From: Centroscyllium fabricii | Lineage: Eukaryota | Assembly: GCA_051313645.2 (NCBI GenBank) | Contig: JBNRSN020000002.1 | Location: 402,690,001 to 402,754,000, forward strand | Direction of reading: 5' to 3' | DNA: 64,000 nt | Shown: positions 1 to 64,000 of the stretch, one piece after another | How the letters are laid out: every line of letters begins with the position of its first letter | How positions within the stretch are numbered: the stretch's first letter is position 1 | The notes under the pieces: generated by a model | What the model was told of the DNA's origin: nothing | What the model saw: the letters and a program-made list of their open reading frames with translations, nothing else | Database searches by the model: none | Translations under genes and position numbers: made by a program

Positions 1-30
1 ACCACCAGCCAAAGACTTTTTTTTGAAAAC

Positions 31-3000
31 ATGGTGAACCCAAGAAACCAAGCTCCACGAACGCAGGGAGCTGGACAGAACGCTGGACGTGGACTAACTC
101 TACCCGAGTTCTGGGAGCAACGGCCAGCGGCCTGGTTCATGTGCATTGAGACCAGCTGCCGCACACATGGCATCCAAGGGGACGACCGCTACGACCTGGT
201 GTTCTCAGCCCTACCACAGACGACGATTGATCGGATGTGGTCAAAAATACAGTGCATGCCCGTCGCAGGCAGGTATGAAACGCTAAAGGCCGCGCTTATC
301 AAAAAATTTACCCCCTCCCAATTCGAGCGCGACTGCCAGCTCCTCGACCTCCCCGAACTCGGAGACGCAGACCCATCGGACCTCTTAGGTCAGATGCAAG
401 CGCTCACACCCAACTCGGCCTCCCTCTTCCGCACCGTCTTCCTCCTTAAACTGCCCCGCGCCATCAGACCGGCCTTGGCGGCCCTTGGCCACCGGAGCGA
501 TGACGAGCTCGGAGAGGAGGCCGACAGGCTCATGGAGGCGCAGCGCACCCGCTCAACCACGTGCGACCCTAACTCCGCATCGGTAGAGCGCAGCCAATCA
601 CCCCCCAGGCATAACTTTACACCTGAACCTAGGGCCCCGCGCCCGCCTAGACAACCGCGTCCCTCTAGCACCGGCTGGTGCTACTACCACACGCGGTTCG
701 AACACAAAGCGCACCGCTGCGTCCAGCCATGCGCGTTCAAGCCACGGCCCAACTCAGCCCCCACCATGTCGGTAGGCCACACAGGAGCACTGCTCTTCGC
801 CACAGACAGCGGCACAGGCCTCAGGTTCCTCTGCGACACAGGCGCGCAGCACAGCATCGTGCCAGCCTCCCCTACAGAAACCAAACAAAGTACCCGGGGC
901 CCGCCACTAGTGGCAGCCAACGGCTCCAACATAAAAACGTACGGCACCTGCAAGCTAACTATAACCCTTGCAAGCCACGCGTACACCTGGGATTTTGTAA
1001 CGGCCCAGGTCACTTCACCCCACCTCGGGGCAGACTTACTCTGCGCCTAAGGCCTACTGGTCGATGTAACTCGGCGCCGCTTGGTAAATATAAATACCAT
1101 GACGACCATCCCATGCTCCACAGGGCCCGCACTCCTGGCCCACGCGGCAGCCCAATGCCGCTCCAGGGACTCCGATGCCTACGGCACACTCCTGGCAGAG
1201 TTCCCCGCCCTAACCAACCCCACGTTCACAGCCCGCAAGGCCAAACACGGGGTGGAACATTTTATAACTACCACAGGCCCGCCCGTCCATGCCCACGCCC
1301 GTAGGCTCGACCCGGCCAAGCAGGAGATCGCGCGCACCGAGTTCCGCACCATGGAGCAACTCGGTATAATCCGCCGCTCCTGCAGCCCCTGGTCCTCTCC
1401 GCTCCACATAGCCCCCAAGCCCGACGGAGGCTGGCGCCCCTGCGGCGACTACCGCCGCCTTAACAACGCCACCACCCCGGATAGGTACCCCGTACCCCAC
1501 ATCCAGGATTTTTCCGCCAGATTAGCGGGTTGTACGATCTTTTCTAAGATCGACCTGGTGCGTGGCTACCACCAGGTTCCGGTGCACCCGGCGGACATTC
1601 CTAAAACGGCCGTCATTTCCCCCTTCGGACTCTTCGAGTTCCTTAGGATGCCCTTCGGCCTTAAAAACGCGGCCCAGGCCTTCCAGCGCCTCATGGACTC
1701 AGTCCTACGGGAGTTGACGTTCATTTTCGTCTATTTAGACGACATCCTCGTGGCCAGCACCTCCCCCCAGGAACACCTCCTGCACCTCAGGACCCTGTTC
1801 CAACGCCTTACTGAACACGGCCTTATCTTAAGCCCCACTAAATGTAAATTCGGCCTCGAGACCATTGACTTCCTCGGCCACCGCATTTCCCAAACAGGGG
1901 CCATACCCCTGCCCTCTAAGGTGCAGGCGGTACAAGAATTCCCCCGCCCGCACTCCATTAAAGGGCTGCAGGAATTCTTAGGCATGGTTAATTTTTATAA
2001 CCGCTTTATCCCGGGAGCAGCTGCTCTCATGGCCCCCTTATACCAGGCCACCCGCGGGCAGTCCAATAAGGCTGCGGTCGAGTGGACGGCCGACGCCGAC
2101 ACCGCCTTCACCGCAACTAAAACCGCCCTGGCAAACGCCACCCTCCTAGCCCACCCTAGGCCCAACACCAGAGTAGCCCTCACCACCGACGCCTCCGACC
2201 ACGCGGTCGGGGCCGTATTTGAGCAGTGGACCGGCAACTCGTGGCAGCCCCTGGCCTTTTTCAGCCGGCAACTCCGACCCCCAGAGGTTAAATACAGCGC
2301 CTTTGATAGGGAGCTACTCGCTCTCCATCTGGCGGTGCGACATTTTCGTTTCCTCTTGGAGGGCCTCCACTTTACAGCCTTCAGCGACCACAAGCCACTC
2401 ACGTTTGCGATGGCTAAGGTCGCTGAACCCTGGTCGGCCAGGCAGCAGCGCCAACTCGTGGCCGTGTCGGAATTTACAACCGACATCCAGCACATTTCCG
2501 GCCGCGACAACGTGGTCGCTGACTGCCTCTCATGCCCCACCATTAACGCCACCCAAATGGCGGTCGATTACGCCCAGCTGGCCGCGGACCAGCTGGCCGA
2601 CCCCGACCTACTCAACGCAGCAACTAATCTCCCCGGCCTCCACCTGGCCAATATCGAGCACGGCCCCGCGGCCACCGTCGTCTGCTGCGACGTATCCTTA
2701 CCGCAACCCAGGCCAGTCGTGCCCCACGCTTGGAGGCAACATATATTTAGGACCCTCCATGACCTGTCCCACCCCGGCGCCCGCGCGTCCATTACGTTAA
2801 TATCGGCCCGATTCGTATGGCGCGGCCTGCGCAAGGACGTCCGCGCCTGGGCCAGCTCCTGCATAGCCTGCCAGCGCTCCAAAGTGCATAAGCACATCAG
2901 GGTACCGCTGGAAAATTTTAAAGTACCGGCCAGGCGTTTTGACCATGTCCACATCGATCTCGTCGGGCCACTACCGCCATCCCGGGGCCACACGCACCTA

Positions 3001-3858
3001 ATGACCATGGTTGACCGCAACACTCGCTGGCCAGAAGCAGTCCCCCTCACCGCCACCGGCACCACGGACTTGGCCAGGGCGTTCATCGCCACCTGGGTCG
3101 CCCGCTTCGGCGTGCCCACAGACATCACCTCCGACAGAGGACCCCAGTTTACGTCGGCATTATGGGCGGCCATCGCCCGCGACCTCGGGGTGACACTACA
3201 CCGAACCACCGCATACCACCCACAGGCGAACGGCCTATGCGAACGGTTCCACCGCTCCATGAAGGCATCACTACGGGCCACACTTAAAGACGCATCGTGG
3301 ACCGACCGCCTTCCATGGGTCCTCCTCGGGCTGCGCTCGGCAGTCAAAGAAGACCTTAACGCCTCGGCAGCGGAGCTCATCTACGGCCAAACTTTAATGG
3401 TGCCGGGCGAGTTCCTGGCTGAGCCCAACGCTCCCTGGTCAGCCGACCAGTATTTAAAAGACTTCGCCAACCCGGCACGAGCTTTCCAGCCACTACCAGT
3501 GGCCCGGCACGGAGAGCCGGCAGCTCGGGTACCTGACAACATTAAAAATGAGAAATTCGTGTTCGTCCGGCGCGACAGACACCGATCTCCACTACAGCCA
3601 CCTTACAATGGCCCCTACAGAGTGCTTCGGGCGGGAGCTAAAGCTTTCGAGTTACAAATGGGCAACAGGACTGACACTGTGACAATAGACCGGCTCAAGC
3701 CGGCACACGTGATAGCGGGCGAGACTACGGTCCCCGCACAACCACCACAACGCGGTCGCCCTCCCGCAACAAAACCCGCCCACACTCCACCGCAGAACCA
3801 GAGGCTACAAGCAACACGGTCCAGCCGCATTATCCGGCCACCCCAACGGCATACATAG
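31..3858 (+). pseudogene. gag-pol polyprotein of family A copy 1, interrupted by one stop codon
   Basis: Gag LPEFW..W and CHCC motif CYYHTRF..C..PC; protease DTGA; RT YLDD; RNase H TDAS; integrase HHCC and DDE (HIDLVGP, SDRG, ERFH). TAA at 1048-1050 corresponds to TAT in copy 2. Confidence 0.93.
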
Positions 3859-3900
3859 ACACTGTCACTATTCCTCCCGGACGGATTCTGGGGGGAGCTG

Positions 3901-4145
3901 TGTGGCGGCACGCCCACTGGGACATCGAATCCACCACGGGGACTCCGCGGAGCAAAGCCCCGCTCATCCGGGTGACGCGACGACGTCACCACGTCGGCTG
4001 ACGCGATGACGTCACCAACCGCGGGACCGTTTAAATATGCCTGTCTCGAGTGGTTCACTCTCTTTCTTGTTTTGACTTAGTGTAATAAAGCTGTGTTTTC
4101 TCCAGCTCTGGCTCACGTGTGGTTCCTAGGCCTGCCGGCGCTACA
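3901..4145 (+). repeat. 3' LTR of family A copy 1
   Basis: TGTGGCGG...CTACA, near-identical to 16026-16270; contains AATAAA and a TGACGTCA site. Confidence 0.93.
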
Positions 4146-6298
4146 CTACCCTCCGGAACGAACTTCTGTACAGGAATGAGGAGCCTCGGTCAGATCTCAC
4201 CTATAATGGTGCCTCACCTGGTGGAGGAGTTGGAGGTGTGGCTGACCTGGCTCCCAACAGTGTCACAGTATACAGGGCTGTGCCTAACATCTGCACAGCC
4301 CATTATTAGCCATAATAATAGAGTGGTAATGTTAACACAAAAGGGTTACCACATTCACCCCTTCTTGAACATTTTAAGTCCGGAGTGGGGTGCATGGGTC
4401 GAACAGTTCATGATAAGTCTGTCCGGCGGTCGTGTCTGCCTGGAGGACCGCCGGCGTTCCGGTGTTGGTGGTGGTGCCTCCTGGTTCGAATCGCCCGCAT
4501 CTGCCGGTGCTGTGGCTTCAGATGGCGATGGACTCGGCTGGTCCCCGCCGTCCGGGTCGTAGTTCAGTGCAGGCCACTGCAGGGGCCATCGTGTGTCTGG
4601 TGGTTGATCGGCCTGCTGGCCGGCCGGGGGCTCTGCAGTGGTGCTTCCTGCGGGAGCCAGGTCCCTGATGGACACGGTGTCCTCACGACCGTCCGGGAAC
4701 TGCACGAATGCATAGTGGGGGTTCGCGTGTAGGAGCTGTACCTTGTCCACCAGGGGGTCTGTCTTGTGGCTCCGGACATGCCTTCTAAGCAAAACCGGCC
4801 CCGGAGTCGTCAGCCATGGAGGAAGAGCTGTCCCCGAAGTCGACCTCCTGTTGAAAGAGAAAATCAAATCGTGCAGGGTGACGTTAGTAGCAGTACATAA
4901 TAGAGAGCGTATAGAGTGCAGCGCGTCTGGGAGGACTGCCTGCCAATGGGACACTGGAAGGCCTCTGGACTTGAGAGCCAAGGTGACCGCCTTCCAAATG
5001 ATCCCATTCTCCCTTTCTACCTGGCCGTTCCCCCGGGGGTTATAACTGGTCGTTCTGCTCGTGGCAACCCCTCTCTGGAGCAGAAACTGGCGCAGTTCAT
5101 CGCTCATGAACGATGACCCCCCGGTCGCTATGGATGTAGCTGGGGAGACCGAAGATGGCGAACAGCATGGTGAAGTGTTTGATCACCGTTGCGCTCGTCA
5201 TGTCTGTGCAGGGGAAGGCGAAGGGGAAGGCGTGGTGAAGTGGGCGAGTCTCGTGACACCCGGGTGGCAAAGGCGGTCGTGGAGGTCCTTCAGCCGGTCT
5301 AGCTGGGCACTGGCGCACGTTCCCCTGGACAGTGCGTCCGGGGGTTCATTGAGTTTACCTGGTCGGTAAAGAATGTCGTACTCGTAAGTCGAGAGTTCGA
5401 TCCGCCACTGCAGGATCTTATCATTCTTGATTTTACCCCGTTGTTTATTGTTAAACATAAACGCCACCGACCGTTGGTCGGTGAGCAGGGTAAAACGCTT
5501 ACCGGCCAGGTAATGACGCCAGTAGCGCACGGCCTCCACGATGGCCTGGGCCTCCTTTTCCACTGCTGAGTGGCGAGTTTCGGGTCCCTGTAGGGTGCGG
5601 GAGAAAAACGCTACGGGCCTGCCTGCCTGATTCAGGGTGGCAGCAAGGGCAAAGTCCGAAGCGTCGCTCTCCACCTGGAAAGGGATGGATTCATCAACAG
5701 CGAGCATGGTCGCCTTGATAATATCTTCCTTTATCGACCGGGGTCATCGTTGCATTTTTTCAATATTCGTACGGCCGCTGTGTAGGTTGAGGCGTTCCTG
5801 ATGAGGGTGAATACCCTGCTGGAGATCCTCGACCGTAGGACCTGCAACTTGTTCCTGTCCGATGTAGCCTTGGCGGCGTCCATGTAGGCCTCCAGGAGGC
5901 CGAACTAGTGTTCGTACGTGGTAGCAGCGGCAGGGTCCTGGGGACTGATGTCCAGCTTCTCAGGTTTAACTGCGCTGCTCTCCATTTAAAAATAATTAGC
6001 AATTAAAATTGACGTATCGTCAATACCTTCGATTAAAAGAGTCGACGAGTAGTTACCGAAACTAAAGGCTTTTAATTGCTAAGAACGGAGCTACCCTCCG
6101 GAACGAACTTCTGTACAGGAATGAGGAGCCTCGGTCAGATCTCACCTATAACGGGGCCTCACCTGGGGGAGGAGTTGGAGGTGTGGCTGACTTGGCTCCC
6201 AACAGTGTCACAGTATACAGGGCTGTGCCTAACATCTGCACAGCCCATTATTAGCCATAATAATACAGTGGTAATGTTAACACAAAAGGGTTACCACA
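4146..6298 (-). mobile_element. Gypsy family B copy 1 (B1), internally deleted; 3' LTR interrupted by element A1
   Basis: 5' LTR 6010-6298 (TGTGG...GTCA on minus), partial 3' LTR 4146-4353, PPT AAGAAGGGGTGAA. Integrase (4355-5230) and RNase H (5230-5735) remnants are joined directly to early gag at about 5736; PR and RT are deleted. Confidence 0.92.
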
Positions 6299-7470
6299 AT
6301 GGAGAATGGAGAATTTTGCGAAAATCACAGGGTCGGGGTGGGACTTCCACCCAGCACCCCACCCCCGCTATGGTCCAGGCCTATTTCCCTCGGTGCCATT
6401 GGATGTCCATGATCATCTCCCAGTGGGATCCTTGACAGCAAGCAGTAAAATAAAGGTAATGCTGCAGCGGGAATGCCACTTCAGCACCCAAATTGGTGAA
6501 AGAGTTCTTTAACGGGTCACAGATCCCTGAAGAAGCAAGTAACTTAAATATGTGTAGGCCTTGGCCAAACCAAAACTTAAAATGGTAGAGGGCTACAATG
6601 GAGCAAAAAGAGGCTATTATGAAGTCCTCTCCCTCTACTTCCAATGTTTGGGGCCTTCCTGACTCTACCCCAAGAAATATTGACAGACGTCACCTGGTGG
6701 ATCCAGGGAGCTACTGTAAGAGGAGCAAGCAGTCGGGAAATGGGCTGGGAATACAGGCAGGCAAGGAAGGTGGTTTCAGAGGGGGCAGGAAGACAAAAGA
6801 CAAGATTGGGGTGGGGACGTGATGGTAGGCCTCGCTGCTCGATTTTTCCCTGCTGTTTCCACCGCTTTTCTTCCCGATTGGAGTGAAATAGCAGAGGAAG
6901 CTCCAGGCAAAAGTTTCATAACTTTCTCATAAGTCAAGCATTATTTATACAATTGGTATATGGATAAAAATGGCACAGAAAAGTCCCCTACGGTGACTCC
7001 ATTTTAGGTGAACAGAAATTATTGATTTATTTATTAAAATAAATTAAGTTCTCTGAACTGTAAAGTAGTGAGCAAGAGAGAGACATCAATCACAATGATG
7101 CAATGGCACCTAAACATCCTGCTGCCAACCACTTGAAGATAATGGAAGAAAAGTAGCGTTTCAAAAACAAAGGGCACAGATAATATGCCGGTTGCTATTC
7201 AGTAGGCTTCGGTCAGCTGGGTAGTGACCGTACACTATTTCATCACAATATGTGAGACTTGGCTCAGTACATTGTCAATCTCGTCAGTCTATTCACTCTT
7301 TCTGAAATTGGATACTCTTTGATCAGTAGAGGGAGTTTGGCAGTCAGACTTTACTTCAGGTGCCACTGGCGGACATGTCGCTTCATGCAGAGATTGATCC
7401 CCAAACAGTCATGCCTCCACCAGAACCTTTTTCTGTAGATTGTTTTAAAGAAATGTAAATGCTTCTTACA

Positions 7471-7632
7471 CAGGTTGAGCACCGTTATTCCGGCACCATC
7501 GTGACCAGGCTGGTGTCGGACCACTGAAAATTCCGAACCACTGAAGGTTCAGGGGGAGCGCGCCGGTTTCCAATCGTGCCGAACCACTGAAGCTGCCGGA
7601 CCATTGGGTGCCGGATTACCGGTGCTCTCCTG
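7471..7632. mobile_element. Tigger/pogo-like MITE
   Basis: Imperfect TIRs CAGGTTGAGCACCG...CCGGCACC / GGTGCCGGATTACCGGTGCTCTCCTG, TA on the right flank; same family as 56187-56516. Confidence 0.75.
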
Positions 7633-8782
7633 TACTTCACCTTTTCTAAACATAGTGATTAAAATGCTAATTTAGCATCTCTTCATCAAGTGCGCACTGA
7701 TGTTGTCTGGTATGTCTTTTGCCTATTTTTTCCAAGCTCCTCTTGTACTAACTACATGTTTGGAAATGTTGGAATGTTTTACGCCCGGTAGTAGATCAAA
7801 TTAATTACACTGTGCAATTTCTTTCAAAAAATACTAGGTATTATGCTATTAAAGACAACAATGTATATGTTATGGAACATTGCTTGTACTGCAGCAGAAT
7901 TAATTAAATCATGGATTGCATATAAACCTCAGGCACTATCTGACAGCCACTTGGAATGAGTTCCGATGAAACAATAAAACCCAGCTCTATTATGGCTGTT
8001 CCGGCAAAGAAAGATTTGTGTGAAGATAATTTGTAAAGGAATGGAGGCATTCAACCCTAGTTCAGACACACCATCAGAACGCCCATGTTTAGCACTCAAA
8101 AAAAAAATGATGGAAAAGAGTAACTGGGTCCTTTTCAGCCACATCACCCATTAAATATTAGTTTAATTGGCTCTTAACTACTTTGGTGTTAACCATAATT
8201 GCATATTAATTGATGGTGTAAATTGTGAATCGTTCATAAATCCACTCGACGATGAATTGGTTTCAAATACCCTACTTTGTATCAGTAGTAAATCTACCCA
8301 AATACTTCTGCATATTGTAAAATGTGTCCATATTTTTCAAGTTCTATAAAATTAACAGAAAGGTGGAATAGACTATTTCTAATTAGTCTCATTTTTGTAT
8401 ATAATTGTAGACCCACAAAATTTAAATTCAATGTTGCTTTACCAGAATATTTGTCAATATACTGGCCACAAATGTACATGCCATTTCCAGTATATCATTG
8501 ACACTGGAATGGCAATTTTATTTTTTGGGGCCTGCCAATTTGGGGCAGATGGTGGTTTGTTGGCATTTTCACCCCTTAATGGTTGCACTGCCATTTCTGA
8601 TCAGTACTGGGGCGTTCCAGCAATGTAGCTCTGATGTTACCTGAAGCTCATTATAATAAATGTAAATGCCAGATTCAATGGAACTTGCCATGTTGCCTTC
8701 AGCCTCAGGAATTCTACCCAACCTGAGCTCTTCAAGGAAGAAAATCATGTGACGACATGGCTTGTGGATGACAATGGATAAT

Positions 8783-9384
8783 GGGTCAGAAATCCCGATC
8801 AGCGCGGGAGGTTTTTGAGTCGGGTGCTCATGCACCCGAGCTCCGAATTGCAGGTTCCAGCTGCTGCCTGCAATTCTGATGGCGTCCAGCTGGGGGTCGT
8901 GAGCTGCAGCTGGCTGGATTGTGTTCGCCTGCGCACCAGGAGGTGCGCAGTGGACTTCCAAATTTTTTCTGGCCAATTAAAAACTTTACATTTTTCTTCT
9001 AAATTTTTATTTTTTCTTTAAAATCGGTAATTTATGTTAGTTAGAGTACGCTGTACTGTGAAAAAATGTGGTGTTTTTTACATTTTATTTTTGTGTTTAG
9101 ATGTGTTGTTGAAGCTCTTCCTTTTCATAACTTACACAGACTTCTCCATGTAGGTTATGAATGGAGGATTGCTTCCATTGATTGGCTCCCTGCAGATCAC
9201 ATGGTCCCGTGCGATATCTCCCACTAACTACGCCGTTCAGTTGCACCAGCAGGTCGCTTGGAGCTTACAGCAGCTTTATAACTCGGGATTTCACATCCCA
9301 TAATTGCAAAACGGCAGAAGTGCAGGGTAAGTGTACCTTGGAGCCTTGCACTCACAGGAAGGCTCCAAGGCTAATTTTTGGGCC
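8783..9384. mobile_element. Probable PIF/Harbinger-type MITE (diverged)
   Basis: Degenerate TIRs GGGTCAGAAAT / ATTTTTGGGCC, AAT on both flanks, GC-rich ends and T-rich centre like other MITEs here. Confidence 0.45.
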
Positions 9385-9890
9385 AATGAACCCCCTGTGA
9401 GCGGCAAGAAAAGCTGAGACCATTCCAACAAGGCACACTCCTCTACTATCGTTATGATAGAAAAAAACACAAAAGTCTTAAAGGAGCATTTTCAGTGCTT
9501 TGACAGATTAGAAGAGGCATTACATTATCTCCTGCACATGTATCATGTATAATTGGAACATACTATGCTCTTTTCAAATTTACCATTCAAAAGACCTGGA
9601 TATGGAGATTCCTGGGGAGATGGCTTTAACTGCTTTGGAGACATAGGAGTAAGAAGTGGATTATTAGGAAGACCCTTACTTGGAAGTCTCCTGAATGATA
9701 ATTGTAAAGGCCATCTGAAACCAGTTTATGAATGAAGTGTTTTCATCTGTTTAACAGTCTCCCTTCGCCATCACTGCCTTTCCTCAGCACCACAGATGCC
9801 TTTGGTATTACCTGACTCTGTAAGTCTTCATAATCTACATGAATACATAGTATGAACTAAGTGTCTCCATTCTTGTCCACGAATAAATGA

Positions 9891-9946
9891 TGTGGAGGTG
9901 CCGGTGTTGGACTGGGGTGGACAATTGCAAGAAGTCACACAACACA
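9891..9946. mobile_element. Short Penelope-like element fragment
   Basis: Matches the end of 21179-21362 in reverse orientation; flanked by a 12-bp direct repeat ACGAATAAATGA (9879-9890, 9947-9958). Confidence 0.7.
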
Positions 9947-10084
9947 ACGAATAAATGAGCATGAGATAAGTCTAACTTCTCTTTTATTGCAACCACGTCC
10001 AGTGTGATCATCAGCTATCCTCCTTCTTCATACCCTACTTCCCTTGGTGCCTTTCATTCTCTTATTCTAGTCCTTCTGGTACAG

Positions 10085-10490
10085 TGTCAGCTGTGGCTCA
10101 GTTGGTAGCACTCTCGCCTCTAAGTCAAGAAGGTCGTGGGTTGAAGTTCCACGCCAGAGACCTGAGCACAAAAATCCAGGCTGACTCTCCAGTGCTGCAC
10201 TGTTGGAGATGCTGTCTTTTGGATGAGACGTTAAACTAATGCCCCATCTGCCCTCAAAGATCCCATGGCACTATTTTGAAGAACAGGGGAATTATCCCCA
10301 ATGTCCTGGCCAATATTTATCCCTCAATAAACATTACTAAAACAGATTATCTGTTTGTTATCACATTGCTGTTTAGTGCACAAATTGGCTGCCACGTTTC
10401 CTAGTGACTACACTTCAATAGTACTTCATTGGCTGTAAAGTGCTTTGGGACATCCTGGGGTTATGAAAGGCACTATGTAAATGTCTTTCT
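10085..10490 (+). mobile_element. tRNA-derived Deu-domain SINE (SacSINE1-like)
   Basis: A/B-box head GTGGCTCAGTTGGTAGCAC...GGTTGAAGTTCC, conserved central domain, L2-like tail; homologous to 26901-27597 and 54113-54509. Confidence 0.8.
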
Positions 10491-10549
10491 TCACATATAA
10501 GAAATTCTGTTTTAAAATGTAGTGCAAAAAATATGTTTAATTAGTGTAT

Positions 10550-10752
10550 TTTCTTCTTCTTCTTAGGCAGTCCCTCGGAACCGAGGATGACTTGCTTCCA
10601 CACTAAAAATGAGTTCTCAGGTGACTGATGAGTCCAATGCGGGACCTACAGTCTCTGTCACAGGTGGGGCAGACGGTGGTTGAAGGGGCGGGTGGGTAAT
10701 GTGCTTGGGTTGACGTGCGCTCCTTCCGCTGTTTGCGCTTGGCTTCTGCTTT
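10550..10752 (-). mobile_element. RTE-type LINE 3' fragment
   Basis: (GAA)n tail on the minus strand next to AGGCAGTCCCTCGGA..CGAGGATGACTTGCTTCC, typical of RTE 3' ends. Confidence 0.6.
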
Positions 10753-12064
10753 TATTTTATTAGTATTCTATCCATAACAGTACAAGTATGCTGTTTATGG
10801 TTTCTAATCATATTTCCCAATTAACTTTGCACATTTCAATAGCTCACAGATGTTTTATCCCAACACAGTACTTCAAAAGTGCACCCTACAACTTTTATAT
10901 AGGTACCTGTAACAGTATTTCCTTACAAGTAGTTTTGGGGGAGGGTTAAATCTGTTGTCTGATGTAAGTTAGATCGGATTGACATAATTCATTGTAATGC
11001 CATATCTCGGAAAAAATTAAAGCTAAAATTAGTGCAGATTTATAATTGCAGCTGCCTTTTTGAAAAGATGCATTGTTTATGTTTACTATGCATGCTGGGA
11101 GGTGAACTCTGATTAATTGGGCCTATACACAAGATACAAGCTTGCAGTAATCCTGTTTTGGATGTGATCATTGATGTGACAATTACCATCAATCAAATGA
11201 CAGTTTGTGAGAGACAGCAGGTTTTCACCACAGCATTTGTTTTATCATTGTCCTCTGTGCTCCAAGGATCTGTGCGTGTTTATTGTAATTGTGAGAAATA
11301 CTCGTAGGTATCTTAATAAATGTTCTCCCTGTATTTATTTCATTATAGAATGTGTTTGAATACCATTGAACAATTTTTGAATTTAAGAATGTTCCGATCG
11401 TTGATTGGTCAGGAGTTCCAATTGATTGCAGGTTTGCTGCTAGATGTGAACTATCTGATCTTGATGGGTATCGTGTGAGGTCATTTCACAGAAGTATGGG
11501 TGTGTCGGTGATGTTGAGCTTCTTGTGTTACACAAGTGTAAGTGCGACGAAATTCTACTGGAAATGACCTACTTTAGGCTATATTAATGAGTTCAGTCTA
11601 GAAGAATAGCTAAGAGAGTTGCTGGAAGTCTTGAAGGCGTGTTTACGAGGTTCTGAAATGATAGCTCTACATCATAGTCACCCTGTTCTTAAAATCTTAC
11701 AGTTCAAGCCTGGCTGTTCCTTTGAAGCTTCCCTCAATCAAACTTGTGCTGTTAAAATGTCAGTGACTAGGGATCCACTATAAAGAGACGCTTGTGGCGG
11801 CACGCCCACTGAGACATCGAATCCGCCACGGGAACTCCGCGGAGCAAAGCCCCGCTCATCCGGGTGACGCGACGACGTCACCACGTCGGCCGACGCGATG
11901 ACGTCACCACGTCGGCCGACGCGATGACGTCACCAACCGCGGGACTGTTTAAATACGCTTGTTGCGAGTGGTTCACCCTCTTTCTTGTTTTGTTTAGTAT
12001 ATTAAAGCTGTGTTTTCTCTAGCTCTGGCTCACGTGTGGTTCCTAGGCCCTGCCGGCGCTACAG

Positions 12065-12076
12065 TGGTGACCCCGA
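12065..12076 (+). promoter_or_regulatory. Primer-binding site for tRNA-Trp
   Basis: TGGTGACCCCGA 1 nt after the 5' LTR, matching the first 12 nt of the tRNA-Trp PBS (TGGTGACCCCGACGTGAT). Confidence 0.85.
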
Positions 12077-12154
12077 ACTGGAACGACTTCCAGAGAAGAA
12101 AAGCTGCTGCAGGATCTGGGACCACCAGCCAAAGAACTTTTTAAATAAGAAAAC

Positions 12155-15100
12155 ATGGTAAACCCAAGGAACCAAGCTCCACGAACGCAAGGACTTGGCC
12201 AGAACGCCGGACGTGGACTAACTCTACCCGAGTTCTGGGAGCAACGGCCAGCGGCCTGGTTTATGTGCATCGAGACCAGCTGCCGCACACATGGCATCCA
12301 GGGGGACGACCGCTACGACCTGGTGTTCTCAGCCCTACCACAGACGACGATCGATCGGATGTGGTCAAAAATACAGCGTGTGCCCACCGCAGGCAGGTAT
12401 GAATCACTCAAGGCCGCGCTTATAATTTTTTTTTACCCCCTCTCAATTTGAGCGCGACTGCCAGCTCCTCGACATCCCCGAACTCGGGGACGCAGACCCA
12501 TCGGACCTCTTAGGTCAGATGCAAGTGCTCACACCCAACCCGGTCTCCCTCTTCCGCACCGTCTTCCTCCTTAAACTGCCCCGCGCCATCAGACCGGCCT
12601 TGGCGGCCCTTGGCCACCGGAGCGATGACGAGCTCGGAGAGGAAGCCGACAGGCTCATGGAGGCGCAGCGCACCCGCTCAACCACGTGCGACCCTAACCC
12701 CGCATCAGTAGAGCGCAGCCAATCACCCCCCAGGCATAACTTTACGCCTGAACCTAGGGCCCCGCGCCCACCTAGGCAACCGCATCCCTCTAGCACCGGC
12801 TGGTGCTACTACCACACGCGGTTCGATCATAAAGCGCACCGCTGCGTCCAGCCATGCGCGTTCAAGCCACAGCCCAACTCAGACCCCACCATGTCTGTAG
12901 GCCACACAGGAGCACTGCTCTTTGCCACAGACAGCGGCACAAGCCTCAGGTTCCTCTGCGACACAGGCGCGCAGCACAGCATCGTGCCAGCCTCCCCTGC
13001 AGAAACCAAACAAGGCATCCGGGGCCCGCCACTAGCGGCGGCCAACGGCTCCAGTATCAAAACGTACGGCACCCGCAAGCTTACAATTACCCTTGCAAGC
13101 CACGCGTACACCTGGGATATCGTAACGGCCCAGGTCACATCGCCCCTCCTCGGGGCAGATTTCCTCTGCGCCTATGGCCTACTGGTCGACGTAACCCGGT
13201 GCCGCTTGGTCAACATAAATACTATGATGACCATCCCATGCTCCACAGGGCCCGCACTCCTGGCCCACGCGGCAGCCCAATGCCGCTCCCGGGACTCCGA
13301 TGCCTACGGCACACACCTGGCAGAGTTCCCCGCCCTAACCAACCCCACGTTCACCGCCCGCCAGGCCAAACACGGGGTGGAGCATTTTATAACGACCACA
13401 GGCCCTCCCAACCATGCCCACGCCCGTAGGCTCGACCCGGCCAAGCAGGAGATAGCGCGCACCGAGTTCCGCACCATGGAGCAACTCGGTATAATCCGCC
13501 GCTCCAGCAGCCCCTGGGCCTCTCCGCTCCACATAGCCTCCAAGCCCGACGGAGGTTGGCGCCCCTGCGGTGACTACCGCCGCCTAAACAATGCCACCAC
13601 CCCGGATAGGTACCCCGTACCCCACATCCAGGATTTTTCCGCCAGATTAGCGGGCTGTACGATCTTTTCCAAGATCAACCTGGTGCGTGGCTACCACCAG
13701 GTGCCGGTTCACCTGGCGGACATTCCTAAAATGGCCGTAATTACCCCCTTCGGGCTCTTCGAGTTCCTTAGGATGCACTTCGGCCTTAAAAACGCGGCCC
13801 AGGCCTTCCAGCGCCTCATGGACTCAGTCCTACGGGAGTTGAAGTTCATTTTCGTCTATTTAGACGACATCCTCGTGGCCAGCACCTCCCCCCAGGAACA
13901 CCTCCTGCACCTCAGGACCCTGTTGCAGCGCCTTACCGAACACGGCCTTATCTTAAGCCCCACCAAGTGCAAATTCGGCCTCGAGACTATTGACTTCCTC
14001 GGCCACCGCATTTCCCAAACAGGGGCCATACCCCTGCCCTCCAAGGTGCAGGCGGTACAGGAATTCCCCCGCCCGCACTCCATTAAAGGGCTGCAGGAAT
14101 TCTTAGGCATCTTTAATTTTTATAACCGCTTTATCCCGGGAGCAGCCGCTCTCATGGCCCCCTTATACCAGGCCACCCGCGGGCAGTCCAACAAGGCTGC
14201 GGTCGAGTGGACGGCCGACGCCGCCACCGCCTTCACCGCAACTAAAACCGCCCTGGCAAAAGCCACCCTCCTAGCCCACCCTAGGCCCAACGCCAGAGTA
14301 GCCCTCACCACCTACGCCTCCGACCATGCGGTCGGGGCCGTATTTGAGCAGTGGACCGGCAACTCGTGGCAGCCCCTGGCCTTTTTCAGCCGGCAACTCC
14401 GGCCCCCAGAGGTTAAATACAGCGCCTTCGATAGGGAGCTACTTGCTCTCCATCTGGCAGTGCGACACTTTAGTTTCCTCTTGGAGGGCCGCCACTTCAC
14501 AGCCTTCAGCGACCATAAGCCACTCACGTTTGCGATGGCTAAGGTCGCCGAACCCTGGTCGGCCAGGCAGCAGCGCCAACTCGCGGCCGTGTCGGAATTT
14601 ACAACCGACATCCAGCACATTTCCGGCCGCGACAACGTGGTCGCTGACTGCCTCTCACGCCCCACCATTAACGCTGCCCAAATGGCGGTCGATTATGCCC
14701 AGCTGGCCGCGGACCAGCTGGCTGACCCCGACCTGCTCAACGCAGCAGCTAATCTCCCCGGCCTCCACTTGGCTAATATCGCGCACGGCCCCGCTGCCAC
14801 CATCGTCTGCTGCGACGTATCCTTGCCGCAACCCAGGCCAGTCGTACCCCACGCTTGGAGGCGACACATATTTAGGACCCTCCATGACCTGACCCACCCC
14901 GGCGCCCGCGCGTCCATCAAATTAATCTCGGCCCGATTCGTATGGTGCGGCCTGCGCAAGGACGTCCGCGCCTGGGCCAGCTCCTGCATAGCCTGCCAGC
15001 GCTCCAAAGTGCATAAGCACATCAGGGCACCGCTGGAAACTTTTAAAGTGCCGGCCAGACGCTTTGACCACGTCCATATCGATCTCGTTGGGCCACTACC

Positions 15101-15983
15101 GCCATCCCGGGGCCACACGCACCTAATGACCATGGTCGACCGCAACACTCGCTAGCCAGAAGCAGTCCCCCTCACTGCCACTGGCACCACGGACTTGGCC
15201 AGGGCGTTCATCGCCACCTGGGTCGCCCGCTTCGGCGTGCCCACAGACATCACCTCCGACAGAGGACCCCAGTTTATGTCGGCATTATGGGCGGCCATCG
15301 CCCGCGACCTTGGGGTGACACTACATCGAACCACCGCATACCACCCACAGGCGAACGGCCTATGCGAGCAGTTCCACTGCTCAATGAAGGCATCACTATG
15401 AGCCACACTAAAGGACGCATCGTGGACTGACCGCCTTCCATGGGTTCTCCTCGGGCTGTGCTCGGCAGTCAAGGAAGACCTAAACGCCTCGGCAGCAGAG
15501 CTCGTCTACGGCCAAACTTTAACGGTGCCGGGTGAGTTCCTGGCTGAGCCCAACGCTCCCTGGTCAGCCGACCAGTATTTAAAAGACTTCGCCAAACCGG
15601 CACGAGCTTTCCAGCCACTACCAGTGGCCCGGCACGGAGAGCCGGCAGCTCGGGTGCCGGACAACATTAAGAAAGCTAAATTTGTGTTCGTCCGGCGCGA
15701 CGGACACCGATCTCCACTACAGCCACCGTACAATGGCCCCTACAGAGTGCTTCGGGCGGGAGCTAAAGCTTTTGAATTACAAATGGGCAACAGGACTGAC
15801 ACTGTGACAATAGACCGGCTCAAGCCGGCGCACGTTATAGCGGGTGAGACAACGGTCCCCGCACAACCACCACAACACGGTCGCCCTCCTGCAACAAAAC
15901 CCGCCCACACTCCACCGCAGAACCAGGAGCAACAGACAACACGGTCCGGCCGCATCATCCGGCCACCCCAACGGCACACATAG
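12155..15983 (+). pseudogene. gag-pol of family A copy 2, disrupted
   Basis: Frameshift in the T-run near 12426-12434; stops at 15153-15155 (TGG>TAG) and 15399-15401; first RT Asp reads N (SKINL). Confidence 0.93.
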
Positions 15984-16764
15984 ACTCTGTCACTATTCCT
16001 CCCGGACGGATTCTGGGGGGAGCTGTGTGGCGGCACGCCCACTGAGACATCGAATCCGCCACGGGAACTCCGCGGAGCAAAGCCCCGCTCATCCGGGTGA
16101 TGCGACGACGTCACCACGTCGGCCGACGCGATGACATCACCAACCGCGGGACTGTTTAAATACGCTTGTTGCGAGTGGTTCACCCTCTTTCTTGTTTTGT
16201 TTAGTATATTAAAGCTGTGTTTTCTCTAGCTCTGGCTCACGTGTGGTTCCTAGGCCCTGCCGGCACTACACGCTGATACCTTAGGAGAGGTATGAATTTC
16301 ATTATGTACTATCAATAATGTTTTCAAGTTACTGAGTGCTTCAGACTTCTTAACTTCAGAGATAAACCATCTCTGGCAAACATAAGCTTTTTCCCCCAAG
16401 ACCAAGTAAGATCTCAGTGACTTTGGTACCTGCAGATGGTGCTAAAAACTGGAATATAAAGATGGCCAAAGGTGTTAGTCTAAATAATCTAGTGCTACTG
16501 ACAATTATATACATATGCATGATGCTGATTACACACACTTCTGTATGAAAATTTTGCAACCTTTTAGGCAAGTTTCATATGTAATTACAATTGTCTGGTT
16601 TCCGAGTAAAAGATTAAAGATGACTCAGTTTCCATCTGATTGTGCTTTTTATTTGTAAAGAAGATAACTAACACACAAAGCAGCCACTTGCTGCAGATAT
16701 CTTGTGAAATGGATTCTATACAACTTGCCAAAGCTACATCTGATCTTTCTTATTTTAGAGTGAT

Positions 16765-18003
16765 TGGGGTAAATTTTCCCTCGGGTGTGGGGAATTGGCG
16801 GGTTTCCGGCCGGTCAGGTTTCCCACACGAATACTAAAGGGCGTGGGAGCCCCATGCAATTTTGGTTCAATTGGCCAATTGATTTCCCGCCTGTGGGAAC
16901 CCTTGCCAGTTGACTATTTCAAGTCTGAAATTCGGGGGGACCAGGATGGTGCCAGCTGCTTAAAGACGAGTGCCCCTTTTCAATGAGAAGTGCTGGAGAG
17001 CCCCATTTCAATGACAAGTGCTGCAGAGCCCCGTTTCAATAACAGCTGCTGGTCAGTTTCAATGAGAAGTGCTGGAGAGCCCTGTTTCAATGACAAGTGC
17101 TGCAGAGCAGTTTCAATGACAGCTGCTGCAGAGCTATCTCTCAAACATGAAAAAGAGCTACAAGGTGAGTTTATAAAAAGCTATATACTCACTGATATTG
17201 TACACCCTGGGGATACAGTTAGCCCCCCTTACTTGTCCTATATTGAATGAAGCAGCTGCTGTCAAAGAATCAGAATCATTCACAAAACGTCTGGCCTGGA
17301 TGGTGCTTCAATGAAAGACTCTCATCCAGTGAAGGATCATTCTGCAGCAATGTAACCAGTATTTTTGCCTTCACATGCTGCAATCTTTACTTTGTCCACT
17401 TTCACCAGTTAAGTGACCTCTCGGAATTCCATATCAATCAGGACAAATGTCCAAAAGTCATCACAGAATCTGGTCGTCTTCAAGGAGCCCCTGAAGTTGA
17501 CCCGGTTGTGCACACTCTGAGCCAAGGCGCTGTTGATTGCTTTGTCAAAGTGTGGCAGGGGCTGCAAGGCCAGCTGAGGGGTGATCTACTGAGACTGCCT
17601 CAGCTCGTCCAAGCTCTGCTGCAGGCTGCTGCCCAGGGCCGACTTCTGGTACAGCTGATTGCATGTCATCCTTTGAATTGCAGCTGATAGTCAACAAGAC
17701 GATTGTGTCCCTGCCAGGTTTCACCGGCGGGGTTTCCAGCTGGCGGGTTATGGGTGGCAAATGCCTGAAAATCACAAGGGTCCCTTAAAATGACGTTATA
17801 CATGCCAATTCAGGATGCTTAAGGAACCTAACGACCAGTCCCACCGGTTGCGGCCGGGGAAGATTCGGGGCAGACAGACACGGCGGCGGGAAATCGGATA
17901 GCAGCGGGGATCTGGCGTGAGGGGTCAGGACCCCCCAGTTTAGCAATTTTACGGGCCGCCCCACTGAAAAGCCTGCCTGACGGCTCAATGAAAATTGCCG
18001 CCA
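16765..18003. mobile_element. Probable Harbinger-type non-autonomous element carrying internal tandem repeats and the GTF2A2 retrocopy
   Basis: Imperfect TIRs GGGGTAAATTTTC / GAAAATTGCCGCC, GC-rich subterminal regions, repeats TTTCAATGA(G/C)AAGTGCTG at about 16977-17135. Confidence 0.5.
17337..17669 (-). pseudogene. GTF2A2: Processed pseudogene of transcription initiation factor IIA gamma subunit
   Basis: Manual minus-strand translation: [103 protein letters not shown]. It is collinear with TFIIA-gamma, intronless, with stops at 17586-17588 and 17409-17411. Absent from the ORF track. Confidence 0.93.
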
Positions 18004-18257
18004 TTATGTTAGATTGGCAGTGGGTCTACATGAAGTGCTCTGGCTTGTCTAGTAGGATTACTTCCGAGAATCCTTTTTGTATTAAGCACGTGAATGGATT
18101 GACTCAGCAGCATTTAGTTAGACTCAGCTGCTCATTATACAAAGTGGTTAAACTGGTTCCTGTTTTCTGAAATATGTCAGCTACTGTACGTGACTGCAGC
18201 AAGCATTGTATTCAAGTCATAAGTCCTGCAGTAAACTCATTATTTACCATAAGGCCT

Positions 18258-20510
18258 CATAGAATCACAGAAGTGCATGGTACAGAAGGAGGCCATTTGA
18301 CCCATCATGTTTGTGTAACGGTGGGGTGTGGGGCCCAAATGCAAAGACACTGATAAAACTGTCTAGGTCCTTAAATTCCTTTATATACAAAAACTGCTGT
18401 AATAACAAACATACATGCATACATTCATAAAGTTACAATACATAATTAAATGGTATACAATTAGTTAGATACAGAAAAACAAGTTCCTTTCCGAACTGGT
18501 ACAAAACTTCGACAGGTTGTGGTTAGCAAGATCCAGGCTGTTGAATTAGGAATACTCCCGAGTCCGCCCTACAGCAGGGACTCACTCCAACGGAGTCTTC
18601 AGAGGAAGAATCCATCTTTACAAACAAGGAAACTCCCCACATACTCTACTGAAATGTCCAAACCTTAGTTCGGGTGATAACGACCAATGTCCAGGAAGTA
18701 GAACCAGGATTTCTTCAAAGTCCGCTCCACCGCGGGGACTCAACCCAACGGAGTTCACAGAATGAGAATACTTGATCTACTTAGCAGGGGAACGCCCTTA
18801 CTTAACTAATGGAATGTCCAAACCTGAGCCCAGGTGGCAGAGTGCAATGTCCAGAATGTAGACAACCGTAGTTCTCCGAAGTCCGGTCCACAGCTAAGAC
18901 TCACTCTACCCGAGTTTCCAGAAGAGAATACATCATCTACAAGGCAGGGGAACGCCCAAACCCATTGCCTCTCTAGGAGCTCAGACAGCAACCACTCCTT
19001 CCAGTAGTTCGTAGTAATGAGTAGTAAGTAGAATGATCCGGCAACTGCCTGGTCTAAGCACCCAGCTTATAAGCCGATCAGGCAAACAAGATTCATTAGT
19101 GCAAACTAATAAGATGCAGGTATTGAGAACCAGGAACACACAGGTATGTGAACAGTTAATTGAGGTACAATGAACCAAAACAGAGAACAAAACCTGAAAT
19201 TCAAAATGGATTCCTTAAAGGGGAATGCCATCTGTGACAGAACCCCCCCCCTCAAAGGATGACTGCTGACGTCCCAAGTACCCAAATACCGAAATAAGGT
19301 GGGTGGAGGGGTGCGGAGGAGGGACCAACCGTCCTACAGGAATAAAGGAATCCGAGGAGTGCTAGACGCTTCAGTGTCTGCTGGGCCCCCATTTTGGCCG
19401 GATCATTCTGTAACGGTGGGGTGTGGGGCCCAAATGCAAGACACTGATAAAACTGTCTAGGTCCTTAAATTCCTTTATATACAAAAACTGCTGTAATAAC
19501 AAACATACATGCATACATTCATAAAGTTACGATACATAATTAAATGGTATACAATTAGTTAGATACAGAAAACAAGTTCCTTTCCGAACTGGTACAAAAC
19601 TTCGACAGGTTGTGGTTAGCAAAATCCCGGCTGTTGAATTAGGAATACTCCCGAGTCCGCCCTACAGCAGGGACTCACTCCAACGGAGTCTTCAGAGGAA
19701 GAATCCATCTTTACAAACAAGGAAACTCCCCACATACTCTACTGAAATGTCCAAACCTTAGTTCGGGTGATAACGACCAATGTCCAGGAAGTAGAACCAG
19801 GATTTCTTCAAAGTCCGCTCCACCGCGGGGACTCAACCCAACGGAGTTCACAGAATGAGAATACTTGATCTACTTAGCAGGGAAACGCCCTTACTTAACT
19901 AATGGAATGTCCAAACCTGAGCCCAGGTGGCAGAGTGCAATGTCCAGAATGTAGACAACCGTAGTTCTCCGAAGTCCGCTCCACAGCTAAGACTCACTCT
20001 ACCCGAGTTTCCAGAAGAGAATACATCATCTACAAGGCAGGGGAACGCCCAAACCCATTGCCTCTCTAGGAGCTCAGACAGCAACCACTCCTTCCAGTAG
20101 TTCGTAGTAATGAGTAGTAAGTAGAATGATCCGGCAACTGCCTGGTCTAAGCACCCAGCTTATAAGCCGATCAGGCAAACAAGATTCATTAGTGCAAACC
20201 AATAAGATGCAGGTATTGAGAACCAGGAACACACAGGTATATGAACAGTTAATTGAGGTACAATGAACCAAAACAGAGAACAAAACCTGAAATTCAAAAT
20301 GGATTTCTTAAAGGGGAATGCCATCTGTGACAGTTTGTGCTGGCCGAAAAAGAGCCGTCCAGCCTAATCCCACTTTCCAGCTCTTTTTCAGTAGCTCAAT
20401 AGGCCACAGCACTTCAAATGCATATCCAAGCACTTTTTAAATGTGATGAGGTTTTCTGCCTCTACCACCCTTTCAGGCAGTGAGTTCCAGACCCCACCAC
20501 CCTCTGGGTG
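18258..20510 (-). mobile_element. CR1 LINE 3' fragment split by the LTR element at 18314-20332
   Basis: CATAGAATCA tail and GGAGGCCATT motif at 18258-18313, continuing at 20333-20510. Confidence 0.7.
18314..20332 (-). mobile_element. Non-autonomous LTR retrotransposon (sushi-like): two ~925-bp LTRs and a 169-bp internal region
   Basis: Near-identical direct repeats 18314-19239 and 19409-20332 with TG...CA ends, 5-bp TSD GTTTG, PPT GAGGGGGGGGGTTC, self-complementary PBS at 19397-19408, no recognisable coding domains. Confidence 0.93.
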
Positions 20511-21178
20511 ACCTTTTACATAGGATTACATAGGATTTACAGCACAGAAACAGGCCATTTGGCCCAACCAGTCCATGCCGGTGTTTATGCTCCACTCGAA
20601 CCTCCTCCCGTCTTTCCTCCTCTAACTCTATCAGCATAACCCTCTATTCCCTTCTCCCTCATATGCTTGTCTAACCTCCTCTTAAATGCATCTGTACTAT
20701 TCACTTCAACCACTCCCTGTGGTAACGAGTTCCACATTCTCACCACTCTCTGGGTAAAGACGTTTCTTCTGAATTCCCTATTGGATTTCTTGGCGACTAT
20801 CTTATATTGATGGCCTCCAGTTCTGCTCTTCCCCACAAGTGGAAACATTCTCTCTGTATCCACTCTATCAAAACCTTTCATAATTTTAAAGACCTCTATT
20901 AGGTCACCCCTCATCCTTTCTTTTTTCAAGAGAAAAGAGACCCAGCCTGTTCATCCTTTCCTGATATGTATACCCTCGCATTTCTGGTATCATCCTTGTA
21001 AACCTTCTCTGCACCCTCTCCAGTGCCTCTATATCCTTTTTATAATATGGCGACCAGAACTGTACGCAATACTCTAAGTGTGGTCTAACCAAGGTTTGAT
21101 ACAGGTGTAGCATAACTTCCCTACTTTTCAATTCTATCCATCTGGAAATAAATCCTTGTGCTTGGTTTGCTATTTTTA

Positions 21179-21362
21179 TGCAAGAAGTCACACAACACCA
21201 GGTTATAGTCCAACATCTATGCTGTCTTTAAATGAACTTCCCTTACACCTGAGGAAGGAGCAGCGCTCCGAAAGCTTGTGATTTAAAATAAAACTGTTGG
21301 ACTATAACCTGGTGTTGTGTGACTTCTTGCATTTGTCCACCCCAGTCCAACTCCACATCATG
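21179..21362 (+). mobile_element. Penelope-like element terminal fragment with inverted repeat
   Basis: CAAGAAGTCACACAACACCAGGTTATAGTCCAACA and its exact reverse complement flank a hammerhead motif and AATAAA. Confidence 0.8.
21246..21280 (+). ncRNA. Minimal type I hammerhead ribozyme motif
   Basis: CAC-CTGAGGA-A-GGAGC-agc-GCTCC-GAAA-GC-TT-GTG: core boxes CUGANGA and GAAA, stem II GGAGC/GCTCC, stem I CAC/GTG. Confidence 0.75.
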
Positions 21363-21861
21363 TTTTTTTTAAGGCCTTGCTAACCTGCATCACAATTTTT
21401 AGTGATTTGTGTATTTGTACTCCAAGATCCCTTTGTTCCTCTACCCCACCAAGACTCACACCCTCCAAGTGATAAGTGACCTCCTTATTCTTCCTACCAA
21501 AATGTAATACCTCACAGTTATCTGTGTTGAACTTCATTTGCCAATTATATGCCTATTCTGCAAGTTTATTAATGTTCTCCTGTAACTTGTTGCAGTCCTC
21601 CTCAGTATTGACTATCCCCCTAATTAGGTCATCCGCAAATTTAGAAATTGGTTTTTTGATTTCAATGTCTAAGTCATGAATGTAAATTGTGAATAGCAGT
21701 GGTCCCAGCGCTGATCCTTGTGGAACACCACTACCCAACTTCTGCCACTGTGAATAGCTACCCTACTCTCTGCTTTCTGTCTTGAAGCCAGCCAGCTATC
21801 CATTCTGCTACTTGTCCCCTGACTCCGCATTCTCTGACCTTGTTCGTCAGTCTATTATAGG

Positions 21862-23028
21862 CAGTGTTGGGAAAGTTCACACTTAACAAGAGCTAGCTCA
21901 AAGTTCAGTTCAATCATTTTAAAATGAACTAGTTCAAGTTCATAGTTCATAATTTTGAATTTTGAACTTAAGTTCGCAGCTCAAAAATGAACTAGTTCAA
22001 AGTTCGTTTTTTTTTCTTTTCTTCTAATGTGCTGCCCCGAGCTATTATTTTTCAATAGAACATCCTCTTATCCATCCACTGACAGCCCCCAATCATTGCT
22101 ACAGCCCATTAAAGAATAATAGAAGCTGATTACTTTATAAGTTTTATCACTGAATCATTGTGTCAGTAGTTTCCTGTGGGGTAGAGTCAGTTTGGAGCAA
22201 TGCAAATTATGAAGCAGGAGGAACAAATATCCGATATAGAGAACTGTCTGTATGTATATACACAGGCTGAGTATATAGGGCGGCATGGTGGCACAGTGCT
22301 TAGCACTGCTGTCTCACAGCACTGGAGACCCGGGTTCAAATCCAGCCTCGGGTACTATCTGTGTGGAGTTTGCACATTCTCCCCGTGTCTGCGTGGGTTT
22401 CCTCCGGGTGCTCCGGTTTCCTCCCACAATCCAAAGATGTGCAGGGTTAGGTTGACTGGCCAGGATAAATTGACCCTTAGTGTTAGGGGGATTGAATATG
22501 TGGGGTTATGGGAATAGGGTGGGATATGTGTCGGTGCAGGCTCGAGAGGGATATGGGGAGAGGGATATGGGGAGAGGGATATGGGGAGAGGGCAGGGGCG
22601 GGTTACAGGGTTTGGATGATCAGCTGATCTCATTGAATGGTGGAGCAGGCTTGAAGGGCTGAATGGCCTACTCCTGCTCCTATCTTTCTAAATAGGCAGG
22701 AGAGAGAGAGAGAGAGATATTTTTGCAAAAAGCCCCGCAGAGCACTCAGTACAGGCGAGAGAGCAATGAGCCCAGATCAGCCAGCAGGTCCGCACACTCA
22801 CCGTCCCGATGGCTTCAGGAGACGCCAGCAGCGATTCAGACTCGTGGAGACGATCTGCGCATGCGTTTGGCATCACATACCGCGAGAGCGCCGCTCAGAC
22901 CCTCCAGACTGAGCGACGCTCACGTTTTCGCTCAGGCTGCTGGGAAAGAGCGCGCTCGTTCAGCGTTCACAAAAATGTGAACGCGCTCGTGAACGCGCGC
23001 TCATTTAGCGCGCTCACGGCCAACACTG
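21862..23028. mobile_element. Non-autonomous hAT DNA transposon
   Basis: TIRs CAGTGTTGG / CCAACACTG, exact 8-bp TSD ATTATAGG, short subterminal repeats (GTTCA at left, CGCTC at right); contains a SINE. Confidence 0.9.
22278..22688 (+). mobile_element. HE1-like V-SINE
   Basis: tRNA-like head, V-domain GGGTTTCCTCCGGGTGCTCCGGTTTCCTCCCAC, CR1-derived tail GAATGGCCTACTCCTGCTCC. Confidence 0.88.
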
Positions 23029-23635
23029 ATTATAGGGTACCTTATTGAAGGCCTTTTGAAAATCCAGATAAATTACATCTACTGCATTACCATTGTCCAC
23101 TCACTCTGTTACCTCTTCAAAAAATCCAATAAGGTTGGTCAAGCAAAACCTGTCAAGACTTTTTTGCCAAAAAGAGTAAACGAGACTCTGCATTGTTTCA
23201 GTGGTGAAATTTTTTTCCCAGTTAGCTGAAAACTCAGGGTAGAGTTCTTATTTGTTCTGAACAATCCAGCACTTGCCTGAACCGGGAGGCACATGGCTTG
23301 ACAGAAATTGGGCCTCGGGCCTTATTTTATTAATAGCAGTGAGCTGCTCACATCTGTCACAGAGGCAGTTCACCGGCGTAGCAGTATCCAAATTTTGGCC
23401 ACTTGCCTTGCCGGAAATGACTCTCAGATACATCCTAGAAGCGGGAGGGAGGAGAACGGGAAGGCTGCTGCCAGTGGCCAGCAGTACTGCTGTGGAGGCA
23501 GGAGGACCAAGAGTGCTGCTCCTGGTTCCACGTTAAAGTAGGTTTTAAAAAAATACTTACCTATTTGTTGGCAGTTGCTTGTTCGGCTGCAGCAAACTAT
23601 GGAACATGCAAGCAGAGTAGACCCGTGCCTGGTTT

Positions 23636-24040
23636 AGAAACATAGAAACATAGAAGATAGGAGCAGGAGTAGGCCATTCGGCCCTTCGAGCCTGCTCCGC
23701 CATTCAATGAGATCATGGCTGATCATCCAAACCCAGCACCCCGCCTTCGCCCTCTCCCCATATCCCTCGATCCCTATCGAGCCTGCACCGACACACATCC
23801 CACCCTATACCCGCAACACCACATTCAATCCCCCTAACACTAAGGGTCAATCTATCCTGGCCAATCAACCTAACCCGCACATCTTTGGACTGTGGGAGGA
23901 AACCGGAGCACCCGGAGAAAACCCACGCAGACACGGGGAGAATGTGCAAACACCACACAGATAGTACCCGAGGCCGGATTTGAACCCGGGTCTCCAGTGC
24001 TGTGAGGCAACAGTGCTAACCACTGTGCCACCGTGCCGGC
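23636..24040 (-). mobile_element. HE1-like V-SINE
   Basis: Reverse complement of the family at 22278, with (CATAGAAA)n tail. Confidence 0.88.
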
Positions 24041-24219
24041 CACCGTTTGCTCAGCACTGCCCAATTTTCTTGGAAATCCAAGTTACTGTTTTTGAAGGGT
24101 TCATTAACATAAGTAAGGGGTCTAACGTCTCTTTAAGTCGGCCGCCAAGTATGCCTGAATGTTGTCCGATGCCACCAGACATATTCTTGGGCTGCAGGAC
24201 ATAGCCCCTCAAAGTTGAT

Positions 24220-25162
24220 CATAGAAACATAGAAACATAGAAGATAGGAGCAGGAGTAGGCCATTCGGCCCCTCGAGCCTGCTCTGCCATTCAGTGAGAT
24301 CATGGCTGATCATCCAAACTCAGTACCCTGTCCCTGCCTTCTCCCCGTATCCCTTGATCCCTCTAGCCTTAAGAAAAACATCCAGCTCCTTCTTGAATAT
24401 ATTCAATGAACTAGCCTCCACCGCCCTCTGTGGTAGAGAATTCCACAGGTTCACCACTCTCTGGGTGAAGAAATTCCTCCTCATCTCTGTCCTAAATGAG
24501 TTACCCCTTATCCTTAGACTATGACCCCTGGTTCTGGACTCTCCGACCATCGGGAACATTCTTCCTGCATCAAGTTTGTCCAGACCAGTTAGAATTTTAT
24601 ACGTTTCGATGAGATCCCCTCTCAATCTTCTAAACTCCAGAGAGTACAAACCCAGTCTACCCAGTCTCTCCTCATACGTCAATCCTGCCATCCCAGGTAT
24701 CAGCCTGGTGAATCTCCTCTGCACTCCCTCCATGGCAAGAACGTCCTTCCTTAGATAAGGAGACCAAAACTGCACACAGTACTCAAGGTGTGGTCTCACC
24801 AAGGCCCTGTACAACTGCAGCAAGACCTCCCTGTTCCTGTACTCGAACCCTTTCGCTATGAAGGCCAACATACCATTTGCTTTCTTAACCGCCAGCTGCA
24901 CCTGCATGCTCACCTTCAGTGACTGGTGCACCAGGACACCCAGGTCTTGTTGTACTTCCCCTTCTCCCAATCTATTGCCATTCAGATAATAGTCGGCATT
25001 TCTGTTTTTCCCCCCAAAGTGGATAACCTCGCATTTATCCACATTATACTGCATCTGCCATGTCTCAGCCCACTCGCCCAACCTGTCTAAATCATCCTGG
25101 AGCTTCCTGGTATCCTTCTCGCAGCACACACGCCCTCCCAGCTTTGTGTCATCTGCAAACAT
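24220..25162 (-). mobile_element. 5'-truncated CR1 LINE with open RT C-terminal ORF (24320-25162, 280 aa)
   Basis: FADDTKL, LVRPHLEYCVQFWSP, RRLRGDLIETYKIL, WNSLP; 3' tail shared with the HE1-like SINEs, so it is the probable partner LINE. Confidence 0.92.
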
Positions 25163-25701
25163 CCTTTATGTCCCTATTTTCTTACCGAAAAACAGGAGCA
25201 ACCAGAACCAATTTCTCCTCCATTGTGTCAACTGGTTATCTATTTAGGTCAGTTAGCAGTCCAGATGATGAACTCCAGTTTAAAAGGCTATTTGTCTATT
25301 TGTGACACAATCGAATGTCCATTTTGTGGTCTAGGATAATGATACCTTAATTGGTTTTCAATGAATTACATATTGGAATGATAAATAATTTAAAATTATA
25401 AATGTAGAGACTTTAATAATACATATCTGTAAGTGTAATCATACAATAAAAAAGGTTACAATTGAAAGATTAGAGAAACCACTTTTATTTCTATCTGAAA
25501 TTAGATTGTAAAACAATATATTTGTAACACAGCACGGATGTTGAAGGATTTTTCTTATGTAGCCAATCTTGTGAGTACAATTACCAGACAAAAATGTACC
25601 TCAGCAATGCTATGTTAAGTGCTCCATTCCAAAGAGGTTATTGTAGTTTAAATAAGTGCCCAAGAAGGTAACGGAAACCTAAGTGGACTGCATGTAACAA
25701 T

Positions 25702-26661
25702 GGGCCCTGTTTTCCTGTGCTCCAGAGGAGCTGCACACTCACGAAGGGGGGTCAGAAATGCCTCATGGGTGTGCAGCACGGGGGGGTGCCCACGAACGTC
25801 AATTTCCTGTGCTGATGGGCAAGGACTTTCAGCTTCCAACGCAGGAAGACCTTTGACTGCCGATTTCCTGTAAGAACTGGTCAAAATGCGTGTGTAATTA
25901 CGTGTGCAAGTCTCTCTCCAGCTGCCCATGTAGAAATCAGTCTTTGCTGGTGCTGTAGTGCGTTCAGAACGGGAGAAACACTCTGAAAAGCTTTAAAAGG
26001 TAAGTTTTTTGTTGATTCCTTTGGTGATGTGTGTGTGTGGTGTTTCAACTTTTATATTGAAGTGTTTTTTGAGCTGTACTTCTGCCTTTTCTTTTTTTTA
26101 AAACGTTTTTGTAATAATTAAACTATCTGCTGCCTTCTCACTGTGTGTGTTGTTTGAACTGGTAAATTTGAGTGATTCGAAAGTTTTTTTTTAAATTAAA
26201 AAAAACGGGTTTTTAACTGTTTTGCAAAGGCTGCAAAACAGTTAAAAACCTGTTTTTTTTAAAACACTGGTTTTTGAATCCTAATCTAAAAATTAACTAG
26301 CTGTTAACAGTTAAATTTTTTTTCACACAAAACGATAAAAATTAAGCAATCATACTTACAGATCTTTTCAGCTGCTAGCGAGCCTTTCATTTCTACAAGA
26401 TTCTGTGCGTTCTGTGGGGGCGTGGTCAGAAAAAGCAGACCTCAGTGGGCGTGGCCTGGTCACAGCCCACGCACAAAGCACAACGCAGCAGGAGAAGCCA
26501 GATGGCTGCACAGCCCACGAAGACGGCAATTTTGACAGGAAATTGCCAGCAATTTTGACAGGAAATTGCCGGCAATTTTTTTTTTTTAATTACGTGCGCG
26601 TGCGCCGCAGGTGTACAGGAGCGCGCACCCGCAGCAAACGGACCACAGGAAAACAGGGCCC
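25702..26661. mobile_element. PIF/Harbinger MITE
   Basis: Perfect 18-bp TIR GGGCCCTGTTTTCCTGTG, 3-bp TSD AAT. Confidence 0.88.
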
Positions 26662-27131
26662 AATGTATTATGTTAATGCATTTTAATTTCCAGGATTTGG
26701 CCTTCAGTACATCACATACAGACAAAATACTGGCCTGTTCCATCTGATGATTGTTAAAGAAATATTGTTATCGGTTTTTATGGTTTGAAATTTTTATTCC
26801 AGTAAATAAAATAACTAATTATAATGCTGCAATAATAGCATTCTGAAATACTGATGAGTCATTTGATTTAGGAAGCATTTATCAGATTATTTGATTGTCA
26901 CAAGGTTGTGGGTTCATTTCACACTCAGAGGCTTGAGCATAACATTTTTTAGGCTGACACTCCAGTGCAGTGCAGTGAGGGAGTACCACTTGTCGGAGCT
27001 GCCGTCTTTTGGATGAGACATTAAACCGAGGGCCCATCTACTTTCTCAGGTGGATGTAAAATATCCTATGGCAGTATTTCAACGAAGAGCAGAGGGTTAT
27101 CCCTGGTTAGCTGGCCAATATTTATCCCTCA

Positions 27132-27394
27132 TATAACAACAAAAAACGCTGGAGAAACTCAGCAGGCCAGGCAGCATTGGTGGAGAGAGAAACAGAGTTA
27201 ACATTTCAGGTCAATGACCTTTCTTCAGAACTGGGCAAGCCAGGCGGGGGGATAGATTTTAAAGCTTGTGGGGGCTGGGGAAAGGGGGAGGGGGGGGGGG
27301 GCTGAAAGAACAAAGGAAAGATCAGCGACAGGCTAGAAGGCAGGGGAGATAAGAGATATTAGGAGAAATTCAAGGAACACAGGATGGCTCTGTT
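27132..27394 (-). mobile_element. Penelope-like element fragment (second family)
   Basis: 13-bp direct repeat TATTTATCCCTCA on both sides; GCTGGAGAAACTCAGCAGG motif; hammerhead motif. Confidence 0.75.
27196..27232 (-). ncRNA. Minimal type I hammerhead ribozyme motif
   Basis: Minus strand AGTT-CTGAAGA-A-AGGTC-att-GACCT-GAAA-TG-TT-AACT: stem I AGTT/AACT, stem II AGGTC/GACCT; stem III CG probably mutated to TG. Confidence 0.7.
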
Positions 27395-27667
27395 TATTTA
27401 TCCCTCAATGAATATTGCTAAAACAGATTATCTGGTCATTATCACATGCTGTTTGTGGGAGCTTGCTGTGCACAAATTGGCTGCCGCATTTCTTACATTC
27501 CAAAGTGACTACACTTCAAAAGTACTTCATTGGCTGTAAAACGCTTTGGGACATCCTGAAGTCATGAAGGCATTATATAAATGTAAGTCTTTCTCTCTTT
27601 TTGATTTTGAAGCTAGTTACCCTGAAAAAATAAATACTTGAAGTGTTTAAATATACAATAAGACTAT

Positions 27668-27852
27668 GGGGTAGATTTCTGTCTTCAACTTCTGGGTGGT
27701 AATCTGGCAGAGTGAATTGCCCACCCATTATAGAACCTGATTGGTTTTCAATCTATTGATTTCAACGGAATGGAAATTGGGTGAGTTCTACAATGGGCAG
27801 GTGATTCATCTGCCAGATTGCCACCTAGGCGATGAATCCAAATATTGACCCC
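27668..27852. mobile_element. Short palindromic MITE
   Basis: GGGGTAGATTT / AATATTGACCCC ends and long internal inverted arms (AATCTGGCAGA...TCTGCCAGATT). Confidence 0.55.
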
Positions 27853-28094
27853 ATGATCATTAAAACCGTACAAAAACATTGGTCATGATGTCACCGGCAG
27901 GTCTCGACCCCGTTGCTGGCTCCATTCCGCTCTGTGAAATAAATTTACCTTGACTGGGCATGCTCAGTGTGTTTCCCAGCCAATTAGAGGAAGCAGGTCT
28001 GGTGATGTCATTTGATGACGTGCCATCAGCCGGTTTCCTTAAAGGGACCATGTCCAAATTTATTTTGACATTTGTGCTGTCAGTGTTCAACAGC

Positions 28095-31060
28095 ATTGAG
28101 ATGCTGCAGGTATTGACAGTCACTGCTCAGAGGTACAGGGCTGCATCCAGGCTCATCCATGACTTCTGCCATAAGTCACAGCATGCAGGGAGGTCCCCTT
28201 CCTTCCCCATGGGTGGATGAGACATTTCCCAGGAGATCAACACTGCCTGGTTGCACATTGCAAAGGAAGGCACAAGCATGGATGTGGTCAGGAGCACCTG
28301 GGTGAAGTGCCACAAATGTGGCAGTAGATCATGAAACATTAGTACAAAGCCACACTCAACCTCATCCTGCTGTGCCTCTCAATACATCACATTACTCTGC
28401 CTTCCCTACCCTGCTCCTGAACATCCTTACTCACACCAACTTACGTTAGACTTCCACCCATCCCTCTCTATCTATATTATCACATCCCAATCTCACTAGC
28501 CACCCCTCACACTCACCCTCATCCTAGTGCAATCATACCAACTAACAACACACAAGGGTAGGCACCTGGACGTTTTATGCAATGTTCATGAAAAGTTTCT
28601 GTTAATGTGGTGTTGTCGGAAGCTGCAGATTACGAGCTAAAGAATCGAGGTCCACACAGAGGAACAGTAACAAACAGATCTTCACTCTACAAAGTCGTCG
28701 AAGACACTGGCTGTACAATCCTGCGCCCAACGTGATGATGTCATCACGTGTCATCACGTGGGTCCGTGTTTCCCATGCTCTTAAAGGGGACACGACCCAT
28801 ACATAAGAAAGATACATTGACAGTTACATTTGTGCCTAACACCCTGGTTGAATGTCCGAAGGGTGTTAGGAGTTTGTTACAGAGAATTATGTACATGAGT
28901 ATTATATACAGTTATATGCAATGGATGGTGGACCTGCCACAGTGTCAAACATTGCAACCTTTATTTTCAACACTTTGCATTCTTGGACAGATTTGTGTGC
29001 TCCTTTGGAAGTGGCTTTGTGAGATGCAATGAATGGTGAGAAATAATGGTACCCCCCGCAATGGTCATGAATGTGAAAGGAATGGCTTGGGCATTGTGGG
29101 GATGCTTTATGGTGATGATGTGTGGTGGTGCCAACCTGGTGCATCATGATAGCCCACAATAAGAGGGAGAGAGTGAACACAGGAGGAGGCACACCGTCCC
29201 TTGCGACATTGACAAGTGCTGAGGAGGCTGCCCATGAGATCGTGGGAGGTGGCGAGGAGCTGGATGTGGGGGACGGAGAGATGGGCGCACTAGACGAAGC
29301 TGATGACAGAATAGATTTTCAACCCTCGCATTTAGATTTCATGATTTACTGCAGTGGTGTATGATGTTCATACAGATTGACTTTGGATCATCTGCACAAT
29401 AGAATGTGTCTGCTACCTAAAAATTAGATGTCTAACTCTGACCATTACTCTCCCACAGGGCCATTGGATGCCCCCCTCCCCACTGTCCAGGAGGAAGAGC
29501 CAGACGACTCCTCAGAGGAACCTGCAGCCTCTGAGGGAGCAGCATCACCAGGACTCAGTGCACCCAGCCCCAGCACAGAAATGCAGACCCTGGCGGGGCC
29601 TTTGCGACATAGAGTAGTATTGTCACCTGGTGTATCACAGCTCACAAGTGAGCATCAGCAGATAGTGGAGACAGCAACAGCAGTGGAGAATCCTCGTTGG
29701 AGGTCACAGGATGCTCCTAGCTCTGGTCATGTAAATGCTGTGCCTCTGGGGCCATCCAAAAACAAAGCGGTGCTGGAACTCCAGGAACAAGTGCAGGAGT
29801 CTCTGGCAGGGTTTGCATCCAGGGTAACTGCGAGTGTGCAGAGAATGGAAAAGTTCATCTCCACCATGAGCACTGACTTTCTGGAGGCAATGGCACATGA
29901 ACATGCTGCCATGGAAGGGTGGCAACCTCCTTGGAGGACATAAGTGGTCAGATACACGAGAACATGGTGACTCTTCCAAATAGATGGTCTGTTATGGAGG
30001 ATAGATGGGCATCTCTTGAGGAGAGACAACACAGGTACATAGAAACATAAAATATAGGAGCAGGAGTAGGCTATTTGGCCCCTCGAGCCTGCTCCGCCAT
30101 TCAATGCGATCATGGCTGATCATTCAATTTCAGTACTCTGTCCCTGCTTTCTCCCCATATCCCTTGATCCCTTTAGCCTTAAGAAATATATCCAACTCTT
30201 TCTTGAATATATTTAATGAATTGGCCTCTACTCCCTTCTGTGGTAGAGAATTCCACAGGTTCACCACTCTCTGGGTGAAGAAATTCCTTCTCATCTCTGT
30301 CCTAATTGGCTTACCCCTTATCCTTAGACTGTAACCCTTGGTTCTGGACTCCCCGACCATCGGAAACATTCTTCCTGCATCTAGTCTGTCCAGTCCTGTT
30401 AGAATTTTTAAGTTTCAATGAGATCTCCTCTCATTCTTCTAAACTCCAGCGAGTACAAGCCCAATTGACCCAATGTCTCCTCATACATCATTCCTGCCAT
30501 CCCAGGTATCAGCCTGGTGAATCTTCGCTGCACTCCTTCCATGGCAAGAACATCCTTCCTTAGATAAGGCGACCAAAACTGTATGCAGTACTCAAGATGT
30601 GGTCTCACCAAGGTCCTGTACAACTGCAGCAAGTACGTGGAAGTCCCCATTATGAGGATTGTCAGTACTGAGATGGATCCTTAGGCCCCGCTGTTGTGCA
30701 GCAAGATGCTCTCCAGCCACTTGCTAGCACTGAAGTGTGGGTGACAGATGAGAGGGATGATGGTGGCAGACAACAAGGAAGTGTGGGCTCCTCTCTAAGT
30801 GCTCACAGGACCATGCCACTGCAGAGCCCTCGGTCAGAGCCCCGGTGTCCTCACCCAACTGAGATGGCTGTCTCAGCCCCTGCACAGCCGCAGGAAGAGC
30901 AGACTGTTGCAGAGCTCTCCCAGGCTTGCAAATCCAGAGGACACCTGCCAAAGATGTCTAAGCAGGCGCAGCATCAAATGGAGCAAGGTGCCTCTACATC
31001 TGCTGAAGCCACAGGGGAAGCACCACGTAGAAGCACGTGTAAGAGGAACACACAAATAAT
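28095..31060 (+). pseudogene. Harbinger Myb/SANT-like DNA-binding protein gene, decayed, multi-exon
   Basis: WLHIA...RSTWVKCHK near 28245-28320; HNKRERVNTGGG...LTSAEE near 29150-29230; acceptor CTCCCACAG at about 29458 before a low-complexity last exon. Confidence 0.6.
30038..30633 (-). mobile_element. 5'-truncated CR1 LINE
   Basis: Homologous to 24220-24825, with one frameshift. Confidence 0.88.
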
Positions 31061-31309
31061 CACAAGGGTAGTCACTTGGGTGTTTTGTTCTGTTGTATAT
31101 TTGCCATTGTCATCCTTTTGAGATTTTATTAAACAAAAGTGATGGCGAACAGGTATAGTTCTGGCCTATGTGCTGTGGGAAATGGAAGTTGCATTTTTAG
31201 GGTTCAGGGATACTTGCATTTGTAATGATGATGCTGAGAGTGATAGGAAAGCACCATTTGTTGGAGAGATGATGTTTGGCATTTTAAGAAGGTCATCTAC
31301 ACATTCATA

Positions 31310-32530
31310 GCCATATGCTAGGCACCTGTGTTTGAAGCGTATGCTTACGAGAACCTGGCATGGATGAGTGCATCCATTGCATGCCGGCCAGCAATATGCT
31401 TGAGTGCTGCTGCATTGGCCACATCCAGCCCTGCAAGGCGTGCTTCCTCCTCCTCAGTCTCCTCCTCCTCCTCATCCTCCTCCTTCTATTTGTCCTCCCC
31501 CTCTTCTTCCGAGGATGCTCTTGTTCCTCAGGGAGTGGTAAGACGCGCTGCTGTGCGATGTTGTGCAGGGCACAGCAGGCAATGATAATTCTGGACACCA
31601 TGGCTGGTGCATACTGCAGGGCTCCACCATATCTGTCAAGGCATCGGAATCACATTTTGAAATAGCCGAGGGTTTGCTCTGTGATGCTTCTGGTGGAAAA
31701 GTGGCTCACATTGTACCACTCCTCAACCTCATTTAATGGCCTTCTCATCAGTGTCATGAGCCATTTTCTCAAGGGATAGCCCTTGTCACCAAGTAGTCAC
31801 CTGGAAAGTTGGGCTGGCGGATTGAAGAGCTGAGGAAGAAGGAGTCACAGTAACTGCCAGGATACTTGGTCCTGTGGTTACACACCAGCTGTACGTTAAG
31901 GGAGTGGAAGCCCTTGCGGTTGACAAATACAGCTAACTTGTGATGGGTGCCGTAATAGCCACATGTGTGCAGTCTGTAATGCCCTGCAGCCTTGGGAAAC
32001 CAGCCATATTAGTAAAGCCAACTGCACATGAAGTTACACTTGCTTCATCAGTCACGAAGGGGGTGTAATTGTGCGCCATTGTAAAGAGGGCATCGGTAGC
32101 CTGCCTGTGCAGCCGACAAGGAGATGCTGCTAATGTCTGCAGATGATCCCTGGAAGGAGCTCGAAGCAAAGAAGTTGAGTGCGGTGCTGACTTTGACAGC
32201 CACTGGTGAGGAGTGCCCACCCGCTCCTCTGGGCTCCAGGTGTTGGTGCAGCATTGTGCAGGTGTCAGCGACTACCTCTCGCAGAAATCTCAGCCTCCTT
32301 TGGTACTGCTGTTCACTCATGTTGGGGAAGCTCATCCTCTACCTGTAAAGCCAGAGTTGGGGGTATCTCCTGCAGCGAGGTGCAGCCCTGCGCTGACGCC
32401 CTCTGCCCTGTGTATCAGGTGGCTGAGGAGAAGGTTGGAGCTCCTGCTGCTGGTGCTGATGCTGTGCCTAGTTGCACTGCTGCCACGGCTGCTCTTCCTC
32501 CAAATCTGAGGACCAGGATGAGAGGATATA
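31310..32530 (-). pseudogene. HARBI1-like DDE transposase, frameshifted
   Basis: [58 protein letters not shown]. Confidence 0.88.
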
Positions 32531-34338
32531 AATGCTTCCCATACCGCTGGTGTATATCTCAGTTGAGGAATGGAGGTTGTGTGTGCTCAGACAAAGCAGC
32601 CAGAGGGTATTCCAAGCAGGTCACACTGCAGATGGATTGCAGCCTCAACACTCACAAGATCAGTAGAGCTGCAAAATGTCTCCCAAACCTGAAAGCACTA
32701 AGTTGTGGCAGGTGAAAGAATGAGAGATTGCAGGACCGCTTTTAAACTGCTCGAGCAGCTGGCAACAATTCAGGTCCTCGCTCAGCCCGGCTCGATACAC
32801 CTGCCATGTTTTTATGAAGACGGGTAGCATGGTCAAAATCCTCCAAAATCAGGTCAGGCCTTTAAAATAGGTTTATCCAGGCAGCTAACAAGCTTGTTAC
32901 TGTCTTAACAACCTGTCCTGCCGTTTGGTGTCGGGTCAGTTCAGGAGTGGCTGACCCGACACTTGCCAAAGTCACATGGAGGCAGGATTGAGGCGGATTC
33001 GCAGCCTGACGTATCGTCAATACCTCAGATTAAAAGTCGACGAGTAGTTACCGAAACTAAAGGCTTTTAATCGCTAAAGAACGGAGCTACCCTCCGGAAC
33101 GAACTTCTGTACAGGAATGAGGAGCCTCGGTCAGTTTCCACCTATAAAGGGGCCTCACCTGGGGGAGGAGTTAGAGGTGTGGCTGACCTGGCTCCCAACA
33201 GTATTACACAGTATACAGGGCTGTGCCTTACATCCGCACAGCCCATTATTGGTACAATAATAACAGTGGTAAACAACTATACAAGGGTTACCACATTCAC
33301 CTCTTCTTGAAAATTTTAATTCCGGGGGGGGGAGGTGAATGGGCCGAACAGTTCATGATCAGTCTGTCCGGCGGTCGTGTCTGCCTGGAGGACCGCCGGC
33401 GTTCCGGTGTTGGTGGTGGTGCCTCCTGGTTCGTACCACTTGCATCTGCCGGTGGTGACTGCTGATCGGGTGCCGTGGCTTCTGGTGGCGATGGATCCGG
33501 CTGGTCCCCGCCGTCCGGGTCGTAGTTCTGTACTGGGAAGCTCAGGGGCCATCGTGTGTCTGGTGGGTTTACTGGGTACTGCAGCTGAACGGCCTGCTGG
33601 CCGGCCAGGGGCTCTGCGGTGGTGCTTCCTGTGGGAGCCAGGTCCCTGATGGACACGGTGTCCTCACGCCCGTCCGGGAACTGCACGAATGCGTAGTGGG
33701 GGTTCGCGTGTAGGAGCTGTACCTTGTCCACCAGGGAGTCCGTCTTGTGGCTCCGGACATGTCTTCTAAGCCAAACCGGCCCCGGAGTCGTCAGCCATGG
33801 AGGAAGAGCTGTCCCCGAAGTCGATTTCCTAGGGAAGGAGAAAATCAGATCATGCGGGGTGGCGTTAGTAGCGGTACACAATAGAGAGCGTATAGAGTGC
33901 AGCGCGTCTGGGAGGACTGCCTGCCAATGGAACACTGGAAGGCCTCTGGACTTGAGAGCCAGGGTGACCGCCTTCCAAATGATCCCATTCTCCCTTTCTA
34001 CCTGGCCGTTCCCCCGGGGGTTATAACTGGTCGTTCTGCTCGTGGCAACCCCTTTCTGGAGCAGAAACTGGCGCAGTTCATCGCTCATGAACGATGACCC
34101 CCGGTCGCTATGGATGTAGCTGGGGAGACCGAAAATGGCGAACAGCGTGGTGAAGTGTTTTATCACCGTTGCGCTCGTCATATCTGCGCAGGGGAAGGCG
34201 AAGGGGAAGCAGGAGAACTCATCCACTACTGTGAGGAAGTATGAGTTGCGGTCGGTGGAAGGGAGGGGGCCTTTGAAGTCCACGCTGAGATGTTCAAAGG
34301 GGCGGGTGGCCTTAATGAGGTGCGCCGTGTCTGGCCGG

Positions 34339-37300
34339 TGTAACCTTCAATTACGTTCTCGGAGTCGAGTAGTAGATTAGAACAATCAGGCTTTTATTCA
34401 CTACAGTTAGATTACACACCAGCAAGCTGACTGTCCCCTGGAATGGCATGGGGGATGGGGGCAGTCACTTATATACCTCCTCCAGCGGGGGAGGAGTCGT
34501 GGGCGGAGCCGGGTATGTTCCAGGTATCAACTCACAGTGGAATACAGTACAGGTATAGGTTACATGGTGATACATGGTGATTAGCTATATACAGTGATAT
34601 ACACGTTTATCACATTCACCCCTTCTTTAAAACGAAAGTACAGCGGGGTGAAAAAGGCTAAAAATACAAAAAAGATATATTACAAACAGGGTTCTTATGA
34701 CTACAGGTTTAGTCTATCAGGCGGTTTCGTTGTCCGCGTTGATCTTCGCACCGCTGGTGGTGCCTGTGGTGTTCGTGGTCGTGGAGCGGCTGGTTGTGTC
34801 AGTTGCTCCATTGATGCCGGTCGACTAGTGGTGGTTGTTGTATTATTTCTGGGTGGCAGTGGTGCCCTTATTCTGACAGCAGGGGGCGCGTTCTTTCCTT
34901 CATCCTCTGACTCTAGGGGGCGCGCGTTGTGGATCCAAGCTTGGGGCCCGGTCGTGCTGCTCGCAGGTGCCTTGTGGACATACTGGGGTACTGGGCCCAC
35001 GTGTCGGGGCGCGTACTTCGGCTTCGGCGGCATGGGGAGCGTCACAGGACGTTTTGGGTGCGCGGCCTGCTGGGCGGGGCTTCTTTGGAGCTCGGGCTGC
35101 CTGGCGGGGCTGGGTTTTGGGACTCCTGCTGGGGCTAGGTCCTTTATGGACACGGTGTCCTCCCTCCCGTCGGGGAACGCTATGTAAGCGTACTGGAGAT
35201 TGGCGTGCAGGAGGTGGGCCCATTCGACTAGGGGGTCTGCCTTGTGTCCCCTCACATGCTTCCGAAGCAGGACCGGTCCCGGAGATAGTAGCCACGATGG
35301 TAGTGAGGTCCCGGAAGCTGACTTCCTGGGGAAGGCAAAAAGTCTTTTGTGAGGGGTGGCATTGGTGGCAGTACACAGGAGGGACCGGATAGAGTGCAGT
35401 GCTTCAGGGAGAACGTCCTGCCATCGGGTGACTGGGAGGCCTTTAGACCGTAGGGCTAACTGGATGGCTTTCCAGACCATGGCGTTCTCCCTCTCTACCT
35501 GTCCGTTCCCCCGGGGGTTGTAGCTGGTAGTCCTGCTAGTCACGATGCCTTTCGCTAGCAGGAACTGGCGCAGCTCGTCGCTCATAAAAGAGGCCCCCCG
35601 GTCACTATGTATATAGTTGGGGTACCCGAACAGGGAGAAGATGCTACTGAGAGCCTTGGTGACGGTGGCGGAGGTCATGTCCTGGCAGGGGATGGCGAAG
35701 GGGAAGCGGGAGTACTCGTCGATGATGTTGAGGAAGTACACATTCCTATTGGATGAGGGAAGGGGCCCTTTGAAATCGACACTGAGTCGTTCAAAGGGGC
35801 GAGTGGCCTTGATCAAGTGCGCCCGGTCTGGCCGGTAAAAGTGCGGCTTGTACTCCGCGCAGACCTGGCAGTTGCTGGTCATGGTCTTGACCCCCTCGAT
35901 AGAGTAGGGGAGGTTGCGGGACTTCACAAAGTGAACCAACCTGGTGACCCCCGGGTGGCAGAGGTCATTGTGAAGGGTTTGGAGACGGTCAGCCTGTGCG
36001 CTGGCACAGGTACCGCGGGATAGGGCGTCTGGGGGTTCGTTAAATATCCCGGGCCGGTACAAGATATCATAATTGAACGCTGATAGTTCAATTCTCCACC
36101 TCAATATCTTGTCGTTCTTGATTTTACCCCGTTCCTTGTTATTAAACATGAATGCGACTGATCGTTGGTCAGTCAGTAGGGTAAAACGTTTGCCGGCCAG
36201 GTAGTGCTTCCAGTGCCGCACTGCTTCAACAATGGCCTGGGCCTCCTTTTCAACTGAGGAATGGCGGGTTTCGGGGCCTTGGAGGGTACGTGAAAAGAAG
36301 GCCACGGGTCTGCCCGCCTGGTTAAGGGTGGCGGCCAGGGCAAAGTCCGATGCATCGCTCTCTACCTGAAATGGGACGGACTCATCCACAGCGTGCATCG
36401 TGGCTTTGGCAATATCGTTTTTAATTCTGCAGAATGCCGAGTTGGCTTCTGCAGAAAGTGGAAAAGAGGTCGATTTGAGTAGTGGGCGAGCTTTGTCCGC
36501 ATAATTGGGGACCCACTGGGCATAATACGCGAAAAATCCCAAACACCGTTTAAGGGCTTTGGGGGAGTGGGGGAGGGGAAGCTCCATGAGGGGGCGCATG
36601 CGGTCCGGGTCTGGACCGATGACTCCATTCTCCACCACGCTGCCGAGGATGGCCAGGCGGGTGGTGCTAAACACACATTTCTCCTTATTGTATGTTAAGC
36701 TCAGGGTTTTGGCCGTGTGGAGAAATTTTTGGAGGTTGGCGTTATGGTCCTGCTGATCATGGCCGCAGATGGTCACATTATCAAGATACGGGAAAGTGGC
36801 TCGCAGCCCGTACCGATCAACCATTTGGTCCATCTCCCTCTGGAAGACCGAGACCCCATTCGTGATGCCAAACGGAACCCTAAGGAAGTGGTAGAGGCGA
36901 CCGTCAGCCTCGAAGGCTGTATAAGGACGGTCCTCTGGGCGGATGGGGAGAATGGTGATAAGCCGATTTTAGGTCAATCGGTGAGTACACTTTAAACTGG
37001 GCGATTTGGTTCACCATGTCCGCTATCCGGGGGAGGGTGTAGGCATCTAGTTAGGTTTATGGTCTGGCTGTAGTCCACCACCATCCTATTCTTCTCCCCG
37101 GTTTTCACTACTACTACCTGCGCTCTCCAAGGGCTATTACTGGCCTCTATGACCCCCTCTTTTAGGAGGCGCTGCACCTCAGATTTTATAAATACCATGT
37201 CCCCAGCACTGTAGCGCCTACTTTTGGTGGCGATGGGCTTACAGTCTGGGGTGAGGTTGGCAAAGAGAGATGGAGGGGCAACCTTAAGGGTTGAGAGGCC

Positions 37301-38976
37301 ACAGGTAGTGTACTGGGGGTACCGCCTTGAGCCGCGGTTTCTGACCGTGAGTGAGGGAAGGGGTCCGCCGAATGCCATGGTAACGCTCTGGAGGTGGCAC
37401 AGAAAATCCAGTCCCAGGAGTAGGGGGGCGCAGAGCTGCGGCAGCACGTAAAAACTAAAGTCGGTAAACATTGCGCCCTGTACATTAAGCGTTACAATAC
37501 AGCGCCCGGTGACGTCAGCAGATTCTGACTTGGACGCCATCGATATTCTCTGGCGCGCAGGGATTACTCTAAGGGAGAGGCGCTTTACAGTATTTTGGTG
37601 AATAAAACTTACTGTGTTCCCACTGTCGAACAGGCACACCACCTCTTCCCCGTTGACTTCCACCGGCATCATTGATTTCTCCAGTGGTTGAATCTTCCTC
37701 TGGTCTAGGCTCATGGATGCTAACACCGGGTCCTCCGAGTTGTCTTGATCCGGAGAGTAGTCCTCCAAGTCTGCTCCCCAAGATGGCTGCCGCCATGTGT
37801 TGTGCTGTGGAGGCTGAGTCCAAGATGGCCGCTGTTGCTGCTGCTGCCACGAGGGCTGCTGAGTGGGGGATGGGTGAGCCCAATATGGCTGCTCCCCTGT
37901 TCCACACGCGGCGCTGCCCAGTTTGGATTTTGCGCCAGTGTTTTTACAGACCTTCGCATAATGTCCCTTCTTGTCGCATTTTGAACAGGTCGCTTCTCTA
38001 GCAGGGCAGCTGCATCTTGAGTGCTGAGGTTGTCCACAAAAGTAGCATTTAGCTTTAGCGTGGGCAGCTGTGAGTAATTCTTCTGCCGGTCGTTGTGCCA
38101 GCGCTGTCCAAGATTGTGGGGCTGGGCCCGTATAGTTACTTGAATATTAGGATAGGTCCATTGATGTGCTATCCAGCGCGTGCCCCAAGTCTGTAGTCGC
38201 CTGTAAGTCCTGGCCGTTCTGCTCCAGCAGTCTCTGCCTGGCATAGTCCGATTTTAGGCCTGTTACATAGGCGTCTCGGATGAGGCTCTCTACATGGACT
38301 TGAGCCGTTTGCGCTCTGCAGTCACAGTCCCGTGCCAGAATTCTGAGGGCTCTTAGGAACTGCACACTTGACTCGTTATTTTGTTGCTTCCTGGTGGCGA
38401 GTATATGTCTCGCGTGGACTATGTTTGGTGCCCGATTATATTCCATCTCGAGGATCCTGATGGCCTCTTGGAACGATGGGGCGTCCACTATCATCGAGTA
38501 CACTTGAGGGCCCACCCGGGCGTGGAGGAGTCGTCGTTTTTGCTCCTCGGTCACCATGACCGCCGCGTTGGATCTGATGTACCCTTCGAGCACGTTTCAC
38601 CAATGTGAGAAGGCGTTCGATGCTCCTGAAGATCGGGGATCAACTTCGAACACTGCTGGTTTAAGCATCGTGGTATCCATTTTACAGTAGTGAATAAAAT
38701 TGTAACCTTCAATTACGTTCTCGGAGTCGAGTAGTAGATTAGAACAATCAGGCTTTTATTCACTACAGTTAGATTACACACCAGCAAGCTGACTGTCCCC
38801 TGGAATGGCATGGGGAATGGGGGCAGTCACTTATATACCTCCTCCAGCGGGGGAGGAGTCGTGGGCGGAGCCGGGTATGTTCCAGGTATCATCTCACAGT
38901 GGAATACAGTACAGGTATAGGTTACATGGTGATACATGGTGATTAGCTATATACAGTGATATACACGTTTATCACA
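34339..38976 (-). mobile_element. Gypsy family D, full length, nested in the B2 integrase
   Basis: 276-bp LTRs 34339-34614 and 38701-38976, 5-bp TSD GCCGG, PPT AAAGAAGGGGTGAA. Confidence 0.96.
34701..38680 (-). pseudogene. gag-pol of element D (single reading frame, disrupted)
   Basis: ATG at 38680; zinc knuckles CYFCGQPQH...C..C.KKGH; PR DSG; RT YLDN; RNase H SDAS; integrase DFKGP...SDRG...VERE. Stops in gag and frameshifts near 36950-37055. Confidence 0.9.
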
Positions 38977-39816
38977 GCCGGAAAAAGTGGGGTTTGCACT
39001 CGGCGCAGACAGGGCACTCTCGGGTCATAGTCTTGATCTCCGTGATGGAGTAGGGGAGGCTACGGGACTTAATGAAGTGGGCGAGTCTGGTGACACCCGG
39101 GTGGCAAAGGCGGTCGTGGAGGTCCTTCAGCCGGTCGAGCTGGGCACTGGCGCACGTTCCCCTGGACAGTGCGTCCGGGGTTTCATTGAATTTACCTGGT
39201 CAGTAAAGAATGTCATACTCGTAAGTCGAGAGTTTGACCCGCCACCGCAGGATCTTATCATTCTTGATTTTACCCCGTTGTTTATTATTAAACATAAACG
39301 CCACCGACCGTTGGTCGGTGAGCAGGGTAAAACGCTTACCGGCCAGGTAATGACGCCAGTAGCGCACGGCCTCCACGATGGCCTGGGCCTCCTTTTCCAC
39401 TGCGGAGTGGCGAGTTTCGGGTCCCTGTAAGGTGCGGGAGAAGAACGCTATGGGCCTGCCTGCCTGATTCAGGGTGGCAGCAAGGGCGAAGTCCTAAGCG
39501 TCACACTCCACCTGGAAAGGGATGGATTCATCAACGGCGTGCATGGTCACCTTGATAATATCTTCCTTTATCCTTGCGAATGCCGTTTGGGCTTCTACAG
39601 AAAGGGGGAAGACGGCAGCCTTGAGGAGTGGTCTAGCCTTATCTGCGAACTGTGGGACCCATTGTGCATAATAGGAGAAAAATCCTAGGCATCTCCTCAA
39701 GGCTTTGGGGTTGTGAGGTAGGGGCAGTTCTTGCAGGGGTCGGATACGCTGTGGGTCGGGGCCGAGGACCCCGTTCTCCACCACGTATCCGAGGATGGCG
39801 AGCCGGTCTGTATTAA

Positions 39817-40180
39817 AGACCCGGGTTCAAATCCAGCCTCGGGTACTATCTGTGTGGAGTTTGCACATTCTCCCCGTGTCTGCGTGGGTTTCCTCCGGGT
39901 GCTCCGGTTTCCTCCCACAGTCCAAAGATGTGCGGGTTAGGTTGATTGGCCAGGATAAATTGACCCTTAGTGTTAGGGGGATTGAATATGTGGGGTTACG
40001 GGGATAGTGTGGGATATGTGTTGATGGAGGCTTGATAGGGATCGAGGGATATGGGGAGAGGGTAGGGGCGGAGTACTGGGTTTGGATGATCAGCCATGAT
40101 CTCATTGAATGGCGGAGCAGGCTCGAAGGGCCGAATGGCCTACTCCTGCTCCTAGTTTCTATGTTTCTATGTTTCTATGT
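39817..40180 (+). mobile_element. 5'-truncated HE1-like SINE inserted in the B2 RT
   Basis: V-domain and (TTTCTATG)n tail interrupt the RT between YNK and TDRLAILGY. Confidence 0.9.
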
Positions 40181-41283
40181 ATGCCCTTATTGTACGTAAG
40201 GTCCAGCTTGTCCGCCGTGGCGAGGAATTTGGCCAGATTGGCATTGTGGTCCTGCTGGTCGTGGCCGCAGATGGTCACGTTGTCCAGGTAAGGGAAAGTG
40301 GCCTGCAAGTCATTTTGGTCAACCATACGGTCCATCTCCCGGTGGAACACTGACACTCCGTTGGTCACGCCAATGGGGACCCAGAGGAAGTGGTAGAGCC
40401 GACCGTTCGCCTCGAAGGCGGTGTAGGGGCGGTCGGCTTCCCGGATCGGGAGCTGATGATATGCCGATTTAAGGTCGATCGTGGAGAACACCTTGTACTG
40501 GGCGATCTGATTGACCATTTCCGAGATGCGGGGAAGGGGGTAGGCGTCGAGCCCGGTGTAGCGGTTGATAGTCTGGCTGTAATCGATAACCAGCCGCTGT
40601 TTTTCGCCAGACTTCACCACTACAACTTGGGCGTGCCAGGGGCTGGTGCTGGCTTCAATTATCCCCTCCTTCAGCATCCGCCCGACCTCCGACCTGATAA
40701 ACGTGCGATCCCCCTCACTGTACCGCCGACTCTTAGTAGCAATGGGTTTGCACTTCGGATCGAGGTTGGCGAACAGCGAGGGGGGGTCGATTTTCAGGGT
40801 GGAGAGGCCGCAGGCCGGGCTCCGCTTTGGGAAGGGATTGTCCCGGCTACTGACGGTGAGGGGGGGCAAGGTCCCGCCGAACTCCATTGTCACGCTCTTG
40901 AGGTGGCACTGGAAATCCAAACCTAGTAAGGCTGGGGCACACAACTGCTGGAGGGTATACAATTTAATATTACGGTACACGCGCCCCTTGACGGTGAGCG
41001 TGACGGAGCAGTAGCCGGTGACGTCCGCGGTGTGGGACTGTGAAGCTAGGGAGACTTGGTAGTTAGTGGGCAGGACCTGCCGTCCGCAGCGCTGCACTGT
41101 ATCGGGGTGTACAAAACTCTCAGTGCTTCCTGTGTCAAAAAGGCAGTTAACAGTGTAGTCATTAATCAAAATTGGCATTATAGAGTTAGACAGGTATGTG
41201 GTCTGTCCTGGTTCACTCTGATTCTGGCTGCCGCAGCCGTGCGTTTCTGTGTGCATGGGGCCCCTGCTGGTCGTGGCTGTACA

Positions 41284-41600
41284 CAAGATGGCGGCGCCCC
41301 TGGCTCGCACATGGTGGGGCCCTGGATACAAGATGGCGGCGCCCCTGGCCCGCACATGGAGGGGCCCTGGATACAAGATGGCGGCGCCCCTGGCTCGCAC
41401 ATGGAGGGGCCCTGGATACAAAATGGCGTCGCCGGGGGGTCGCACATGGTGGTCCGCTGTGAGCGCGCTGGCGGCGCCCGTGATTCGCACACAGCGGACC
41501 GCGGTGATCGGGTTGGCGGTGCCCATGATTCGCACGCAGCGGGCCGCTGTGGTCGGGTTGGCGGTGCCCGTGATTCGCACGCAGCCGGCCGCGTTGGGGG
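41284..41600. repeat. 45-bp tandem repeat in the Gag-PR linker of B2
   Basis: About 4 well-conserved and 3 degenerate units; CAAGATGGCGGC at 41284, 41329 and 41374. Confidence 0.9.
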
Positions 41601-44189
41601 GTCGCGCTTGGCCGGCCTTTGCCGCATCGGGGTGGGAGATGGGGGCGCTTGTTGTCTACCCCCGGACCATCGCTGGATCGCGCTGCTGTTGCAGCTTACC
41701 TGGTGTCTGTCGGTGCTCTCACAGGCTGCACTGTTGTACCTTGGGTTAGGCGCTGCTGGAGCTGATCTGCAGGCTTTAGCGTAATGACCTTTCTTAGCGC
41801 ATCTCTCACAGGTCGCTGTCCTGGCTGGGCATTTCGCTCGTGGGTGCAGTCCCTGGCTGCAGAAGTAGCAGCGCTTATCTTTTGTGGCTGTCGCAGCCAT
41901 CGTGGGGGTCTCGGCCCGTTGTGGTGCTGCCTGGCCCTGTTGTGGCATGGCCCATATGTTGTAGGCTTGCGGGTTAGTGCCGCTGTATGCCTGTAACTTG
42001 CTTCGGGCCCCCTCTACTGATTTAGCTATCTTAGTCGCCTCCTCGAGGGATAGATTGTCTTTCTCAAGTAGCCGCTGGCGGGCTTCCACACACCTTAGTC
42101 CCGTAACGTAAGCGTCCCGAACGAGGAGTTCTGCCTCCTCTTCAGCTGTTATGGCTTTGCAGCCACAGACCCGTACCAGGGCCAGGAGCGCTTGCTCGAC
42201 TTGCTCATTCGACTCACCCGGTAGCTGAGATCTGGTCGCAAGCACATGTCGGGCGTAGACCGAATGGACCGGGCGCTCGTAGCATTTTCGTAGTTGTAGT
42301 ACGGCCGCTGCGTAGGTTGAGGCGTTCCTGATGAGGGAGAATACCCTGCTTGAGATCCTCGACCGGAGGACCTGCAATTTGTTCCTGTCCGATGTAGCCT
42401 TGGCGGCATCCATGTAGGCCTCCAGGAGGCCGAACCAGTGTTCGAACATGGTAGCAGCGGCAGGGTCCTGGGGACTGATGTCCAGCTTCTCAGGTTTAAC
42501 TGCGCTGCTTTCCATTAAAAAATATTTAGCGATTAAAATTGACGTATCGTCAATACCTCAGATTAAAAGAGTCGACGAGTAGTTACCGAAACTAAAGGCT
42601 TTTAATCGCTAAAGAACGGAGCTACCCTCCGGAACGAACTTCTGTACAGGAATGAGGAGCCTCGGTCAGTTTCCACCTATAAAGGGGCCTCACCTGGGGG
42701 AGGAGTTAGAGGTGTGGCTGACCTGGCTCCCAACAGTATTACACAGTATACAGGGCTGTGCCTTACATCCGCACAGCCCATTATTGGTACAATAATAACA
42801 GTGGTAAACAACTATACAAGGGTTACCACACAGCCCGCCCCCAATTTTTATGATTTTCGCAACAGACCCTCCTCCAAACCCACCCATTGAAGTCAATTAA
42901 ATTTGCAACCTCTGTGTTTATGGTCAGTTTAATGAGAAGATAGCTCAACAACCTAAATCATAAGGTTTCAAAGATTTGATGTGCAAAAGATTCCAACTAA
43001 CTTTCAGCTTCAATGTTCATTCATATAGCTCAGTCTAAAAACTACAAAAAAGATTTATGAAGAGATAAGGTTATACAGAAGAAAGTATGAATCAACAGAT
43101 TAAAAAACACTAACAATAGAGTTCTTGGGGGGAAAATTTGATTAGTTAGCGCCTCCCGTTAGCGTCTCCAGGAGGCGCTAACAGAGCGCTAACAACTTAC
43201 CACCCGAGCGTGGCTATTTTAGCACCGCCCGCGAAATTGACCTGACGGTTTGCGGTGGCATTAAACACTACCGCCACGATCTCCTGCGCCCAGAGATCAT
43301 GATGTCATCGAAGTGTGCATCGCCCCGGACTGGAAATTGATTCTTGCCCCCGCCTCAGCGCCTGCCACTAGGAACGTCAGGTAAAGGGGGATAGTTTGCA
43401 GTCAGCTGGGCGCTGGGGGAGCGCTATTTAAAGTCGTGCACTTCCTGCTTTTTCCTATTGGCAAAATATTCTGTATACGTAGGTTGAGAGAGGGAGAGAG
43501 GCGTCTGGAGACACTTAATGCTAGCCTACTTGAAGGAGTTTTGTTTGTCAGCAAGTCTTTTCAGGTTTCCATTTCTTTAAGCTTTATTACTAGCACATTT
43601 AGAAGTTTTAATGGGGGCTGTACTAGCATGGGGCCTCATCCTCCAGCTTCACTGTCGGAGGCAGCGGAGGCGGAGATAAGAGTGGAAAATATGAATAGAG
43701 GGAGTAGGGCCAACAGGGCTCTGCACAGGAGACCTTATCCTCCCAGGATATTACGGGAGCAATTCTCATATATCCATCTGTCTGAGGAGCAATGTTTTAG
43801 AAGGCTCCGCTTCAGCAAGGAGGTGGTCACAGAGCTTAATGTTGATTCTGCAAGGACCGTTCTTGAACACCTCATAAGACAGCGCTTTTGATCAATGGCT
43901 TTTGGGATCAGCAAGCACATCATTACAGCCATCCCGCAGCCCCTATTACCAGGCAAAGTTCCAATGAGTAACATGAGGAAATTTGTAATGTTTTAATAAT
44001 TTTTTAAATTTTTTCTGAACAACTGTGCAACCAATAACAAACAAACACAACAATTCATTAACAAACAAAATGGCTTCTTACCACATCGAAATAAGTCTTA
44101 ACAGAGTGAATAATATATTTACATACACATCCAACTTTGGTAAAACATTCCCCCCATTAGTTAGAAAAAAGTTGGTTATTCACCCTTCT

Positions 44190-46082
44190 TCAATGATCCC
44201 CATCCACTTCGCACTCCCCCCCGCTTCCAACCCTACTGCTCCTCCGGAATATGACCCCAGTGACTGCAGCAAGGCTGGTTAAAGGCTGCTGAATCTCAGA
44301 TCCAGAGACTGCCGATGGCCCTGAAAGATGCCATCGACCAGCTCTGGGCCTGGAGGGCTCGGCTGGAGACTGCACCAACTCTGCATGGGTGGCAGCAGTC
44401 TGGGCTGGCTGGGTTACAGGCTGTGACAAGTGCAGTGGCGGAGAGGCAGTGGTGGCAGCAGGAATACTGTCAACCTGAGAGAGGACAGCGCCTTCCTGCT
44501 CACCCGACACACTGCCACTCCCCCGGGGCAGAACCTCAGCATCCGGAGCAATCTGCTTGAGAGATTGCTGGCCTGCTGCGGCACCGTGAGATCCCCGATG
44601 GACAGTGGGTGACCCTGTGATGATGGCAGCAATCAGCGCTTGCGTGGCATCAATCAGAGACAGTGTGAGAGCATTCTGAGATTGGATGGCACCAACCAAT
44701 ACCGATTCCAGCACTAAGCTGTTGCGTTGCCTCAGCCTGTGCTGCAATAAATGCTGCCACCTCGCCAATGACACGTGGCAAGAGGTCTGGGTCCCCATGG
44801 TCTCTCCAAGTCAACCATCCCCTGCAACGAGGCAAGGATGGGTTTGAGAGTTTACGCACAGGTGACAGCTGTGCTGGCGGTGGACTCCTCCATGCTACTA
44901 GCCAGTGCATCCACGCTCTGAGACAGCGTTGGTATTGCACGTATGAGCTCAGTGCGCATGCTCATCGCTGGAGTATTCATCGCCGCGATATCGAGGTCCT
45001 CTGTGCAGCAGAACCCGTGCAGCAGAACTCGTGCACGTACTCACCCTCCGGGGAGATGGCCCCCGAGCTTCCCTTCCCCCGTGGCGTTGCTGCAGCTCGC
45101 TGGGTCCAGGAGCTTCACCCACATCAGATCCAAACCCCCTGTGCCCCTCCAGTGAACGCGTGGCCCCAGTATCGGATGTCTCACCCTCGGGAGACGCAGG
45201 CGGTGAGGCTCCGGGTTGGTGTTCCTCCTCCTCTCCTGTGGCATTGCCACTGGGAGGCTGAGGGACAGGCTGGTCAGATGGTGGCTCACTATTTAAAGCA
45301 GGAATGTACAAGAGTGGCTTTAATGTGAGGGCAGGGGGGCAGGAAGGGAGCCAGGAATGGAGACAGTATAGTCAGATGGAAAGTGGGAAAGGCTGGTGTT
45401 GTGAGGGGGAAGTGGTATGAGAGAGGAGAGAGAGATGATGAACATACCATTGCTGTCTCCAAGAGGGTCAACCTCTCCAACTGCCGCAGCGCCCATGACA
45501 TGACTCACGATTAGTCTGTGAACTCATTCCTCCAGCTGTGTGAGGGGGTGCAGCTCAGCCTGACCTCTTCCTGTGCATTGTTGCTCCTTCCTGTTATGAA
45601 AAAGCTTGGCCTGAAAGTAAAAGGACAGCGTGTACGTGAGTGTGCAACCATGTGTTTGGCAGATGTGCCTACCATAGTTGAATAGCTGTTAATGCCTGCA
45701 AAGTGTGAGATGTGGATGTGACTTTGAGTGGATGGGCACAATTGTTGGGTGAGTGTTGGGGATTTGGCACTTTATACTGCCTGTGCACAGAGGGAGGTTG
45801 AGATGGTTAGATGTAGAGGTATTTCAAGCATCCACTCACCTTGACCACACAAGTGAGGTCATTGAACATCTTGAGGCACTGTGTGAGAGTCCTTTGGACC
45901 AGCCTTCTGGGTGATACACAATGGGCAACCTCCCTCCACACCTTTGTGAACTCCCAGGGCAATTGCCCCCTGCCAGTGTCTGGAAACAGCACTGCCCATC
46001 GGCATTCCAGAGCCACAACCAGAGCCACCAATGCCTGGTTGCTAAACCGGCGAGCTCTCTCCCTGGGCCTCTGAGTAGCCAT
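44190..46082 (-). pseudogene. Harbinger Myb/SANT-like protein gene, three exons, decayed
   Basis: MATQRPRERARRFS..AL..LV...WREVA...RTLTQCLKMFNDL followed by a GTGAGT donor near 45840; further exons near 45449-45590 and 44190-45288. Confidence 0.72.
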
Positions 46083-48847
46083 GATAATCGTTGCAGGCCC
46101 AGATCAAATGCAGCAATGATCAGGGTGAGATGTGCAGCATGATGGACCCACCTGTTTAAGAACTGGAAGGCGCCAGTCTGTCTGAGTCCAAGGTAATTAA
46201 TATTGTGTGAGCTTGAGTAGTGCTCTGAGGTAGCGCCCCTGACGTATCGTCAATAAGACAAAGACGAGTAGTTACCTTAACTTTCGGCTTTTAATCACTT
46301 TAGAATGGAGCTAGCCTCCAGTTGAATATCGAGTACAGAATGAATGGGGGCAGGTCAGACCTCACCTATAAGGCTCTCACCTGAGGGGAGGAGTTAGAGG
46401 TGTGGCTGACCTGACCTCGCGACAGTGTCCTTATACAAAACTATATACAGTGCACCCAGCCACTATACATGCTGGTCTGTAGTGTAACTCAACTATATAC
46501 AATGGTAATCATGATTATCACATTCACCCCTTCTTTGAAAATTGAGTCTGGCGGAGTGAATGGACAGAACCGGTTAGTGCAAAAAAAAAATTTTGTATGA
46601 GTCCAGATCAACAGTTCTTGACGAGTCTCTCCGGCGGTTGTGACTGCCGTGAAGACCGCCGGGGTTCCGGTAGCGGCGCTGGTGCTGGTTGTGGCGGCGG
46701 GGCCGGGTCCTCCGGCAACTGTGCCTGCGGTGTGGCGTCTGGTTCTGGGTCCTCAGCTGGTAGTGTCGGGGGCCCCGGTGTGTGCGTGTGCATAGGCCAG
46801 TATCCGGTAGGTGGTGGTTGGTGTGTAGGCCAGTGGTCGGTAGGCGGTGGCTGGTCGGGCTGAGGCTCGACCAGGGGCTCTGTTGTAGTGCTCCCGGCGG
46901 GCGCTAGGTCCCTGATGGAAACTGTGTCCTCGCGCCCGTCCGGGAACTGCACGTAGGCGGACTGCGGGTTGGCGTGCAGCAGCTGCACCTTTTCCACCAG
47001 GGGGTCGGTCTTGTGGCCGCGGACATGTTTCCTAAGTAAGACCGGCCCCGGCATCATGAGCCACGGTGGGAGTGCCGTCCCCGAAGTCGACTTCCTGGGG
47101 AATGAAAATAATAAATCATGAGGTGTGGCGTTGGTAGCCGTACACAGCAGAGAGCGGATGGAGTGGAGCGCGTCTGGGAGGACTACCTGCCAACGGGACA
47201 CTGGAAGGCCTCTGGACTTCAGGGCCAGGCTGACCGCCTTCCAGATGATCCCGTTCTCCCTTTCTACCTGCCCGTTCCCCCGGGTGTTGTAACTGGTCGT
47301 TCTGCTTGAGGCAACCCCTTTCTGAAGCAGAAACTGACGCAGTTCGTCGCTCATGAACGACGACACCCGATCGCTATGGATGTAGCTGGGGAGACCGAAA
47401 ATGGCGAACAGCGTGGTGAAGTGTCTTATCACCGTTGCGCTCATCATATCTGGGCAGGGGAAGGCGAAGGGGAAGCGGGAGAACTCGTCCACGACCATGA
47501 GGAAGTACGAGTTGCGGTCGGTGGAGGGGAGGGGGCCTTTGAAGTCCACGCTTAGGCGTTCAAAGGGGCGGGTGGCCTTAATGAGGTGCGCCGTTTCTGG
47601 CCTGTAAAATTGGGGTTTGCACTCGGTGCAAACAGGGCACTCTCGGGTCATAGTCTTGATCTCCGTGATGGAGTAGGGGAGGCTACGGGATTTAACGAAA
47701 TGGGCAAGTCTGGTGATACCCGGGTGGCAGAGGCGATCGTGGAGTTCCTTCAGCCGGTCTAGCTGGGCACTGGCGCACGTTCACCTGGACAGTGCGTCCA
47801 GTGGTTCATTGAGCTTGCCTGGTCGGTAAAGAAATTCGTACTCGTAAGTCGAGAGCTCGATCCGCCACCGCAGGATCTTATCATTCTTGATTTTACCCTT
47901 TTGTTTATTGTTAAACATAAACGCGACCGACCGTTGGTCGGTGAGCAGGGTAAAACGCTTGCCTGCCAGGTAATGACGCCAGTAGCGCACGGCTTCACGA
48001 TGGCCTGGGCCTCCTTTTCCACTGCTGAGTGGCGAGTTTCAGGTCCCTGTAGGGTGCGGGAGAAAAATGCTATGGGCCTGCCTGCCTGATTCAGGGCGGC
48101 GGCAAGGGCAAAGTCCGAAGCGTCACTCTCCACCTGGAAAGGGATGGACTCATCAACGGCGTGCATGGTCGCCTTGATAATATCTTCCTTAATCACGGCG
48201 AACGCCTTTTGGGCTTCTACCGAGAGGGGGAAGACGTCAGCCTTGAGGAGCGGTCTGGCCTTATCCACGAACTGGGGAACCCATTGCGTGTAATAGGAGA
48301 AAAATCCCAGACATCTCCTCAGGGCTTTGGGGTTGTGAGGTAGGGGCAGTTCCTGTAAGGGACGCATACGCTGTGGGTCGGGGCCGAGGACCCCGTTTTC
48401 CACCACGTATCTGAGGATGGCGAGCCGATCTGTACAAAAGACGCACTTGTCTTTATTGTAAGTGAGGTCGAGCCGTTTCGCCGTGTGGAGGAATTTGGCC
48501 AGGTTGGCATCGTGGTCCTGCTGGTCATGGCCGCAGATGGTCACGTTGTCCAGGTAGGGGAAAGTGGCCTGCAACCCGTTCTGGTCAACCATGCGGTCCA
48601 TCTCCCTTTGGAATACCGACACTCCATTGGTCACGCCGAAGGGGACCTGGAGGAAGTGGTAGAGCCGACCGTTCGCCTCGAAGGCGGTGTACTGGCGGTC
48701 GGCTTTCAGGATCGGGAGTTGTTGATACGCCGACTTAAGGTCGATTGTTGAGAAAACCTTATACTGGGCGATCTGGTTAACCATGTCTGAGATGCGGGGA
48801 AGTGGGTAGGCGTCGAGCTCGGTGTAGCGGTTAATGGTCTGGCTGTA

Positions 48848-48940
48848 ATCATAGAATCATAGAATCATAGAAGATAGGAGCAGGAGTAGGCCATTCAGCC
48901 CTTCGAGCCTGCTCCGCCATTCAATGAGATCATGGCTGAT
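48848..48940 (-). mobile_element. Very short CR1/HE1 3'-tail insertion in the RT of C
   Basis: (CATAGAAT)n tail plus GGAGCAGGAGTAGGCCATTC, splitting the IDYSQ motif. Confidence 0.85.
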
Positions 48941-49637
48941 CGATCTCCATCTGCAGTTTCTCTCCAGTCTTAACCACTACGACCTGGGCCTGCCAGGGGC
49001 TGGTGCTGGCTTCAATTATCCCCTCCTGCAGCATACGCCCGACTTCCGACCTGATAAATGCCCGGTCCCCCGCACTGTAACGCCGACTCGTGGTAGCAAT
49101 GGGTTTGCAGTTGGGGTCGAGATTGGCGAAAAGTGAGGTGGGGGGTCGACTTTCAGTGTGGTTAGGCCACAAGTCGGACTCCGCTTTAGGAAGGGATTGT
49201 CCCGGCTACTGACGGCGAGGGGGGCCAGGGTCCCGCCGAACGTCATTGTCACCCTCTTCAGGTGGCACTGGAAATCCAGTCCCAGTAAGACTGGTGCGCA
49301 CAACTGCTGGAGGATGTACAGTTTAAAATTACGGTACACGCAGTCCCTGACCGTGAGCGTGACCGAGCAGTAGCCGGTGATGTCCGCCGTGTGGGACTTT
49401 GAAGCAAGGGAGATTTGGTAGTGCGTGGTAAGGGTCTGCAGTGCATAGCGCTGCATTGTGTCGGGGTGAATGAAGCTCTCTGTGCTTCCGGTGTCGAACA
49501 GGCAGTTGGTGATATGGCCATTAACTTTAATCCCCATCATGGAATTTGATAGGGTGTGCGGCCTAGCCTGGTCGACAGTGGCTGAGGCCGAAGTGTGTGT
49601 GTGTGTGTGGGGGTCCTCCGCTAGCTGGGGCCGTGCA

Positions 49638-49985
49638 CAAGATGGCGGCGCCCGTGGTTCGCACGCGGCCGACCGCGGTGGACAAGATGGCGGTGCCGGG
49701 GGTCGCACATGGCTGGCCGTTGAAGACAAGATGGCGGCGCCGGGGAGTCGCACATGGCTGGCCGTTGAAGACAAGATGGCGGCGCCGGGGAGTCGCACAT
49801 GGCTGGCCGCTGAAGACAAGATGGCGGCGCCGGGGAGTCGCACATGGCTGGCCGCTGAAGACAAGATGGCGGCGCCTGTGATTCGCACGCGGCGGGCCAC
49901 GGTGGATGCGATGACGGTGCCCGTGGTTCGCACGCGGTGGACCGCGGTGGCCGAGTTGGTGGCGCCCGTGATTTGCACGCAGCAG
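49638..49985. repeat. 45-bp tandem repeat in the Gag-PR linker of C
   Basis: Six CAAGATGGCGG sites at 49638, 49683, 49727, 49772, 49817 and 49862, plus degenerate units. Confidence 0.9.
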
Positions 49986-51306
49986 GCCGCGCTGGGCGAG
50001 GTGCCGGCGTTGGTGGGTCGCCCATGGCCGGCCGCGGCCGTCGTTGGCGTGGCGGTGCCCGTGCCGTGTGCGCGGCCGGCCTCTGCCGTATAGGGGTGGG
50101 AGACGGGGGCGCTTGTAATCTGCCCCCGGACCGCTGCTGGGTCGCGCTGCAACAGCAGCTTACCTTAGGCCGTGGGATGACGTTGGAGCTCTCGCAAGCC
50201 GCGCTGTTGTGTCTGGAGCTGGGCGCTGGGGACGATTTGCAGGCCCTGGCGTAGTGTCCCTTTTTGCCACATCTCTCACAGGTCGCGGTCCTCGCGGGGC
50301 ATTTCGCTCGCGGATGCAGTCCCTGGCCGCAGAAGTAACATTTTCTGTCCGACGGCGTCTTCGCTGCTGCCGCTGCCATTGTAAGGTTCTCGACCTGTCG
50401 TGGGGCCGCCCAGGAATCGAGGGTGTCGTGTGGGCCTTGGCCGCTATACGCCTCTAGCCTGCGGCGTGCTCCATCCACTGCGTTAGAGATGGAGATCGCC
50501 TCCTCCAGTGATAAAGTCTCTTTTTCCAGCAACCGCTGGCGGGCCTGGCTGGACCTGATTACCGTCACGTAGGCGTCTTGAATGAGGAGATTCATCTCCT
50601 CCTGCGCCGTTCGTGGCTGGCAGTCACAGGCCCGGGTGAGGGCTTGAAGCGCCAACAGATACTGTTCGTTCGACTCACCGAGCTGTTGTTGTCTGGTTGC
50701 CAGCACGTGTCTGGCATAGACCGAGTGGACCGGGTGCACGTAGCATGCCTTCAGTTTCTCCACGGCCTCTACGTACGTTGTGGCGCTGCGGATGAAGGAG
50801 TACACCTGGCTGGTGATCCTGGACGAGAGAACGTGTAATTTGTTCCCGTCGGTCGTCGCCTTGGCGGCCGCCATGCATGCCTCAACAAGGATGAACCAAT
50901 GTTCAAATGTGTTGGCGGCGTCTGGTTCCTGTGGATTAATATCCAGCTTTTCGGGTTTCACAGCGCCGCTCTCCATTTCAAAAATTTAAAGTGATTAAAA
51001 TTGACGTATCGTCAATAAGACAAAGACGAGTAGTTACCTTAACTATAGGCTTTTAATCACTTTAGAATGGAGCTAGCCTCCAGTCGAATATCGAGTACAG
51101 AATGAATGGGGGCAGGTCAGACCTCACCTATAAGGCTCTCACCTGAGGTGAGGAGTTAGAGGTGTGGCTGACCTGACCTCGCGACAGTGTCCTTATACAA
51201 AACTATATACATTGCACCCAGCCACTATACATGCTGGTCTGTAGTGTAACTCAACGATATACAATGGTAATCATGATTACCACAGCCCCGTTCCCTGACG
51301 TTCCCT

Positions 51307-51702
51307 GGGCGGCACGGTGGCATAGTGGTTAGCACTGTTGCCTTACAGCACTGGAGACCTGGGTTCAAATCCAGCCTCGGGTACTATCTGTGTGGAGTTT
51401 GCACATTCTCCCCGTGTCTGCGTGGGTTTCCTCCGGGTGCTCCGGTTTCCTCCCACAGTCCAAAGATGTGCGGGTTAGGTTGATTGGCCAGGATAAATTC
51501 ACCCTTAGTGTTAGGGGGATTAAATATGTGGGGTTACGGGGATAGGGTGGGATAAGTGTCGGTGCGGGCTTGATAGGGATATGGGGATAGGGTAGGGACA
51601 GGGTGCTGGGTTTGGATGATCGGCCATGATCTCGTTGAATGGCGGAACAGGCTCGAAGGGCCAAATGGCCTACTCCTGCTCCTATCTTCCATGTTTCTAT
51701 GT
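51307..51702 (+). mobile_element. HE1-like V-SINE, full length
   Basis: GGGCGGCACGGTGGC head, V-domain, CR1 tail. Confidence 0.9.
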
Positions 51703-52854
51703 TAGTGCCCTCAGAGAAGCGTGTAGCGCTTCATTTAGCACTCCAATCATCTCCAGGGCGCTGGAGATGAATTTTGCGGTCGTTGGTGATAATTTCAATT
51801 CAATTCAATTCAATTCAATTCAAGTTTTATTGTCATTGCAGAGTACTAGTACAATACAACGAGACGAAGACTCGACTCTCCCGAGAGTAGTGCAAACAAA
51901 ATAAATAAATTACATGCAAATTGCATACAGTAAAGTTCATTGTCAGGCGTGCAGGTACCGGGCGCTAAATTTTGTGCCCAGTTGATAGTAGCGCCCCAAA
52001 ATGGTCAATCCTGAATTTTCCCCCCTTGATTTTTACTGTTATTTGTAAACTGATTTTCCCAAACTAGAACAACAAAGATCAGTTGCAATGGTTTTTGTGT
52101 AAGCACATGCCGCTGCCCTCACGGAATCCTGCCCCACGACAGCACCTGGATATGAGACCGAACTGTATGAAAGGAACTCAAGAATTAGGGCAGGCATGCT
52201 ATATTTATCCCCAGATTCTGACAGCTTCTAGCTACAGAACTGTCAATCAAGTATCAGAACAAAGATACAATGACAGAAATGGCTCCCATATGGTGTTGAT
52301 TGCTAGTAGCACCCTGCATCTGTTTTAACCAGAGGATGCTGATTGTGATACAATGTGCATCTGGCTAGCTTTTTGAGAAACAAAGCTTCCTTTGATGGTC
52401 TGTCTTCAGGGTTAATAGCATTGTGTCTTGCAGTAGCAACATTGCATAAGCCTAAGGTATCTGGTTAATCAATCTGAACCTGATCAGGGACTGTTTATAG
52501 ACAAAGGTGTAAACAAGAGGCAGCAGACTCCGTTGCACTTCAAAATCAAACCCAGACAGTTTGTGAATCTTTCTTTCACAAAGACAACAGAAACCTACAC
52601 AGAAAGCAATTACAGAAGCCATTTTAAAATAGCAATCACAGCCATAAATTCCTATAAAAAAGTATATAATAAAGATTCATATGATGTGAAACAGGACAGA
52701 TTAGGGTCATCATAGTGTATTACGTGAGAAGGAACACTTTACATTTCATGTATCAGACATTTTAAGGTTAAGTGCGGTTTGGCTAGATGCAAAATGTAGC
52801 TCCCTCTGCTCTGCCCTGACATTGTGACTCATTCCCAACTTTCAACAGACTCCA

Positions 52855-53750
52855 GTTCCAGGCTGCCCCGACGTACCTCGGGGTCAAGCTTGACCGCACG
52901 CTGACGTTTCGCCAACACCTGGAAAACTTGTCCGCCAAGACATCGGCCCGCGTCGCCCTAATACGCCGCCTAGCTGGTACCACCTGGGGTGCCTCGACCA
53001 AGACACTGCGCATCTCCACCCAGGCATTGGTCTTCTCCGCCGCCGAGTACTGCTCCCCAGTCTGGTGCAGGAGCTCCCACACCAAGAAGCTGGACACAAC
53101 GCTCAACACCGCCTTACGCACAGTCTCTGGCTGCCTGCGCGCCACGCCGGTCAACCAACTACCGATACTCGCCGGCATCGCACCACCAACCCTGCGCCGT
53201 GAAGCAGCTGTCCTTGCACTGTCCCGAAAAGCCACCAACGATGAGGACCACCTTCTCCACAAGTTCGTCACAGAGATCCCTCCACGAGCTCGCCTGAAGT
53301 CACGACGCCCATTCGCGGAGCACGCCCACCAGCTCCTGCATTCAACACCCGGTGATGTCACAAAACGAACCTGGCTCAAACGCCGCTGGACGAAGGAATG
53401 GCAGGCAGCAGATCAATCAAGGCTGCACAGATTTGTGGAGGAGCCGGATGAACTACTGGGCATGGACCTCCCTCGCCGGCAGTGGACAATGCTCAACCGC
53501 CTCAGGACTGGTGTCGGCCGTTTCGCCGCGACCATGAAAGGATGGGGACTCAGGGACTCGGCTGTCTGCGACTGTGGTCACCCTGAACAGACAGTCGATC
53601 ACATCATCGAGTCATGTCTAAAACATCGACCACCCAACGGCGAAGCCGGCATAGCTGCTCTAGACGACGAAACGCTAGCATGGCTTTCCTCAACCGAGCT
53701 GGTGATCTGACAACGGGATACTGAAGCAAACGAAAGAAAGAAAGAAAGAA
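52855..53750 (+). mobile_element. 5'-truncated non-LTR retrotransposon, probably Ingi/Vingi-like, with open C-terminal ORF ending at 53710
   Basis: YLGVKLDRTLTF, WGAS..TLR, AEYCSPVW, LNRLRTG, C.CG...QT..H....C zinc finger, (GAAA)n tail, ACTCCA on both flanks. Confidence 0.75.
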
Positions 53751-54780
53751 TACTCCATACTTTACCAGTGTGATATTTTTCACATTTTCTGTATCAGCCA
53801 TTCCCTGGTGTTTCTTATTGTGGATTGCCAAATTTGGGTGATGAACCCATGCTCACCAGGAACTGGAGTGAGATATCCCAAACTCATTATAAATCAGACC
53901 CATACAGAGGGGAAGTTTTTGTCCAATCAGTTTGAGCTGCATTTGAACCTTGGTCTGAGAGCACTGTTTAACCTTCTAACCCACTGCAGCAAATAGTCCC
54001 CAAATAGCTATGTTTACTGGAACAGCATTTCTCAAATGACTGAAATAGGTTATTTGGTTTTATAACAATTTTGCCCAAGCCTTCTGTAATGTTTCCCAAT
54101 ATTATTAGCAGGAAGAAAGATTTGTATTTCTATAGTGCCTTTCACAACCACAAGACCTCCCAAAGAGATTTACAGCCAATGAAGTACTTTTGAAGTGTAG
54201 TCACTGTTGTAATGTAGGAAATACGGCAGCCAATTTCCGCACAGCAAGCTCCCACAAACAGCAATGAGATAATGACCAGATCATCTGTTTTAGTGATGAT
54301 AGTTGAGGGATAGATGTTGTCCAGGACATCGGGGACAATTCCACTGCTCTTCTTCGAAATAGTGCCATGGGATCTTTTACGTCTACCCAAGGGCAGATGA
54401 GGCCTTGGTTTAACGTCTCATCTGAAAGACGGCAGCTCCAACAGTGCAGCACTCCCTCAGTACTGCACTGAAGTGGTAGCCTAGATTTTGTGCTCACATC
54501 TCTGGAGTACCATTATCACAAAAAAGGCACATTAATGGATATACTTCCTGCGCCAGCTTAAGAAACTTAACCTCTCCAAATTAATACTGGTCACATTCTA
54601 CACGGCCATTGTGGAGCCCATCCTCACCTCCTTTGTTAGTGCTTGGTTTTGGACTGCGTCTGCTCGCTCTAAGAACAAACTGCAGTGCATTGTCCGGTTT
54701 GCAGAAAGGGTTATCGGCTGCCATTTGCCCTCCATTGAGGACTTGCACGACTCAAGGGTAAGGAAGCATGCAGGTAAGAT

Positions 54781-55097
54781 CATAGAATCATAGAATCATA
54801 GAATCCCTACAGTGCAGATGGAGGCCATTTCGGCCCATCGAGCCTGCACCGACACATATCCCACCCTAGCCCCGTAACCCCACATATTCAATCCCTCTAA
54901 CACTGAGGGTCAATTTATCATGGCCAATCAACCTAACCTGCACATCTTTGGACTGTGGGAGGAAACCGGAGCACCCGGAGGAAACCCACGCAGACACGGG
55001 GAGAATGTGCAAACTCCACACAGATAGTCACCCGAGGCTGGATTTGAACCCGGGCCCCTAGCGCTGTGAGGCAACAGTGCTCACCACTATGCCGCCC
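54781..55097 (-). mobile_element. HE1-like V-SINE (second subfamily)
   Basis: (CATAGAAT)n tail, V-domain, tRNA head. Confidence 0.85.
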
Positions 55098-55424
55098 GTG
55101 ACCCCTCGCTGACCCCTCTCACCCCCGGTCATCACCTCATTCAAAAGCTCCCCTCTGGTAGATGGTTCAGAGCTATCAGAACCAATAGCACCCGTCATCT
55201 AAACAGTTTCTTCCCCCGTGCCTTGGTCCTTACAAACCATCCATCTGGTCCGTAGCAGCCTTCCCACCCGTTTCCCTCCTTAGCAGACCCCTCACCTCAG
55301 GAAATTGTGGATTGCCCCCCTCAAACCAGATTTTACATCTGATACCTTCTTTAACTACTGTATTTATTTAGTACTATTGTAGATATGCTAATTACTCTGC
55401 AAATCTTGTAAACTTGTATATATT

Positions 55425-55850
55425 TTTTTATCCATTGATGGGATGTGGGTGTCGCTGGCTGGCTAGGCCTGCATTTAGTGCCCATCCCTAATTGCCCTTG
55501 AGAAGATGGTGGTGAGCCACCTTCTTGAAGCATTGCAGTCCATATGGTGTAGGTACACCCACAATGTTGTTAGGAAGGGAGTTCCAGGATTTTGGCCCAG
55601 CGACAGTGAAGGAGCGGCGATACAGGTCCAAGTCAGGATGGTGTGTGGCTTGGAGAGGAACTTGTAGGTGGTGCTGTTCCCATGCGTCTGCTGCCCTTGT
55701 CCTTCTAAGTGGTAGAGGTCGCGGGTTTGGAAGGTGCTGTTGAAGGAGCTTTGGCGAGTTGCTGCAGTGCATCTTGTAGATGGTACACACTGCAGCCACA
55801 ATGCTCTGGTGGTGGAGGGAGTTAATGTTGAAGGTGGTGGATGGATTTGC
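55425..55850 (-). mobile_element. CR1-type LINE 3' fragment
   Basis: HTILTW, KSWNSLPN, FKKVAHHHLL; 3' UTR GGGCAATTAGGGATGGGCA. Confidence 0.75.
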
Positions 55851-56186
55851 AACTCCTCCCCCCCCCCCCAGAGACTCTATTCTTGATATTATAGCTGGTA
55901 ATTTTGTAAATTTGTGTATTTGGTGTATTTTGTTTTTCTTTTTGTGGATTTTATGTATTTTGTAAGTGGACAGCATTATCACCAGGTTCAATTCCTTGTA
56001 CATTTAATATACTTGGCAATAAAGTTGATTCAAATCAATTCAATTCAAACCCACAACCTTCTAACTCAGAGGCGAGAGTGCTCGCACTGCGCCACGGCTG
56101 ACATAAGAGCTTGAAGAATGCAAGCTTCTTTTCATTAAACTAATACAACTGTGACATTTTCTAAAGCAATCTGAATTTTGTAACTG

Positions 56187-56516
56187 TAGGTTGAGCACCG
56201 GTAATCCGGCACCCGATGATCCAGCATGAATCGAAACCGGCGGCCTTCAATTTGTGGAGCAGCCGCCCGGCAGCGCCGCCGTTTCCCGCGAAGGGTGGGC
56301 GAGCGCCAAAGGAATCGGGCATTTGGGTTGCTGGTTTTTCAGTTCTTGTAAGTGTTCTATCCTCGGGCTCCCTCCTGGGGAGTGTTCTATCCGCGCTCTC
56401 CAGGCCCCGGGAAGTGTTCTACCCGTGCGCTCCCCCCGAACCTTCAGTGGTTCGGAATTTTCAGTGGTTCGGCACCGCCCGGTCTCGAGGGTGCCGGATT
56501 ACCGGTGCTCAACCTG
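56187..56516. mobile_element. Tigger/pogo-like MITE
   Basis: 27-bp perfect TIR AGGTTGAGCACCGGTAATCCGGCACCC, TA on the right flank. Confidence 0.82.
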
Positions 56517-56757
56517 TATACATCTATACAACTATCCAGAATACAACAGGATCACTTCTTTCAATGTAACATATAATGCTGTGACAAGCAGTTCCTACTT
56601 TACAGCCACAATCTCATATAGTTGTCCTCAAACAGTATGCGTAGGGCCAGTCCACCTGAATAGCAGTGTAAACCCAAATGCATGATCCTTATCTGCTATC
56701 ATGATCTACATCCTGGCTGACATGATAAGCAAGAAAAATCACCCCTATCTTCAAGTA

Positions 56758-57639
56758 CAGTGGAACCTGTGCAAATGGACACTCCCAAAAAATGGACACT
56801 TATTGACAGTCTCAACTAACTTACATTGTAACATTAACAAGCTGCACCGTGAAACCACAAGCACTCACAAATTACGGATTATGGGCAGCTTTCAATGCAC
56901 CATTTACAACTTTAAACACAGGACAGGCAGGTCAGCGCGAGGCGGCATCGGGTGAAAGGAATGTCTTTTGTGGAATGGGAAGCTCTTTACTCAGCATCCA
57001 ATAGCGCAGAGAAAGCACCTGGGACTGATTGTTCGCACAACTCTACCCCAGGGATAGCGCGGTTGCTCTACCACTACAGGACTCCCCATTCGACAAAAGC
57101 TGGGAACTGCACCGAGTAACAATCTATCTCACTCCACCAGTATGTCAAACACTGATGAGCTGCTAACAGTCCCCTACCTACTCTCCAGCACTTCAAACAT
57201 CTGCAGCTGCAGCACACGAGGGGAGGGGCTCCCAGGCTGGGGTCTGCAGGACATTACTCACCCCCCCCTCCGGAATTTGGTTGGGATCTCCCAGGCACTC
57301 CGGCCCCACAGTAGCCACCTAGCCCTGTGCATGCTGCCAACGTAGCAGATCCCAGGATCAGGACATCACTCCTGGGATGGCAATGAACTGGGAAACCCAG
57401 CAAACAGAAAATGAACTGAAATCACATCCCACTGGCTGGGCATCAGAATTAGGCACGATCCCAGGTGAGGGTGGGAAAAAAAAGAAGGAACACTGCAGGA
57501 GATACAGCCAATCATGGGGTATTTGGCTTATCCAGTTTACTATACATACAATGACCATTTTGAAAATAAGGGCACCGGTTAAAAAAAAAGGACACCTGAT
57601 GCAAGTCCCTTAGATGTCCCTAATTTACAGGTTTTACTG
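56758..57639. mobile_element. Tigger-like non-autonomous element (old)
   Basis: TA-CAGTGGAACCTG ... CAGGTTTTACTG-TA. Confidence 0.6.
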
Positions 57640-58696
57640 TACCTCACAAGCAAGAAAAAACACGCAAACAGATGTGTTATTTACCACAAGAGTGACTGGT
57701 ATGGTGCACACATTTTAAGAAAAAACTGCATATGCCGTAGGCAATCACAAGAGCTCAACATGGTGCTAACAACTTTTTAACCATGATTATGATGGAGTGA
57801 AACAATTAAAGATTCTAGTCCAGTTCCATTAGAAATTTATTCTACAGTTAATGTTTTAAATAAAATCATTTTCCATCTTTGTTCAACAATTTCAGTGCAA
57901 ATTCTTGCATGAACTCAGCATTGAGCAGTGAGCATCACATACTGACCCCATGTAATGCACTCATACAAACTACATCTTGTATTTCTCAAACTAGTTTTAG
58001 ATTTTTATCAGTCATCCAGAAAATATAAGTAATTGTTTTTCAAATTCTGATTTTTTTTAAATATAAGAAGCTGTGGAAGATAAAAAGGAAATGGTAAGTG
58101 AAAACATTTAACTGCAAACCATTCGAATATAAATCAATTCTGGGTCATTTTCTCACCAATTGTTAGTAATATTGGACAATTGAATATGCATTTACTGAAG
58201 TTGAAAGCACCAACCTATTATTCTGTCTTATTCAAACTGACCACAAATGCACACCATTAGCAGAACATGGTAAATTTAAGATCGCATTGATTGGGAAGCA
58301 CTTGACGTGAATGAACGTTTTCTAAGCAATAACATGCAAATTTAATCAACTCTCTCCAACAAAAAAATGATTCCACTAAATGCTTCAGAATCTGCAAACC
58401 TCAAAGTTATTGCAAATGTCTGATTCATCTTTTTATTTTGTGAGAGGAGACATTTCATTGGAATAAAAAGGAAAACAAATATAATCAATTGTCCACTTTG
58501 CCAGAATCAAAGGTTGCTTGTTGTTTTTGATCAAGTGGCGTCATAATGCTAATGAAAATGATCTGATTTTCATCCAAATGTTGCACAATATGGGGAATGG
58601 AGCTGGGAGCTTCCTGGTCTCTCTAGCTCAGTTCAACATTGAACAGTGTACTTACCAACTGAACCACTGAGGAATAATCACTATTGGAATTTCAAT

Positions 58697-59446
58697 GGGG
58701 GAGAAATTCGGTGGCTTGCGCCAGCCGTTAGCACCCTAAGAGGGCTCCTAATGGGGCGCAAGCCTAGCCTGGTGCCTCCCACGATACACAGTGGGGCGCT
58801 GGTGTGTGCGGTAGCCGGTAGCGCCCTGCAGCTCCACGCTGCCGGGGATGACATCATCGGAGTGCGCGGCGCCCCTCTCGCGCCCAGGCCACAAAATTCA
58901 GTTGTGCCCACTGCTGTACCACCTGATGCTGCCCACGACAGCTGCAGGCTGTCGTACTTGCAGCAGGGGAGCGCTACTTAAAGGGAAGGGTGCCGGGCGG
59001 CCATTTTTCTTGCTGGCCGACTGCCAGCACCTTCCCCCTCTGCCGTCCCCGGCCTCCCCCGATGCTCCCCCGCGGAGTGCTGGCTCTGGTCTGTGAGCCC
59101 GTAACTCCCCTCAAGTGCCGGGCTCCTTCGGCGGCATTGCGTCCCACAGCGGTCCAACGGGGCTCCGGCCGGAACCGCGCTAGGCCACTCCCCTTTAATC
59201 AGGGGAGGAAGGCCTGCAGTACTGCGGTGCAGCACTCTGTATAGCGTGGCGCATCAACCCACAGCGGCGGACATTCAGTAGTAGCGCCTAAAGAACGAGG
59301 TCAGGCACCTGCAGTAGCGCCCTACCTCCTACTTTGGGCGCTACAACCGAATAGCCCAAGGAACGGCGCGAGCGTTAGCCGTGCGCTAAAAGTAACGCAC
59401 CGCCGAGGTTAGCGCCAAAAAATAGGCGCCACCGAATTTTTCCCCC
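58697..59446. mobile_element. PIF/Harbinger MITE
   Basis: TIR GGGGGAGAAATTCGGTGGC / GCCACCGAATTTTTCCCCC, TSD AAT, TAGCGC subterminal motifs. Confidence 0.88.
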
Positions 59447-60163
59447 AATGTATCTGATGGTGCAATTTTTAAAAATTAGTTTTGCTGGCCAGTTAGAGTA
59501 TGATTTCTTCCCCAGCCCCCATTGATAACGCCTTTGTAAGATATCATACCATTTGTTTGGATAACACTGAACATTTTATTGATAGTTTGCATTTAGGAAA
59601 AGTTTGTGCCATACAAGCACATCGGCCTAAGTAATACGCCTTCCACAATAAATTTCCAAGTGAAGAAAATTAGCTTAGCTTTGTAGTAGTACCTAATAAC
59701 TCATATTTTACCCGCTTCACTCGATAAGATTGCATTTACAACTAAAAGAGAGTGCAGTTTTAGCAACTTCTTCAAAGAGCAACCCAGTTGCTAAAAATTC
59801 TGATTCTGTATTGCAATCCTTTGGTATTATTATTTCACAGCTGTGCTGGCTGGAGTTTGCTATATAAGCAGTCCTCAGCGTGATATAGTAAGGATAAACA
59901 AGTATTAAATTACATCCTATGAAGATTGTTAAAAAGCTGTGGCTTGAAGCTGTTTAATTGCCTTGACCCAGAAAATTTTAAACCTAAAAGATCTGCCTGG
60001 AAGCTTTTTTTTTGCCTTGTTCCATGCAAATTTAATTTGACCCTTTTGCTCAATCAACCCATTGGAACGACTGATAATTGAAAACTATTTAACTTGCAAA
60101 CAGTGGGGTCTCTCCTTTGCCATATTCTGGTGAAGTGTCCATCTCTGCTCACTTGTCATCCAT

Positions 60164-60312
60164 TCAGTCTGCAATATTGTCATCTCTATTTGTGCAGTGA
60201 CTTTTCGGTGACAGTGCTTCATCTTCCTGATTCATTTCTTTCACCGTGGCTTGGGTCAGCGAGTCGGAATTGAACCATGACCTGGATCTCTCTAATGGGG
60301 CAAGCCCGGCTC
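60164..60312 (-). CDS. Possible last coding exon of an unidentified host gene
   Basis: Acceptor TTGTCATTTTATAG, then open frame AGLAPLERSRSWFNSDSLTQATVKEMNQEDEALSPKSHCTNRDDNIAD*, followed by AT-rich non-repetitive sequence resembling a 3' UTR. Protein not recognised. Confidence 0.4.
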
Positions 60313-61370
60313 CTATAAAATGACAAACTGATTTTTTAAATAAATATCCAGCAATGCTTCATCGTTGTTCAGATAAAATCTTCAACAGCTGCATTTAGCA
60401 GCATCCTTGCAGCTTTTTTGGGGGAAACAATTATGCAAGCGCTGTATGCAACAATAGAGCAGATCAGTCAACTGAGAATAGTAACTAGGAAGTCAAGGCA
60501 CGACTGCAGGTCAAAGCAGCATAGGCAAAACAGATGGGGCAGTGAGTAGAGGCCATGCAGCAATACATACTTATTAGACAAAGCCACATCGGTATGCTTT
60601 GGAAAAAGAATGTTGCAGCTATCTTGCGTATTGTGATATTGATGGCTGAGGTGCCCAATATTTTCTTACACTCTGTGTTGTTCACGTTATGTACTGACAT
60701 TAAAGTTGTAGTGTTCGTTACCTTACTTTTAGGCAACAGAAAGCTGGATTTCAAAATGACTGGAAACACGTTGACAGCAAAATATTTTATTGAAGAAAAA
60801 AGACATTTACATTTACATTTCTTGCCACAAGATTCTTTGTGTTTGCTGCAGCCAGGCACTCCATTTAGCACAAAAGATCTGACAATTTCAGTGTCAATGT
60901 TACATTCACAACATGATCCAGTCCAGATTCATACACATTCTTTCATCTGTGAGAGAAAATTTCAAGCAAGGTCATTGTTGGTCAGTGAATCAAAGTTTGA
61001 AATTATGTCAGTTTAAGCGGAATCCAATTTAAACTTGTGAAAGTACTGATAGTGCCAGAGAACATATTCAGTAATATCCAGAGTAATACGTGTGCATACA
61101 TAGTGACATGAACAATTATATCGTTCTTTCACAGTACGTGATTCTCTATATAGCATTGTTCATGCATACTAAATTCCCACTTTAGAAATAGCACAAGTCA
61201 CTTCCTTGAATTCTTCATGCTTCAAAGCAGCACTGCTGTTGTACTGAACCATACAGACTCTAGGTTCAATCTGTATGTGCTGAGGCAACAAGTGGGACAT
61301 GACATTTGGTCTCAGCATCCCTGATGGCAAGGTTTTCAGTCCCGGTTACTATTCAACATATAATTCAAAA

Positions 61371-62142
61371 GGGGGAAAAATTGGTCAGTGCACACTTTGT
61401 GGCGCTGATCCAGGCGATGCGCTATTTTTAGCGCCAGCGATGAGCTGCCGCTAAAAAGGCCGAAATTGGCCGGCATCGCCCATTACGGGTGGGCGGGCGC
61501 TAAATCGGATGGGCCGCCTCGCTCTTGGTGCGAAGCGGGCGAATACTGGGGCCTTGGCGCAGTGCTGCGCGAAGGAGGCCATCGCGGCGGCCCGTGGTAC
61601 GGCAGGCCTTCCTTCCCCATTAAAGGGGAGGGGCCTAGCACGGCTGTGGCCGGAGCCCCGCTGGGTCACCGAGGGAGCAGGCGGCAGAGAACGAGCCCGG
61701 CACTGGCAGGAAGTGCCGGGCTCAGCTGACGGAGGCCTCACCCCGCCGGGGGAGCAGCGGGGGAGGCCGGGGAAGGCCAAGGGGGAAGGTGCTGATGGTC
61801 GGCCGGCAATAAAAATGGCCAACCGCCACACTCCCCTTTAAGCAGCGCTCGAACGCTGCTGTTTGGGTAGGAGAAAGCTGGCGAGGGCAGTGCCCAGCGA
61901 CAAAATGGCGGGCGCTGCCCAATTTCAGCCGCGGGCACCTCCCAGGCGCTGCGCAGCCTGATGACATCATTTGCGACATCCAGCTGGGCACTAAATTTGT
62001 TGGGGCGCTACCAGTTAGCCCCCAACTTAGCGGCCAGCTGAATTTAGCGCTGGACGCTATTCCTAGCGCTAATTGTGTGGCGCCTGATTAGCGGCCATTT
62101 TGGGTGCTAACGGGCCGGTGCTAGAGCGACAATTTCGGGCCC
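61371..62142. mobile_element. PIF/Harbinger MITE related to 58697-59446, opposite orientation
   Basis: GGGGGAAAAATTG / CAATTTCGGGCCC ends; the GC-rich core is the reverse complement of the 58980-59230 region. Confidence 0.78.
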
Positions 62143-62179
62143 TATCAATGACCCCAGCTGGAAAATATGCATGGGTTCT

Positions 62180-62720
62180 ACCCTCCATAAACGTGTGGTC
62201 ATCCAAACCTCTGCCGCCCATGTCCTAACTCACATCAAGTCCTGCTCACCCATCTCTCCTGTGCTTGCTAACCGCTATTGGCTCCAAGTTAAGCAACCCT
62301 TCGATTTCAAACTTCTCATCCTTGTTTTCAAATCCCTCCATGGCCTCACCCCCCCTTATCTCTGTAATCTCCCCCAGCCCTATAATCCCCCTAGACCTCA
62401 GCAATCTGCCTATTCTGGTCTTTTAAACAGCCCCGATGTTAATTTCTCTACAATTGGCAGTTTTGCCTTCAGCTGCCTAGGTCCTAAGCTCTGGAATTCC
62501 CTTCCTAAATCTCTTCCCATTTCCACTTCACTTTCCCCCTTTAAGACGCTCCTTAAAACCTATCTCTTCGACCAAGCTTTTGCTCAACTGCCCTAAGATT
62601 TCCTTATATGACTCGGTGTCAAATTTTGTTTTTATTTTGATAATGCTCCTGTGAAGCACCGTAGTGCCTTGGGACATTTTATTATGTTAAAGGCGCTATA
62701 TAAATACATATTGTTGTTGT
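62180..62720 (+). mobile_element. L2 LINE 3' end
   Basis: PISPVL...WL.V....FKLLILVFKSLHGL.PPYL, AFSCLGPKLWNSLP, FKTLLKTYLF; tail AAAGGCGCTATATAAAT...(TTG)n. Confidence 0.88.
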
Positions 62721-64000
62721 ATGTGTGGATGTTGGGTGTTGGTTGACAAAATTGCTGACTGACATTCATTGCTAGTGCTCACACATAGAAAATGACTACT
62801 TTGGCAAGACACTGGAGACCCTTTGCCCCTGGAGCTGTAGCCCAGAATAAGTCAGCTCCTTCAGGAGAGAAAGGGAGAAGATTGGGCAGAAAATGGGGAG
62901 AAATACCTGGTCTCAGTCCAATCGCTGTAGTGGCAGAGCAATTTGAACTTGAGTCTCTCAGTGGATGGATTTTGTTAGCTATCGGCTGGAAGGAGGATTT
63001 TGTCGTCTAAGGTTTCTATATTGTGGGGAAGTGGTTGAAGAAAAACTTAGCTGTGTGAGCTCTTTCCTCATAGAAACACACCTTCTGTCACAGAACACCA
63101 GCAAAGGTAATCATGAAAAGGTTGTATTGCCCACTCTGCTCTACACTCAAGGCTAAAAGAGAAAACTTGGCAGCTGGTAGCAGTAGCGAGGATCGAACAG
63201 GGTAAAAATATTTACAAAATAATCCTGGCATTGCTGAATATTCAGCCTTGGGTACTTGTGGGTATTGATAGGAACCAATACATGACTTGGAAGGGATTTG
63301 TTTTTTTAAAGATTCTATCAAGCACTTGGGTTTGATAATCTAGCTATGCTGCAAATGATATCTACAGGGTACTGATGCATCAATAGTAGGTTGAGTGTTC
63401 ATATCACCAGCCCTCTGCATGGATTTTCAATCTTAGAGGCCCAGAACCAAGATCAGGCATTGTACTCTGTTCTTATCTAATCCTTGGCAGAGATCTGGGA
63501 GCAGGTTACTTGCCTGCAACTCTTGATCAACGAATGATGGAGTGACCTGAAAAAAGAGGGGTGCATAAAATGAATTTTAAAATTGGGTCGACAAAATTAT
63601 ACCCTCACCATCAATATCCTTCAAAGAAAATTAAAACTGTTATGATTACAACAATGTCCCTTTGTTTTTCTGTCTGTTCCTGTTAATTAAAAAATGGTTT
63701 AAATGGTGAGTGGTGATGATATCTTCAAGGGAACTTGGTTCGAGTTGATATTGTACCCATGGTGAGGGAGCTGAATTAATATATGCACAATGGAACTGAG
63801 AGCACTGAAGCACTCTGGGTTAATGACTGTAGCAACTAATATTAATTCAGCTTCTTTGCACTATCAAACTGAGTAACTCTTCCAAGTCAATTCTCCCAGT
63901 GATAATCTCAGCACCCTCTGTTTTAATGAAAAATAAGTTAATCAGAAATAGAAAGCCAAACCCAAGAGTTAAATGGGAAGGCTATTTCATCAAACACTTT

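Follow-up and report, generated by a model that had tools for sequence, protein, structure and literature searches.

The window, meaning the whole 64,000-nucleotide stretch of the Centroscyllium fabricii genome analysed here, contains four related long terminal repeat (LTR) retrotransposons on its minus strand. In three of these the reverse transcriptase (RT) motif C reads YLDN, and an unrelated family, here termed A, has the usual YLDD. The elements and their RT features are as follows:

33007..42830, minus strand, element B2, with LTRs at 42540-42830 and 33007-33295 and target duplication GGCTG
34339..38976, minus strand, element D (4.6 kb), nested in the B2 integrase, with LTRs at 38701-38976 and 34339-34614 and target duplication CCGGC
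46240..51284, minus strand, element C, with LTRs at 51002-51284 and 46240-46522 and target duplication GGGGC
4146..6298, minus strand, element B1, an internally deleted relative of B2 in which the RT palm is gone and pieces of RNase H and integrase are left
40279..40290, minus strand, RT motif C YLDN of B2 (TAC CTG GAC AAC)
48545..48556, minus strand, RT motif C YLDN of C (TAC CTG GAC AAC)
36777..36788, minus strand, RT motif C YLDN of D (TAT CTT GAT AAT)
40459..40485, minus strand, RT motif A with the first catalytic Asp (STIDLKSAY), B2
48725-48751, minus strand, the same STIDLKSAY motif A in C
39821..40185, no strand assigned, dispersed repeat of ~365 bp inserted into the RT of B2 shortly past its YLDN
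1732..1743, plus strand, RT motif YLDD of family A for comparison (TAT TTA GAC GAC), with a second copy at 13857-13868

Elements B2, C and D are bounded by TG...CA LTR pairs and 5-bp target duplications, and alignment of the LTR pairs (289/289 aligned bases plus a 2-nt gap in B2, 276/283 in C and 274/276 in D) confirmed the near-identity claimed in the first-pass annotation. The paired LTRs, target duplications, polypurine tract and order of gag, protease, RT, RNase H and integrase are those of Ty3/Gypsy elements, with Pfam matches to protease, RVT_1, RNase H and rve in Gypsy order and an RT closest to that of Ty3. The canonical D...YxDD triad is absent, the third Asp being replaced by Asn and the other two being retained. 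Re-reading of the letters bore out YLDN in all three elements and YLDD in family A. The RTs of B2 and C share 88 % DNA identity and those of C and D 74 %, and Asn occurs in 11/11 rows of the starred subtree containing the genomic query. The three elements thus inherited Asn a single time and do not represent separate origins of the motif. All three copies are now broken, as the RT of B2 is split by the dispersed repeat and its integrase by element D, while both C and D carry frameshifts, that of D near 36950-37055 crossing the RT motif A stretch. It is copies elsewhere in the genome, and not these three, that speak for activity with Asn.

Several other features occur in the window. The gag-protease intervals of B2 (41188-41667) and C (49631-50065) contain 45-bp tandem repeats, and in both copies the reading frame differs on either side of the region. 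Family A, which is presumably CsRN1-like by its motifs, is present in two plus-strand copies (1-4146 and about 11800-16270) that are 94 % identical and have YLDD, a TGG-type primer site and an RNase H motif FSDHK. In the second copy the motif A Asp is replaced by Asn (KINLVRGY, 13671-13694), and this copy is on that account probably dead. LINE-like RT C-terminal fragments without a Pfam match lie at 24320-25165 (minus strand) and 52820-53710 (plus strand), and are presumably, again by their motifs, CR1-like and RTE-like or of another non-LTR type. A near-perfect (98.8 %) direct duplication of 930 bp with internal repeats of ~158 bp spans 18311-20333, and no tRNA gene is found in the 64-kb window.

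The third catalytic aspartate, i.e. the second Asp of YxDD, is near-invariant among RTs. Its replacement by Asn has been made in two yeast elements. The Ty1 D211N enzyme retains polymerase activity with kpol cut 223-fold and does not transpose, while second-site changes in RNase H restore transposition to 5-10 % (PMC2148107); similarly, Ty3 D214N retains polymerase activity with lower processivity and does not transpose (PMC5371799). The first-pass annotation had cited the Ty1 case correctly according to the first of these reports, and the Ty3 case in the second is alike. The residue and the change are the same as those found here, but the yeast mutants are dead for transposition in vivo, whereas the Asn of the shark elements is natural and has been amplified to about 185,000 matches.

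Before function is considered, Asn might be regarded as an artefact of assembly or of post-insertion mutation, whether by G-to-A hypermutation or by decay of the CpG that is contained in GAC GAC and yields GAC AAC. The GAT AAT of family D lacks this CpG and could not be made by such decay. Furthermore, Asn is found in 99.9 % of the genomic matches, most of which retain an intact CpG at the adjacent AAC|GTG, and it is shared with sharks, rays, corals and a jellyfish. The counts refute the artefact, the likelihood of which we consider negligible.

These counts were obtained by scanning exact patterns of the form FPYLD-x-VTICG across the 7.2-Gb genome. The YLDN pattern gave 184,619 matches (at least this number of RT motifs, or about one per 39 kb) versus 228 for YLDD. 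Control A-to-G neighbours in the same pattern were more frequent than YLDD (YLDS, 328; YLGN, 655), so that Asp copies stand at or below the level expected from post-insertion mutation. A looser YxDD pattern, in which other flanking residues were allowed, gave 317 matches and thus only 89 extra. The first 30 YLDD loci out of the 228 were inspected: in 29 a stop lies no more than about 500 codons from the motif, several families are represented, and the best pairwise identity is 97 %. Asn is fixed in the families of this genome. Large families are found with AAC as well as with AAT, which means that the codon has changed silently while Asn was kept; this suggests that Asp is disfavoured in this background. 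Where annotation rules score YxDN as a dead RT, an element group that is among the most abundant in the genome would be overlooked.

An Asn-to-Asp restoration after transcription could reconcile these counts with an Asp enzyme, since AAY to GAY is a single A-to-G change of the type produced by A-to-I RNA editing, and protein deamidation would have the same outcome. Edited genomic RNA would, however, be copied into YLDD insertions, and the position of YLDD below background argues against this. Asn before Val or Ile deamidates slowly, which counts against the protein route. Restoration by either path is hardly credible.

A second way of sparing the Asn enzyme any work would be a dead or crippled RT in elements that are mobilised in trans by a YxDD helper. 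The failure of Ty1 D211N and Ty3 D214N to transpose is in keeping with this, as is the existence of the 228 YLDD copies and of the YLDD family A in the same window. Family A, however, shares about 30 % identity and differs in its primer site, and the YLDD copies are rarer than the neutral controls, scattered and mostly broken. The young YLDD copies that might serve as helpers, raised in the first-pass annotation as evidence against its reading, did not appear: no Asp helper family is visible genome-wide with either the exact or the loose YxDD pattern.

The long-frame copies and the pattern of substitution also bear on the helper explanation. Twenty family D copies, chosen for long frames among 150 matches to an Asn-bearing query, have YLDN in 20/20 cases and LTR identities of 95.3-100 % (two at 100 %), and 17 of the 20 retain all ten catalytic motifs checked. 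The dN and dS values over 140 RT codons, taken as the median of pairs, were 0.003 and 0.042 within family D, 0.019 and 0.309 within family C (4/12 loci having been dropped because of stops, shifts or low identity), and 0.093 and about 2.5, the latter saturated, between the 20 D and 8 C copies. These values indicate strong purifying selection on the RT with Asn in place. Among 99 aligned rows with Asn, conservation is complete (99/99) for both the motif A Asp and the first Asp of motif C, and reaches 97/99 for the motif D Lys, 99 for each of the RNase H D/E/D residues and 98 for the last RNase H Asp. A passenger RT would not hold dN/dS near 0.04-0.07, nor would it keep both other aspartates in every one of the 99 rows, and mobilisation in trans is thus very improbable. 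The first-pass view that the lineage was transposing while it carried Asn gains genome-wide support from copy number, LTR identity and dN/dS, and that of a naturally evolved variant active site from the counts, long-frame copies and selection. An Asn-form RT that is active with the two remaining Asp residues and serves its own element is, on this comparative evidence, very probably the correct explanation.

The trait extends well beyond this shark, an extent that was missed in the first-pass annotation, as was its repeated switching. Among the best 120 of 1,225 homologues, 97 have YxDN and 23 YxDD, the nearest named homologues being those of sharks and rays (73-85 % identity). Named carriers of Asn include Scyliorhinus, Hypanus, Mobula, Narcine and Actinostola and, through cluster membership, Acropora, Porites, Pocillopora and Sanderia, and those of Asp include Trichuris, Apostichopus, Ischnura and Cydia; the clade ranges over sharks, rays, corals, nematodes and insects. 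The best 150 from a search over 50 %-identity representatives were added, and 266 of the resulting 268 proteins, those with a sufficient RT core, were scored. At 40 % identity or more, 139 have Asn, 72 Asp and three another residue, while below 40 % identity 52/52 have Asp. Clade members P0013 and P0045 are deposited as Rhizobiales bacterium and bacterium, respectively, and the P0045 cluster contains jellyfish proteins; both are likely animal contamination of metagenome bins. A single, unrelated YLDD locus was found in IMG/VR.

In a FastTree phylogeny of 148 ingroup rows, built with the trait column removed, 14 changes of state are required (shuffled mean 41.8, minimum 33) and the base is mostly Asp. 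An IQ-TREE phylogeny of 44 rows, hand-picked for mixed Asp and Asn states, requires 13 changes, of which the starred branches force at least ten, and the Asn rows form a single clade in 0/200 bootstrap trees. In the 90 % clusters, 87/87 motif-holding members (153 members listed) match the state of their representative; the state being fixed within these clusters, the position toggles between families rather than between copies. Sister Asn and Asp enzymes, such as P0061 and P0082, have end branches of about 0.08 and 0.11. The YLDN/YxDN trait marks an animal-wide Ty3/Gypsy clade in which Asp and Asn have been switched at least ten times.

Two CCHC knuckles in frame and the lack of Pfam matches to a GPY/F module, chromodomain or env liken the elements, by markers alone, to the Cigr-1 clade. 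The latter is defined by two knuckles, integrase after RNase H and no GPY/F, chromodomain or env (PMC2774666; PMC6238403), and has its founder in Ciona intestinalis with further members in molluscs (PMC2774666). This marker set is not diagnostic alone, the same being listed for part of the Osvaldo clade in PMC2774666. In searches of the self-priming and Cigr literature, nothing was found on the motif or primer of this clade. The double knuckle may also resemble that of the Mag lineage, for which a tRNA-type primer site would be expected; a TGG primer site is absent from the clade elements. Membership of the BEL/Pao superfamily was rejected, given two knuckles rather than three, a Gypsy-type RNase H and a D-D(35)-E-type rve.

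No TGG primer site occurs in the B2-type elements. The sequence behind the 5' LTR is instead complementary to an arm within the LTR itself:

42525..42538, minus strand, B2 primer-site element one base past the 5' LTR, a perfect complement of the LTR arm at 42600-42613
42600..42613, minus strand, B2 LTR arm with a poly(A)-signal-like ATTAAA, putative self-primer
50987-51000, minus strand, C primer site, pairing with the LTR arm at 51051-51064
38687-38699, minus strand, D primer site, pairing with the LTR arm at 38754-38766
5996-6008, minus strand, B1 primer site, pairing with the LTR arm at 6070-6082

The arm ends in A(A/T)TAAAA, 49-61 nt before the LTR end, and its partner is 13-14 nt long. 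A narrow pattern for the primer site alone has 67,774 genome matches. Across 34 elements (30 genomic loci found through the primer site pattern alone and the four window elements), a self-complementary stem of at least 13 bp is present in 30. Among the distinct arm and site pairs 19/20 pair at 13/13 positions, with compensatory changes at six positions and a non-cognate mean of 10.4. Minimum-energy folds favour the 13-14 bp stem (z -1.6 to -3.0). A short hairpin across the LTR end (ATTGACG/CGTCAAT), considered as another structure, is absent from these folds. The primer for minus-strand synthesis is probably the element's own RNA, in Asp as well as in Asn members, with the LTR arm of 13-14 nt annealed immediately downstream of the 5' LTR. 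As the pairing partner exists only behind the 5' LTR, the 5' poly(A) signal might in addition be masked by the pairing. A similar arrangement is known from the self-primed chromoviruses Tf1 and Tj1, whose primer site is complementary to their own LTR instead of a tRNA (PMC4600332), and the clade elements share this complementarity, with covariation. They differ in that the Tf1/Tj1 primer is the RNA 5' end, whereas in the clade elements the poly(A)-signal-like hexamer lies within the arm, and in having no chromodomain match.

The first-pass annotation had proposed that Asn is linked to this priming mode. An adaptation of the active site to self-priming would fit the self-complementary primer site of all Asn elements examined in the genome, and Asn is found only inside the clade with this site. 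The co-occurrence of the two traits was followed in 80 metagenome loci; in 39 of these, several of them near-copies, the motif could be scored and the upstream DNA was long enough. The stem is present in 10/27 Asn and 5/12 Asp loci (shuffles at most 0.002 on average). The YxDD members thus carry the same primer site, the traits do not co-vary, and the support for the proposed link is removed. Asn as an adaptation to self-priming is therefore improbable, although the priming mode may have had a permissive role.

In the preferred reading, the elements are Ty3/Gypsy members of an animal-wide clade in which the third catalytic residue of the RT is either Asp or Asn, and enzymes with Asn most likely polymerise with the two remaining aspartates well enough for their own transposition. 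By analogy with the Ty1 and Ty3 mutants, two Asp residues would bind the metals, with the Asn supporting the site via hydrogen bonding. Since the change cuts kpol 223-fold in Ty1 and both yeast mutants are dead, compensation would be needed in the clade, and, more tentatively, something clade-wide may have made the third Asp dispensable before the first switch. The RNase H motif offers one candidate:

39308..39322, minus strand, RNase H LTDQR of B2, in which Gln takes the place of the usual His next to the third catalytic acid
36162-36176 (D), 47931-47945 (C) and 5471-5485 (B1), minus strand, RNase H LTDQR of the other elements

The xDQ motif is found in 161/161 clade rows of at least 40 % identity and in 0/42 rows outside (below 40 %), 39 of which have His, and Ty3 likewise has His where the clade has Gln. 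The Gln is common to Asp and Asn members; it is one event on one branch, so that the correlation has n = 1. The mapping of the Ty1 D211N suppressors to RNase H makes this His-to-Gln change the best candidate for a permissive change, a role that we nevertheless consider doubtful. Like the Ty1 suppressors, the change would adjust RNase H to suit a slower polymerase. Further residues are clade-wide in both states, namely W-R-A-Q for W-x-S-P, a one-residue insertion in YSQTIN, GVTNGV for GLxNAP and K-N-x-K before the RNase H helix. Residues such as WRAQ, YSQTIN and KNDK fit a permissive role equally well as the RNase H Gln.

Column by column, the raw association with Asp or Asn is strong (best p 1.6e-17) but follows the tree. 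In a kinship-corrected pair test, which was underpowered with only nine independent pairs, none of seven among the 25 best-associated columns was significant. A TDH-reversion pattern gave 319 matches, a figure that is uninformative without the count of its TDQ counterpart. Structurally, an AlphaFold model (pLDDT 89.2) has an ordinary RT-RNase H fold and matches Ty3 RT 4ol8 (E 1e-31), which is also the closest solved structure by sequence (E 2e-50); the ESM Atlas, searched with a homologue, returned generic RT clusters only. It can be speculated that an ancient RNase H His-to-Gln change, perhaps connected with the cleavage of an RNA self-primer, released the third Asp from constraint, with at least ten later flips between Asp and Asn and an Asn that is now locked in cartilaginous fish, which would make these elements a natural and massively successful counterpart of the Ty1 genotype combining D211N with an RNase H suppressor. 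As a whole this history is unlikely to be right. If true, the 'invariant' Asp would serve to balance the speed of the polymerase against that of RNase H, and would not be a matter of chemistry.

Natural Asn at the second Asp has been published for nematode BEL/Pao elements, a precedent absent from the first-pass annotation. YVDN is reported in Cer7-Cer12 of Caenorhabditis elegans, with activity that 'remains to be determined' (PMC554778), and in Atlas and its relatives from Ancylostoma ceylanicum (bioRxiv 2021.11.23.469668), in both cases in intact-looking elements. BEL/Pao being another superfamily, the origin of Asn there is independent of that in the Gypsy clade. What these reports give is the motif, apparently without copy counts, selection or Asp/Asn switching. 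No natural YxDN in Gypsy elements was found in print, in a search that covered subscription journals thinly and lay outside Repbase and GyDB, and nothing on the YLDN motif was found in PMC3601003 and PMC3670739. Despite this precedent in BEL/Pao, an old question becomes open to direct test through the large copy number, an Asp count lower than background, the repeated changes of state and the naturally occurring pairs of enzymes.

The role of the second Asp has so far been argued from laboratory mutants that are unable to transpose, and whether natural Asn enzymes are functional was a question that the 2005 Sinbad paper did not settle. The present clade provides population-scale evidence that they are, and its natural Asp and Asn sister enzymes can show both the role of this residue and what compensates for its loss.
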